From positions 33,043,545-33,107,544 of the forward strand of contig NC_069001.1 in the NCBI RefSeq assembly GCF_001194135.2: a stretch of 64,000 nt of DNA, given 5' to 3'. The notes under the pieces are model-generated. The model was given only the letters and a program-made list of their open reading frames with translations, did no database searches and was not told the origin of the DNA. This document shows, piece after piece, positions 1 to 64,000 of this stretch. The number at the start of each line of letters is the position of its first letter. The first letter of the stretch is position 1. A program made the position numbers and the translations under genes. Source of the stretch: Octopus bimaculoides (taxonomy: Eukaryota).

Positions 1-59
1 AATGTATGTATGTGTATGTTTTCTTTCTTAATTTTGATGCATAAATATTCACAACACTG

Positions 60-1440
60 TTTCATAATATAAAATATTTTTTGATAATAAGATAGGCAAT
101 AGAAAAATCTGTTGCAGTATAATAGTCTGGTCTTCTTTAGCTGCAAGGTGACCCATCAGCTCATTGTACTATTCAACTTGTAGCTGAGATTGCTTGTTTC
201 TTACAAACTGGATGCAAGATGATAGCAGTAGAACTCTTGAATTGTAATCTTATTTTGAACAAAGGTTATTATTCTTCAACATGCTACCTATCATTGTGCC
301 AACCCAGTTCACCATTGAGAAATAAGAATGTAACACATTGGGTCAAGATGACAAGATATATATATGACCCTTGTTGCAGTGGTGTATTACTTGATGAATT
401 ATCATATTGATATCTCTTTTCTAGAGGGTCTCCTTTTCAACAATAAACACAGTAGTAATTTCATTACATGAAGTACTGGTAAAAAAAATTGTACTCTCTG
501 ATGTGAAGACCTCATTTGAAGTTCTGGTTTTATTTATGGGAAAGTGTGTTTTCTTCAAGTTGAAGTTCTTGCAATTGTCAAACACATATTTTTATATAGT
601 TGTGAAAAATCATAATTTCTTGTATTGTGCTCATCACAATAAATAAACTTGCTGAATTTTGAGATGCTTCCGTCTGGAAATGTAAAACATCATTAGCTTC
701 ACTAATATAATATCATGTTGGTTGATCATTTTCTGAGCTCAGCATAGAGAAGGAGAATGATAAGATTTTCTAAAACAATAAAATCACTTTCTGGTGCAGT
801 AACTGCAGAACTTATAATTTTGGATATTGTTCCTGAAATTATTAGCTTTCTTATTGTTTGCATCAAAGAGTAGTTTGAATTCATCAGGATAAGGCTATAA
901 ATGAGCAAGTCATATTTTACTATAATGGTAACAACAATTTAGAAGGCTCAGAAATGAGCCTCAAATTCACACAGTAAAGATAGTATCTATTCATTTCTCC
1001 AATATTATTTGGTTCAACAGTGACTCATTCACTCTGATATAATATAAAACACCAAACCATCTCTGATAACTTCTTTTTAAAAGAAATTCTCAAATTAAGC
1101 AACTATTCTTTGTTTGTGTTTTCTTGTTGTACTTGAATCCTTTCATGAAATCTTTCCTGATATTGTGCCTGTTAATCTTCATTCATTTTACTTTGTTGTA
1201 CCTATCGCTCTTGTCACATATAATCAGTTTGTTGTTCACCATTCATGTCTTTCTCAAAGCCTGTTGACTTTCTCTTTTGATACTGTATCTTGCGCATTTG
1301 TGTTCACTCCTGTCAGCTTCCCTTATCTGTTGATTTTGGTCTTTCTCTTATTTCCTGTCTTTGTTCTCTCTTCTTTTGCCTTCTCATTTTTTTCTCTTGT
1401 TGCTTCAAATCCTCAATTTTGTTCCACCATAAAAGTTGTT
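60..1440 (-). mobile_element. Decayed Helitron Rep, N-terminal fragment (stops and frameshifts)
   Basis: Minus-strand translation across frames gives a charged N-terminus (about 1110-1440), FDANNKKANNFRNNIQNY (about 815-860), REYN..STSCNEI, HLDPMCY.LFLNGELGWH (about 296-347) and IQFVRNKQSQLQVE*YNELMGHL. These are colinear with Helitron Rep motifs. Confidence 0.75.
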
Positions 1441-1834
1441 TAAATGGGAAGTGAGAATATAATTAATGTGCAAACATTTTGCAGAGATGTAAAAGAGATA
1501 ATAAAAGATAACAAGAAGTTGGAGTATCTTTCTTACTGTTTGCTGCCCCATGAAATTAAAAGTATTTATCTTGCCAAAAGTAAAGCTCTTTTTGCTTCGC
1601 AAGAATGTAAATTTTTTCCTAGAAAATGAAATTACAAAGGAACAACAAACATTATTTAACAGTGATAATAAAGAAAATAGTGGACAGCAGAACACCAGTT
1701 GGATAATATATGCATCCAGTGGGATGAAAGCATATTAATTGCTGTGAAGCTGTGTAAGATAAAGAAATAAATTAAGCAATGTGAGACACATGTAAGAGAC
1801 AGTATCTCCTAGTAAGAGCTGACTCAGACTGTGA

Positions 1835-1998
1835 CAACCTGTCTAGTTCAGGTAGTGATTCAGCGATAAGAGCAAGGTCATCAGCATAGAGGAGCTCCCA
1901 GGGGCAGCCTGTCTTGAATTCCTCTGTTATTGCCTAGAGGACTATGATGAACAAGAAAGGGTTGGGGACTGATCCTTGGTGAACCCCTACTTGTACCC
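1835..1998 (-). mobile_element. RTE-clade LINE reverse transcriptase fragment
   Basis: RVQVGVHQGSVPNPFLFIIVL*AITEEFKTGCPWELLYADDLALIAES. YADD at 1877-1888, one in-frame stop at 1934-1936. Confidence 0.9.
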
Positions 1999-2586
1999 TG
2001 TCTTAAACTGCAATAAGTAGTTGTAAAAAAAATATATTTTTATCTTTTTAATCTGCTAGATATTGATCTTCTTCACTAAATTTTTTTTATAATGGTGGGA
2101 TAACTTGAAGAGGTCAAAACATCTGTCTGGTTGGACATTATTGGTTGGCATAATTATTTAGTAGTATCAATGCCATAGATAACACAGCATCCCCAAGTAT
2201 CTGGTGGACTAATTTCTGTTTTTCATCCTTTGGCTTATTTTCTTCTCTTTAGTAAATTCAATAGGTGTTATCTGATATGAGATCAACCTAAGTAGGCTAG
2301 AACTGGAGTATTTATGGATTATAGTTACATTTAAATGTTGGAAAATAAGCCTTACACTTAAGCCTAGCAGATCAATTTTGTGTGAAGTTGGTTTTTAACT
2401 TAACTGACACAAGTTTCTTCTTTATATGAATAAGTTTCAATTGGTGAAATTATATATTTTTGAAAATTAAATTGATACTAATTCTTACAAAGTTTTCTGT
2501 TCTTTCGTTTTTTTTTTGACAGTTTTGAAAGTAAAGGATGGGATTTAGCTAATTGAAATAAGCTAATAATATTACTGATACATTTA

Positions 2587-2757
2587 AGGTGACAAGCCGG
2601 CGGAATCATTAGCATGCTGGGCAAAATGCTTAGCAGCATTTCATCTGTCTTTATGTTCTGAGTGACTTTCATCTTTTTGGGGTTGACAAAATAAATACCA
2701 GTTGAGTACTGGAGTCACCAAAATTCCTGGCCTTGTGTCAAAATTCGAAATCAATAT
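2587..2757 (+). mobile_element. SINE family A (tRNA-derived head), internally deleted copy
   Basis: Shares gcagaat..tagca..ctgggcaaaatgcttagc, ttcatc...ggggttga and tggccttgtg..aaaatt with other copies in the window. Confidence 0.75.
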
Positions 2758-3317
2758 TATTGTTCAAAGTAAAAATAATCAGAGAGAACTTGGAGAAGGA
2801 GGAAACTGAAGCTTTTAGTCTAGAGCTCTATTATTTCTGTAAACTCAGCATCCTTGCTTTATAATAGAATATTAAAACAGTGAATATTTTTTTCATTTTC
2901 AAATAGGTTTTTCGCAATCAGCCAATGATCATTAATACTATATTTATGCTAATCCATTGATGAGCTAAGTTTGTGATTTAGCATTCACTCCTATTTGTAA
3001 CCAGTTCAATGAGTTCAGTTACATGACTAATATGCTCAAGAAAATTTTTTAAATTATGATACACAACCTTATATTGAACTTTGGGACTTGTTTTTAAGTG
3101 AAGGTTTATGATTTTGTATCTTACAAAGTTTGATAACTAAATGCAAATATTAAACGGTAATAATTAAAATAGTTTACACAGCACCATTTTTTGTGAGAGT
3201 TTGAATTGTTGAACTACTCATGATGATAATTCTATGAAGAATTTCTCAAAACACATTTCTCAAGGAAATATATAATGTTATGAAATAAATAGTCAAATTG
3301 TTCATCAAATTAAATAT

Positions 3318-3440
3318 CATCATCATTTAATGTCCACTTTCCATGCTTGCATGGGTCAGATGAAATTTGTTGAAGCAGATTTTCTACAGCGAGATGCCCT
3401 TACTGTTACTTACCCTCATTTGTTTTTAAGCAAGATTATA
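3318..3440 (-). mobile_element. RTE-type 3' tail (family C) with (ATG)n end
   Basis: catcatttaatgtccactttccatgcttgcatggg...gatgccctt, homologous to 4953-5100 and 49480-49568. Confidence 0.7.
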
Positions 3441-3549
3441 TTTTCCATGGCCAGACACATGTTTTTACCTTCAAAGACTGGAAGCAAACAACATTGCTTG
3501 CATAATGGTGATACTCATTTACAACTATCACATGTCAAGACAAGACAAG

Positions 3550-3730
3550 ACACACGCACACACACACACACACACACAGAGGCTTCTTTCAGTTTTCATC
3601 TGCCAATCCACTTACAAGGGTTTTGTTGGCCTGAGACTATATAGAAGACACCTGCCCATAGTGTTACGCAGTGGGGCTGATCCCAAGACAACATGGCTGG
3701 GAAGCAAGCTTCCTAACCATACAGCCATGT
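3550..3730 (-). mobile_element. SINE family B (tRNA head plus CORE-like cttgggcaagtg segment), 5' half
   Basis: ggcttctttcagtttt...gaagacacctgccca...aagcttcctaaccatacagcc is the reverse complement of the family B head. Confidence 0.8.
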
Positions 3731-4952
3731 CAATGTCTTATATATATATATATATATGTATATATTCAAACTCTTAAACTTCAGGCTTTGTAACTCTTCA
3801 AAGAAGTGTTTCTATATAATACATATATTTATAGTTTTGTGGAAATTTCCCATGGGATTTATATGTTTAAACTTTCTTATGAATTATATGCTAATGACAT
3901 TAGTATTAAACACTGTGAGAAAGATCTACTTCATTTAAATTTCTCACTTGATTAAATATGTATCTATATAGTATTGGGGTGGTACTTCTCATAATATCTG
4001 ATAATGAAAATATGACTGATTTAAAACAGATTAAAGCATTCATCAATATATCTAACCATACTCTAGTTTACGGTGAATCTTAAATGAATACATGAAGGAC
4101 TATTATTGAAGAATTCATTGTCCTGTAAGGAAAATTTTCACCTTGACTTTCCAAGATGCTCACTTGCCAGCTAAATCTATTGGGTTCAAAGCTTTATGGC
4201 ATCTTGTTTGTTGCTTCATGTTTTTCATTTGTAAAATTAATTGGAGTTAGCTTTGCTTTCTATCCTTCTATGATTGATAAAATAATACCAGTGTGTTACT
4301 TTCGATTATTGTGATCATTACATTTCAGTTTCTTGTAAAAAATAATTTTATGTCTGTGTCAAATATCCCTCTACAGATTTAATTTCTTGTGAAGTTGAAC
4401 TCACAAGATAATTTTTAGTTGGAATGAGATGACATGCACTGTTAATATTTTGAATATCATAAACATTAAAACCTCATTTTCCTAGAGCAATTCTAAGGTT
4501 TCATACCCATATTGAAATAATCAGTTTTATTATTATTTACTCTTTGCCTTTAAATCTGTGGCTTTTTCTTACGTAAGAAAATAATATTTCAGTCATATGT
4601 TTCTGCAGTACCACAGAACTTTACTTCACTTCATACATCTTGATCTAAGACTGACTCTATATAAAACTGAATTTATTTGCTTAACAAACCATTTGAATAA
4701 GAATTGAAATAGAGAATTAAACTGGTTACTACTATGAAATATTTTAATTCTTTAGTGTTCTAAATTCAGCTCCAATAATGGTCAACTTTATACTCTATTT
4801 CTAGGATTGATAAAATAAATATAATTGAAATTATTGAATAAGCAAACTTTTAGGATATAAATTTAATGGTTATGAATTCATTGTTGCAGATATTTTGATA
4901 TATCATTGGGCATGCTTCACAAAATATTTTAAACTCTTTGCCTTTCATATCT

Positions 4953-5100
4953 ATCATCATCATCATCATCATCATCGTTTAACGTCCGCTTTCCATGCTA
5001 GCATGGGTTGGACGATTTGACTGAGGACTGGTGAAACCGGATGGCAACACCAGGCTCCAGTCTGATTTGGCAGAGTTTCTACAGCTGGATGCCCTTCCTA
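4953..5100 (-). mobile_element. RTE-type 3' tail (family C), young 5'-truncated copy
   Basis: (CAT)n then cgtttaacgtccgctttccatgctagcatgggttggacg. About 90 percent identical by eye to the + copy at 49480-49568. Confidence 0.85.
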
Positions 5101-5263
5101 TCTATGTTAGTAATATATGACAATGTTGCTGAGGATGCTACTATTGATAAAATGTCATCATATATTGGGCAGTTCATTTTTGTTTGCTTCACAGTATTGA
5201 ATAATATGTTGAATATACAACTAAATACTGGGCTTATGAGTTTTAAAAAACCTACTGGAAACT

Positions 5264-5690
5264 GGTATGGCTGTGTGGTTAAATGGTTCACATCCAAACC
5301 ACATGGTTTCAGGTTCAGTCTCACTGTACAGCACTTTGGGTAAGTGTTTTCTCTTATAGCCCTAGATTGACCAAAGCCTTGTAAATAAATTTGGTTGACA
5401 AAAACTGAAAATTTGTCATGTGTGTGTGTCTTGGGGGTGGGGTATAGTATTTGTTCCCATTTGAGATCTGTGAAAGCTACTATGAGTGATGTTGTTGTCT
5501 CTTCTGTCATTAAATCACCCACTTGCTTTGCGCCTTTGAAGATGTGTGAAAGAAGACAAAAAAAACATCTTATTTGAGATATGAGAAAGGGTTAGTGATA
5601 CAAAAAGACATTTGGCTGTAAAACAATGCCTCAATAATATATTCATCTAACCCATGCTATTATGAAAAACGGATATAAAACAAATGAAAG
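5264..5690 (+). mobile_element. Composite SINE: family B head joined to an RTE-like tail
   Basis: ggtatggctgtgtggttaa...ggttcagtctcactg...ctttgggtaagtg head, TG microsatellite, then cctttgaag...agggttag...ctaacccatgcta tail. Confidence 0.7.
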
Positions 5691-6225
5691 AACATATAAA
5701 TATATGTGTGTGTTACTTATCAACTATGCTGACAACAGAACATAAAAGCAGGTCTGGGCAAAGGATAGAATGCTTTTGAAGGGGCCAAGAAAGGAGCATT
5801 TGCCCTGTGTCCTTTTCCCTTTGAGTGGATAATTAATTCTGCTTTAATTCACTTTAACTATGGGAAATGGATATCAGATCTTTTGAGAATGTTTTCGGAA
5901 ATAGATTACATCATATACAGGTATAGGATTGAAGTCTGTTTCCCTTCGCACATGACAGTTTTGAGCTACAACCAAATTTATAACTTATAAGAGCTCTTGG
6001 AAATAATATTTATCTCTTTATTTGTTAACATTCTGAACTTGAACTGGCCTACATATTTTCATTCAAATCATCATTGTCCTGGAGTGAACAAATGAGAGCG
6101 AGGCATACATTATATGCCTATGGGTAGAAATCAAGAAAGCATGAAAATCTTTGGGTGTAGCTAACTGTAAATTGTACTAATCCTTTTTTTCATTTATTTA
6201 CTTTGTTCTTTTTTCCTTTTCCCAG

Positions 6226-6453
6226 GTAACTTTGTACTTGGAAATGCAAAGTCCGATGGCCTACCAGTTGTGTACTGCTCAGAAGGATTCTTTGAGATTA
6301 CTGGCTTCCGACGAAGCCAAGTAATTGGCAAGCGGTGTAGTTGCAGTTTCCTCTATGGAGCCCTTACAAAAGAGGAATCAAAGCAAAAGGTTGAAGATGC
6401 TCTTATCTATCAACAGGAAACGAAAGTCAATATCTGCCTTTATACCAAATATG
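6226..6453 (+). CDS. KCNH8: Elk exon 2: PAS domain, N-terminal part ([44 protein letters not shown]...LYTKY)
   Basis: Polypyrimidine tract then cccag acceptor, G|gtaagt donor, 228 nt, phase 1-1, clear EAG-PAS homology. Confidence 0.96.
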
Positions 6454-7054
6454 GTAAGTGATTTTTCATTACAGTTTGAAACATTGATATTCTTTTGATT
6501 GGTTTTCTTATTTAAATCATATCTACATTGTAATATAATTTGAAAAAATAAGTAACTGCTCTAGAGTATTCTACATTGAATTCTTACCTGAAGGCAGTCA
6601 GTTATGAGACAACTGTCAAATAAGATGGATTGATTCTCATTTTTAAATGTTTTGTTTTAATATTTGCATATTTTCTACTTGTTTCAGTCACTAGACTGCA
6701 GCCATGCTGGGGCACTACCTTGGAGAATTTTTAGTCAAATGAAACGACTTCAGGATTTATTTTTTTTCAAGTCTAGTCCTTATTCTGTTGGTTACTTATG
6801 CTGAAATGCTAAATTTCAGGGAATTTAAACACACCAACACCGGTTGTCAAGTGGTGGTCGGGGACAAACGCAGACACAAAAGCACACACACACGCACACA
6901 CATATAGACACATACATACGATGGGCTTCTTTCAGTTTCCATCTCCGAAATCCACTCACAAGGCTTTGGTTGACCCAAGTCTATAGTAGAAGATACTTGC
7001 CCAAGGTGCCACACAGTGGGACTGAACCTGGAACCAAGCAAGTAGTATTGCTGA

Positions 7055-7088
<34 letters not shown>

Positions 7089-8920
7089 TTTTTGTCAGAA
7101 GGTCGCAGATCATGAAATACTTGAAAGCTATCTGTCTGTCTGTCTGTCTGTCTATGGTATGGCTGTGTGATTAAGAAGTTCACTTTGAAGCCCAGTAGAC
7201 AAATAAACCCTTTTTAAATTAATGATTCAGCATGAAAATGAAAATAATCTATCAAAGACAATTTCGTTTTTTGAGCAGGTATGTGTAAAACAAATTTAAT
7301 CTGCCTGTATATTTGTACATCATAATGCAGGAAACCTCTATAGATTAAACAGAATCTGTACTTTATTGATTAATCAAATGCCATATTACTTCATCAAAGG
7401 CCTTTCGATAGAATGTAGCACACCCAACGAATGATTAAAGAAGATCAGAATTGATAGCAATGACTTTCAACTAATCACTCTCCTGAACTTGGGACAAAAG
7501 ATAGACATCAGCATTTTACAAGAATATACTCTATTTATAAATGTGAAAAGAAAAGTTAACTACAGCTCCTTACTGTGTACCGTCTTCTTACCTTGTCAAT
7601 AAGTATTTCAAATACATGTTTAAAGAGATAATGTAAAAATGATTCTCATAAATGTGGGTGGAAGGTCTACATTCATACCCCACTGTCACCACCAACACAA
7701 AAAAAAAAAATGTTAATTACCATGCAGTCACACCTGCATCTATTTGTCTAGTGAAAAAAAAACCCAAACAAAAAACAAAAATAAGAAATGTTTTTTATTG
7801 TTAATTATTCCTGTCTTTGCTGTAAATCAATTTGGAGATTATTTGGTGTGTTACATAATTTTTCAAATAAATTGTTTGATTTTTTACTTACAAAATTCAT
7901 GGCTCACTACATGTAGTATGTTAGTGTACACTTTTGTGTTTTTCATGCAGAAGATGTCCCTGGGTAACTTTTCATCCTCATTCTTTTGACAAATATTAGC
8001 ATTGTTATTCATGGAAGTATACGACTTCTCCTAATTCTCACTTTACAGTGATAAAATATTATAACCTGTCTTTTCAGGAAATCCATTTTGGTGTCAGGTG
8101 GAAATCATTCCAATCACAAATGAAAACCAAGAAGTAGTTCTTTTCTTAGTATCTTTTTACCAGAACATGCCAAATGACCAAAATATAGAATCCGAAATCA
8201 CAGGTATTTATAAGAATTTTCTCAAATTTTCAATGCACCATATCTCAGTGTTATCTACAAGCCTGGTTTGAAGGTAAAAGATAACAAAACAATGCAAATG
8301 TATGAAAATATTAATGGACTAAACAGAACAGGAAGAAACACATGGGATGGAGAGTTGCTGAAGAGGTCACAAGATGTATGATGTAAGATGTCAAAGGACA
8401 CTAAAATAATAAAAATAATAAAACTGAATTGAAAACCAAGTATATAATGTGTGTGTGTGTGTGCGTGTGTGTGTGATTAATTGGCAAAAATATAACTATC
8501 CCCAAATATAACAAAATATTAATAGTTATTTGAAATCTGAATTTTATATAAGGCGTAGTCTTAATTTGAAGATTAATCAAATTGATTTTGAGGAAAGGGC
8601 ACTAATAATGAGACATACTAACGCACAGCCTATTCTTAAATGTTCATTAAAGTCTGGATGTTTGATTTGGTCATAAATTCAAATCTCCACAACCATCATC
8701 ACCACCACCACCACTATTCCCATGACCACTACCACCATTGTGCTGATTCTTTTCATTATCCAATTTCTCTCTCAGCTTGCACATTGCTCTTCTTACATGT
8801 TGATATTTAATGGTTTAAACTTAACTAATTTCTCTCCAACCCTTGCAAATCTATATTTAATGCTTTTCTCACCATGATGCAGCATCATATTTCTTATTCA
8901 TGCTCCATACAGTCTACCTT

Positions 8921-8963
<43 letters not shown>

Positions 8964-11900
8964 CCATTTAACAACAGAGGAAACAGCTTCTCAAACTTCT
9001 TCATAGCTTTTCTTACTCTAGTTACAATAATCACATTATAATGACTTTCAGCACCAATTACACCACAGAGATTATAGAAACAGTTGTTGTTGTTGTTTAA
9101 CCCTAAGGCAACCATGAATAAGCAGACTTATGATCAAAGGCCTCCTAGCCATCAACATCCTGATTATTTTCAGGCCAGAGTATTCAACACAGCTTTCTTT
9201 TTAAGTTTTAAGAGAGAATTGACTGTTATCTCTAGACGACCAAGCTACCACATGTATGCTCTCTAGCTGGCTTCAAATAACAGATATTAGAATCTCTCTA
9301 CTATGATCCGACCTAACAGTGTATAAACTTCATTCCATGGATTCTGTTGTGAAATTTAAAATCCAGGTTTCTTGTTAGCCTTCAGTGTACCTATTGCTTG
9401 CATGTCTTGTTTACCTGTTGATTATATTGTATATTCAGTATTAGTTCTTACCTACTCCTTTTTTGTGTGTGTACAAAAGTATTCTTAGATGACAGTGAGA
9501 TCTTGTGCTTTTTCTCAGTAACTAACACTTTGGTGTTTGCTATTTTGAATTTTAACCTTTTGATGCTTGACCATTCTTTTAGTTTGGGAATGTTTACAGC
9601 TATTTCTTGACAACTTCTACAATGAGAAATGGGCCATCAATATATAAGATAGTAAAGCTGCTGTTGTTATTGTCCCAAGAACTACAGTGAATAAAAAGGA
9701 CTTAGGACAAACCTCATGGCTGAAGGAAATAATGACACAGGAATACTTTGTGTACTAAATGCAAATACAGTAGGATCTCACATATGTAATACATTGATTG
9801 GAAAAAATGTAATTAACTGTGATTAGCAAAGAAATTACTTGACATAAATTCTCACTAAGACATTTTTATCTTGTAAAAAGTTATGTTGTAAATTGTGCAG
9901 TCAATTTCTTGCTAATATGGAGTGCGTTCACCACACCATCAAACATAGCTTCAACTGTTTTCAAAAACCATATGTAAATAATAGAGAGTTATCTTCTGGT
10001 AAGGATGTATTTTGTACTTGCCCCACTAGAAATATTATAACTGAGGTTTTAATTCCAAACTCAACTGTATTAAAACTGACCTTATTTTGTACTGAATTCA
10101 CAATGAATCTCTCAAAAATAAACAATCACATCATTGAAATTTCAAAGCTATGAGATAATGCATGATTAATTAAAAACAATATGAATAAATAAGTTTTACA
10201 TTTGACAGAGTTAATATTTCTCACGTCTTAGAAAGTAGATTTAGAAAAGGCATCTAAGTGTGGAATATTATTAAATTGATTAAAGAGACACTTCACTTGT
10301 AAGAAATTAAAGATCTGAACAATACTTTCATAAAGGGAATAAAACGTGTTAAGTAGCAGCATATTGGCAGTAGTTATTATTGTAGCTGGTTGAACAGGCT
10401 GTGAGTTTGTAGAAATGGTTTAACGTATTTAGTCTTGGTAATTATTATGTTGGCTTCGTCTCTTCCAAACTCTGGGTTAAACACTTTTCTCAATATTTTC
10501 TTCCCAGAAATGTGACATCTGAAATGCTCTCTCTGCCAAATTATCTTTGCTTTCTCTACAGGCTTCAAACCTCAAAAGTTCAAGTTAAACATACAACTGC
10601 ATTAACCTTACCAGTCTAAGAAGACCTTCAAATGTTATGTGGCATGTCCCTCTTTCTTGTGATAGAATATATAGAATATATATATCTTACAAAGTTTGGC
10701 ATTTTGCCTCATCAAAAGAAATCATTATTATAACTGGTTGAAATGTTTGCTTTCAAAGAAGCATAACAAAAAATACGGATTATGTTCCATTCTTTCTTTA
10801 CTAAAGTAAGAGAAATCAGTGATAAGCGAGGACACAAACTGTGATTCTACAATTTCATGATAACATCAGTCTAAACTTTAGTACATAGCCAGAAATGGTT
10901 CTTGTAATGAGAGTCAAAATAGCACAAGTTAAACTTAGTGTGCTGAAATATCTCTCAGAAAAAACTTTTAATAAATGTACTTAATAAATGTTTACAAAGA
11001 CTTACGAAATACATTGGTGTTAATCAAAGGGTAAATGGTAATTAAAAAAAAATCTTGTTTTAGAATGAAATGACGTCAAAAATGAATGTAACCTTGCCAA
11101 AAATCCACCACTGCAATATTTTCAGGTTTCTATCATGTCTATAATGATAGACATGATAGACCGAGACAAACAAAAATAGCAAAAGTAAAGAATTTCTATG
11201 CCACGTGTAATGTATGTTACCTTAGCTATCAACATATTTATCTTCACTTATAGTAATTTTTCGAAAGATATGTGTTGGGCCCAATAAGGAAACTGCCACC
11301 TATCAAAAGCATAGAGGATGAAGGTTAGTGCTGACAGAAGTGTGTGACTCACTAGATTTGGGTAAAAGATATCCTAGCATGTAAATATTTGCTTACACTA
11401 AATATATCTTGGGTAGGAGGCTCAGTAATTTCTTCTCTGTTAGATTTTTATACCCTTTTAGTAAGTAATCTATAGAAAAATTCAACTGCTGTGTAAAACA
11501 GCATACAGGAAGACTGAAAATTAAGTGGGAATGTAATGATTCTTTAGCAATTACTGAAACATGTTCCCTCATTAGTGAATTGCTATTTACAAAAACGATT
11601 TTCTTGAATGATTGAATCTCAGTTTAAGTGCAATTTATTAAAAGTTGTGACTCTCTATATCAATACAACATGTTTATATATATTGGTGTTACTTTCATGT
11701 GTGGGTGGTTTACCAGCAAAAAGGATTCAATTTATAGGCAGTTTATAGTTGTCAATAGTAATATTCAAATTATTTTGGGGTAATCATTTTTATTTCAGAG
11801 GTTATATCTCTAGAGCAGAGGTCACCAAGCCTTTTACATGGCGGGCCAAATAACTGTGGGAATGACGAGCGTGGGCCGCATAACCATTCTGTTCGATACA

Positions 11901-14900
11901 ATACAGTGAATACACAAAAAATAAAGACAACCAGCATATTTATTTACTAAAAAGTTATCAAAGAAGGCAACGTTAGCAATAAGATAGTTATACCACACCC
12001 AGTGCACACAAATCCGAATCTCACAAACGAAGCAGCAAAAAGGATTGGTGGGATTTGGTGTTTAGCTTTTAAGATATCAATATTTGCTTTGGAATTGCTG
12101 CATCCAACCAACAGAATTGCTTTCAAATGTTCATCAGTCAACTTCATTTGATGTGCTGACTTCACATCCTTCCTTATTGAAGATGTTTGTGCACAGACAT
12201 AAATTGCTCCAAAGGTTGATGCCATACCAGAAGCAAATGAACTCTCATTGCAGCTACTTACACAAAAGGTACAGTGCAACAGCAGGCCAGATGAACTGAC
12301 CTCATGGGTCGTAGTTTGGTGACCCCTGCTCTAGAGGATCATTATGCTAATCTTTAGCACATACACTGCTTCAATTTTACTTCTTTATTATTTGTCAATT
12401 GGTTAGCTATTCAATCAACCAACTAATCAATTGTTTGGTTAATCATTCAGTTAATAAATCAATCGTGTTTTGCCAAAGTCCTTTCTTTGCTGTTTGCGAC
12501 TTCTTCAATGACATTCTCTCTCAACTCCAGGTCAGCTCCTGAGATACAACAAAATCTGTTTCAACACATGAGCTCACATTAAGAATCTTGGAAACCAAAT
12601 ATAAGATTGAAATATTTCATAGGTTTTTTTCCCAGATATTCACAGTCCCTACTTTTGAATAAAATGTATAAAAATTAAGGATATTTGGGTTAATATTGTG
12701 AAAAGTCACTATTTTAGAGTTTGAATTTAGCTCCTTTATCCTCAATAAAAATGTTCAGCTTTAAAAGTAGCTGAATAGTCTTCATCTGGTAAAGTTGTTT
12801 ATTGTATTTTTATTAGTGCATTGTTTGGTTCTGATGGGAGCATGAAAGAAATCTAAAGTTGTGAAAATAGAAATTAAAAGAAAGAATACAAGCTGGCATC
12901 TGCCATATTCTTTGATATCAAACTTCTCTAACATCTTGGCATATACTGAACTTATCTAACTTTGTCCTATTCATAGTCTTTGTTCTTCCTCCTAAAAACC
13001 TCAGCAGTGTGATTAAATCACTATTGTAGCTTCTCTCTGCTCTCTAGCTTTATTCATAAATGAACAGCAGCATTCTAGGGTAAATTTCCACTCTCCATTC
13101 ATAGTTCAGTCACTCACTATTTTCTTATTTACTCTTACAAGTGTAATCAATATATACAAAAAAGATAACCCTTAATTGTCAGTTTTGAAACTGATCTAAA
13201 TAATGTCCATGTTTTAACTCTTTATTAACAAATCTCGTTGGATTATTTTAAGGAAATACTTTAACTTTTTTTCCTCAGTACTAGTGAAAAATAATTTTGG
13301 GTAAATATTTGAAGCAAATTATCATCTTAAAATATAAGCGTACTCTGATAATAGTTACTAGGACAACCTGGTTCCCCTTCTTTAAAAAATTTTTTTTTTA
13401 GTTTACAATCAAATTTAACATTCCTTTTCTTTGCTAATCCAGAATACACTTTTGTACTTTTTTTCTTGCATGCATAGATGACCAGTACTTTGATATAACT
13501 CTTGGATTTAAGGTAGCAAGCTGGCAGAATTATTAACATGCTGGGTAAAATATTTATCAACATTTCTTCTATCTTTACATTTTGAGTTCAAAGCTTTCAA
13601 TTGAGCTCTGGTCTTCACCTACCATTTTGATTACTGCAGCTGCTCCTCCAACCTTACTGACTACAAAACATCCTCAGCTAAACCACTTTGATGTACCATC
13701 TTGTCCTACTGCTATCACTTCTACTGTGTCTTATTCTTCTGTTTCTGATCTAAAATTTTACTCAATTTTTTGCCACAGAACTGAATTCCTAAAGAAACCT
13801 TTTCTTTTGAAATAAGTAAAGCTGAATATTGGTTTCAAATTTTGGCACAAGGCCAGCAATTTTGGGGGAGGGGTTAAATCAATTACATTGACCCCAGTGT
13901 TCAACTGGTACTTATTTTATTGACTGTGGAAGGGTGAAAGGCAAAGTCGACCTCTGCAGAACTTGAAAATGGATGAAATACCGATAAACCTTTTGCTTGG
14001 TATGCTAACAATTCTGCCAGCTTGCTACCTTAATGAAGCTGAATATTAACAACACTAACCATAACTAATTCTTTATCAAAGTCTAGAAGGGCCTGAAAAT
14101 GCTATGGGCTTTCTGACTTATAAGAAAATATATTAGCATTGCACTAAATCAGTTTTACTTCATGACATTCAGGCGTTAAGGTTTTCAGAGTCAAGCATAT
14201 CAATTTGTATTCTTTTGTAATGATCTAACCATAATTCCTCATTTCTTGAAAACAAATATGTCAAGTCACTGGTGTGTATATTAATTCTGACCACGTTCTG
14301 TCAGATCTGAAAATGAATATGATAACCTGTTGTATTTTGCTGTGGGAGAACGTGTTCTCCCTTCAGACGATGTTTGTTGATGGTACACTCCATTCAATGT
14401 GCATGTGTGTGCGGGGGACTTTGATGTGAAGAAAGGTGTCTAGTATGTTTGTCTCCTACTTTAACTATTTGTAAATATCATTTATTTTTGGTGTGATTTA
14501 AGGTACAAGGGCTGCTATTCTTCTGTGATTTTCTTCACAGAGGGATAACTTTAACGATTGAAATTGTCAATGTTGTCGCTATAGTTTGATAGATTTGGCT
14601 TCTGGAAGTTAAATATCATACTACTGAAAGGACATGAACTCTTCGTTCGTTTGTAGATTGACAAACTATTAATGTTTTCTGTTGTACAGTTAGTATTACG
14701 CAGGAAGAAAGACTAAAATTAAGAGATATACACAAATTTAAATAAGAACCGTTACGAAAGATATTCAAGGTAGCTAATTCTATTATTAAATGAAAAGAGT
14801 TATTTCCCTTGCCAGGGAATTGATTATTATTTTTCTTATAATACGTGTGTTTCTAGTATATAAGCATTCAGATTACATATACTTAATTTTGATTAGGATT

Positions 14901-17900
14901 GCTGCCAATCGAAAGGATAATTATTTTGGATTCCGAGTGAAATCAACTTTGCAGTTTTGGTTAGAATCACTTAGTAGTTTCCTTGGAAAGCTTGATTATT
15001 ACAATCTTTTCGTTTTCCTCTCTCTAAAGCATAGTAGCTATGCTTAAAATGGTTTTTGTTGTTATCTGTTTGATCATTAAAATGCAGTTACAAATTGCTA
15101 TTCTGCTCAAATAACCTTGAGAAAAGCATGACTATAATAATCAAATTTCTAAGTAATCAGTTTTTTACATTTCAGTTATCTCAAAAGCTTGGATCAGTTT
15201 TGATCAACATTGATTGATCTGTACAAATAATTTGCTGAGAGTTTGTGATGCTAAAACATTGGTATGAATGTAATGTTGCTTTCTCTTTGTTTATTTCAAT
15301 AGCAATAGGAATTTCTTCAGCAAGTGTATGTAATGAAGCTTAATTATTCTAATGATAGAAACAGTAAAGAGAATTGCAAAAACTTACTTGAAACTATTGT
15401 TATACAGGCATACCTCACCCTACGTCATTAATTGGTTCCAGGAGACACGACTTAAGTCGAATTAACTTGTCTCTAGGCTATAGAGATGTCAATAGCAGTT
15501 TTCCTTGCTTGGTGGCTGTGGTGAAAGAGGTTGTTAAGTGGACAAGGTTGAAAGGCATGAGGACAGATACATTCCTCTTTGCTTAGAGCTCTCATTGATT
15601 TCTTCAAGTTTCACTTGAAAAGGAAATTGAGAGTGGAGAGGGAAGCGCTGTCCTCGAGTGAGTTTATTGAAAGGTGGGTGAAAGTTGCAAAAATGACAAG
15701 AGTGGATCTAAGTGTAGATCTGTGAGTTGGAGAGAAGGAATTGGAGAGGGCACTTGCCCTTGGTGTTCAGGGAAATCTTGGACAGTAGGGTTCCTCAATT
15801 TTCCCTAGAGGTCTTCCTGTATCAGGAGGTCGTTATGTCTATCATCCTCCCGCCACCTTCTTTTCTTTTTTTTTTAACCTTTGTGTGCTATGTATATATC
15901 CCTTCTTTTCTGTGTATACTTACTTTCCTTTTTTTTTTAACATTTCATTATATGTAAACCCCCACACTTTATGTCTGTCTTTGTATTGTCCACCCTCATC
16001 CTTTACCCTTGTGGCAAATAAATGAAATTATCATTATTATTATTATTATTATTATTATGGTGAGCTAGCAGAATTGTTAACACACCAGACAAACTGTTTG
16101 GTGGGATTGCATCTGTCTTTACATTCTGAGTTAAATTCTGCTGAGATCAACTTTGCTTTTCATCTGTTTGGGGTTGATAAAATAAGTACCAGTTGAGCAC
16201 TGGGGTCAATGTAATCGACTTACTCTCTATCCTAAACTTACTGGCCTTGTGCCAAAATTTGAAACCATTATAATAATAATGATAATAATAATAATGATAA
16301 TAATACTCAGTTATCATTTCAGTTACAAGAAATCCATCTCAACTGGTAAACTGACTTTAGTTTTATAAATTTACTTTTTGCAGAACACGATCCTGATATC
16401 TTATCAAGTCCAACAAATGAATCACATTTCCAAAAACGAAAACGGAGAGGAAGACAAGTACTCTTTAATCTTTCAAAACAGTTTAAGTCCAGTAGGAAAA
16501 AGATGTCCCAGTTAGACAAGGTCAGCCATCTTTATATTACTTATTGGTCCATAAGAGTGTGTTTACTAATGAGATATTAATTTTTCAGGTTTTCATTCAC
16601 TGTGAGTTGAGGGTATTATAATGCTATCTACTCACAATTTTATTATACTGACTAATCTCAGTTCCAGACATCAAATGAATGCAAATAAAAACAAAAAATG
16701 TATAAGATAACATTATTGAGTGACAATTTCCAACATGTTGAGTTTGTGGTCTTGTTTTCATTTTTATCTGAGGTAGTTACATGTTGCTGTGAGCCTCCCA
16801 TATTTCATAATATAGAGAAATACAGGCTTCATTGGACTGGCTTGTCATTGTCATGCTAGATGAAGACAAAAATGGTATTCCAGTGACTCAGTGAAACACA
16901 TCTACTTATTAGAACTTGTTTTGACATTAGTGTCAAAGCAAGAGAGATTATGAGAAATATTTAATCCATGTCTTTTAATTTTACATTTATTTCTTATTAA
17001 GACAAAAAGGAAAATGTCCTGATAAAATGGATTCTTCTATCTTTTACTTGTTTCAGTCATTAGACTGAAGGCAGTGCTCCAGCCATGCTGGAGCACTGCC
17101 TTGAACATTTTTTCAGTTGGACAAACTGACCCAGTACTTATTATGTTTTTGTAAAGCCTGGCATTTATTCTATCAGTCTCTTTTGCCAAACTGCTAAATT
17201 ATGGGGATGTAAACACAACGGCACCAGTTGTCAAGGGGTACTGGGGGACAGACACAAACACTACCCCCCCCCCCCACACAAACATACAATAGTCTTCTTT
17301 CAGTTTCTGTCTATCAAATCCATTCACAAAGCTTTGATCGGCCCGAGGCTATAGTAGAAGACACTTGCCCAAGGTGCCATGCAGTGGGACTGAACATAGA
17401 ACCATGTGGTTGGAAAGCAAACTTCTTACCACACAGTGAAGCCTGTACCTGTATATACTCACATATAAATATACCACCACCATCTTCAACAGGATTCATG
17501 CCTCAATTATAAATATCCAGAATCACAATTATCTCCCTGTAGATTTAAATTTAAATACAGGTGGATAACTTATCATTAAAATAATACATAAAACTCTTGC
17601 TTTATGCAAGAAAGTAAAATAATAAGCTTATTGTATACAGCACTCAGGTATACTACAACTCATCAAAAAGGTTTAAAAGAATAGACAGAAAACACGTATA
17701 CAAGGAAGAAATGACAGCAACGAAAGCTAGAAGTATATACACACTGGCTAGAATAAATAGACAGAAAAGTGAACATTAAAGGCGTCATAAAGAGAAACGC
17801 TTTTTAGCAAGTTTCAGTAAATAGAATTAACACATAAATCATATGTAAAGTAACATATATTTGTGTGGAATTAAATTGTTTTGGCATATTTAAGCATGTG

Positions 17901-18012
17901 CTAAATGAATGATGCTGTTATATTAGATCATTTTAAATTTCAGTATATTTGAAAAAGTAAGGAAACGTCATTCCCACGTGTTCTCACAGCACCAGACTTT
18001 TGTGTGTGTGTG

Positions 18013-18077
<65 letters not shown>

Positions 18078-18783
18078 ATACCTCCCTCCCTCCATCCATC
18101 CATCTATTTATCTAGCTATTTATCTATGCACACCTATGTAAGTTCTACCAATTATTAATGATAAATATATATAACAGATTGACTCTTTAAAAAAAAAAAA
18201 GATTATGACTGATAAAATAATGAAAGCAATATTTACTAAGCAAGGGAGCACTGATATACAAAGAAATAATTAGATGTAAAATATAAAAATTATTAGAATT
18301 GGGAATTAAATGTGGAAACATTATCAAGGAGGCCGGTATTTCTGCTAGCCACTTGATATATATTGTACATGCTGCTACATAACACATTCTTTTTAACTGT
18401 TTGTATTTTAATGGTTTATTATTTCCTATGTTGTTGAATACTAATTTTTCGTGAATACCTATTCTTGATATATTCCATTAAGGGTCTAAAATGATTTTCC
18501 CTGTCTCTCTGAAACAGCAAGGTATAATTCCTAAACTGATTGGGCTGATGATGGCCTTGCATTGTGTTCTTGAGCAAAACACTTCCTCTCACATTGCTCT
18601 GCAATCACTTTTGACACCTGATTTGTGGTACATTGTGCACCTGTTTAGACAATATTGATGGAGAGAGTTAGCTAATATGCTACACAAACATTTGATCACT
18701 ATACACAAATCATTTCTGCAGGTCATTCAACAAAAGTTGAACACTCATATGTTGTCTTCAATAGGAGAGTCCATCATCATCAT

Positions 18784-18820
<37 letters not shown>

Positions 18821-18973
18821 TTTCTGGTGTTATATTTATTTTTCCTGAAGATGTGTAAAGAAATTTTGATTTATTAAGTCTCTTAATGAATTCTTTATAC
18901 TGAAATATATATTGAAGAAGATAAATATGTTCATTTAAATATATACGTTTTTGCGTCGTAACTCCTTTATTAT

Positions 18974-19022
<49 letters not shown>

Positions 19023-22000
19023 TGAAACTCATACATGCAATTCTGAGCAGGCCTCACACTGTTATTACACTGACTGAACTCATTTCCATATATCAAATGT
19101 GTGCAGATGTATGCAAAATGAATAAGTGAATGAATAAATAAATAAAATAAAAATGCAATAAAATAAAATGAAGTAATAAAGAAAGAAAGAATAAAAGCTA
19201 TAATGCAAACGGTATTGGATATAGGTTACTCAACAGATACTTGGCATTAATTGTTAATCTCATTTCAATGAATGAATTACGAGGAAACAATGCCCCCATG
19301 ACCAATCGCCTGTAATCAAACAATGAAAAACAGAAACTATAATTGATTAATTACATCTTAATCTTTCACCAAAATACTCAAGTCCTAAAGCTGCTGTAGA
19401 AGTAGTAGTAGTGACAATATGGGTAGTAGTGATGCTATCCTGGTGGCGTTTTGGTTATGGTGCTACTAGTTGTGTTGTGGGTGTGCTCTGCATGATAGTG
19501 TTGCTGATAGTGGCTTTGGATGAGGGTAGCATTAGTGGTTGTTGTCCGTAGATTATATTTAGTAGATGTTGTAGCGATGATGTGGTGATAATTAAGTTGT
19601 GGTTATATTGTTAGAATAATGATGTAGTTGTCGCATCAAGTTCGGTTCATGCTGGAGCATTTTTAGTAGCAGAGAGACGTTGGTGGTAGTGGTGGTGAAG
19701 CAGAGGTTATACTGCTCTTAGTTGTCATGATGAAAAATAATAGGCTGAGTTTTACAACCATACAAAATGTTTTGACCTGTTTGCATAGTGTAAAGGATTG
19801 ACCGAGAAGCATTGAATGGAGCAAGAATGCTGTGTATTACTGGTATTTACTGACTCTGGAAGGATGGAACCATAATGAACATTCATAGGATTTATATAGG
19901 ACTAGCTTCCAGTTTAGCATTTTATTGTCTTGGATATCTTAATTACCTTCAACAAGTCTAACAACAAAATCTTAATAATAATAATAATAATAATAATAAT
20001 ATTCAACAAAACCTGTAACAAACGAAATAGATGTGCCTTTCAAACACAATTCCTATGGTCCTCTGATATTTTTGGCATCATGAGGATTTAAATAATAATG
20101 ATATCAACCAATTTGGTCTTAAAATTAGGTGGTGAAATGAGCAAGATATGAGAATTTAGTTTTTCTTTCAAGTATAAACAGTTAAGAAACAGTTGAGAAA
20201 TGTAAAATAAGTGATAACAGCAGCAACAGCAGTAATAAATAGTTCAACTTTAATATAGGGATCAAATAATAATATTATTGATAATTTCTGAACCAGGTTT
20301 GAATTCTTAGGCAAGCAGAGTTAAGTATCTTGCATTGAGATACAGCACAATGTCTGCAATAGAATTCAAGCTGACAAACCTAGGAACCAGGATTCCAGAA
20401 TCTTATGCATTTAACCATTATAATTTTCAACCAGGCATTGGTTGGCATAAAAACATAAGGACACTTTATAATTCTTATTATAATGATTGATTTAGAATTA
20501 AAGTGGTTGTAGTTAAAAATTATCATAATGTATCAATTCAAGAAACGCAGTGTTGTGGATCCTACCCAAAATGTTATTGGGATGATGGATGAAATTGTAA
20601 GTATAATGGTTATATTTTATACATACATGTGTGCATTTTCTATAGTGAATATAATAGTCATATTATATTGTATTCTATATATGTATATATGTTTACACCA
20701 GTGAGCACAATGCATTAGTGTGTGTGTGTGTGTGTGTGTGTGTGCAGACATAGATGTATGGTTGAGAAGTTCTTTTTCCAGCCATGTGATTTCAGGTTCA
20801 GTCCTACTGTGTGGCACTGAGCTATAGCCGCTATAGCCTCAGAACAGCCAAAGTCTTGTGGGTGATTTGATAGATGGAAACTGAAGGAGGACTGTCATAT
20901 GTATATATATATATATGCATGCATGTGTGTGTGTGTGTGTGTGTTAACATCTGCAATTGATTGTACAAAAGTGCAGTGGTTGGTATTGTCAGTTTCTCCC
21001 ATTAACAAAGTATTTTGTGCCTTTGAAGCCATGTGGAATAAGTGACCCCTTACTTGAAAAACAAATAAGGGTTAGCATCAGGTAGCGGGTGGGTTCCATA
21101 GGCATATACTCTTTTATTGTAAGGCTCATGTTGAATTATCCTGACATAGTATATGACAAGGCTGGAACTTTGAATTATAAATAAGCTACCTACACAGTAT
21201 CCTTCTACCTAGTTTTACTCACAAAGCTTAGATCAATCTGAGTTTATGGTAAAAGATACTTGCCCAAGATGCCAGTCAGTGGAACCATTCCTATGACTGC
21301 ATGATTGTGATTAGAACTTCTTAACCTTTCACTCATAACAACATTGATTTAATAATGAATTACCATGCAGTTCATTGCATGCGTATGTGTGTGTGTGTGT
21401 GTGCGCCCATGTGTGTGTGTGTGAGATCAAAGCAGCTAGAATATACATATATCCTTAAATGTCAGTGTTTGTGGTATACAATGTATAGCTAAAGTGTATA
21501 TAAGTGAAACATGCGCATGTTTGTTTGCCCTTCTGTATTTAAACATAGTTATAGATACGTATTTATGTGTGCATATCCTGTACCCATGTAATTTAACCAC
21601 TACTACCTTAAGTTTCATAAACAAAATTAGAAGCGGTTTTTGTATATATGTGCATGTGAACGTAACTTTATGAGAGCTAGTGTATTTATGTTTACATGTA
21701 TTTAAAATATGTATATACAAGTTTATGACAAGCGTATGTGTATGTAAGGAAGATTAAGTCGTTGTATTAATAGCCTTCTCTCCATTATCATCGTTGTTTT
21801 AACCTCCACTCCATATATATGCATATGTTCACTAATTGATGTAGATGTACTAATTATGGACAGGTGCTCCACTGCATGTACATATGCACACACATGCATA
21901 CAGACACACATTATAGACATACACCCACCACCACCACCACCACCACCACACACACACATAATCCTTTCTGCTATAGGCACAAGGCCTGAAATTTTGGGGA

Positions 22001-25000
22001 GGGGTAAGTCGATTACATCAACCCTAGTATTCAACTGGTACCTAATTTATCGACCCTGAAAGGATGAAAAGCAAAGTCGACCTCGGCAGAATTTGAACTC
22101 AGAACGTAGCAGCAGACGAAATATTGCTAAGACACACACACATATAATGTGTGTAATATATAACTGTGTGTGTATATGTGTGTATACACTCACATACATT
22201 TATATATGTATATATGTGTATGCATACATGTATATGAGGTACCCATTTATTCATATACATGCACGCAGTACTTCCTGCAGTATATACACAAATGGGCACC
22301 TTGTCCAACCTCCTCTAAACATTTCTTCCCACCTCACCCATAATTTCTCTCACTGCGACTACTCCACCCCTTGAAACCATCCTATTTTTCTTGCTACCTG
22401 GAACCATGTCACTTGTTAGATATTCTTCATTCATTCATTATTGTTCTCCTCACCCACATCTTACAGTGATAGTCCCACCAACCACACTGAACTACCAAAT
22501 TATCTCCCCTAATGCACTACTCCTGCCTCTTTCCCCATCAGGTGTCATGTCTCCCTTGTTCCCCTTTTGTCAACTGTATTATATTTACTGTTTCTATTTG
22601 ACACCACCCATATGTTTCTCTCTCCTAATCTTATTTACATCCCTCTATTTTTCCCAACTCACACACCATTACTCATCCATCATTCCCTACATCCACCCTT
22701 CAACCCTACCCATCTTTAACATTCTTGCTTACCTCCCAACCCCCCATCTCTTGCTCCCTCCCCATTTTTGCAATCCCCTCCTACCCACACTCCTAGTTCC
22801 TCTGTCTTAATGCACTTCTACTCATCTCATACCTTGAGGAGACACTTAGGCTTGCAGCTCCTACTGATCATTCTCTCTCTCTCTCCTAAATCTGATTAAC
22901 CATGTAGATCCTCTACTACAGAACCTTCTTGCCTCTCCCTTTATCCTGCCCTCCTTTCACACTCTTATGTCTCATCTCCTCCTATAACTCTGCATTTTTT
23001 TCCTGGTTTTGTGGTCTTGCAAGCTGCATGGTGACTTCACTATTGCTGGTGGCAAGAAAAAATGCACCCAGTACATACTGTAAAGTAGTTTGCACTAGGA
23101 AGGGTATCCAGCCGTAGAAATCATGCTAAAGCAGACAATGTAGCTGAATGTAGCCCTTGGACACCTTACTTGCTTCATTTTCGTGATTTGTTCTATGTAT
23201 TGTTGGACAGGACCTGATAGTGTATTTGTGTTTTGTTAGGGGATCATTCTGGCATAGTTTCAAAAATGCACAACTGTTGTGTCCTGGATTGTGTACTTGC
23301 CAAATAGCTGTTGTTTAATTGAAGTAAGCCTTTTGGCCACTTTTCAAATGAACAGCAAATTATTGAATGCTGATATCTTGTTTCTGCTGGATTTGAGCAA
23401 TTTCCCCACAGCTGTTTTGTTTTGTTGGAGAAAATATCACAGCTTCAGATCCCTCATTAAAATACTAGAAAACATGTTTGATGGACTGTATTTACTTACA
23501 GAATTCAGCATTAATAAGTTCATTGAATACATCAGTTAGGTGCGAGCAGTAGGGATCTATTTATCTATTGTCAATTACATGCTGTACAAACAAGGCTCAA
23601 AAGTCTTCATCCTTTGGTACTCTTCTGTAAAAGGGCTAGCTGTCTTTATTTGTTTGATGTTTCTTTGGCAAATGATCTTGGAAACCATTTCATGCATTTG
23701 TTGTATTCCATGCAAGGTGAATTCCTGTTGTGAGAATTGAGTACCAAAGGGTCTATTATTTTCATTATTGGCAATTCAGAACTCCAAGATAGATTCAGGT
23801 TCCAGTGTTTGCTCAAAATTTCTGATGTATTTGTTCTTTGCATGGGCTATCACATACACACACTCACAAGCACATACACACACATTTGATCTTTCATTTG
23901 CCAGTTATTTTTGTCCTCCACCAGCTCAGTTATTAATAAAAAATATCTTATTTTAGATAATTCCAAAATTCATGAGGAATTTAGTGCACAGAAAGTTTGC
24001 ATCAGGAATCTGTCACCAGTCCTCTTTTATCTATTAGAATGCTTGAAAATATAACACAAGATTTCAAAACCATTTGTTTTGGAGAGGGTTTTCCATATAG
24101 ATAACTTTGTCTGTTGAAGTGTTGCAGCAGTCGTTCTTAAGCTGCCATCTTAATTTAGTCTAAAATTGGAAAGACCAAAGTGCTAATTACTAAGAGGAGG
24201 TGCAAAATCTTAGTTAAATCTGTGAAAAAGCCCTGGTTGATATGAAGAATGGAAGTTAGTATTGAGCAGAAAATTTGCTATGACAGTATTTCTTCTTCAG
24301 CAACTCAGTGCTGAATCTGTTTGAGATGGAATGAAAAATAGGTCAGTTTCAAAACACTGATGCCCAGATCAGAAAAGCAAAGTTTGAAGGGAATAGTTAT
24401 CAATTCCTTTGATTTCTAATTAGAAGCAAATAGGTAATAACACTTACTGACCAAGGAACAAAAATAGTTACACAGTGTTATTGATACTTATGTTATTTTA
24501 TTGACTCCAGATATAAAAAGTAGGTGGGGTTTGAGCACAGAATGTAAAGAGACATGACTAAAGATGCAAGTCAGTAATTATTTCCACCACACCACAACTG
24601 TTTTTAGTAACAACAAAAGTAATTATTCAGTGAATGTTGATGAACTGACATTTTCCATTGATTTATTATTTGGTTTGTCTGCTCTCTCTGCGTTTCTCTT
24701 GCTAATCCAGCCAGTCATTTGCCTCGACTTTATATTTTACTTTTTCCTCCTTCTGAGTACATAATCTCTACCTGATAATGCTAGACACCTTCCTTCTTTC
24801 TTCTCCTCTTTCTCTTTCCACATGTACACACATACTTTCACATCTACACATGCACTCTGTCTGTCTGTCTCACAACTTTTTAGTTTATACTCTCATCTTT
24901 TTCTCTGTTGCTGCTATTATCTCTCTCTCTCTTTCTCTCTCTCTCTCTTTTCACTCCTGTTCTCTTTCATTTCCTTCCTATTTAATCACCCATCTTTCCT

Positions 25001-25134
25001 TCGCCTTCTCTGACATCGTTCCTTGACTACCTCCTAATATCTTAAATATATACCATCACTGTTGCTGCTTTTGGGTTAGAAAAAACTGTTGATACACTTC
25101 CAGTCAGAAACATGTTTGATATGTGTGCGCTAGA

Positions 25135-25200
<66 letters not shown>

Positions 25201-25845
25201 GTAACATTTGTTTTCTATGCTGGTGGCATGGGTTGAATGGTTTGACATTGTGGCAAGACAAAAGGCTGTACAGAGCTTCCATGTCAAAAGCTGGGTCAAC
25301 AGATCCACTTGTTCAAAATTACCAACAATAGCTGATCATTTGCACTATAATTCCGTCACTTGACATACTCCTAGAGATACCAGATTCACTAATAAAACCA
25401 CACACCTGGCTATAAGTGATTCAGTTGTTTTATGTTCCCAGCAGTAACAAATTCATCAGCACCATATAACCATCAATGGCAAATATCACTCACATCACTC
25501 CGAACGGTAACAAATTCACATATACCGCATTTCTACACCAAATTCACCTGCCCTATACTCCTGACAATAATAGATCACTTGTACCACACACACACATCAT
25601 TTGTACCTCATCTCTGACAATAATAGATGTTAATCCTCACTAGGCCTTTCATGAAGTTTAGCCAGGTTTTCATATTCCCACCAGAATATAGGGCAAACAT
25701 TGTAAATGAGATACATCTATCATCTCAATCACTTGGCATGAAACTAATGGTAGCTTTGTTAACCCACAAATAAAGAATATTCATCCACCAATGTGGTTTT
25801 GAGCACTCATTCTCACTGTCCAATATTAGTGTGTATATGTGTGCA

Positions 25846-25884
<39 letters not shown>

Positions 25885-28800
25885 GACCTCCCCTTGCAAA
25901 TACTAATCGGACACAGACTATGTGTTGTTAGCCAGCTGGAGGAGATATCTTCCGGGGACTATAAACAACAGTAGCGTTGTCCTGTGTAGGAAGCCACACT
26001 TACTTGGCAAATATTTGTTATGATTCCGTACCGCTACTGTTTATATCTCACTCAGAGATGGGATGATGATGTCTGTTTGCATACAAATCTAAGGAAATGG
26101 ATAAAGTGTACTGGATTGAGAAGGTTAAGAATTTGGAGGGAGAGGATGGGGAGGTAAAGAATCAGGTGTCAGGGTGTATTTAAGAGTTTTAGCGGTGGAT
26201 GGAATTGGTAGTATATGATCTTGAACAAATGAGTGGTATGAAAATAATAATATACGTACATAGACACACAAACATAGATATATATACTTATCTGTGTGTG
26301 TGTGTGGAGAGAGAGAGAGAGAGAGAGAGAGAAAGAAAGAGAAAGAGTGAGAGCTGTAAACATATAGCTATGTTTGTATGTGTATGTACATATGTGTTTG
26401 TATGTGTATGTACATATGTGTGTGTATATACATGTGTGTGTGTGTGTATATTATACTTACATACACATATGTATAAGTATATACATATGTGTGCATGTCT
26501 TATCATTATTATTATTATTATTTAGTGCAAAGCACCTTGGCACCATTCATATGTTCAAGGCCATATGCTAGCAATTCCATTTACTGCTAAAACTCTTAAC
26601 CACACCCTGACACCTGGTTCATTTCTTCCTCTTCCCCAAATTTTTGGTAGACCAAGATGCTGGTCATACCCTGGGATTGAACCAAAACTACATTACTTGC
26701 AAAGTAAACTTCTTAACCACACAGCCTGGCTTGCACTTACAATATTTGATGATGTGTAGAAATCTTGAGACATAATGTGTATTTGGGAATATGCATATAC
26801 ATATCAGTGTGCATATAGAAATGTTTTGATTCTCTCAGGATATAAATGCACATGTTAGTGTGTGTGACCTTAATTCTGTGGAGAAAAACAAGCAAATCTT
26901 TTCCTTTATTATTAGCCAAAACTGTGCATTGGAGGGATAAACATTACAAATAAATTAGAAGTGACAAATTAAGAGGAATGATAAACACTTCTTAAACCCC
27001 CAAATCATTATAAACTTGGAAGAATTCATCTATTGATTTTGGCAAGCTTTCATGTACCTGATTAAAAGAAACAACAAAATAAAGCATAAAAAAACTACCT
27101 GTAATTTCTGAGATTTAGTACTAAGGTAGCCAGTGGTGTCCATTTGTAGACACTACCTAGCGCTCTCTTCAGAATCATGCAGTGCAGTCAGGAGAAACAT
27201 AGCTATATGCGTATCACTGGTGAACAAAATGTCCAGTCAGAAGCAGAAACTAAATTTGATGTTATCTCTGAGTTAGACAGTAATGAAGATGCTGATCTTG
27301 TCAGGAGGAAATTAGTGGAAGTGAGTTGTATCATGTTCATTAATTTGTTTGTGTGATATATTTTTTGATGATTACTTAATTCATGTATTGTTTGTTATTT
27401 TTTGTTCATATCACTGACAACTTTGTATCTTCCTTTGAGGTTAATCTCACTTAAAAAAAATGTCAGTGTCCTTGTGGGGTAGAATGTGTCTTCTAAATTT
27501 TACTTACAAAGCTTTAGTTAATCCATAGTTATGGTAGAAGCACTTGCCCAAGGTACCATGCAATGAGATCAGCCCCAAAATTTAACAGTTGCAAATGATA
27601 ATTATTAAAGATATAGATATTTCCATCACTTGTTAAGGTTATCTCTACAAATTTTTGGAGAAATTATGGCCAGCACTGATTTTGTTGCGATGTTTCATAT
27701 CTGAGACACCTAATGTAAACAAAAATGAGATTGACGATGAAAACTGGATAATGGGCATAGAACGTAGTATTCTTTTCTACTCTAGGCACAAAGCCCAACA
27801 TTATTGGGGAGGGAGCCAGTCGATTAGATCGATCCCAGTATGCTGCTAGTACTTTGAGGGAGGGAGGGAACTAGTCAATTGCATCGACTCCAGTGTTTCA
27901 CTGGTACTTAATTTATCAACCCCGAAAGGATGAAAGGCAAAGCTGACCTTGGTGGAATTTGAACTCAGAATGTAAAGGCAGACGAAATACTGCTAAGCAT
28001 TTCGCCCGGTGTGCTAATGTTTCGGCCAGCTTGCCGTCTTCATAGAACACAGTATTGACTTAGAAATAAAAACGTTTAATAGACTTTGTAAGTATATTAT
28101 GGTTGCATAATGAAACAAGGTGTCCCTATGAGTAATTAAGATGTCTCCATGCATAATATCTTCAGCAAAAATATATCTCAACTCTACCAATTCTTTCTTA
28201 ATGTCATGGAGCAATTTATCTCTCATTATGACAAATAAAAATATTTGAATTTTTATCCTTCTGCCTCATGATTTTCAGTATCTTCCCACTACACCACATT
28301 GTAGTGTTTCCTCAAATTGGAAGTTTTCAAAAAGTTTATCATTTTGTTCCCCATATTAGCTGACTGACCTATCATTATTTTATTCTAGTCTCTACCAAAG
28401 TGGTTCTCAAAACTTCTGTCTTTTTTACTCCATGGCACACTTTAGAGCAAGTAAAAAGATATTTTGGCACATTTTGTAGGTAAAGAAAAAAAATGTGTTA
28501 GAAAAAAAGGTATTATATATTATAGCTTTCAAATATAATTTCGACTAGACAAAATGATTAAATACTTTCTTTAGTCAATAAAGAAAGCATAATTATCAAG
28601 ACTTTATATTTAGAGTTTCAGTTTGTATTTTTTTCATTTTTAAGATGTAATTTTATTACTTTCATGATGCGTCTAGCCACATCTTATGGCATCCCAGTGC
28701 ATCCTCTGGGACCTGCTGTTCTACAAGAATAAGTGAGAAAAGAAAATATGATTAATTTATTTTCTGTGGTTGGGGGTAGACAATGAGATCATCATTTAAC

Positions 28801-31800
28801 ATTTGCTTTCCATACTGGCATGGGTTAGACGGTTTGACTGAAGCTGGTAAGCCAAAGAGCTGTATCAGGTTCCAGTCTGATTTGGCACGATTTCTACAGC
28901 TGGACGCCTTTCCTAACATCAATCACTCCAAGAGTGTAATGGGTACTTTTTATGTGCTACTGGCATGAAGTTGTGATATCTACATTAAAGAAGAATATTC
29001 TTCTAGGGAAGAAAGTCTAGTTCACTAATTGAAAGACAAATATTCAAGTAGTTTAGTTTATAAAAATGTAATCTATTCACTTCAAGCACATTACTTCTTG
29101 AACTAAGACTGTAATTAATTCTTTGTTACTTATTCAAATAATTCATACAACAAATACAACAGATGAGATATTCATTGGCTTGAAGTGCTGAGTTTTAATT
29201 CTTTCTGATGAAAGTTACTGAGATAAATCTTCCAGGGTACCCAGGAATGATTAAATGTTTATATCTGATGGAATAACAAATCTTATTAACTGGTACTTAT
29301 TTTATTAGCTCTGAAAGGATGAAAAGCAAAGTTGACATTGATGGAATTTGAACTCAGAACATAAGGATAGACAGAATGCCACTAAGCAATTTTCCCTGCA
29401 TGCTAACATCTCTGCCAGCTCACCACCAGGAAACTGTAAAATATTAAAAACTAACGATTGATGAAAAATACTCGGATACCATTTACATGAAAAAAAACAA
29501 ACAATAGTTACACTTGTGTTGGCCATTAAGCAAGTATTTTCTTATCAATCGCATACTTATTTCTAATTAGCTTCTTCATGCTAATTGTATTAAATATGTT
29601 AACCTTACTTAGTTATTGAAACATATTAGGATTAATTTAAACCAAATGATAAAAGTCTGATAAATCAACAGAGTGGCTTACTGTTTGATTTAACTGACTT
29701 ACATGTATGTTAAGTATTGGCAGAATCAGTAATATGCCCTTTACTTATCAATTTTGGTGCTCTGACTAATCTAACATGTGAGAAAGAGAGTGAGAGAGAG
29801 CGAAAGGGGGTGGCAGAGAGAGAGAGAGAGAGAGAGAAAATGACGGGTATAATCTCTTGGCTGGATTATTTATTACTTAATGTAATAATTTCAATATTCG
29901 TTTGGATGAGTACGTACAAATTTGTGAGTGTATGTATATATTTGTATATGTGCGTGCATGTGTGTATGTATGTAAAGATATATAAATGCATATATAGGCT
30001 TATGTATACATATGTGTATATATGTATGTATGCATGTGTATGTATGTATGTATGTATATGTAGTGTTTGTGTTTGTGTGTGTGCAGATGCATTTTCTTTT
30101 TCCTGCTGGCTCTCTCTCTCTCTTTCTCTCTCTTACACACACACACATACATGAGTGTGTATGTGCGTCCCCATGCATTCATGTTTGCATGTGTATGAAA
30201 ATGTATGTGTGTGTGTGTGTGTGTGTGTGAGATCTTCATTTGGTAGATAAAAGGTTTGTTACAAAAAGATGATAAAGAGATTATGTGCATGTACACACAC
30301 ACACACACACACAAATACATACATTATAATCTATTAATTAATTCATATTCCACTACACAATATTTTTGGATAATTTAATATGCTCGTTTAAGATATATCC
30401 TTTTAATAAACATAACAGTTTTAGCCTTTCTCCATGAGAGAATTAATTAATTAATTAATCCTGTTTACTAAATCAAACCAACCAGTTAAGCTGAGTCCCA
30501 GGTTGTATACACTAGAAATAGCTATGTAAGCTAGAAATCTTTCCATGGTTGAGAGATGGGTAGTCTTTGTTTGATGAATGGCTAAGAAAACTAGAAACTA
30601 GGCAGAAAAATCTCACTTTTTCTGTTCATGGAGAGAATAGAAATACGTACTTGTTCACAGCGGTGCTAAAATCTAATGTTCATTATTTCAAATTATAATC
30701 TCTATACAGTTTCTTCTGTATAATATGTGTCTATACACACATTTAAAATTTACAACCAACAGTTTTTCTGGATATACATTTTTCCTGAAAAAAAGAAACA
30801 GACATGGATTGCATTCTTTCTTTTCCCAGTTTTTTATGGGAAATGGTTGAAGATTACAATTATATTGTAAGTTTATATTATTATTACAATATGTTCCATT
30901 GGTGTAGACTTTGGTTTGTTGTATCTTGTGTTGTTTTTGTGTTTGATCTGATGTGTAGAGTATGCACAATGCAAGTTATTATTATGGTATGTTGGACGTT
31001 AGTTTCATATATGTTGTAGGCTTGGTGTTTAGTGTTTTAATGTTGGGCAAGGTGTGTCTAGAGTATGTTGTTTGGGTTGTGAACACGATCAATGTTTTCC
31101 TTGGTGATGACAGTTGCAGGATGTCCAGACCTTGGGTGATCTTCAACACTCTACCTTTCCCTCCTAAATTCAGCTACCCACTTTTGCACTGATGACCAAG
31201 CTACAGCATCATTCCCTAATGTAGCAACCATATCAGCATGAATGTTCTTGGATGTTAAACCCTTTTTATGTAGGTATTTGATAACATGACGGTGTTAAAT
31301 TTTGTCCATTTTCAAGATAAGTTGCTATTAGTTGTTTTTGAAGTCTTCTCTGAACAGTCAGATGTCAGTTTACCTGGAAAGAAACAATGCAGTTATTAAT
31401 AAGAAGGGTTGAAATTAATGTATGCGAGATTTCACAGGTATAGCGTCACTCCTTCATAGTCGGCCCACTAGTGAAGCTAGAAGGGGGGCAGAGGGGGAAG
31501 TCCACCCCATATAGCACTTTTATGGGTGTGCCACCACTTTTGGGTATGCTGTAGGCAATATGTATTTTTTGTAAGGGCCTGGAGCCTGCAAAATGAAGGG
31601 CTGCTCCACATGGCACACATTCTAGCTACGCCAGTGAGTCAGCCTATGAACTTTTCAGCCCATCCTCATAGAGTACACTTTCTGATAATCCTAATATTTA
31701 ATAAATGCCATAATCACATTACTTTTTAATCAAATCGTAATTAACAAAAGCTAATTATTATTAATTGTACTAAATCAGTACTTTTAACTAAATTCATAAT

Positions 31801-33233
31801 CAATATGCACTTAGTGTATATTAATAGTTTTAATTTTCTTCTAATTTTTGTCTTAATACTGCTATCAAATATCATGATGGACTAAGTCACCCTAACACCT
31901 ATTCCCACTACCATCATCTTTATTATTATTATTATTATTGGTGACATTCTTATTAACATTGCCTCCATGATGTTGATGATTATTATGACCACTTTTATCA
32001 ACATTATCATTGTCTATAATATTATGTTGTAATAAATAATAACACTTTCAGATATAGAAAAATAAAAATTTTTATTATTTGTAATACTATGGTGGTCACA
32101 GATAAATTACCATGTGTTTAAAACTCTTCGTGTTATTAGCATATAACCAATTCTTAGCCCAATAAGAAGAGGTACAGTCACATACATAGTCCTTAGAAGT
32201 TTTTATCATCAGGTCTTATCAGGTTTACCTTTTTGATTACATAAACTTCCACCTTAATTGTCACTACTTAAACAGTTTAAAAATTTAGAGAGACATGTTA
32301 AATTGTATATGTTAAGTTGGATATGTTTGTTGTTGAGTCTTTGATATTGTTCAAATGGTTCATATGTGATAAATGCTAGTTGGTTTGAATCCTCTAAAAA
32401 GGGTTTTTCTAATTTATGCTTGAGCTGTTGCATTCCATCGTCAGCCTTTAAAGTGTCTGGTTTTACTTCCCAGTATTAGGAAGACAGCTGTGGGCTTGTC
32501 TTCAGTGAAATTAGATTTCCCAAGAAATTAATAGATTTTAGATGATAGAACCAGAGGAATGTGTTCACAAGTGTTATAGACAAAAGTCCAGTATGATACT
32601 TTTTTATACTTTTGACAATAACAATTTTTAGCTAGATGTGAGGCATGAAATTATTGGTGATATACTGGGGATGATTCAATTAATTATTCTTTCTCTCTAT
32701 AAACAATCTTTTTTGCCAGTGTTTACAGAAATTTAAGTTTTAGATAAAATATTATCACTATACATCAAAATATATTACATTTACATAAACATTTTTAAAC
32801 GCATTACTACAATGGTGTAAAAATAAACATTGACATTTTTCTTCATGTGATTGAAATCTTATGATCAAATAATTTCTTTAGAGAGAATCAATGGAAAAAA
32901 TTTATTAGAATGACAATGACAAATGTTAATTGACTTGATGGACATAGCCTGTGGATAACTGACTGAAGAGACATAACCTGTGATTAATTGACTGGATAAA
33001 ATATCTCAGGGATGACAACCTCACTCCATTGACCAGACTTATGTTAACATTGATGATTTGTTTCTTTTTACTCTTATATTTATCTACCATCTTGTATTTA
33101 AATACCATCTATTTAAACTTTTTGGTTATGGTTGAATTTACATTTACTTACATGTGAATTGGTGTGAATGGATTTGGTGTTGGGTCACTGTGACATATTT
33201 CAAGGGTTCAAGTTGACAGTCTAGTCTAGCTTC

Positions 33234-33274
<41 letters not shown>

Positions 33275-34208
33275 CAAGACACTTTGTCTTACATGATCTT
33301 GCATTTTCTAACTGTTGGGAATAGATGTCAAAAGCCTATAATAAAGTGATCTTCCATCCAAGAGGAAATATTTGTTTTTCATCAACAGAAACCAAAACAG
33401 AATTCTGATGCAATGAAGTTTTGATGTTCAAGAAAGAATTAACTTGTTTCAAGCTTGAATTTACATGAAACTGAATTATTTTTTTCTCATTATGAATGAA
33501 AATATTTATAATTTCCAGCAAATTTGAAAATGTCTAAATACTTTCACATTTTTTCTTTATTTGAAATCTTTTTGTTAACATTTAAGATATTTTAATATAT
33601 GCATTACCTCAACCAAGTTGTTTCATGTTTTCTCATCTTAGCTGCAAGAGGCTGTATCTGGTCAACAGACTGTGCCAGAGTACAAAGTGGAAGTCCAAAA
33701 GAAAGGCAAAGGAATAATTCTTCATTATGGCTTTGTGAAAGTCCTCTGGGATTGGTTAATTATGCTATGTACCTTTTACATTGCTATTATGGTACCTTTC
33801 AATGCTGCATTTATTGTCGGAGAATTTGTCAGGACCACAATTTATGCTGATGTTGCAGTGGAGATCATTTTTGGAATTGGTAAGTAAATATGCATACTGA
33901 AGAAAAACAAAATTATATAACATAGTATTGATTCAAAATGAAATCCTGTGTCACTCTCATTCCTTGTCAGCAGTAAACATGAGCTTATATCATTGGGGCA
34001 AGGAAAATCTGTTTAACCCTATCACCTGAGCCTTGGATACATTTGGTGGTGTATGAATACAGGTTGTTGTGAGTCATTTGGGCCAGTCTTAGAATCACTG
34101 AATAAGGTCATGGGTACTGCCATTCCACTTCTCAGTAATTTACTTAAAAAAACCCACTCTAATTGGATGATGAAATTTCACTTATATGTGCTAAATATTA
34201 CATGTATT

Positions 34209-34248
<40 letters not shown>

Positions 34249-34491
34249 AATAATACTAATACTAATAATAATAATTAAGGATTATTATGAAGTAGCATTA
34301 GCATTACCTTTAATTCTTTTTTATCAACTTCAAATAGACCAACATGTTTCCACTGCATTGATTAGTAACCGTTGCAATTGCAACCTTACTATAATACTTG
34401 TACAGTTTCTTCAGGGTCTTCACTTTAATATCATTTGAATTAACTGTTTAAAGATTTATGTTGATTTTCCCTCTATTCTATGATGTGGAGT

Positions 34492-34541
<50 letters not shown>

Positions 34542-37500
34542 CTTAATATGACTAGTGGACACGTGAATTGTCCATAAGCATTTGATCAACTACTTTAGGA
34601 ATCTGATCCAATCTTTTTGGTATATTTCAAGCAGAGATGATACAATTTACCATATTGGATTGTTAAATATTAAAAACACCCACTTCATGTTTTCTCAGTT
34701 TTTCTGTTTTTCTCCCACTCAGTCTTCTACTCCTTTGTCTTCTCTCACTCTCCCTCAATATTCCATCATGCTGAGTGTTGTCTTTCACTTTCACTTCTCC
34801 TTTCATTTCTTTCAGATATCATTTTGAATTTCCGAACAACGTATGTCAGTAATACTGGTCAAGTGATTTATGATGGAAAACTTATTGCTTTGAACTACAT
34901 AAAACAATGGTTTCTCATGGATCTTCTGGCTGCTATTCCTTTTGATTTACTTTATGCTTTTCAAGTAGAAACGGTGAGCGATATTCTATCATATATCAGA
35001 AGTGTTTGCGTGAGGGTGGAAGAAGTTTCTCTTGCTCATATGTATTTTGAATGTGTGTGTGTGTGTGTGTGGAGGGGGTGAGGTATTTGCCCCTAGAACA
35101 CTGAAATTTTGCATAAAGATACATGTTATCAAGTAGTAGGTCATAAACTACTTGTCTTTTTCTGATACTTTCCATGAACCTAAACCAAGGCCAAGTAATG
35201 CTGTTAGTGGTTCTGCTTTGAAGTTAACTTATAGGGACTTTGGCAAATGACAACAAATTGAAGTAAATTCAAATTATTTATTCAAGGTTTGATTGGTTTG
35301 ACAGATGATGTGGAACTGCAGGCATTCTTCAGCCGCACCAACAATGAGGGGCAGACATACTGACAATTACTACAGAACGGAGGTCTTTTCTTACTAAAAG
35401 CCAAATGCCTTGAAAGAAATTTGTATATTACACTGACTTGTTGTCTAACAATACCTCAACTTTCTATATAGGGCAAAGAAATCTGAATGCAAAAGGGTTA
35501 ATTTTAACTTGTATTCTCCAGGTTGGTTGAATGGATAGTGAGATATATTATTAAACTTTGTGAAATAAACCAACAAAAACTGAAATTTTTGATTGCTTTT
35601 GCCAGGGTACTCTTATTCCATTGCTGAAGGTTGCCAGATTACTGAGATTAATACGGTTGTTCCAGAAAATGGACCGTTACTCACAATATGGAAGTGTTGT
35701 GATAATCCTGTTGCTGTCCATGTTTACTTTAACAGCTCACTGGTTAGCTTGCGTTTGGTACAGCATAGGGAAATTTGAACTACAGAAACATCCAACAAGC
35801 TGGAGGATAGGTAAGTACTAATGGAATTACATTTGGTGGAATTCTGCTTTAAGCTCCCCATATAACCACTCATAACCTTTTCACTTTTTGGAATTTTCAG
35901 ATAATCTTTGTGAATTTGTGTTCTACACATACGAATCCATATGGTTATGCAAAAACCAAAGACAAAAATTTTTTGTGTGATTTAAGGGCTATTTAGCTGT
36001 TATTTTTAGCACCACTCACAACCACCTGATATGCTCCTTGTTAGTTTGTCACTCCAATACATTGATGTATTTCAATATCTTTCTACCCATAAACACATTT
36101 AATGGTCTATTACTGGGATTTAAGCAAAATATTCAGATCTTCTGTATTTAAAAAAAAACTGTTGATTTAAAAAAAAGAATTTGGAAAAATTATAAAACAA
36201 AAAAATTTTTTTTTAATTCGANNNNNNNNNNNNNNNNNNNNNNNNNNNNNNNNNNNNNNNNNNNNNNNNNNNNNNNNNNNNNNNNNNNNNNNNNNNNNNN
36301 NNNNNNNNNNNNNNNNNNNNNNNNNNNNNNNNNNNNNNNNNNNNNNNNNNNNNNNNNNNNNNNNNNNNNNNNNNNNCAAACAAAGTTTTTTTTTTTTTTT
36401 AGAAGCGCTGAGATGTATTGTAAGATACAGAAATAAATATATTTCTCAAACGCGTGATAATGCTATAAATAGCGTGATCAGGATAAATTACCCATATAAT
36501 GCAGAAAAATACGTTACTGGCCAGCCCTGATCATGCTATTTATAGCATTATCACGCGTTTGAGAAATAGATTTATTTCTGTATCTTATATATATTACTGT
36601 TTTTAGACCTAAGTTTTTGCTGGTGTTTAATTTGAATTTCTCTGTTCTCTAGGCTGGCTGAATGAATTGGCGGATACATTAAACAGACCTATTATGAATC
36701 GCACACATTTACCTGATATGTGGAGTTGTTACTTAACAGCTCTCTATTTCACTTGTAGTAGTTTAACTACAGTAGGCTTTGGTAATGTATCAGCCAATAC
36801 AAATGCTGAGAAGATCTTCTCTGTTTGTGCAATGCTCATTGGTGGTAGGTATCAGTTTTCTTTAATTTTGTATTTAATAATCCTCTTTCTTTTTATTTGT
36901 TTATATAAATTTTTGTATACTTGTATAAGAATTTGGAAGCATAGTTAGTGTCAATCTATCAGCAGAAAAAAAACTTCATGATTTATATCTTATCTTTCTT
37001 GCTGTGCGGTATTTTTTGGCCAAAATATTTAAATGTTACTGATTCAATTTCCCTTGCTGTAAAATAAGCACCATAGGAAACCAGTTAATCATTCATGCCA
37101 TTGAGGGGAACTCTGAGTGGTTGCCTTGCCTGCTAGAAATAGAAATTACTTTTCAAAACACACCCTGCTATCTTAAGTAAGAAAGGGCATGTTAGATAAA
37201 GTAGTCCTACCTGCTCCTAAAAGATAGGATGGTCATAGTTGGAATGTCTTTTGATCTGAGCTAAATAACAACAGCAACAACTACTAATCATTGTAAGCAG
37301 CAGAATGCAGCATGTAATTAAGTTTATGTAAGCATGTAATTAGTAGATACACTAGTGAGGATAATTAATGATAGTATAGATAGCTGCATTTTGAGAGGGT
37401 ATCTAGTTAATTATTAATGGATATGTACTGTTTACTTAGCGTGTACGTATATGAGATCATTGTATGTATATGATCAGCGTGTATGTATATGAGGTAATTT

Positions 37501-37769
37501 TATGCTGCAGTGAAAGTTCCATTCTAAATGTTTTGTTTCCTTTGCAGCAATGATGTATGCTTTGGTGTTTGGTAATGTGACTGCTATTGTGCAGAGAGCT
37601 TATGCGAGAAGAGCTACATTTCACATGAAAACTAACGACTTAAAGGAATTCTATCACACTTACAATATTCCGAAACCTTTGAAGCATCGAATCCAAGACT
37701 ATTTTCAGAGTATGTGGACAATGAATAATGGAATCAATCTAAATGAGGTAAAAGAAAAAAAGAAGTTTT

Positions 37770-37803
<34 letters not shown>

Positions 37804-38600
37804 ACAGTTAATGTCCATGTTCCCTGCTGGCATGGGTTGGATGATTTGACAGGATTCAATGAGTGCAACGACTGCATCATTCTCCAGTGTCTGCTTTGGC
37901 ATAGTTTCTATGGTGGCTGCCCTTCCTAATGCCAAACACTTTACAGCATGGAGTGGGTGCCACATGCATTATTCAAGTCACCATACAGCCCACAGGACTA
38001 CAAACCCTGGTGGAGTTGGGGGTTCAGCTTCATGCTAGGGGAGGAGGTGATAAATTATGAGAATGTGGGGAGGTTGGAGCAGATCCTTGTAGAGGACCTG
38101 CATGGCTACTCACATCTAGAAGAGAGAAAAGAGAAAATGGTTGGTAGGAGCTGCAAAGTTTTAGAGAATGATGATAAGGTGCCCCGGGAGGCCTGCAACA
38201 CAGAAATTGAACAAAAGTGGGTGAATGGATGGTTTGCAAAATTGTATGGGAAGGAAATAGATGGGATGGTAGACTACAAAAATGGATAAGGTTGAAGGGT
38301 GGATGAACAATAGTGAACCATGAATTGGAGAAGATTGAATCATAAGACTAAAATTATAAATCTTATCCCTTGATCTATTTTACTTTCCATAATCAAGTCT
38401 ATAAGTAATTTATATCTCTACATAGGTGCAGGTATAGGTGTGTGGTAAGAATCTTGCTTCCCAAGCACATGGTTCTGTGTTCAGTCCCATTGCATGGCAC
38501 CTTGGGCAAGTGTCTTCTACTATAGCCTCAGGCAAACCAAATCCTTGTGAGTGGATTTGGTAGATGGAAACTGAAAGAAGCCCGTCATATGTATATGTGC

Positions 38601-38642
<42 letters not shown>

Positions 38643-40025
38643 TCACCACTGCTTGACGACTGGTGTTAGTGTGTTTATGTCCTCTTAACTTAGCGGTTTG
38701 GCAAAAGAGATCGATACGTAAGTACCAGACTTTAAAAAAAGGNNNNNNNNNNNNNNNNNNNNNNNNNNNNNNNNNNNNNNNNNNNNNNNNNNNNNNNNNN
38801 NNNNNNNNNNNNNNNNNNNNNNNNNNNNNNNNNNNNNNNNNNNNNNNNNNNNNNNNNNNNNNNNNNNNNNNNNNNNNNNNNNNNNNNNNNNNNNNNNNNN
38901 NNNNNNNNNNNNNNNNNNNNNNNNNNNNNNNNNNNNNNNNNNNNNNNNNNNNNNNNNNNNNNNNNNNNNNNNNNNNNNNNNNNNNNNNNNNNNNNNNNNN
39001 NNNNNNNNNNNNNNNNNNNNNNNNNNNNNNNNNNNNNNNNNNNNNNNNNNNNNNNNNNNNNNNNNNNNNNNNNNNNNNNNNNNNNNNNNNNNNNNNNNNN
39101 NNNNNNNNNNNNNNNNNNNNNNNNNNNNNNNNNNNNNNNNNNNNNNNNNNNNNNNNNNNNNNNNNNNNNNNNNNNNNNNNNNNNNNNNNNNNNNNNNNNN
39201 NNNNNNNNNNNNNNNNNNNNNNNNNNNNNNNNNNNNNNNNNNNNNNNNNNNNNNNNNNNNNNNNNNNNNNNNNNNNNNNNNNNNNNNNNNNNNNNNNNNN
39301 NNNNNNNNNNNNNNNNNNNNNNNNNNNNNNNNNNNNNNNNNNNNNNNNNNNNNNNNNNNNNNNNNNNNNNNNNNNNNNNNNNNNNNNNNNNNNNNNNNNN
39401 NNNNNNNNNNNNNNNNNNNNNNNNNNNNNNNNNNNNNNNNNNNNNNNNNNNNNNNNNNNNNNNNNNNNNNNNNNNNNNNNNNNNNNNNNNNNNNNNNNNN
39501 NNNNNNNNNNNNNNNNNNNNNNNNNNNNNNNNNNNNNNNNNNNATATATATGTATATATTTATATATATATATCTGTCCAAAATACACAGTAGGAATACA
39601 GGGAGAGGAGAGAAAGTAATAATTGAGTGAAGGAGAAGTAGTGAGAGTAATAGCCATGACTGAGAGGGAGTGAGAGAAAGTAATAATAATGATAGAGAGA
39701 GAGGAAGTGGCAAAGAGAGCATTGTGTATCTTCTATTATAATAATCTACTATAATAATACTCCAGTGAATTTCTCTGTCATAACATATGAATGAGAAGGG
39801 AAGGGGTGATCTACCAATGGAAGTGGGATGGTGAAGAGTTAACGGTGAAATAAATATCAAACAGTGCTTCAACTCTGTGTAAGTATATGTGTGTGCATGT
39901 AAAAGGGAGGACTGTGAATGTGTGTGTATGTTTGTGTAGAATATATGCTTGAGTGAATGTATATGTGTTTGTGGATGTTTATTTAGAAAGATACATAGAA
40001 AATAGAATCTCTCTCTCTCTCTCTC

Positions 40026-40090
<65 letters not shown>

Positions 40091-43000
40091 TGAAGCACTG
40101 TTTGATTTCTTTTTTACATTTTTGTACCCTTTTTATATATAAAATACTACAATTAGCTGTCATTTTTGATGGCACGGGGCCAGCTAGTAATAATAATAAT
40201 AATAGTAGTAGTAGTAGTAATGGTGGTGGTGTGCAAATATATAAATGATACAAGAATGAACAATAAGTAGAGGTGTACATCAGATAAATATACATCTCAC
40301 AAAAGGTAGAATATTCTTTATAATCAATCAATCATTTACTTTTCTTTATCATTTCAGTTATTTTATGAATTCCCAGATGAAATGAAAGGTGAAATATCAA
40401 TGCATCTTCATAAAGAGATTTTGTCTTTGCCATTGTTTAAATGTGCTACTCATGGATGTATGAAGGCAATATCCTTACAAATTCGACGTACTTTCTGTGC
40501 ACCCGGCGAATACTTGATTCATCGAGGTGATGCCATTAGCTATCTTTACTTCATCCTTAGTGGTTCTCTGGAGATTCTCAAAGATGACAAAGTGGTGGCA
40601 CTATTAGGTATGTAATCAATTCTTATAATGTGCAAATTTTGGTTAATTATTGCTTTCTAAGAAAACTTATTTTCTCCATTTGCTGAATGGTGTCCCTCGT
40701 TTAGCTTTTCAGTCTTCAACATCCTCAGTAAATTTCTTTCTTTCTTCTTGATGGTTATATATTACTAGTTGAGTACTGGGGTTGGTGTAATCAACTTACC
40801 CCCTTCCCATAAATTTCTGGTCTTGTACCAAAATTTGAAATCAATATTTACAATTGCATTTTCATAATAAATATATTTAAGAGAATTTTAATTTTATGTT
40901 GTCTCAGTAAATAGCACTTAATTCAGTGCAGCCATCAAATATAAAAAATATCTCAGGTTTCCCAACCATGTCAAACAAATATTTTCTTTTTTTTTTTCTG
41001 CATGACTTTAATGAAATTGCTAATTCCTGCTGCTAGGTAGGACAAACTCTAATGCAGTATTTAGTTATGCCTCTTTAAATATTATTTAGCATTTAGTTAT
41101 ACCAATTCTGATTTTCAATGTCACTAAGATCAATTTTCTTTTTCATTCTTCTAGGGTTGATTAAACAAAGTATCAGTCAAATACTAGAGTTGATTTCATT
41201 AACCATAGTCTTTCCCCAAGTTTGTGGCATTGCGCCATTGTTAGAAATTAATATTCTAACTTTTAATGTTCCCTTGTTTTTTAATCAATTATATTTTTCA
41301 AATCTAGGTAAAGGTGATCTATTTGGTATTGACCTCCAATTTGAAGATCCAGTCGCTAGTTCCAGTTGCAGTGTGAAATCGTTGACGTACTGTGAACTTC
41401 AGTGTATCAACCTAATGGGATTTATCAGTGTCTTGTCATTATATCCTTCTGTAGCAGAAAAAATTGCTAATGCTGTCCAGCAGGAACTTACCTTCAATCT
41501 CAAAGATTGTGAAATTGATTTAGAAGCAGAGAATAATTTTGTAAGTTAAATTTTCTAGCAAGCCTCTGTTTCTTCTGTTATGCTCAATTAAAAAAATTAA
41601 AAAACATGATTAGCATAAAATGATTTTGAGGTTCATTTGGGTCAGTGGTTATGATGATGTAATGCTGGCTTGGCTCTTGTGGTATTCTCTTGTTTTTCAA
41701 TCTGATGAGAAATAGCAACACCCATAGATATTTTTAGTCCTTCTTAAATTGAGAGTAAGAACAAGTGGGTAATAATAATGTTGAGTTTTGAGTTTACAAT
41801 TTAGTGCTTGAGTAGTAAATGGAGTTATTGAGGGATGTATAAGACTTCATTGTTGTATGTTTCTCATTTACGTTGTTAGCTCACATAATAACTGCAGGTG
41901 TGGCTGTGTGGTAAGTAGCTTGCATCTCAACCACATGGTTCTGGGTTCAGTCCCACTGTGCGACACCTTGGGTAAGTGTCTTCTACTATAGCCTCGGGCC
42001 AACCAAATCCTTGTGAGTAGATTTGGTAGACAGAAACTGAAAGAAGCCCATCATATATGAGTGTGTGTGTGTTGTGTTTGTCTCCTGCCACCACTTGACA
42101 ACCAGTGTTGGTGTATTTACATCCCCATAACTTAGTGAATCGGCAAAAGAGACTGATAGAATAAGTACCAGACTTAAAAAAACAAAAACGAATAAGTCCT
42201 AGAGTCAATTCATTCAAGATGGTGCCCCAGCATGGCCACAATCTAATGACTGAAACAAGTAAAAGATAGACTATAAGAGATGAGTCACTATTCATTTAAT
42301 TATAAAAGTATGAACAGGACCTCCACCTTTCTTTTTATTTTACTAGAAAGGCCAACTGAAGAACCTAGAGTTGTGTCTTCTCTACAAATTGTATTTAAAT
42401 TTTCCAACTTTTAATGTAACGTACATGATGCAACAGTTATTTTAATGGATATAGAGTAATATCAACATAAGTGATATGTTTATTCAAATTTTCTGAAACC
42501 ATATCTACACACGTGATGACACCTCCTCATGTACAATACTGTATATTTTAGTGATTCTCTCATCTCTACTTTTGAAAATACAGTGATGACTCCGTTTCAC
42601 TGAGTTTTAATAAGACTGAAAAATATCTAGTGTTATCTTCCAAATGCTGAAATGATTAAAATAACATTAGTTATTGGATAATGTTGTATTCATCACTGAA
42701 TAAGCATTTTAAATTAGAGTTTTGGTAATCACTGTTTTAAATATGATTCTCATGCTGAAGGTGTCTCTGAATAATTAACTTCTCCCAAAAGGGAGAGAGA
42801 TAGATAGACAGACAGATAGATAGATAGATATTTAGAGAGAGAGAGATGAAGGGCCAGAATAGGTGAGAGAGAGGACAGAGCAAGAGGATGATGGGAAAGG
42901 TAGTGGGAATGGGGTGAAGTCAGAAGAGGATTGATTGAGAGAAACAGAAGTGAACAAAAGTAACAAAAATAACAATATCAGTAACAGATGTTCAATGTCT

Positions 43001-45905
43001 TATTAAAATTATCATATAAACATTCAGTAAGATATATTTTAATTATTCCAATAAAGGAAGAAATAGCAATGAATAATTACAATATTAAATGTAAACACAT
43101 TTATATATATATATATACATACATAATTTCACAGGATAATACAAGGCCCTCCATAGTTGATGGTGATGATAGAAATAACTGCAACAATTCGGTAATAGTG
43201 CCACGTTATCTGCTTCCTGGATCAGGGTAAGCATTTTCACATAAGTTATTTTATGTTGTATATTCATGGTTTTTTAATACTTTCTGTTGTATTTTATTTT
43301 TTAGCTAATCTGAAGAAGAGAAAGACCCTTAATTATTTCAGTTCTTATATTGACTCACAGAAATGGCTGGTTGAAACTATTGTCATTTTAGATTGTTGCA
43401 AATTGTTGTTGGAGAGTCAAAATGGGTGAGAAAAAAAATTCAGTGGGATACAGGGTTCATGAAATAAGTACGACTCAAAGAATTGGGGTCCACCTTGTGA
43501 CTATATTAAGAGTAATTATTATTAGGAATGGTGAATGACAGAATGCCTTGTGTCTTTTCATGTTCTGGATTTAAATCTCACCAAGGTCAGTTTTTATTAT
43601 TTTTCTTTTGCAGCGTTGATAAAATAAGAAACAACCCAGTACTCAGGTTAATTATATCAACTGCCTTCTTTTTTTTTAAAAAAAAAGTGGTCTTCTACAT
43701 ATATTAGAAGTCAGAATTGTTGTTTGGTTATCTTTACTTTTCATCTCTTCATTGTCAATAAAGAGTGTATACCTTTATTATACTGGCATCATTTAAAGTA
43801 CGACATAGTTTTCAGATAAAAAGAATTTTCAACATTGTCATCATCACCCTCATTATCATTATTATTATTATTATTGTTAAAGCAGGATTGTTAGCACACT
43901 GGGCAAAATGCTTAGCAGTTCTGAGTTCAAATTCAGCCAAGGTCAACTTTGCCTTTCATCCTTTCGGGGTCAATAAATTAAGTACCAGTTACATGCTGGG
44001 GTTGATCTAATCGACTGGCCTATCCCCCAAAATTTCAGGCCTTGTGCCTTTAATGGAAAGGATTATTATTGTTGTTGTTGTTGTTGTTGATTTGACAGGC
44101 ACCATGGAATGGAGATGAATTCTTGGCGAACACTTCTCTGTATTTCAATTTTGATTTTTCAGCTGATATCATTTCACCTGTATAGTATAATACTCTTAGA
44201 AAGAAAAAAGTAGAAAAAAAAATCATGGTTCCTACTGGTTTCTGGATTTTCGCTGCCACATGGATCTGAAGTTTCTCATCCAAAGAAGAAACATTTGCTG
44301 TTGCTGCTTTCTAATTTTTGATTTAATTCAATTAGGTTTCTTTTCCTCTCCAGGTTGTCCTACAAAAATTTTTGCCTATTTTAAACTCAGTTGTTTAAAA
44401 TAAAAACCTTTCCTGAAAAAAAATTTTCTGAATGACTATATGATGGAAGACCCATTCCAGCCGTTTATTAACACGCAAAAATGTTAAATTCACTTTAAAT
44501 ATATTTTATGAGATTGTCAAAATTTACATCACTAAACTGTAACCTGGTCACTGAAATAGTTTCACTGCAACTGTTTGAAAGTTTGTTAATAACCAGCTCT
44601 GAAAGACCTTAGGTTGTTTTTTTTCCTTTCTCTTCTTTTTTTTTCCTCTTCACATTTTTGTTGAGCTTAGGACTTTTGGGTTTGCTATATTCACACAGAT
44701 TGACTTTCATCTTTTGACATCAGTCATTAGTCATCATTAGTCATTTTCAGCTTTCCTTGCTTTGTTTACAATATCCTATGTATTGTTATCATTCCCCCAG
44801 TTTCTTCCTCTGCTTTCTAACTTACTCCTTATTATTATTATTATTATTATTATTTTTGCCTTCCTCTTTCTGTTGCTACATATAAAATGTAAGGTGTAGC
44901 AGAACTTTCCACTATTGTGGCTTAAATCTTACAAATTAATTAGATTAAAATAGATTAAACATATTTTACAAGTGTTATTACAAAGAACAGAGGAAAAAAA
45001 TGGAAAAAGAGGATTGGCATATGTTAATCTGAAAATAATGCTTTATCAGCATTATTTTCAGATTATAAGCATCTAATAGCACAAGCATGCAATTGTAAAA
45101 GCACATAATTATATAAGGAAAATGGGAAACTGAAAATGATTAACAATGACTGACTGATGACAAATATCATGAAGGCAATCTACAGGAATACAAAAAAACA
45201 AAAAAAACAAATGAAAAGAAAACATCTCTTAGGGATATATAAGAAAAAGAAAGGAACATGAAAGAAAACTGAAGGCCTATAAGAACTGACAGCAAATTTT
45301 GAAACAGTTGCAGTGAAACTGTATCAGTAAAGAAGGTTGCAGTTGAGTAACAAAAATGTTGACACCTCATGAAATGTATTTCAAGTGAATTTAACAATTT
45401 TGTGCATGAATAAATGACTAGAATGACTCTTCTACCATGTAATTATTTCAGTTTCAACACATCATCTTGGATTGTGTCACTTGCTAGACAAGTACAACTT
45501 CAAAATATTTTCAGGATATTTTCAAATTATATATAGCTAATTGAACACTCATTTCAAAGCCAGATATGATTTTTCTTTTTTACTAGTATATATATATATA
45601 TATATATACGCACACACACCATTAAAGTGAAAGTATCTGTCATTACAGTATCGAAATGTGATTGTTTCAGTTAATGGAATAGTTTCATTTTTAAAGTGTA
45701 AGGATTTGACATGAGTGTTTTTGTTTCACTTTTGACATGTAATACTTAGATAGTGGAGGAGATATGATGTTGCTGTGGGCTCAAACTATGCAAGAAGTTA
45801 AACATTTTTTTTGACTAAAACACAACTGGAACCCTAAGTAAGGCATGTGTAAAATTTGAATGAAATTGGTTGTGTAGTTCTCGAGTTTTAGGGAAGCACA
45901 CACAC

Positions 45906-45944
<39 letters not shown>

Positions 45945-48900
45945 CACATTCTCATTTTTATATATATAGATAACATTATTCCATCAGGAAAATTTATTTG
46001 AAATATGTACAGAAGAAAATATTTCGATGAACTTTGGCTGATGAAATAATTTTAGAATTGCATAAAATTATTGAAATGAGTATACAAAAAAGATTTTGAA
46101 ATTTGATCTGTTATTCTCTCAATTTTATTTGGCTCTGTCCCTACAGTTTGGCTTATCCCCAAATATGTGCTACATTATACTTGGTCAAATGTGCAACATC
46201 AGCAAATTGGAGTTTAATATGGAGTCCTAGTGCTACTGGTAATGTGTCATGCGCTTAAAGCACACCACAGACCATTGAAGATATTTGGCATATGATGATA
46301 TCAGGTACAAAATTGGGCTCTCAAACAATCAAGAGATGACTAGGTCAGCATTTTGGTCCTGATTTTATAAAAATCAAGCTAATTAAAAATGTTTTTCTCT
46401 TTATGTCACAGGAGTTATTATAGGTAACATTTCAAGACTTGGTGGTCACCGAAAGCTAGATGAAATGAAACACTGCTTATAGACACAACAAATTGCCTCC
46501 TTGTGCTGGTAGATCAATATCTTATCTGTTGAACATTTTACATGAACGTTGTCTACTTTTGTTGGCTGATGGTTGTATTTTATAAAACAATATTAAAGTC
46601 TACCTTGTTATGATGCTTAGAATAGTCCTTTTTAGTATCACCAGTATGTCATTCCAAAATTTCATTGTAAGAAATGAAAAGCTGTTACTGTAGCTGAACC
46701 ATACAAATCAAGATATAGCAGCAGTCTTTTTCACCAGTTTCATCTGATATTCTTTTTTTTCCTCAATGCAGTGATATTGATAATTTTGGAAGAAACAACT
46801 TAATTCGAAGATGGCTACAGAAAAGGTACAGTTGTATATGTATAAGCAAGTTCTGCCCAGAGTAACAATGTAATGTCTTCCTTGACACATCCAGCCCACC
46901 TCAAATGAAACCCAGCTCCAACAGGTTATGCACTTACATTTAGCTTGATGGTAGTGATTACTCAGTTATAGTTCCTGTAGATCATAATGTAGGGAGCAGA
47001 CTCAATCAGTTTATCTATGTTTCAATGTAATAGATACTTAATGATTCATGTATGATCAGGTACTGTCATGCACAGGAATAGATGTTGAAATTTCCTAGTA
47101 AACTTCACAAAAAGTCCTTCAATTAATAATATCAGAATATATGTATACATATGTGTGTGTGTGTGTTTGTTTAGGTAATTATGTATTGAAATTTATACTA
47201 TGGGTTGATGCAGATGTCTGTGTGAATATTGTCTTTAGTGAATGTGAGGCAAAACTTGCTTTATTCGTCTTTAAATTTATCTTATTTTTATTCAGTTGTA
47301 TTTGGACAAATTTTTGTAATTGTTTTTATTACTATCTTGCTGCTGAAAGTAATCTTCCTTGTTATTTTACAACAAGGATACTTAATTGCTTTTTACAGAC
47401 AAATACACTTTCCAATGTCATCTATGTAACACACAAACTGTTTATTAATATTTCTCATTGACAGAAATAATACATATCTGAAGGAGAAACAATCTTTATT
47501 GTGCACTCAATATATCATATCACATTTTCATTTATCATTACATATCTTATTGCCCAGGTTTATAAGAACTGGTGACCTTCATTAATGAAATTAATCAGTC
47601 TAACTTATGACTGTGATTATTGCTGTGATTATTGCTAAAACTTCTGTAGTTATTAACCTTTTGACTGCGAAATTAAATGTCATGGTCAATCCAGTAATGA
47701 TGTTATATTTACCAAAAAGATGAAATTGGTATTTTCTGCCAGTCACATTGCCTCAATAATTTTCATATATTTCAACAAAAAAAAAAGTGTTCAAACATGA
47801 CATTGAATTGATTAAAATAATTGGTTCATCAACAAAAGATGGATTGGTATATAAAACTGCTTTCTGCAGTTAAGGGTAATGAAACTTTGAATGGATATAT
47901 CTGATTTCTGCTGTAAAAGGGTTAACCATACAGTAAAAGGAACACATCTTTTGCAGGTTTATGAATACTTATTCCAGTGGTTCCCAGACTTTTTTTTTTT
48001 ACTTACTCTGCACTCTAGAGCAAATTTCAATGTTTTGGTGCACTTTATACATAAAACTATAAACTCTATTAAAAGTAGTATTTATATATCTTAACCCATA
48101 TAAATTTATAAATAATTTGAACTTAAAAAAGTCATTAAGTGCTTGTTAATTGAGTAAACAAAGTATAGTTCTCAAGATTTTAGAATATACTTAGAACTTG
48201 AGTTTCTATTTTTTTTTTTTGCATAGTTTTGTATAAATATAATTTTATTGTTTTCATAATGCACCTAGCTACATCCCACAGTACACCAGTGTTCCTTGAA
48301 ACATCATTGAGGAATGGCTAATCTATTCTAACCTCATCCTATAATTACTATGATTTTTACTTTAATATCATTATCTATTGGCTTTAATGTTCAGTATTTT
48401 TTTACCCTATTTATTGTACCTGCTTTCCTTCACATATCTTACTACTGACACACACCGTTCAATAAGATTCTGCTAATATGCCACTGAAACACACCAGGAT
48501 TTTGATATTTATAAACACTGATAATATATATATATATGATTAGTGTAGCAAATAACTGAATGTAACGTTACCCACCCTGATGCTTTCAATGTATTAATTA
48601 TGTCTGGAAGATTTATGTTTTTCATTCTTTCTGTCACCTGAATTATGTTTTCTAATTAGAACCTTACTAGTTTCTATGGAGGTCCCTTTCTAAGTGAATT
48701 ATTTAAAAATATACTTTGCTAGTAATATACTCATCCATCTTAAATCACAATGAATAACATATTTATATCATTTTTTTCCTTCGTCAGTGCTGCATGCAAG
48801 TACATTTATAGAAATGCAGTTACGCCTCCAGTCTAAATAGTCTTTTTTTTTTCCCCCTGGTTCAGTGTAAACTCTTAGTGTCATTTATTTTCATGGGACA

Positions 48901-51900
48901 TGTCATTTGGGAAACCCATTGCTTTCTGATTTCCTGCTGCTGTATTTCTCTGTTTCCTATTTTCTTTCATAGCATCCAAACATGACTTCACTCATACTCT
49001 ACCACTGCCAAGTGCGGAACCAGATCAATGGTTTGCTATAGTCTGACTCTTAAGCTATGTTTCTGTTCTATAACAAAGTGTAAATAGAGTGGACATTAAC
49101 ATACTTGATGTAAAGAGGCAGTGTATTTCAATTAATTCAAATTACACTGCTATTAATGAGAAACTATAGTTATCTTAATGATTGATTCTGGTCAAGAAGG
49201 ACAAGGGAGACAACTCTGGAATTAAAATTAATTAAATGTTGGATGCTGTGGGGAATAAGTGTGATCTTTAGCAGTGCAGTGACAACTCTGGACATATTTC
49301 TGTCTTGTTAGGCCTCATTAGTAAAGCATAGCCCAACAACATTGCCAGATATTAGAATTTTGTATATGAATAGTGAGTGGTGTAATATAACTTGAGAGAG
49401 TACTTCTTGGTTCACTACATCAAATTTGTTAATACCCACTTTATTGTGTTTCAGTTAGCTCTTGACTTGGGGTATTTTACCCCAGCCGTCTGGTTCACCA
49501 ATCCTCAGTCAAATCATCCAACCCATGTTAGCATGGAAAGCGGACGTTAAATGATGATGATGATGATAACTCCATGCCTGGAGTTGTCACTATACTTCCC
49601 AAGATCTAATTAACCCCCTGAGTTCATTATATATTTCATTAGTTTGTATTTTGGGTTTTCTCTTTAACCAAATTAGCCATTAAGATAATGATTACTTCTA
49701 ATCCCTAGGGTGTAATTTGAATTAATTATAATAACTTAGTTCATTGCATCAAACACTTCAACACACACTTTACTATGTTTGGTATTTTTCTTAGGTCATC
49801 CTTATTATATAAATACTGAAAAAAGTGTCTGAAAAGGTATTGTTATACTGAACATGTGTTCAATCTTTGCCACTGTAAATAACTGCATTGGGATTTTTTT
49901 TAAAATACACTACTCTATACAGCCCAATTTATTTGACCAGAGAATATGTATTGCAAACTGCTTCATTTTTTCTTCTTCAAACACTGAAAAAAATTTAATA
50001 CTAACACAGATAAAACATTCTGTTTAGTCTTCAATGTTTGGCTATTTTTATGCTCTTTCCTATTGAGAGAAACTTTTCTTAACAGGAAAGAGAAGAGTTG
50101 GACATAGACTGATTAAAAGAATTGAAAGTAAAGATGTTTCTGTGAGCCACAAACTGGAATTTGTTATTGGAGAAATTGAAAACTTGTAAAAGAATGAGTG
50201 ATTGGATCTGATAACATTAGGTGTTACAGAAGAATTTACTTATGTTTATTTATTTTATTAGCTCAGAGGTTTATATTCTTCAGAAAAAGAGGAAATGATA
50301 TTGTGATGGTCATACCTTTCTCAAGGGCATGGCAATATAAACAAAATGAACTTACTTTAAGTAGGAACTGAAACTAGTTTATTGATTTGGGTTTAGCATA
50401 CCTTGATTGTATGGTCTTTACCTCATAAGAACTAATAAATATTACAAAAAAAGTCAGTGTATCAATTTGTGCTAATATTGAAAAGGGATAGAGGGATGTA
50501 AAACCAGCCATAAAGAATAGCTGTGATCAAGTAACTAACAAGGTAGACTATTTAAGGGTAGCAAATTAGCAACACCTTTAAATTTAAACAATTTTTCAGA
50601 GTTTGCTTTTATAAATTTTTATCAAATCTGAAAAGATCTGTAAGAGAGTAGCTTAATGTTCTACATTTCAACAATACCACAACCAGTCTGTCTTTAGTGG
50701 TCGAGAAATATGATTAGATTTTCATTATAATCAATGTTGTTATTCTTGACTTAAATATTACCAAGTTCCTTAAGTCACCTTTAAATGGCTTATCTTGGCA
50801 GGAACACATTTCCAAAACTTCAAAAACAACAACAAAGAAGAACTTCTATGCCAGTACCAAGAAATAATGCCAGCTTCTCATCTTCCAGTACAATTTCCAG
50901 GTCAGCTTTCTCATGGAATCTTGCTTGCACAATCTGGCAGTCAGTGTGGAGAGAGCTTCCTCACCACTAGAAGAGCACAAAATCAAAGCAGTCTTCGTTA
51001 TTGAAATAGTTCAATGGCTAGAGTTTCTCCTCATTAATTCCAACACCCAGCTGATTATATACATATATATATATACCTAAAAAAAAAAAAAGACCACTTG
51101 CAAGATAATTGATGTATTTAAAACAAATACAGAAAGAAAAAAATACTGCCAAAATCATAATTTCTTTTGCTGTAATTTGATATTTAATTTATGTGATCAT
51201 GTGATGTTTTAATTTTTAAAATTTAAAACAATATTTTGTTCCTATCTGTATTCATTTATTTTTTTTCATCTCTATTTTGTTTTTCACTTCATTTTTTTTT
51301 TTTTAAGTTTCTTTTTTTATGAGAACCTTTTCATTAAGATTTCTCATCGTTTATTACTCATTGATGTATTCAGTGCTACAGAATGATAAAAACCAACTAG
51401 GTAACCTAATTTTCTTTTCAACCTGGAAATGTTTACTTTTATTGTTAATATATAAGGAAAAGGTACAAACTGTACATCCTCCATCTATAAGTCTGTATTA
51501 TAATATCTCTGTAAAACATTCATTGTTATATTGGCAGATATGTTAAATGTCATTGTGCAACTAAATTCTCAGAAACTGAGTCTCTGATCTGGATTTCATA
51601 TAAATTTAGAATTGACTGTTTTTATAAGAGTTTGTCAATTCGTTCAAGTCCAGTGGCTTCTTAAGTTCACAACAAGCTTCATCATCTATGTTTGTCTATA
51701 TAGCCATAATGAGGCATTCTCTGAAATTAAACTCCAACTCAAATGACAATTACTTAGTAAAATATATCAGCATTTTATCTCCAATATCCTTTTATATTTG
51801 TGTCCAGCTCACTAGTTAATCACCCTATGTCAATCTAAGTATCCTATCTATGTTGTCTGGTGAATATTATCCTTGGGAATCTTTGCATGTTCATTTGAAT

Positions 51901-54900
51901 ACTCAAGCCCTGTCTACTGTTACAATCATTTCCAATTACAATATACCAATCATTTATAGAGCTTCTTTAGATTGTCAAACTCTTCCCCCCCCCCCCATTT
52001 TGTAACACCCTGTACAAAGACTATCCAGTCCATCATCAATCAAATATATAGTTTTAAGAAACTGACTTTCCACTCAGTGCAAATATCACATGGTCATTGT
52101 CACTGAATAATCATTTTTATTTTATATTCATTGTCACCTGACATTCATTTTATTTTATGCTCATTGTCATCCAACAATTTTATGCTCATTGTGAACCAAA
52201 AATTATTTTATGATTGTTTCTGATATCTTTTAATCTTAATTAGCTCAACCTTCTTTATCTCTTACTGTACAGGATGAAACATTTTGTTATTGAATAATAT
52301 GTGCTTATGGGCTTGTCATGTGTGAACATGTATATATGCACATATGTAAATGTATGTGTATTCAGTCTTTAATGAGAGCTATTTTTACTCAGGACATCAG
52401 CCTTACTAGAAAATGGGTTGATTGTTCATATTTTGTAACAAATATTGTGTCTTATTACAAATATATCTCACACTGAGTTTGTCTTCCTAATTAGAAATAG
52501 ATAACATAGCAATTAGAGCTCACTGTTGTAACCAGCCAAAAACAATGAGTAGTTGGTGAGTATTTTTTGTTAGTTAGTAGTCCCAATATCAAGTCCTGCT
52601 GTAAATTACTTGGAAGGAAACATACTTCATCTATAATTTACTATCCAAGTGATGTTATAGAATAGTATTCTTTTAGAGTTTTGAAACTAACCAAATCATA
52701 TCTTTTATTTACTTTAAGTTGATAATAGTATCATGATTAATTATATGCTACCAAAATGTTGTTTATTTATGTTTTTTTTTTCAGCTTTTCACAAATAAAG
52801 TATGAGCTTAAGACTCCTTATAAATATGTTTTATTAATTTTAATAGGACTTCATGCAGTGTGTTTTAGTTAAGTCATCATAATACAACTTACATTTAATG
52901 TTTGCAATAGCATTACAGACCAAATTATGTCAACCTTTTAGCACTTACATTATTCTGCCATAGTAATACTTATTTATTCATTTTGTTTAGAAATAATCAT
53001 GCATTATCCTCCAGCTTTGAGATTTCGATGAGGTAACTCTTAATTTTTTGAATGGTATTGTAAAGTTGGTGTGAGAGGCTAGATCTGGACAGTGTGAACA
53101 TGAAACAGGTAGAATATTTTGGTCGGATGTGGCCAGTTTAAATGCTAAAGGGATAAAATATTTTTTTCTGAAAAACTTCTATATAAGAAGTGGTTTTTAA
53201 ATTATTTTCGTATAATTTGCTTTTCTTCAACAATAGCACTTCTTAATCAACAGTTAAAACAATATTTTATTCACCTTTTTCAGTCTCAGAATATGAAACC
53301 TTAGGCAAACATTTTCTCCTACAGCATCAGATTCACTAATACTTTGAGAGTGAAATTTGCTAGATGCAAACTATGTAATAACCAGTTATATAAATAATAT
53401 CTTATGTGTACAGTGTGATGTACGATGATGTTACTGATGAGTTTAGAGCTCTGTATTGAGTGTCAGCACCCAGGCTACTTTCAGCAGAGTGCTGTCGTTA
53501 CTACTGTACATAGCAGTATTACTGGTCATGACATGCAAAGAGAAATTATGATAGACACAAGATGCAGTTGATATCATTTGGGAACAAATCATATAAGCTG
53601 CAACTTTGGTTTTGTCATTTCTCATTCATATATATATATATATATATATATATGTAAATATATAAAAACAAAAAGATAAAGAGAGCAAAGGTAAGGTTGA
53701 AGAATTTTATGGATAGAGTCTTACAGCTGTTTCTGGGAAGATCCAGTACTTCCCTTCATCGGAGACAGAAAAAATAAAGTTATCTATTATTATATCCATA
53801 GGCGGATATTTTTAGTATGAAGTGGTAAACTAATCTGTATACAGCACTTACTCGGTATTACCTGTATCCTCCGGGGTTTGGTTAAATCCAATACCCTCCT
53901 CAACCTTATATATATATATATATATATATACAGTTAATAGGGTGATGCTTATTTATTCACATTGTTTTGAGTTAATCATGCATTGTCTCATAGCTTCAGC
54001 ATTTCTATGATCCACTTGTTTAGTTTTAGAATGGCATTGTAGGGTTGGTGTGAGAGGTCAGATCTGGTGAGTTTCAACATCAAAAAGGTTAAATATTTTG
54101 GTCATATATGGCCCATTTGAATATTAAAGGGTTAAAATAATCTTAGCCATTAAACTTAAGTTGTCTTTCCTTCATCTACTAGTTTTTCTAATTAGATTTT
54201 TTTAATGCTCAGTGTTTGACATGCATTATTACTAACGATTTTTGTTCTTGGGTGGCAACTGTTATTTTCTATTTATTTATCCCTTAAAAGTATGAAAAAT
54301 GGCTACTATTTTCTTCAAACTTTACTTTTGTTACATTTATTCACACCCCTAAGAATCCTTTTCAACACATGGCTGTGATACTTCCTCACTTCTCCTGCTC
54401 ATGATCAGAGATGCACTTATTGTCACACACTAAGGAACATGCTCAAGTGGTTAAAGTCAAGTAAGTGACAAGCAAATCTGTGGTATTGAGCAGAATATTT
54501 GCTATAATGATATTTCTGCTACAGTAACTCAGCACTGAATCTGTCTGAAATGTAATGGAAAATAGGTCAGTTTGAAAACATTGATGCCCAGGTCACAAAA
54601 GCACTGTTTGAAGAGAATAGTAGTCATTTCCTTTGATTTCTAGATAGAAGCAAATAGGAAATAACACTTACTGACCCCATCCCCAAATTTTCTGTACAGT
54701 GTTACTATTATTTGGGTTTCATTAATGAAATTTATGAGCCCACTTTCCAGCTGTATCTTTCCAACATTTATTGTCAATTCTCTTTTTGAGAAGCTGAACA
54801 TACAACATATATAATCGTTGAAAACAAAAATCATATGCAGCAATTTTGTTATCATTGATTTTTTTTCTTTTTATTAGTTGACCTCAGTCTATTGGATTAA

Positions 54901-56030
54901 GTTTATTTTATTCTGCAGGGAGGACATGGAAATTGGAAATAATGCACACATAAAAGGAAAAGTAAACTTCCAAAATGTTGTGGAAAGAATCACAAAACGT
55001 AAGAATATACAGAATACATTAAGGAGAAAAATACAAGAAATGAAAAAACGTAAGTCTTGATTTGATTTTATCCTTTGATTCTTTTTGTAATTTTGTTTTT
55101 TTTTTCTTAAAAAAGTGCAAACATTGATATCTGGTAAACACAATGAAAAACATGTTCAGGGAGAGCTTAGGTTTAGTCCAAGAATGTTAGCATTCAGCAA
55201 AGAAATACTGCAAAACTGAAGTCTATGTGTGTGTGTATGTGTGTATGTTTCTTTGTTTTGACATCATGTGCTAAATGTAAATAACTTCACCTTCATACAA
55301 GCTGTGATTTTTGTTTGCAATCTTCCATGGAATGAGTTTAGCTATTGTGCTATTTGCAATGGAATCGTGAAGAGAAATATTGTCTTGCTTGGATACAGGA
55401 AGAGAATCTGGATATAGAAAACCTGCATCAAGAAATTCTATCTTCTGACCCATGTTAGCATGGAAAATGCTAGACATTAAAATGATGGAGATAAAAGATC
55501 TTGTATGACTGATTAGTGTGTGTGTGTGTATCAGCAGAAAAGGAACTTATTCAAAACCAATTATATAATTTCCTCAGAAGGCATCGGACAGTCCAAGGCT
55601 ACAGATGTGCACGGTGCCATGGTGTGAAGTATTAACATATTATCATCATCGTTTAATGTCTGCTTTCCATGCTAGCATGGGTTGGANNNNNNNNNNNNNN
55701 NNNNNNNNNNNNNNNNNNNNNNNNNNNNNNNNNNNNNNNNNNNNNNNNNNNNNNNNNNNNNNNNNNNNNNNNNNNNNNNNNNNNNNNNNNNNNNNNNNNN
55801 NNNNNNNNNNNNNNNNNNNNNNNNNNNNNNNNNNNNNNNNNNNNNNNNNNNNNNNNNNNNNNNNNNNNNNNNNNNNNNNNNNNNNNNNNNNNNNNNNNNN
55901 NNNNNNNNNNNNNNNNNNNNNNNNNNNNNNNNNNNNNNNNNNNNNNNNNNNNNNNNNNNNNNNNNNNNNNNNNNNNNNNNNNNNNNNNNNNNNNNNNNNN
56001 NNNNNNNNNNNNNNNNNNNNNNNNNNNNNN

Positions 56031-56072
<42 letters not shown>

Positions 56073-57310
56073 ATATAATTATTCATAATGCAGCATAATT
56101 ATTACATATGTACAAACATGCATACATACAAAAACACATATAATATTGTTTGTTTATATGCATAAAGCATCTAGTGTTGCAATTACCAAGTCAGACTTGC
56201 TTGTGAACAACAGCTAAGTATATATATATGCGATGGATAAATTGTCACTATTTTATATTTTTAATTTTGCGCATGCACATTGTTTGTTTTTGATTTTATC
56301 GACTTACACAGTATAGTAGAGTAAGTTGGGCACTGTCTGTGAGAAAAACTGCACCATGATGCAATTCACTCTGCGAGGAATTTGGAAACAACATGCTGTA
56401 CTGTTTGACATTCATGCTGGAAGCTCCAATATGAACATTTCAGAGTGTTTGGGTGTCAAATTAAGGATATGTTGAGAATTGAGCTGTGATGGACACCCAC
56501 CTGCACACTAAATTCTTTGCAAATGTTCAACTTGCTGATACAATTTCTTTATATGACTTGCATGGTTCCTACAAGCCACATCGAGTTTTCTTAGCGACAC
56601 CTGCTCTAGATCAACAAGCACTAGACTTTGTGGTTTGGTCTCTGTTAAGTACTTCTCCTGTAGTCTTCTCACTTGAAAGGGGGCATTAGTGGTACCCCAT
56701 CCTAGTATGAACTTGAAGTATATCTCATCTAAGCTAATTTTCTTCCTAATTAGTTGTGCTACAACTTTATGTTTTTCATAACTTGGCCTGAGGCCTCTGC
56801 AGTTGCTTCTTTTTAAGATCTCATTTGCCCTTGTACAAATTCCTTCTCCTCCCGCTCTTTTTTCTTCTAAGAAAATTTTGTCATCTCAGTAACTATGCTT
56901 GATGGTCAAGCTGTTTTCTCTCTTTCATATCCATAATATCCACTTCAACCATAGCTCTATCAATCTTAATAACTGCTCCCTTTGTTGGGTCTATTTGGGT
57001 AGTCCCACTGTCTGTCTCATTCAACTTTTTCTGAAGCATTCCCATGTTTCATTCTTCTTGGAGTCAGTGATGGTGAATGTGGTGCTAACTTTAACATGCA
57101 GGTTTCTTACTATAAAATCTCTGATTCATTCTGATACATTACTTTGCAATCCAGAACACTTCACACTTCTGAGCCTCATGTCACAGAACATTTGGAAACT
57201 GCTTCTCCCTTGACTAAAAAAAAAAGGTCCAGTGTTTGGCTTTTCTTCTCACTACCTGTTATAGTTCTTTGATCCCTAATTTTTCCTTTCATTCCAGACC
57301 TTCTTAACTT

Positions 57311-57357
<47 letters not shown>

Positions 57358-58238
57358 TCTCTCCATTCAACTACTATGTTATCTTTTATCTGACTCAACA
57401 TATATGTGCTATATCTATGTGTGTGTGTGTGTGTGTGTGTGGGACATATTCTTGGAGAGTTTTCTGATAAACTACATGTTATCATTATTTTTCTTCCAGT
57501 TAAAACTCAAAAAGAAGACAGTCAAAAAAATCTTGAAAGCAGTTCACTAGAAAAGTGTCAAATGAAAGAGCAGATAATCTGTCTATCAGAAGAAATGAAC
57601 AGAGTTCATCATGAGGTGCGATCAGCTTTACATCTCTTGTGTGAACTTACCAATAAATCAATCAACAGTGTCATGGAACAAGTAACTGTTCCTGAGGTGA
57701 AGATTATCAGAGATTGCCCAAGGGACAGTATTGATTACAACCCAGACTCCCAAATAAGTGAGTGTACTGATGATAATCCTCCCATTCCTAGCTCTCCACG
57801 ACTCATAATTAGTTCAAAGGCATTGGCAGACCTGACAAATACAGATTTTTCAGATATTTCAAAAGAAGATAATTTAGAAGATTCATCTGTAAATAAAAAG
57901 GTGTTGCAGCTTGAGGCACCAACCCATCAGGAAGACACACGCCATGAAATTTCTCCACAGGTGGCACCAAGGAAGAGTAAAGAAGCTAATAGAAAAAGCA
58001 GTGAAAGTCCACAAATCAGTGTCATATTTGAGCCGAATTCTACAAAACTAAATTGTCCAGTTAATTCCAATGTTGACATTTTAAGAAACAGAGGCCATTC
58101 AGACAGACCTCAAAGAGCAGCAGCTGAGTCCAGCAGTGCTAACCTCACAAAACCACTGCCTTTAGGATTAACAAATTTTCCATTTGCAGATGAAGACAAT
58201 GAAAAGAAATCTATTGTAACTGAAATGACAAATGTGTA

Positions 58239-58239
<1 letters not shown>
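6226..58239 (+). CDS. KCNH8: Elk/Kv12 (KCNH8-like) EAG-family voltage-gated potassium channel, multi-exon gene, 5'-partial (exon 1 lies upstream of the window)
   Basis: 14 exons with AG/GT ends join in frame (3029 nt, about 1008 aa). Subfamily diagnostics are [18 protein letters not shown] and LTFNL, which are Elk-type (ERG has VSPNT and HAPPGD, EAG has IAPST). The symbol means Elk subfamily, not one-to-one orthology. Confidence 0.95.
6672..7035 (-). mobile_element. SINE family B, near full length
   Basis: tacttgtttcagtca...cagccatgctggggcac tail, central CA microsatellite, ttgcccaaggtgccacacagtgggactgaacc head. Confidence 0.88.
8078..8203 (+). CDS. KCNH8: Elk exon 3: PAS/PAC C-terminal part ([27 protein letters not shown]...)
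   Basis: ttttcag acceptor, G|gtattt donor, 126 nt, phase 1-1. Matches the KCNH motif [21 protein letters not shown]. Absent from the ORF track. Confidence 0.93.
9085..9175 (-). mobile_element. Retroposon 3' tail with (AAC)n end (family D)
   Basis: gttgttgttgtttaacc...cagacttatgatcaaagg...agccat. Homologous to the + copy near 37090-37280. Confidence 0.5.
11816..12328 (-). mobile_element. hAT (Charlie-like) internally deleted DNA transposon, 513 bp
   Basis: 13-bp TIRs cagaggtcaccaa and ttggtgacccctg (1 mismatch), perfect 8-bp TSD CTCTAGAG (11808-11815 and 12329-12336), remnant transposase C-terminus [14 protein letters not shown]...[11 protein letters not shown]. Confidence 0.92.
13510..13600 (+). 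mobile_element. SINE family A, 5' fragment
   Basis: aaggtagcaagctggcagaattattaacatgctgggtaaaat...ttgagttcaaa. Confidence 0.65.
13831..14035 (-). mobile_element. SINE family A, full length, with target-site duplication
   Basis: Complete family A sequence flanked by a 12-bp direct repeat AAGCTGAATATT (13819-13830 and 14036-14047). Confidence 0.9.
15405..15480 (+). mobile_element. Orphan left end of a Tigger/pogo-like DNA transposon
   Basis: TA then CAGGCATACCTC matches the Tigger TIR start. No right TIR found. Confidence 0.55.
15480..16057 (+). mobile_element. 3' end of a non-LTR retrotransposon (probably Tx1/L1-like): ORF2 C-terminus, 3' UTR, (TTA)n tail
   Basis: [16 protein letters not shown]...[30 protein letters not shown]...* (TGA 15723-15725), then a pyrimidine-rich UTR, aaataaa and (tta)n. 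The clade call is inference. Confidence 0.6.
16058..16270 (+). mobile_element. SINE family A, full length, about 110 nt upstream of exon 4
   Basis: ggtgagctagcagaattgttaac...tggccttgtgccaaaatttgaaacc then (TAA)n. Confidence 0.88.
16384..16520 (+). CDS. KCNH8: Elk exon 4: N-linker ([46 protein letters not shown])
   Basis: tttttgcag acceptor, AAG|gtcagc donor, 137 nt, phase 1 to 0. [11 protein letters not shown] matches Elk RRRSRAVLYHIS. Confidence 0.9.
17036..17450 (-). mobile_element. SINE family B, full length
   Basis: cttttacttgtttcagtcatt tail through gaagacacttgcccaaggtgccatgcagtgggactgaac...aaacttcttaccacacag head. Confidence 0.9.
18001..18075. repeat. (TG)n microsatellite
   Basis: Direct reading. 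Confidence 0.95.
20753..21090 (+). mobile_element. Composite SINE: family B head plus alternative tail (same build as 5264-5690)
   Basis: ggttcagtcctactgtgtggcac...gatggaaactgaa head, TA/TG microsatellite, then gcctttgaagcc...agggttagcatcagg. Confidence 0.65.
21974..22131 (-). mobile_element. SINE family A, 5'-truncated
   Basis: ggcacaaggcctgaaattttgggg...aaagtcgacctcggcagaatttgaactcagaacg. Confidence 0.85.
22290..23150 (+). mobile_element. Long pyrimidine-rich RTE-type 3' region (family C)
   Basis: Ends in taggaagggtatccagccgtagaaa. Internal gcagctcctac...aaccatgtagatcctctac matches the reverse complement of 38060-38160. Confidence 0.55.
23200..24130 (-). mobile_element. Decayed Helitron Rep catalytic-domain fragment
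   Basis: Minus strand gives DKRGL (WQKRGL motif), [50 protein letters not shown] and [14 protein letters not shown]...[10 protein letters not shown], in Helitron order. Confidence 0.78.
24257..24452. repeat. Dispersed unclassified repeat, copy 1 (copy 2 at 54481-54676)
   Basis: gtattgagcagaa.atttgcta...aaaataggtcagttt.aaaaca.tgatgcccag...tagaagcaaatagg.aataacacttactgacc is shared over about 200 bp. Confidence 0.8.
25135..25260 (-). mobile_element. Family C tail with expanded (CAT)22 tract
   Basis: 66-nt perfect CAT run (25135-25200) then ttctatgctggtggcatgggttgaatggtttgac. Confidence 0.75.
27177..27320 (+). CDS. Candidate alternative first coding exon (or in-frame cassette from 27183): [48 protein letters not shown]
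   Basis: ATG with A at -3, in-frame upstream TAG at 27147-27149, 48 open codons, phase-0 GTGAGT donor at 27321 that joins the phase-0 exon at 33642. No transcript evidence. Confidence 0.55.
27781..28040 (-). mobile_element. SINE family A with internal duplication of its 3' segment
   Basis: The gggag...agtcgattagatcgatcccagt unit occurs twice, followed by a full family A body. Confidence 0.85.
28396..28718. mobile_element. Possible degraded hAT-Charlie MITE
   Basis: aagtggttctcaaa left end and tgggacctgctg right end, with tctac on both flanks. TIRs are poor. Confidence 0.35.
28790..28970 (-). mobile_element. Family C RTE-type tail
   Basis: atcatcatttaacatttgctttccatactggcatgggttagacgg...tctacagctggacgcctttcctaac. 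Confidence 0.8.
29288..29428 (-). mobile_element. SINE family A, 3'-truncated
   Basis: actggtactt...gaaaggatgaaaagcaaagttgac...atttgaactcagaac...tctgccagctcacc. Confidence 0.82.
31079..31670 (-). mobile_element. Mariner (Tc1/mariner) 5' end: TIR and HTH region of the transposase
   Basis: TA..GAGGATGGGCTGAAAAGTTCATAGG terminus at 31670, ATG at 31309, [33 protein letters not shown]...[22 protein letters not shown]. Confidence 0.88.
31466..31636. mobile_element. hAT-type MITE nested in the mariner subterminal region
   Basis: 15-bp TIRs cactagtgaagctag and ctagctacgccagtg. 8-bp TSD agtcggcc and agtcagcc (7 of 8 match). Confidence 0.8.
33642..33879 (+). CDS. KCNH8: Elk exon 5: pre-S1, S1, S2 ([15 protein letters not shown]...[22 protein letters not shown]...[10 protein letters not shown])
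   Basis: tcttag acceptor, G|gtaagt donor, 238 nt, phase 0 to 1, PEYK and WDWLI motifs. Confidence 0.97.
34494..34538. repeat. (TA)n microsatellite
   Basis: Direct reading. Confidence 0.95.
34816..34973 (+). CDS. KCNH8: Elk exon 6: end of S2 to S3 ([20 protein letters not shown]...[18 protein letters not shown])
   Basis: ttctttcag acceptor, ACG|gtgagc donor, 158 nt, phase 1 to 0. Confidence 0.97.
35606..35810 (+). CDS. KCNH8: Elk exon 7: S4 voltage sensor and S5 ([23 protein letters not shown]...[12 protein letters not shown])
   Basis: tttgccag acceptor, G|gtaagt donor, 205 nt, phase 0 to 1. Confidence 0.97.
36222..36376. other. Assembly gap (N run) in intron 7
   Basis: 155 N. Flanking exons join in frame with continuous homology. 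Confidence 0.99.
36421..36587. repeat. Near-perfect 62-bp inverted repeat (fold-back, MITE-like)
   Basis: Arms 36421-36482 and 36526-36587, 60 of 62 Watson-Crick pairs plus one G-T, 43-nt loop, TA at both ends. Confidence 0.92.
36653..36844 (+). CDS. KCNH8: Elk exon 8: turret, pore helix, selectivity filter, start of S6 ([38 protein letters not shown])
   Basis: ttctctag acceptor, G|gtaggt donor, 192 nt, phase 1-1, GFG filter. Confidence 0.97.
37090..37282 (+). mobile_element. Family D retroposon tail
   Basis: ggatggtcatagttggaatgtcttttgatc...gagctaaatacaacagcaacaac, homologous to 9085-9175. Confidence 0.5.
37548..37747 (+). CDS. KCNH8: Elk exon 9: S6 and C-linker ([17 protein letters not shown]...[12 protein letters not shown])
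   Basis: tttgcag acceptor, GAG|gtaaaa donor, 200 nt, phase 1 to 0. Confidence 0.96.
37771..38400 (-). mobile_element. Long family C RTE-type 3' region starting about 23 nt after the exon 9 donor
   Basis: (CAT)n, ttaatgtccatgttccctgctggcatgggttggatg...gcccttcctaatgcc, then a purine-rich segment homologous to 22290-23150. Confidence 0.72.
38425..38742 (+). mobile_element. SINE family B running into an assembly gap
   Basis: ggtgtgtggtaagaatcttgcttccc...caccttgggcaagtgtcttctactatagcc...gatggaaactgaaagaagcccgtc. Confidence 0.9.
38743..39543. other. Assembly gap (N run) in intron 9
   Basis: 801 N. Confidence 0.99.
40026..40086. repeat. (CA)n microsatellite preceded by (CT)n
   Basis: Direct reading. 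Confidence 0.95.
40358..40607 (+). CDS. KCNH8: Elk exon 10: end of C-linker and first half of CNBHD ([17 protein letters not shown]...[13 protein letters not shown]...VVALL)
   Basis: atttcag acceptor, G|gtatgt donor, 250 nt, phase 0 to 1. Confidence 0.97.
40765..40850 (+). mobile_element. SINE family A, 3' fragment
   Basis: agttgagtactggggttggtgtaatcaactt...tggtcttgtaccaaaatttgaaatcaatatt. Confidence 0.7.
41308..41540 (+). CDS. KCNH8: Elk exon 11: second half of CNBHD with intrinsic ligand (GKGDLFG...[12 protein letters not shown]...ELTFNLKD)
   Basis: tctag acceptor, TTT|gtaagt donor, 233 nt, phase 1 to 0. Confidence 0.96.
41892..42270 (+). mobile_element. SINE family B, full length
   Basis: ggtgtggctgtgtggtaag head through ccagcatggccac...tgactgaaacaagtaaaaga tail. 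Confidence 0.92.
43135..43226 (+). CDS. KCNH8: Elk exon 12 (predicted): post-CNBHD tail ([30 protein letters not shown])
   Basis: tttcacag acceptor, GG|gtaagc donor, 92 nt, phase 0 to 2. RPSIVD resembles the tail of other Elk channels. Supported by splice signals and phase, with weak homology. Confidence 0.72.
43878..44070 (+). mobile_element. SINE family A
   Basis: gttagcacactgggcaaaatgcttagc...gtcaactttgcctttcatcctttcggggtc...ggccttgtgcc. Confidence 0.88.
45790..45970 (+). mobile_element. Possible 3' end of a non-autonomous Helitron (Lep1/DINE-like layout)
   Basis: gtgtaaaatttgaatgaaattggttgtgtagttctcgagtt, then an (ACAG)n microsatellite, then ttttatatatatagat. The layout resembles Lep1-type elements (inference). 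Confidence 0.45.
47653..47925. mobile_element. piggyBac-like MITE (TTAA-CC ends)
   Basis: ttaaccttttgactgc ... gctgtaaaagggttaa, imperfect TIRs bounded by TTAA. Confidence 0.5.
49480..49568 (+). mobile_element. Family C RTE-type tail, young copy
   Basis: cctcagtcaaatcatccaacccatgttagcatggaaagcggacgttaaatgatgatgatgatgat. Confidence 0.88.
50802..50900 (+). CDS. KCNH8: Elk exon 13 (predicted): disordered tail ([32 protein letters not shown])
   Basis: ttggcag acceptor, AG|gtcagc donor (same hexamer as the exon 4 donor), 99 nt, phase 2-2, fits both neighbours. Confidence 0.62.
52931..53155 (+). mobile_element. piggyBac-like MITE, copy 1
   Basis: caaccttttagca ... aatgctaaagggataa ends. Body shared with 53935-54136. 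Confidence 0.65.
53650..53910. repeat. Unclassified insertion flanked on both sides by (TA)n
   Basis: GC-richer segment (gagtcttacagctgtttctggg...cccttcatcggagac) between two TA tracts. Class not established. Confidence 0.4.
53935..54136 (+). mobile_element. piggyBac-like MITE, copy 2, left end lost
   Basis: taatcatgcatt...gaatggcattgtagggttggtgtgagagg.cagatctgg...attaaagggttaa. Confidence 0.65.
54481..54676. repeat. Dispersed unclassified repeat, copy 2 (copy 1 at 24257-24452)
   Basis: Direct similarity over about 200 bp. Upstream 54330-54480 is probably part of the same element. Confidence 0.8.
54919..55049 (+). CDS. KCNH8: Elk exon 14 (predicted): basic tail segment ([43 protein letters not shown])
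   Basis: ttattctgcag acceptor, C|gtaagt donor, 131 nt, phase 2 to 1, bridges exon 13 and the terminal exon exactly. Confidence 0.72.
55410..55686. mobile_element. Two short family C tails in opposite orientation (55410-55490 +, 55640-55686 -)
   Basis: acccatgttagcatggaaaa...cattaaaatgatg, and atcatcatcgtttaatgtctgctttccatgctagcatgggttgga running into the gap. Confidence 0.7.
55687..56030. other. Assembly gap (N run) in the last intron
   Basis: 344 N. It could hide a symmetric tail exon. Confidence 0.99.
56330..56462 (+). mobile_element. Tc1/mariner-superfamily transposase N-terminal remnant
   Basis: [37 protein letters not shown] from ATG 56356, HTH-like. Cut off at the RTE fragment. Confidence 0.5.
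56462..57215 (-). mobile_element. Decayed RTE-clade LINE ORF (pre-RT and RT N-terminal part)
   Basis: Minus strand gives [75 protein letters not shown]. Confidence 0.85.
57315..57363. repeat. (TC)n microsatellite, followed by (TG)n at about 57418-57441, upstream of the terminal exon
   Basis: Direct reading. Confidence 0.93.
57500..58239 (+). CDS. KCNH8: Elk terminal exon: coiled coil ([31 protein letters not shown]) and acidic/Ser-rich tail to TAG
   Basis: tttttcttccag acceptor, phase 1, 740 nt open frame (ORF 57406-58239). The heptad segment matches the position of the EAG-family tetramerising coiled coil. Confidence 0.88.

Positions 58240-58240
<1 letters not shown>

Positions 58241-58287
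<47 letters not shown>
58241..58287. repeat. (AT)n microsatellite directly after the stop codon
   Basis: TAG G (AT)n running into the gap. Confidence 0.95.
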
Positions 58288-58884
58288 NNNNNNNNNNNNN
58301 NNNNNNNNNNNNNNNNNNNNNNNNNNNNNNNNNNNNNNNNNNNNNNNNNNNNNNNNNNNNNNNNNNNNNNNNNNNNNNNNNNNNNNNNNNNNNNNNNNNN
58401 NNNNNNNNNNNNNNNNNNNNNNNNNNNNNNNNNNNNNNNNNNNNNNNNNNNNNNNNNNNNNNNNNNNNNNNNNNNNNNNNNNNNNNNNNNNNNNNNNNNN
58501 NNNNNNNNNNNNNNNNNNNNNNNNNNNNNNNNNNNNNNNNNNNNNNNNNNNNNNNNNNNNNNNNNNNNNNNNNNNNNNNNNNNNNNNNNNNNNNNNNNNN
58601 NNNNNNNNNNNNNNNNNNNNNNNNNNNNNNNNNNNNNNNNNNNNNNNNNNNNNNNNNNNNNNNNNNNNNNNNNNNNNNNNNNNNNNNNNNNNNNNNNNNN
58701 NNNNNNNNNNNNNNNNNNNNNNNNNNNNNNNNNNNNNNNNNNNNNNNNNNNNNNNNNNNNNNNNNNNNNNNNNNNNNNNNNNNNNNNNNNNNNNNNNNNN
58801 NNNNNNNNNNNNNNNNNNNNNNNNNNNNNNNNNNNNNNNNNNNNNNNNNNNNNNNNNNNNNNNNNNNNNNNNNNNNNNNNNNNN
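58288..58884. other. Assembly gap (N run) in the presumed 3' UTR
   Basis: 597 N. Confidence 0.99.
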
Positions 58885-59113
58885 AAATTAATTGAAAAGG
58901 AAAATCTTTTTAAATCAGTGGCACCAGAAATCTGAATTTGTTGCTTATCTGAGGACAAATCTGAAGGATCAATCTTTGCAATTAGCAAAGCAGATTATAA
59001 ACCTCTTATTATACAGGAGGGTGTTTTTTAATGTTGAAGGCAATATCTGCTGGAAATGATCTCACCTGGTTATCTTTATAATGTATTTTTTAAACTTCCA
59101 TTATTATTATCCC

Positions 59114-59330
59114 TATTATTATTATTATTATTATTATTATAGTAGTCTTATTTTTATTGTGTGCTTTTACTGCACTACTGAGCACAACACTGTATTTCTT
59201 GGCCATGGGCAGTGTTTTGCTTTGGTTTTGTATTTTCTCTTGTACTGACAGTATTCTAATATAATATGCGTGCAGTGCCTAGTAGTGACATTTCTTTATG
59301 TTGTGAATATGTGTAAGACTTTGGTTATGC
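59114..59330 (-). mobile_element. 3' end of an R4/Dong-like LINE with (TAA)n tail
   Basis: Minus strand KEMSLLGTARILY* resembles the LLGTAHILR C-terminus of RLE-type LINEs, followed by a short UTR and (AAT)n. Confidence 0.5.
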
Positions 59331-60579
59331 ATTTATCTGCATGACCATTACTCCTCCCATTTTCTCTCTCTTAAAAATCTCAGGCTTTATACCTATTTAT
59401 TTATGAAAATATTGCTATTATTTATTTTCACGGAATACTTTTTTAACATGAATTACTTTTTCAGTTGTTCTTAGTGTTACCAGAGATCTTTTGATTTTCT
59501 CAAATTGCTGTTAAACTGAAGGTTTGAAAGTATGTAAACCATTAAAAAAATTTTTTTTCTCTTTTATCCCTCCATCATGACACAGTACACTGGCTAAATA
59601 GTATGTAAAGCTAAACTTCCTCTGGGTTATATTTTAGCTCATGTGCCAGTATATATGCTCGATTTGTGATTGAATTTGTTTTGAAGAGAACCAGAAAAAT
59701 GTAATTATTAATTATCTAATGAATTTTCATCAAGTGTGGATTGAACATCTATCCTCTCCCCCTCAGGAATTTTTTTTTGTTAGTATTTATAACTTATACT
59801 CCTGAACTCCTGGTTTGATTACTTGTAGGAAACTTTAAAAAAAAATGTAACACAACATCAAATTATACCAAAATTTGTCAGATTAGAAAATTCCAGTAAT
59901 TCAGATCTATGATCAAATTTATTCTCAATTATAATCAATGGGAAAAATCATTAACATTATAAATTACCATTTTCTCCTGGCCTATAAATTTGTGGCATGG
60001 ATTTTATAAAAGAAACCAGCAATGTTATACTTTGATTTCAACCAAAAATTTCTACAATTTTTTTTAGTAGAGCTCTGCCTAACTTCTGGTTTAGACATTT
60101 TGAATTGTAGAAAATTTAAGAATTAGTTGAAACTAGTAATAAAAATATTTTAAAAATAAAAACATAACTAAATATACACCAGTAAAACTAACAATATGAC
60201 ATTGAGATGTGTCATAAAGATGAAACAAAACTGGGTGTACCATATCAAAAATCTGTCAAATCTGGAAAATGTTGTATTCTCTAATTTTGGAATGAAAATG
60301 TTATTAGGATTGTTAAATATCTGGAGATGAACTTTTGATAAAAACCAAGAGATATTTTTCTTGCTTATTCTTATGTGCAATGAGTAAGCAAAGAAGTTGA
60401 TCTTCAGACTAAGGTTTCATTTCATTCTTTCGTCAATATTTGAAATATGTGTCTAGTATATGAGTTATCATTATTTATGAATTATCATTTTTTAAAATAG
60501 AAGAAAATATATAAACTTAAAAAATCCTTCCCCCAAAATAGAGGACATACTACTGGTCAAGGAATTGGATGTTAGCTCT

Positions 60580-60731
60580 CAGGGGTGGACTGGGGGGCTG
60601 AGAGGCATGTGCCCTTCCTCCCAAGAAAAGAAGTGCACTCTTCTAAATAATGTTATTATGCCCTTTTCTCCTGGAATTGTATTTCCTTCTGACCTTGTGC
60701 CCTCCCTTCGAAAAATTCCTGGGACTGCGCC
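60580..60731. mobile_element. Possible GC-rich hAT-type MITE
   Basis: caggggtggactggg ... cctgggactgcgcc ends, with tagctct repeated on both flanks. Confidence 0.45.
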
Positions 60732-61615
60732 TAGCTCTAGTCAAGTAATGTGTACATCCATTAGTGGTAAAGCTTCTATCAATGATTTGGCTTACAAAAT
60801 ATCCTCAAGAAATCTTGTCACTGATAGTGTTATATATAAGCTAATCATTTCAAAATCATGACATTGAACATGAGATGTTCAAAACATAAGTGGAACCCTT
60901 TTACTCAATGTGGGGCTTCTAAAATAAATCATGGGAATATTTGTGTCGATTGTGTTTACTATGCAATGAAGGGTACAATTTGATAGACATCATGTGCCTT
61001 CTGAACAACCATACATACAATTAGAAGTGCCTTTTCACCAGTTTTAAATGTATGTCTTGTATTTCCCTGTTTTTACTGTTGTAGGTGGGCATCTTTAATC
61101 ATTATAAGGCAAATATTTTGTAGAGGAAGGATGCAGCCAATTAACTTGTGATCCCTGTATACTATTAGCATTCATTGTATAAACTTAGGTGTTATGAAAA
61201 AAACATTAAACAAAAAAAAAAAAACTTGCAAAACAGTAAAGGTTCAGACAATTTCCAAATTTTATGTAAATACTTGATTTACAGAACCATTCAAAACCTA
61301 TTTTAGGATGGAAAAAAAAAAAAAAATTCAACACAGTCATGAAGCAGTATTTTTATTACAAAGTTATAATCTTCATCATCATTGTTTTGTATATCCTTCT
61401 GATGGTGCACAGGTACTGACAGTATTCTTGTTGTCAATCACAAGGTCATGTCATTTTGAGAGTTTGGCTGTCATCCTTGGGTTTTGTTTTGGTTTTCTTT
61501 TGTGTTGGGCTTTTTCGGCCTTGGTGTTTCCATCATGTTAACACCCCTGTTTACTAGCTGTATATAGTATGTGTTCACTCTGTTGCAACTGTGTTGTGAT
61601 ATATTCAATTATAAA

Positions 61616-61621
61616 AATAAA
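61616..61621 (+). terminator. Candidate polyadenylation signal AATAAA (would give a 3' UTR of about 3.4 kb)
   Basis: Hexamer after a long U/UG-rich stretch. AATAAA is common in AT-rich DNA, so this is weak. Confidence 0.25.
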
Positions 61622-61849
61622 AACATTCTATGCATAATATTTGATTTATGGAAAATTTAAAAAAAATTCCAGGTTGCACAAAAATCTGTATTTCCATGTT
61701 TGTGAAAATATGGTCCCTCATTCATTGTTGTTTTAAAGGATTATGTCCCAGCACTGAAAGGACCAAACTATTACTCATCAGTAACAAGTAAGTAGGATGC
61801 TTTGACGTTTATTTTTTATCTGCCCTTTTCTCAGATAAACATGATGAAT

Positions 61850-61955
61850 TTTAGTGCCTTGCCCAGTGCACAGCACAATGCCAGCAGTGGGATATGAACT
61901 CACAACTCTTCAGCCAAGAGAGTCACATGTTACCTCCTCAGCCATTGCAACTCTT
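61850..61955 (-). mobile_element. tRNA-derived SINE fragment
   Basis: ccttgcccagtgcacagcac...gtgggatatgaactcacaactc, a CORE-like segment plus reverse B-box. Confidence 0.5.
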
Positions 61956-63946
61956 CAACATAGATACTTAACATACAGTGTGTGTATGCATATATGTACA
62001 GGAGTGTGTGTGTGTACTAACTAATGTTGGTTTTGTAGTTCTTAGTAGAATTATTTGATGAGATTGTAAACATAACTGGTATACTTTTATGCGTTCAATG
62101 ATGTGTGCATTGATGACATTAATATTGATTGTTGAAAACTGACCATAGCTAGTATACCAGTTGTTTGGCCAAACTGCTGTTTGTGATACATGTCCAATAA
62201 CACTGGTATTTTATTTATAACTGAAAACAGCAAAGAAATGTGAGGATTGAATGGCTGAGATATGAACTTTTGAACCATAAATCTTCAGTTTAAACATTGC
62301 CACATACTTTAGAATGTGTCTTTGTGTACTGAGCAAGATACCTCTTTTATCTCTATCAATGTATATAGAAAACAAATTTAATCAGTTTTACTATACCTGT
62401 GATTGTTGTTATGAAGAGAACTCCTCCCTAATTTCTTTCATCAACTCATGTAAATGCATGAAGTTGCATATTTATCCGACATATCTATCTCAATATTGGG
62501 GAAATGAGTGTAACATAATTAAAATACAACCATATTGAAAGACATTTTACTTTCAAAAATATCTGTTACCTACAATTTATTCTTCAGCAAGCTAAAACCT
62601 TACTTTGACTACATACACCATTCTTCTGATTATATATAAATATGTTTTATGCATAACATTTGCTTTATGGAAAATTAATTAAGATATGAGTTACCAGATA
62701 GCTACAGAGGACAAGCATTGTCTAAAAGATATTTTTTTCTTCAGAATTTTCAGCTGCAAAATAATAACTATAGATTACAACCCCTTAGCTTTTAAGAAGG
62801 AAATGAGCCACTCAGGGAATAGACTATGTATATGTGGGTGGGTGTGTGTGTTTATATATATATATAACTTATTGTTTTTCACATTTTCCTTATTGGATTT
62901 ACTTGAAGCAAATCAGCAATTCCTGTTTGTCAATATCCAATGTCTAAATGTACAGAACTATTAAAACTTTAACGGAGATATTGATGGTAAAGAGAAATGT
63001 TTTAACACTAAATCAGTATTACATATTGATTAAAATCTATCAGGCATACAATATTTTGATCATATAAAAAATAACATTTGGATTTATCTGTGAGATGGCA
63101 GTGATGGGGCAGTTATGCAGAATTCTAAATAAAAAGTACGACATGACATGATATGATAGCATTGTTCTGACTGCAATGAATTTGAATGAGGCTCCACAAG
63201 ATTTAATTCATGATCCATCAACTCACATGTTCTCTTCTAAAACCCAAATTTAGATTAAGGACAAAATATATATCCTCCTGCTAAAATTATATAGTATTGG
63301 CTAATTAACTACATCATTGTTGTATACACACATGCATATTAATGCATGTGTATTTATTGTAAATACAGTGTCTTTGCAGTTAAATGTGGTATATACATAT
63401 CTATATGTATTGAGCAGTATGAGAGATATTAGTGATGAGAGATCAAAAAATATGAATTTTATTGCTGCTTTAGGTTTTAATATAATCATTGTCAGATGAG
63501 GTGACAGAGACAAGTAAGCATTATTCAGAAAGATGTAGGGATAGAAAGACAGATAGGCAAACATCTCATTATATGTAGTCCATGAAACAAAATTATGTAT
63601 AAAAGACATTAGTTCACAGCACAACAGTTTTATAAATAATAAAAAAAAAAGAGCAAAATAATTACGGAAACTTTACTAATAGCAAAATTCAAACCAAAAA
63701 TCAATACACAGATACAAATAAATTATAAAATCTACCAGGACTTAAACTGTTGATGAGATCAGTAAAGTCTTGAAATGTTATTGGAAAGAAACATTATTTT
63801 CCTTGATAAATATAAGGAATAATAAAGAAATGTGAAAAATCCCTAAAAAAATAAAATTCAGACAACTGAATTCTTACATACAAACAAACACACTCATGCA
63901 ATATATACATACATAAAATGAAAAGTAAGCAAGTATTAAAAAACAC

Positions 63947-63951
<5 letters not shown>

Positions 63952-64000
<49 letters not shown>
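63952..64000. repeat. (TA)n microsatellite at the window end
   Basis: Direct reading. Confidence 0.95.

What the first reader, a model, noticed from the sequence alone, without database searches (positions are those of the whole stretch)
27147..27326. Hidden alternative first exon predicting a PAS-less, hERG1b-like Elk isoform
Seen: in the middle of the 17,121-bp intron 4 there is an ATG (A at -3, in-frame stop 30 nt upstream), 48 open codons of plausible composition ending [11 protein letters not shown], and a consensus GTGAGT donor in phase 0. It joins exon 5 in frame ([15 protein letters not shown]) and would give an 893-aa channel with no PAS domain. It is below the ORF-track cutoff and has no repeat similarity. 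Known: vertebrate ERG1b uses an internal promoter and a unique 36-aa exon ending RVRRAVRISSLVAQE, spliced to the homologous VLSLGADVLPEYK exon, and heteromers with the PAS-bearing form have altered deactivation. I know of no such isoform described for an invertebrate Elk. Inference: convergent or ancient use of the same junction to tune gating. Alternative: the AG at 27181-27182 makes it a 138-nt in-frame cassette. The AG at 27171-27172 would fit an upstream non-coding exon.
Basis: partly seen in the sequence, partly recalled or inferred. Interest (0 to 1): 0.85.

Follow-up and report, generated by a model that had tools for sequence, protein, structure and literature searches.

The report
Candidate PAS-less Elk channel first exon
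A 144-base open reading frame with a start codon and a strong splice donor lies in a large intron of an Elk-type potassium channel gene. It looks more like a real exon than anything else unannotated in the window and sits in a block conserved in a sister species, but no transcript shows it is used, so a channel form lacking the PAS gating domain remains a plausible, unproven prediction.

Summary

The bare pattern (ATG, open frame, donor) occurs at chance level; the antisense strand of the same intron has a 42-codon equivalent. Two other results are not chance-like:
- **Exon-likeness:** its codon-usage score beats all 148 sense intronic ORFs of at least 48 codons. Its combined donor and coding score (16.5 bits) is the best of 34 decoys on both strands; the next best is 12.0.
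- **Conservation:** I found the orthologous locus in three Logan contigs of a sister species. The segment forms the 3' end of a roughly 500-bp block that is 93.7% identical, against 85% in the flanks (p = 3e-6). The block ends about 20 nt past a fully conserved donor.

Against a constrained coding exon:
- The ORF is no better conserved than the non-coding part of the block.
- The synonymous/non-synonymous split is not significant.
- Two of the three sister contigs carry a 2-bp insertion that puts ATG1 out of frame. Only the 38 codons from ATG2 (27207) are open everywhere.

No transcript evidence could be reached. I put about 0.4 on a real alternative 5' coding exon. The in-frame cassette reading is disfavoured.

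The parts
16384..16520 (+). Exon 4 of the Elk gene (PAS-to-S1 linker, ..KKMSQLDK). Ends in phase 0, donor gtcagc.
   Evidence: open frame across exons 2-11.
26850..27172 (+). Conserved non-coding stretch upstream of the ORF, 93.5% identical to the sister species. It contains an 88-nt identical run (26910-26998). It is a putative proximal promoter and 5'UTR if the exon is a first exon; that role is inferred.
   Evidence: No Rfam match, no hairpin and no stable fold.
27009..27014 (+). TATAAA, conserved, 163 nt upstream of ATG1. It is a possible TATA box, but this hexamer is common in AT-rich DNA (about 1 per kb).
   Evidence: sequence reading. Function is inferred only.
27147..27149 (+). In-frame stop (TAG; TAA in the sister species) that closes the frame 30 nt upstream of ATG1.
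27155..27172 (+). Pyrimidine-rich tract followed by AG (CTACCTAGCGCTCTCTTCAG). This is a good, conserved candidate acceptor 5 nt before ATG1. If exon 4 spliced here, the frame would hit TAG at 27200.
27177..27320 (+). Candidate coding segment of 48 codons from ATG1. Codon score is 0.25 bits/codon and coding log-odds 12.0 bits.
   Evidence: Orthologous ORFs are P0004, P0007 and P0008.
27207..27209 (+). Second in-frame ATG (M11), with weak context (T at -3). It starts the only frame that is open to the donor in all four sequences (38 codons).
27321..27345 (+). GTGAGT donor (27321-27326) plus downstream intron. Identity is unbroken from 27291 to about 27341 (a 50-nt run). A 31-bp indel follows and conservation collapses.
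   Evidence: Donor score is 4.5 bits, against -0.4 to 6.6 for the gene's ten real donors.
33642..33879 (+). Exon 5 ([15 protein letters not shown].. to S1). Acceptor is in phase 0 and is the splice partner of the candidate donor.
   Evidence: A distant Elk orthologue has the same intron position and phase.

Best explanation
The segment 27177-27320 is most likely a real, rarely or tissue-specifically used alternative 5' coding exon of this Elk (Kv12-type) channel gene. Transcription would start inside intron 4, either in the conserved 26850-27170 stretch or further upstream with splicing into the AG at 27172. Translation would start at ATG1 (27177), or at ATG2 (27207) where ATG1 is out of frame. 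The GTGAGT donor would join exon 5 in phase 0. The product keeps the whole S1-S6 core, C-linker and CNBHD but replaces the PAS/eag domain and linker with 38-48 acidic, probably disordered residues.

By analogy with ERG1b, such subunits alone or mixed with full-length ones would lose the eag-domain/CNBHD contact. That contact slows deactivation and underlies open-state stabilisation in Elk channels, so the current would shut off faster.

**Shown:** the sequence anatomy, the exon-like statistics, and conservation of the block, donor and ATGs in one sister species.
**Inferred:** transcription, splicing, translation and every functional consequence.
For: - **Codon usage.** The score is 0.25 bits/codon. 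This is above all ten leave-one-out real exons and all 148 sense intronic ORFs of at least 48 codons, and above all but 1 of 153 antisense ones.
- **Frame specificity.** The other two frames score about -0.03. Stop-free shuffles reach the observed score in 2-10% of cases. Codon-position composition (G1 0.38, A2 0.46, T3 0.38) matches the real exons.
- **Combined score.** Donor plus coding score is 16.5 bits, first of 34 ATG-ORF-donor decoys on both strands of 47.5 kb; the next scores are 12.0 and 10.8. No other unannotated sense segment exceeds 10 bits of coding score.
- **Composition shift at the donor.** T content jumps from 0.26 to 0.46-0.49 exactly at the donor.
- **Conserved block.** The sister-species contigs L001-L003 show block 26850-27345 at 93.7% identity versus 85% in the flanks, Fisher p = 3e-6. 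The ORF alone versus the flanks gives p = 0.01. A 50-nt identical run spans the donor. ATG1, ATG2, the upstream stop and the candidate acceptor are all retained.
- **Position in the gene.** The junction position and phase are conserved in a distant Elk orthologue and align with the hERG 1a/1b divergence region.
- **No other identity found.** The segment shows no repeat, protein-family or RNA-family identity.
Against: - **No transcript evidence.** No protein or ORF in the searched collections contains the 48 aa joined to exon 5. These collections hold almost no cephalopod transcripts, so this is weak evidence.
- **Conservation is not exon-specific.** The ORF (93.1%) is no better conserved than the 320 nt upstream of it (93.5%; p = 0.84).
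- **No codon pattern.** Of 10 substitutions against L002, 4 (5 if the doubly changed CAG/CGC codon is counted along its substitution path) are synonymous. Permutation gives p = 0.31 for at least 4 and 0.11 for at least 5. Keeping the frame open is expected by chance in 73% of permutations.
- **ATG1 is out of frame in two contigs.** Two of the three sister-species contigs carry a 2-bp insertion between ATG1 and ATG2. ATG1 then opens a 33-codon dead-end frame overlapping ATG2.
- **Variants are protein-altering.** Every variant among the three contigs lies inside the ORF and changes the protein (Q5H, frameshift, R12H, N36S).
- **No distant counterpart.** Nothing comparable lies in the orthologous intron of a distant Elk gene.
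- **General caveat.** Ab initio first-exon predictions have a high false-positive rate.
Confidence: 0.4

Rival explanations
1. It is a chance open frame. The ATG, 48 codons and donor are an accident in a purine-rich, T-poor patch of intron. That patch is either neutral or part of a conserved non-coding regulatory element (an intronic enhancer or silencer of the Elk gene). Nothing is spliced or translated from it.
For: - The bare pattern occurs at chance level: a 42-codon equivalent lies on the antisense strand of the same intron and a 49-codon one in another phase.
- The most conserved part of the block (26850-27050, 94-98%) is upstream of the ORF and non-coding.
- The ORF is not better conserved than that part, and the substitutions are not codon-patterned.
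- A frameshifting indel and only protein-altering variants are present in the sister species.
- There is no homologue beyond the sister species.
Against: - The frame-specific codon score is the highest of about 300 intronic ORFs.
- The combined score is 4.5 bits above the best of 33 decoys.
- The conserved block ends about 20 nt past a perfect, fully conserved donor, and base composition switches there.
- An enhancer has no reason to show these features together.
Confidence: 0.37
2. It is a real internal exon, 27173-27320 (148 nt), using the AG at 27172 and the GTGAGT donor, but it is non-coding in effect. Included between exons 4 and 5, it shifts the frame and brings in TAG at 27200, making it a 'poison' exon that lowers channel output through nonsense-mediated decay. 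Alternatively it is an exon of a non-coding transcript.
For: - A good pyrimidine tract and AG at 27155-27172 are conserved, and slightly improved, in the sister species.
- The donor is strong and conserved, and the exon is purine-rich and enhancer-like in composition.
- The stop after 9 codons in the exon-4 frame is confirmed and retained in all haplotypes.
- This reading tolerates the 2-bp indel and the protein-altering variants.
- Conservation extends into both flanks, as is typical of regulated alternative exons.
Against: - It gives no reason for the ATG with A at -3, the 48 open codons, the phase-0 match to exon 5, or the frame-specific codon bias. Together these would be a coincidence of a few percent.
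- There is no transcript evidence for this reading either.
Confidence: 0.17
3. It is an in-frame 138-nt cassette (27183-27320) using the AG at 27181-82, which would insert 46 residues into the PAS-to-S1 linker of the full-length channel.
For: The frame is open and in phase with exons 4 and 5 in the window sequence and in L002. The linker is a variable region in KCNH channels; this last point is from general knowledge.
Against: - The AG at 27171-72, with the better pyrimidine tract, lies 10 nt upstream and would normally be chosen first.
- Further AGs follow at 27186-87 and 27190-91.
- The cassette becomes 140 nt, and so frameshifting, in 2 of 3 sister-species contigs.
Confidence: 0.03

Closest known systems
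ERG1b (KCNH2 alternate transcript; London et al. 1997 and Lees-Miller et al. 1997, as reviewed in PMC9113952 and PMC7515569)
   Same: - It has a start site in the intron that precedes the exon encoding the end of the N-linker (..PEYK..) and S1.
- One short isoform-specific coding exon replaces all PAS/eag-encoding exons.
- The product keeps the full channel core and CNBHD.
- The octopus junction aligns within a few residues of the hERG 1a/1b divergence point.
   Different: - It belongs to a different subfamily (Elk/Kv12, not Erg/Kv11) and a different phylum.
- There is no sequence similarity between the two specific N-termini.
- ERG1b is proven by cDNA, protein and physiology; here nothing is shown beyond genomic sequence.
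- The octopus start codon is not stably in frame in the sister species.
ERG1c / KCNH2-3.1 and the eag-domain-less Erg genes of cnidarians and some bilaterians (Martinson et al. 2014, cited in bioRxiv 10.1101/2025.09.21.677649)
   Same: These are KCNH channels that work without a complete eag domain, obtained by an internal start site or by gene-level loss. They show that PAS-less KCNH subunits are viable and recur in evolution.
   Different: All of them are Erg-subfamily cases. The review text states that all KCNH channels except ERG1b have a PAS domain. No Elk case was found in the papers searched.
Intronic pseudo-exons and poison exons of ion-channel genes
   Same: A splice-competent acceptor and donor pair about 150 nt apart lies deep in a large intron, with flanking conservation and a premature stop in the main frame.
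   Different: Pseudo-exons do not normally carry a start codon, a long frame matching the next exon's phase, and a frame-specific codon bias.

Membership tests
KCNH channel gene, Elk (Kv12) subfamily (the host gene) | N-terminal PAS/eag domain closest to Elk PAS domains | tested here: met
   the fly ELK PAS structure 4hp4 scores 119.8 bits over 102 aa. The hERG PAS scores 76.7 bits over 109 aa.
KCNH channel gene, Elk (Kv12) subfamily (the host gene) | Six-TM core with a GFG selectivity filter, a C-linker and a CNBHD closest to Elk | tested here: met
   TVGFGNV is present. The full core aligns to hERG and EAG structures (E about 1e-150 to 1e-160). For the CNBHD, zebrafish ELK 3ukn scores 236 bits and mosquito ERG 4l11 scores 168 bits.
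KCNH channel gene, Elk (Kv12) subfamily (the host gene) | Groups with Elk rather than Erg or Eag in a phylogeny | not tested
   No tree was built and no full-length Kv12 structure or sequence set was at hand. The intrinsic-ligand motif reads FNL as in hERG; I recall that vertebrate ELK and EAG have YNL there, which I did not check with a tool. Assignment therefore rests on the two domain comparisons only.
ERG1b-type alternate transcript (PAS-less KCNH isoform from an internal promoter) | A single isoform-specific exon with its own ATG, closed upstream, spliced in frame to the first shared exon | tested here: met
   ATG at 27177, stop at 27147, phase-0 GTGAGT donor, phase-0 acceptor at 33642. 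This is shown at sequence level only.
ERG1b-type alternate transcript (PAS-less KCNH isoform from an internal promoter) | Transcription start site inside the intron | not testable with these tools
   No CAGE, RACE or RNA-seq data were reachable. The only hints are a conserved upstream stretch and a TATAAA at 27009.
ERG1b-type alternate transcript (PAS-less KCNH isoform from an internal promoter) | Spliced transcript containing the specific exon joined to the shared exon | tested here: inconclusive
   Searches found no such product. The collections also lack the ordinary exons of this gene from any cephalopod, so absence says little.
ERG1b-type alternate transcript (PAS-less KCNH isoform from an internal promoter) | Reading frame and donor kept under purifying selection in related species | tested here: inconclusive
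   The donor is 100% conserved and the frame from ATG2 is open in 4 of 4 sequences. ATG1 is out of frame in 2 of 3 sister contigs. The synonymous excess is not significant (p = 0.31 for at least 4 synonymous, 0.11 for at least 5). Only one, closely related, species was available.
ERG1b-type alternate transcript (PAS-less KCNH isoform from an internal promoter) | Co-assembly with the long form and faster deactivation | not testable with these tools
   This needs heterologous expression and electrophysiology.
Poison (NMD-inducing) cassette exon | Functional acceptor and donor, and a premature stop when included in the main transcript | tested here: inconclusive
   The sequence requirements are met: acceptor-like tract ending at 27172, GTGAGT donor, TAG at 27200. 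Inclusion cannot be tested.

The most novel reading that the evidence does not exclude
A lophotrochozoan Elk (Kv12) gene makes a PAS-less subunit from an internal promoter in the same intron that vertebrate KCNH2 uses for ERG1b. This would mean recurrent, or very old, use of this junction to tune KCNH deactivation. In addition, the sister species carries a natural 2-bp indel that moves the start from ATG1 to a weak ATG2 behind an out-of-frame upstream ATG, acting as a built-in dosage variant of the short form.
Probability: 0.35. Interest if true: 0.55.

Novelty: new member of a known kind. Interest (0 to 1): 0.4.

Why it matters
Reviews state that ERG1b is the only KCNH form without a PAS domain (PMC7515569). 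Loss of the eag domain is otherwise known only for some Erg genes (bioRxiv 10.1101/2025.09.21.677649).

Elk channels set subthreshold excitability, and their slow closing and open-state stabilisation depend on the eag-domain/CNBHD contact. A PAS-less Elk subunit in a cephalopod nervous system would show that mixing long and short subunits to adjust deactivation is not special to vertebrate ERG1. It would also give a simple comparative system for testing what the eag domain does in Kv12 channels.

If the exon is not real, the finding still marks a conserved intronic block of about 500 bp that probably regulates the gene.

Tried and rejected
- **Repeat or transposon origin: rejected.** The segment has no copy elsewhere in the window. 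The nearest repeat is a SINE-like fragment at 27530-27568. The 48 aa has no protein relatives except the sister-species ORF among 1.84 billion representatives. The two other hits are repeat-rich (P0005) or unrelated (P0006) long proteins.
- **Structured RNA or miRNA in the conserved block: rejected.** There is no Rfam hit at gathering score, and only a chance-level snoRNA match (E = 0.91). There are no hairpin arms, and the fold z-score is +1.6.
- **Antisense gene: no support.** Nothing in the ORF list suggests one.
- **Duplicate of the exon 3/4 linker: taken as chance.** The match is 8/23 identities, E = 0.017 for one comparison, and it spans an exon junction.
- **Exact look-ups of the window's own 59-aa and 49-aa ORFs:** not on record.
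- **Search with the 48 aa joined to exon 5:** only exon-5 ORFs of distant animals came back.
- **Search with the sister ORF:** only its own cluster came back.
- **Search with the 277-aa last-exon ORF, meant to calibrate real-exon divergence and learn the library type of the runs:** no hit.
- **Metagenome scans for the conserved 27-mer and for the peptide:** nothing found.
- **Papers:** none mention SRR11869385 or related runs, so the species and library type of L001-L003 stay unknown.
- **Distant Elk orthologue L004:** intron position and phase are conserved, but there is no similar peptide, and the only ATG-ORF-donor candidate there is a tandem repeat.
- **Exon 1 and the exons between 41541 and 57499:** I could not place them.
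Full report
**1. The observation.**
Reading the window confirms every sequence statement:
- ATG at 27177, in the context agaATCatgC.
- An in-frame TAG at 27147.
- 48 codons giving [48 protein letters not shown].
- GTGAGT at 27321-27326.

Exon 4 ends at 16520 and exon 5 begins at 33642, both in phase 0. The join reads ..RRKLVE|[15 protein letters not shown].. and the intron is 17,121 bp. The AGs at 27171-72 and 27181-82 exist. I did not verify the 893-aa total, because the exons between 41541 and 57499 are unresolved. I did not find the PAS-cap first exon in the window, so the exon numbering is taken on trust.

**2. The host gene.**
Probing with KCNH sequences and then fixing splice sites gave an open frame over ten exons: 6226-6453, 8078-8203, 16384-16520, 33642-33879, 34816-34973, 35606-35810, 36653-36844, 37548-37747, 40358-40607 and 41308-41540. 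The last coding exon starts at 57500.

Against solved structures, the core aligns with hERG and EAG1 at E of about 1e-150 to 1e-160. The two cytoplasmic domains choose Elk:
- PAS: fly ELK 4hp4 at 119.8 bits, against hERG at 76.7 bits.
- CNBHD: zebrafish ELK 3ukn at 236 bits, against mosquito ERG 4l11 at 168 bits.

'Elk-type' is therefore supported, although no tree was built. In the hERG alignment the first residue of octopus exon 5 pairs with hERG residue 374. This is just upstream of ..LPEYK, in the region where ERG1a and ERG1b diverge.

**3. Is it more than chance?**
The pattern alone is not. In intron 4 the sense strand has one ATG-to-GTRAGT phase-0 frame of at least 40 codons (this one). 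The antisense strand has one of 42 codons, and a 49-codon frame exists in another phase.

The content of the frame is unusual.
- I built a codon log-odds model from the gene's own exons against its introns. The candidate scores 0.25 bits/codon.
- Real exons left out in turn score -0.27 to 0.16. The 148 sense intronic ORFs of at least 48 codons average -0.16 (sd 0.13) and none reaches the candidate. One of 153 antisense ORFs does.
- The signal is frame-specific. The other two frames score about -0.03, and stop-free shuffles of the same bases reach the score in 2-10% of trials, depending on the training set. Codon-position composition (G1 0.38, A2 0.46, T3 0.38) follows the real exons.
- T content rises from 0.26 to 0.46-0.49 exactly at the donor.
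- I ranked all ATG-ORF-donor candidates of at least 30 codons by donor score plus coding score. The donor weights were generic values recalled from the literature and used only for ranking. The candidate scores 16.5 bits. The best of 33 others on both strands and in all phases of 47.5 kb scores 12.0.
- No other unannotated sense segment exceeds 10 bits of coding score.

My rough estimate is that a neutral intron of this size gives such a candidate in the right phase about 1% of the time.

**4. A related species.**
An exhaustive HMMER search of 1.84 billion representatives with the 48 aa found one true relative, P0004 (E = 5.9e-10). Its cluster has three members, from Logan assemblies of SRR11869385, SRR11869390 and SRR11869391.

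All three ORFs run on into ..VSCIMFI.., which is the intron. The contigs are therefore unspliced. The contigs L001-L003 (1.1-1.25 kb) are 99.6-99.9% identical to each other and 86-89% identical to window 26554-27791. They represent one sister species. I could not learn which species, or what kind of library.

**5. What the comparison shows.**
*(a) A conserved block.* Positions 26850-27345 are 93.7% identical, against 85.1% and 84.9% in the left and right flanks (Fisher p = 3e-6). The ORF alone against the flanks gives p = 0.01. The flanks include old SINE-like copies, and the small non-repeat parts of the flanks are about as divergent.

*(b) A sharp 3' edge.* A 50-nt identical run (27291-27341) spans the donor. 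It is followed by 31-bp and 55-bp indels.

*(c) Key signals retained.* ATG1, ATG2, the upstream stop (TAA instead of TAG) and the pyrimidine tract with AG at 27172 are all kept.

*(d) No exon-specific conservation.* The ORF (93.1%) is no better conserved than the 320 nt before it (93.5%, p = 0.84). The best-conserved part is 26910-26998, which is non-coding in every model.

*(e) No significant codon pattern.* Of the 10 substitutions between the window and the intact haplotype L002, 4 are synonymous when each is scored singly, or 5 if the doubly changed CAG/CGC codon is counted along its substitution path. Placing the same mutation types at random gives at least 4 synonymous in 31% of trials and at least 5 in 11%. 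No new stop appears in 73% of trials. The pattern leans towards coding (dN/dS about 0.3-0.4 by hand) but is not significant.

*(f) A frameshift in two contigs.* L001 and L003 carry a 2-bp insertion after 27202, in a short TA run between ATG1 and ATG2, plus two linked substitutions. ATG1 then reads 33 codons to a stop before the donor. Only the 38 codons from ATG2 remain joined to the donor. ATG2 has a weak context and would sit behind an out-of-frame upstream ATG.

*(g) Variants cluster in the ORF.* All variants among the three contigs lie inside the 144-nt ORF and all change the protein. None lies in about 1,100 nt of flank.

Points (a) to (c) favour a functional, splice-related element. Points (d) to (g) argue against strong protein-level constraint, at least on the first ten codons.

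**6. Other comparisons.**
The exon-5 half of my first query found three single-exon ORFs from distant animals. One lies on a 293-kb ENA contig (L004) that carries a compact Elk orthologue. It has the same phase-0 intron immediately before 'L..MPEYKV'.

Its orthologous intron of about 7.2 kb holds no relative of the 48 aa. The only ATG-ORF-donor candidate there is a tandem repeat. The intron position is therefore old, but there is no sign that an alternative coding exon in it is old.

Searches for spliced products, for the ordinary last exon of any cephalopod, and for the conserved 27-mer or the peptide in metagenome contigs found nothing. The collections at hand hold almost no cephalopod transcripts, so the lack of junction evidence carries little weight.

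**7. Alternatives examined.**
- **Repeat or known protein:** none.
- **RNA family, hairpin or stable fold in the block:** none.
- **In-frame 138-nt cassette:** it would use the AG at 27182, 10 nt downstream of a better acceptor, and it becomes 140 nt in two of three sister contigs. It is unlikely.
- **Internal exon 27173-27320:** spliced after exon 4, it stops at TAG 27200. A poison-exon reading fits the conserved splice signals and tolerates the indel. It leaves the ATG, the long frame, the phase match and the codon bias as coincidence.

**8. Mechanism and comparison with known systems.**
In KCNH2 a start site in intron 5 gives a single 1b-specific exon. This exon replaces exons 1-5 and removes the PAS domain. 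1a and 1b subunits co-assemble (PMC9113952).

Reviews state that all KCNH channels except ERG1b have a PAS domain (PMC7515569). They also state that eag-domain loss is known for some cnidarian and bilaterian Erg genes (bioRxiv 10.1101/2025.09.21.677649). The same preprint notes that open-state stabilisation of Elk channels depends on eag-domain/CNBHD interaction.

If the octopus exon is used, the product would be an Elk subunit without that interaction. It would be expected to close faster and to dilute the effect in heteromers. That is how I think it works if real. Every step after the sequence anatomy is inference. It is not a demonstrated member of the ERG1b class, because transcription, splicing and co-assembly were not testable, and conservation of the frame was inconclusive.

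**9. Verdict.**

I assign these probabilities:
- about 0.4 to a real alternative 5' coding exon;
- about 0.37 to a chance frame, in neutral or regulatory DNA;
- about 0.17 to a non-coding or poison exon;
- about 0.03 to the cassette.

The first decisive check is simple and outside my tools: look at existing gene models and splice-junction tracks for this locus.

Noticed in passing
window 26910-26998 (within 26850-27172): An 88-nt run is identical between the window and the sister species, where neutral divergence is about 15%. It lies just upstream of a conserved TATAAA (27009-27014). It is non-coding, with no RNA family match and no stable fold. It could be a promoter or an enhancer element.
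   Followed up: partly
L001-L003 versus each other, window-equivalent 27191-27283: All differences among three contigs of the sister species fall inside the 144-nt ORF and none in about 1,100 nt of flank. They are position 27191, a 2-bp TA-run insertion after 27202 together with 27203, position 27211, and position 27283. All are protein-altering. This could be a mutational hotspot, relaxed constraint or something else.
   Followed up: partly
window 5271-5454, 6819-7036, 17200-17560, 20755-20902, 21219-21285, 27530-27568, 38439-38626, 41904-42129: A dispersed SINE-like repeat family (about 190-240 bp, 70-88% identical copies, both orientations) is scattered through the introns of the gene. One fragment lies 200 bp downstream of the candidate exon.
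   Followed up: partly
window 2593-2716, 13866-14025, 16063-16220, 22007-22131, 27800-28100, 29286-29420, 43891-44033: A second dispersed repeat family (about 125-175 bp aligned, 69-82% identity). The copy starting near 27800 coincides with the right end of the sister-species contigs.
   Followed up: no
L004 16654-17439 and 18584-19462: In the distant Elk orthologue, the start of the exon encoding S6/C-linker (..[18 protein letters not shown]) appears three times in tandem. The start of the CNBHD exon (..GKGDLFG..) appears at least six times. These could be mutually exclusive alternative exons or a tandem duplication of exon starts.
   Followed up: no
L004 about 2730 and about 9990; window 16520 and 33642: The phase-0 intron just before the 'L..(M/V)PEYKV' exon is at the same position in two distantly related Elk genes. 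It aligns with the ERG1a/1b divergence region of hERG.
   Followed up: partly
window 1-6225: The exon encoding the PAS-cap (MP..QNTFLD..) could not be found upstream of exon 6226-6453. The 5' end of the gene probably lies outside the window.
   Followed up: partly
window 36222-36376, 38743-39543, 55687-56030, 58288-58884: Four assembly gaps (runs of N) lie inside introns and just after the stop codon of the last exon. Exons hidden in them cannot be excluded.
   Followed up: no
window 27204-27269 versus exon 3/4 linker (8156-8203 + 16384-16405): There is weak similarity between the candidate peptide ([22 protein letters not shown]) and the linker after the PAS domain ([23 protein letters not shown]): 8/23 identities, E = 0.017 for a single comparison. 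The match spans an exon junction and is probably compositional chance.
   Followed up: yes
window 25135-25200: A perfect (CAT)22 microsatellite lies in intron 4. Long TG/TA-rich microsatellites at 25829-26451 mark the left end of the sister-species contigs.
   Followed up: no
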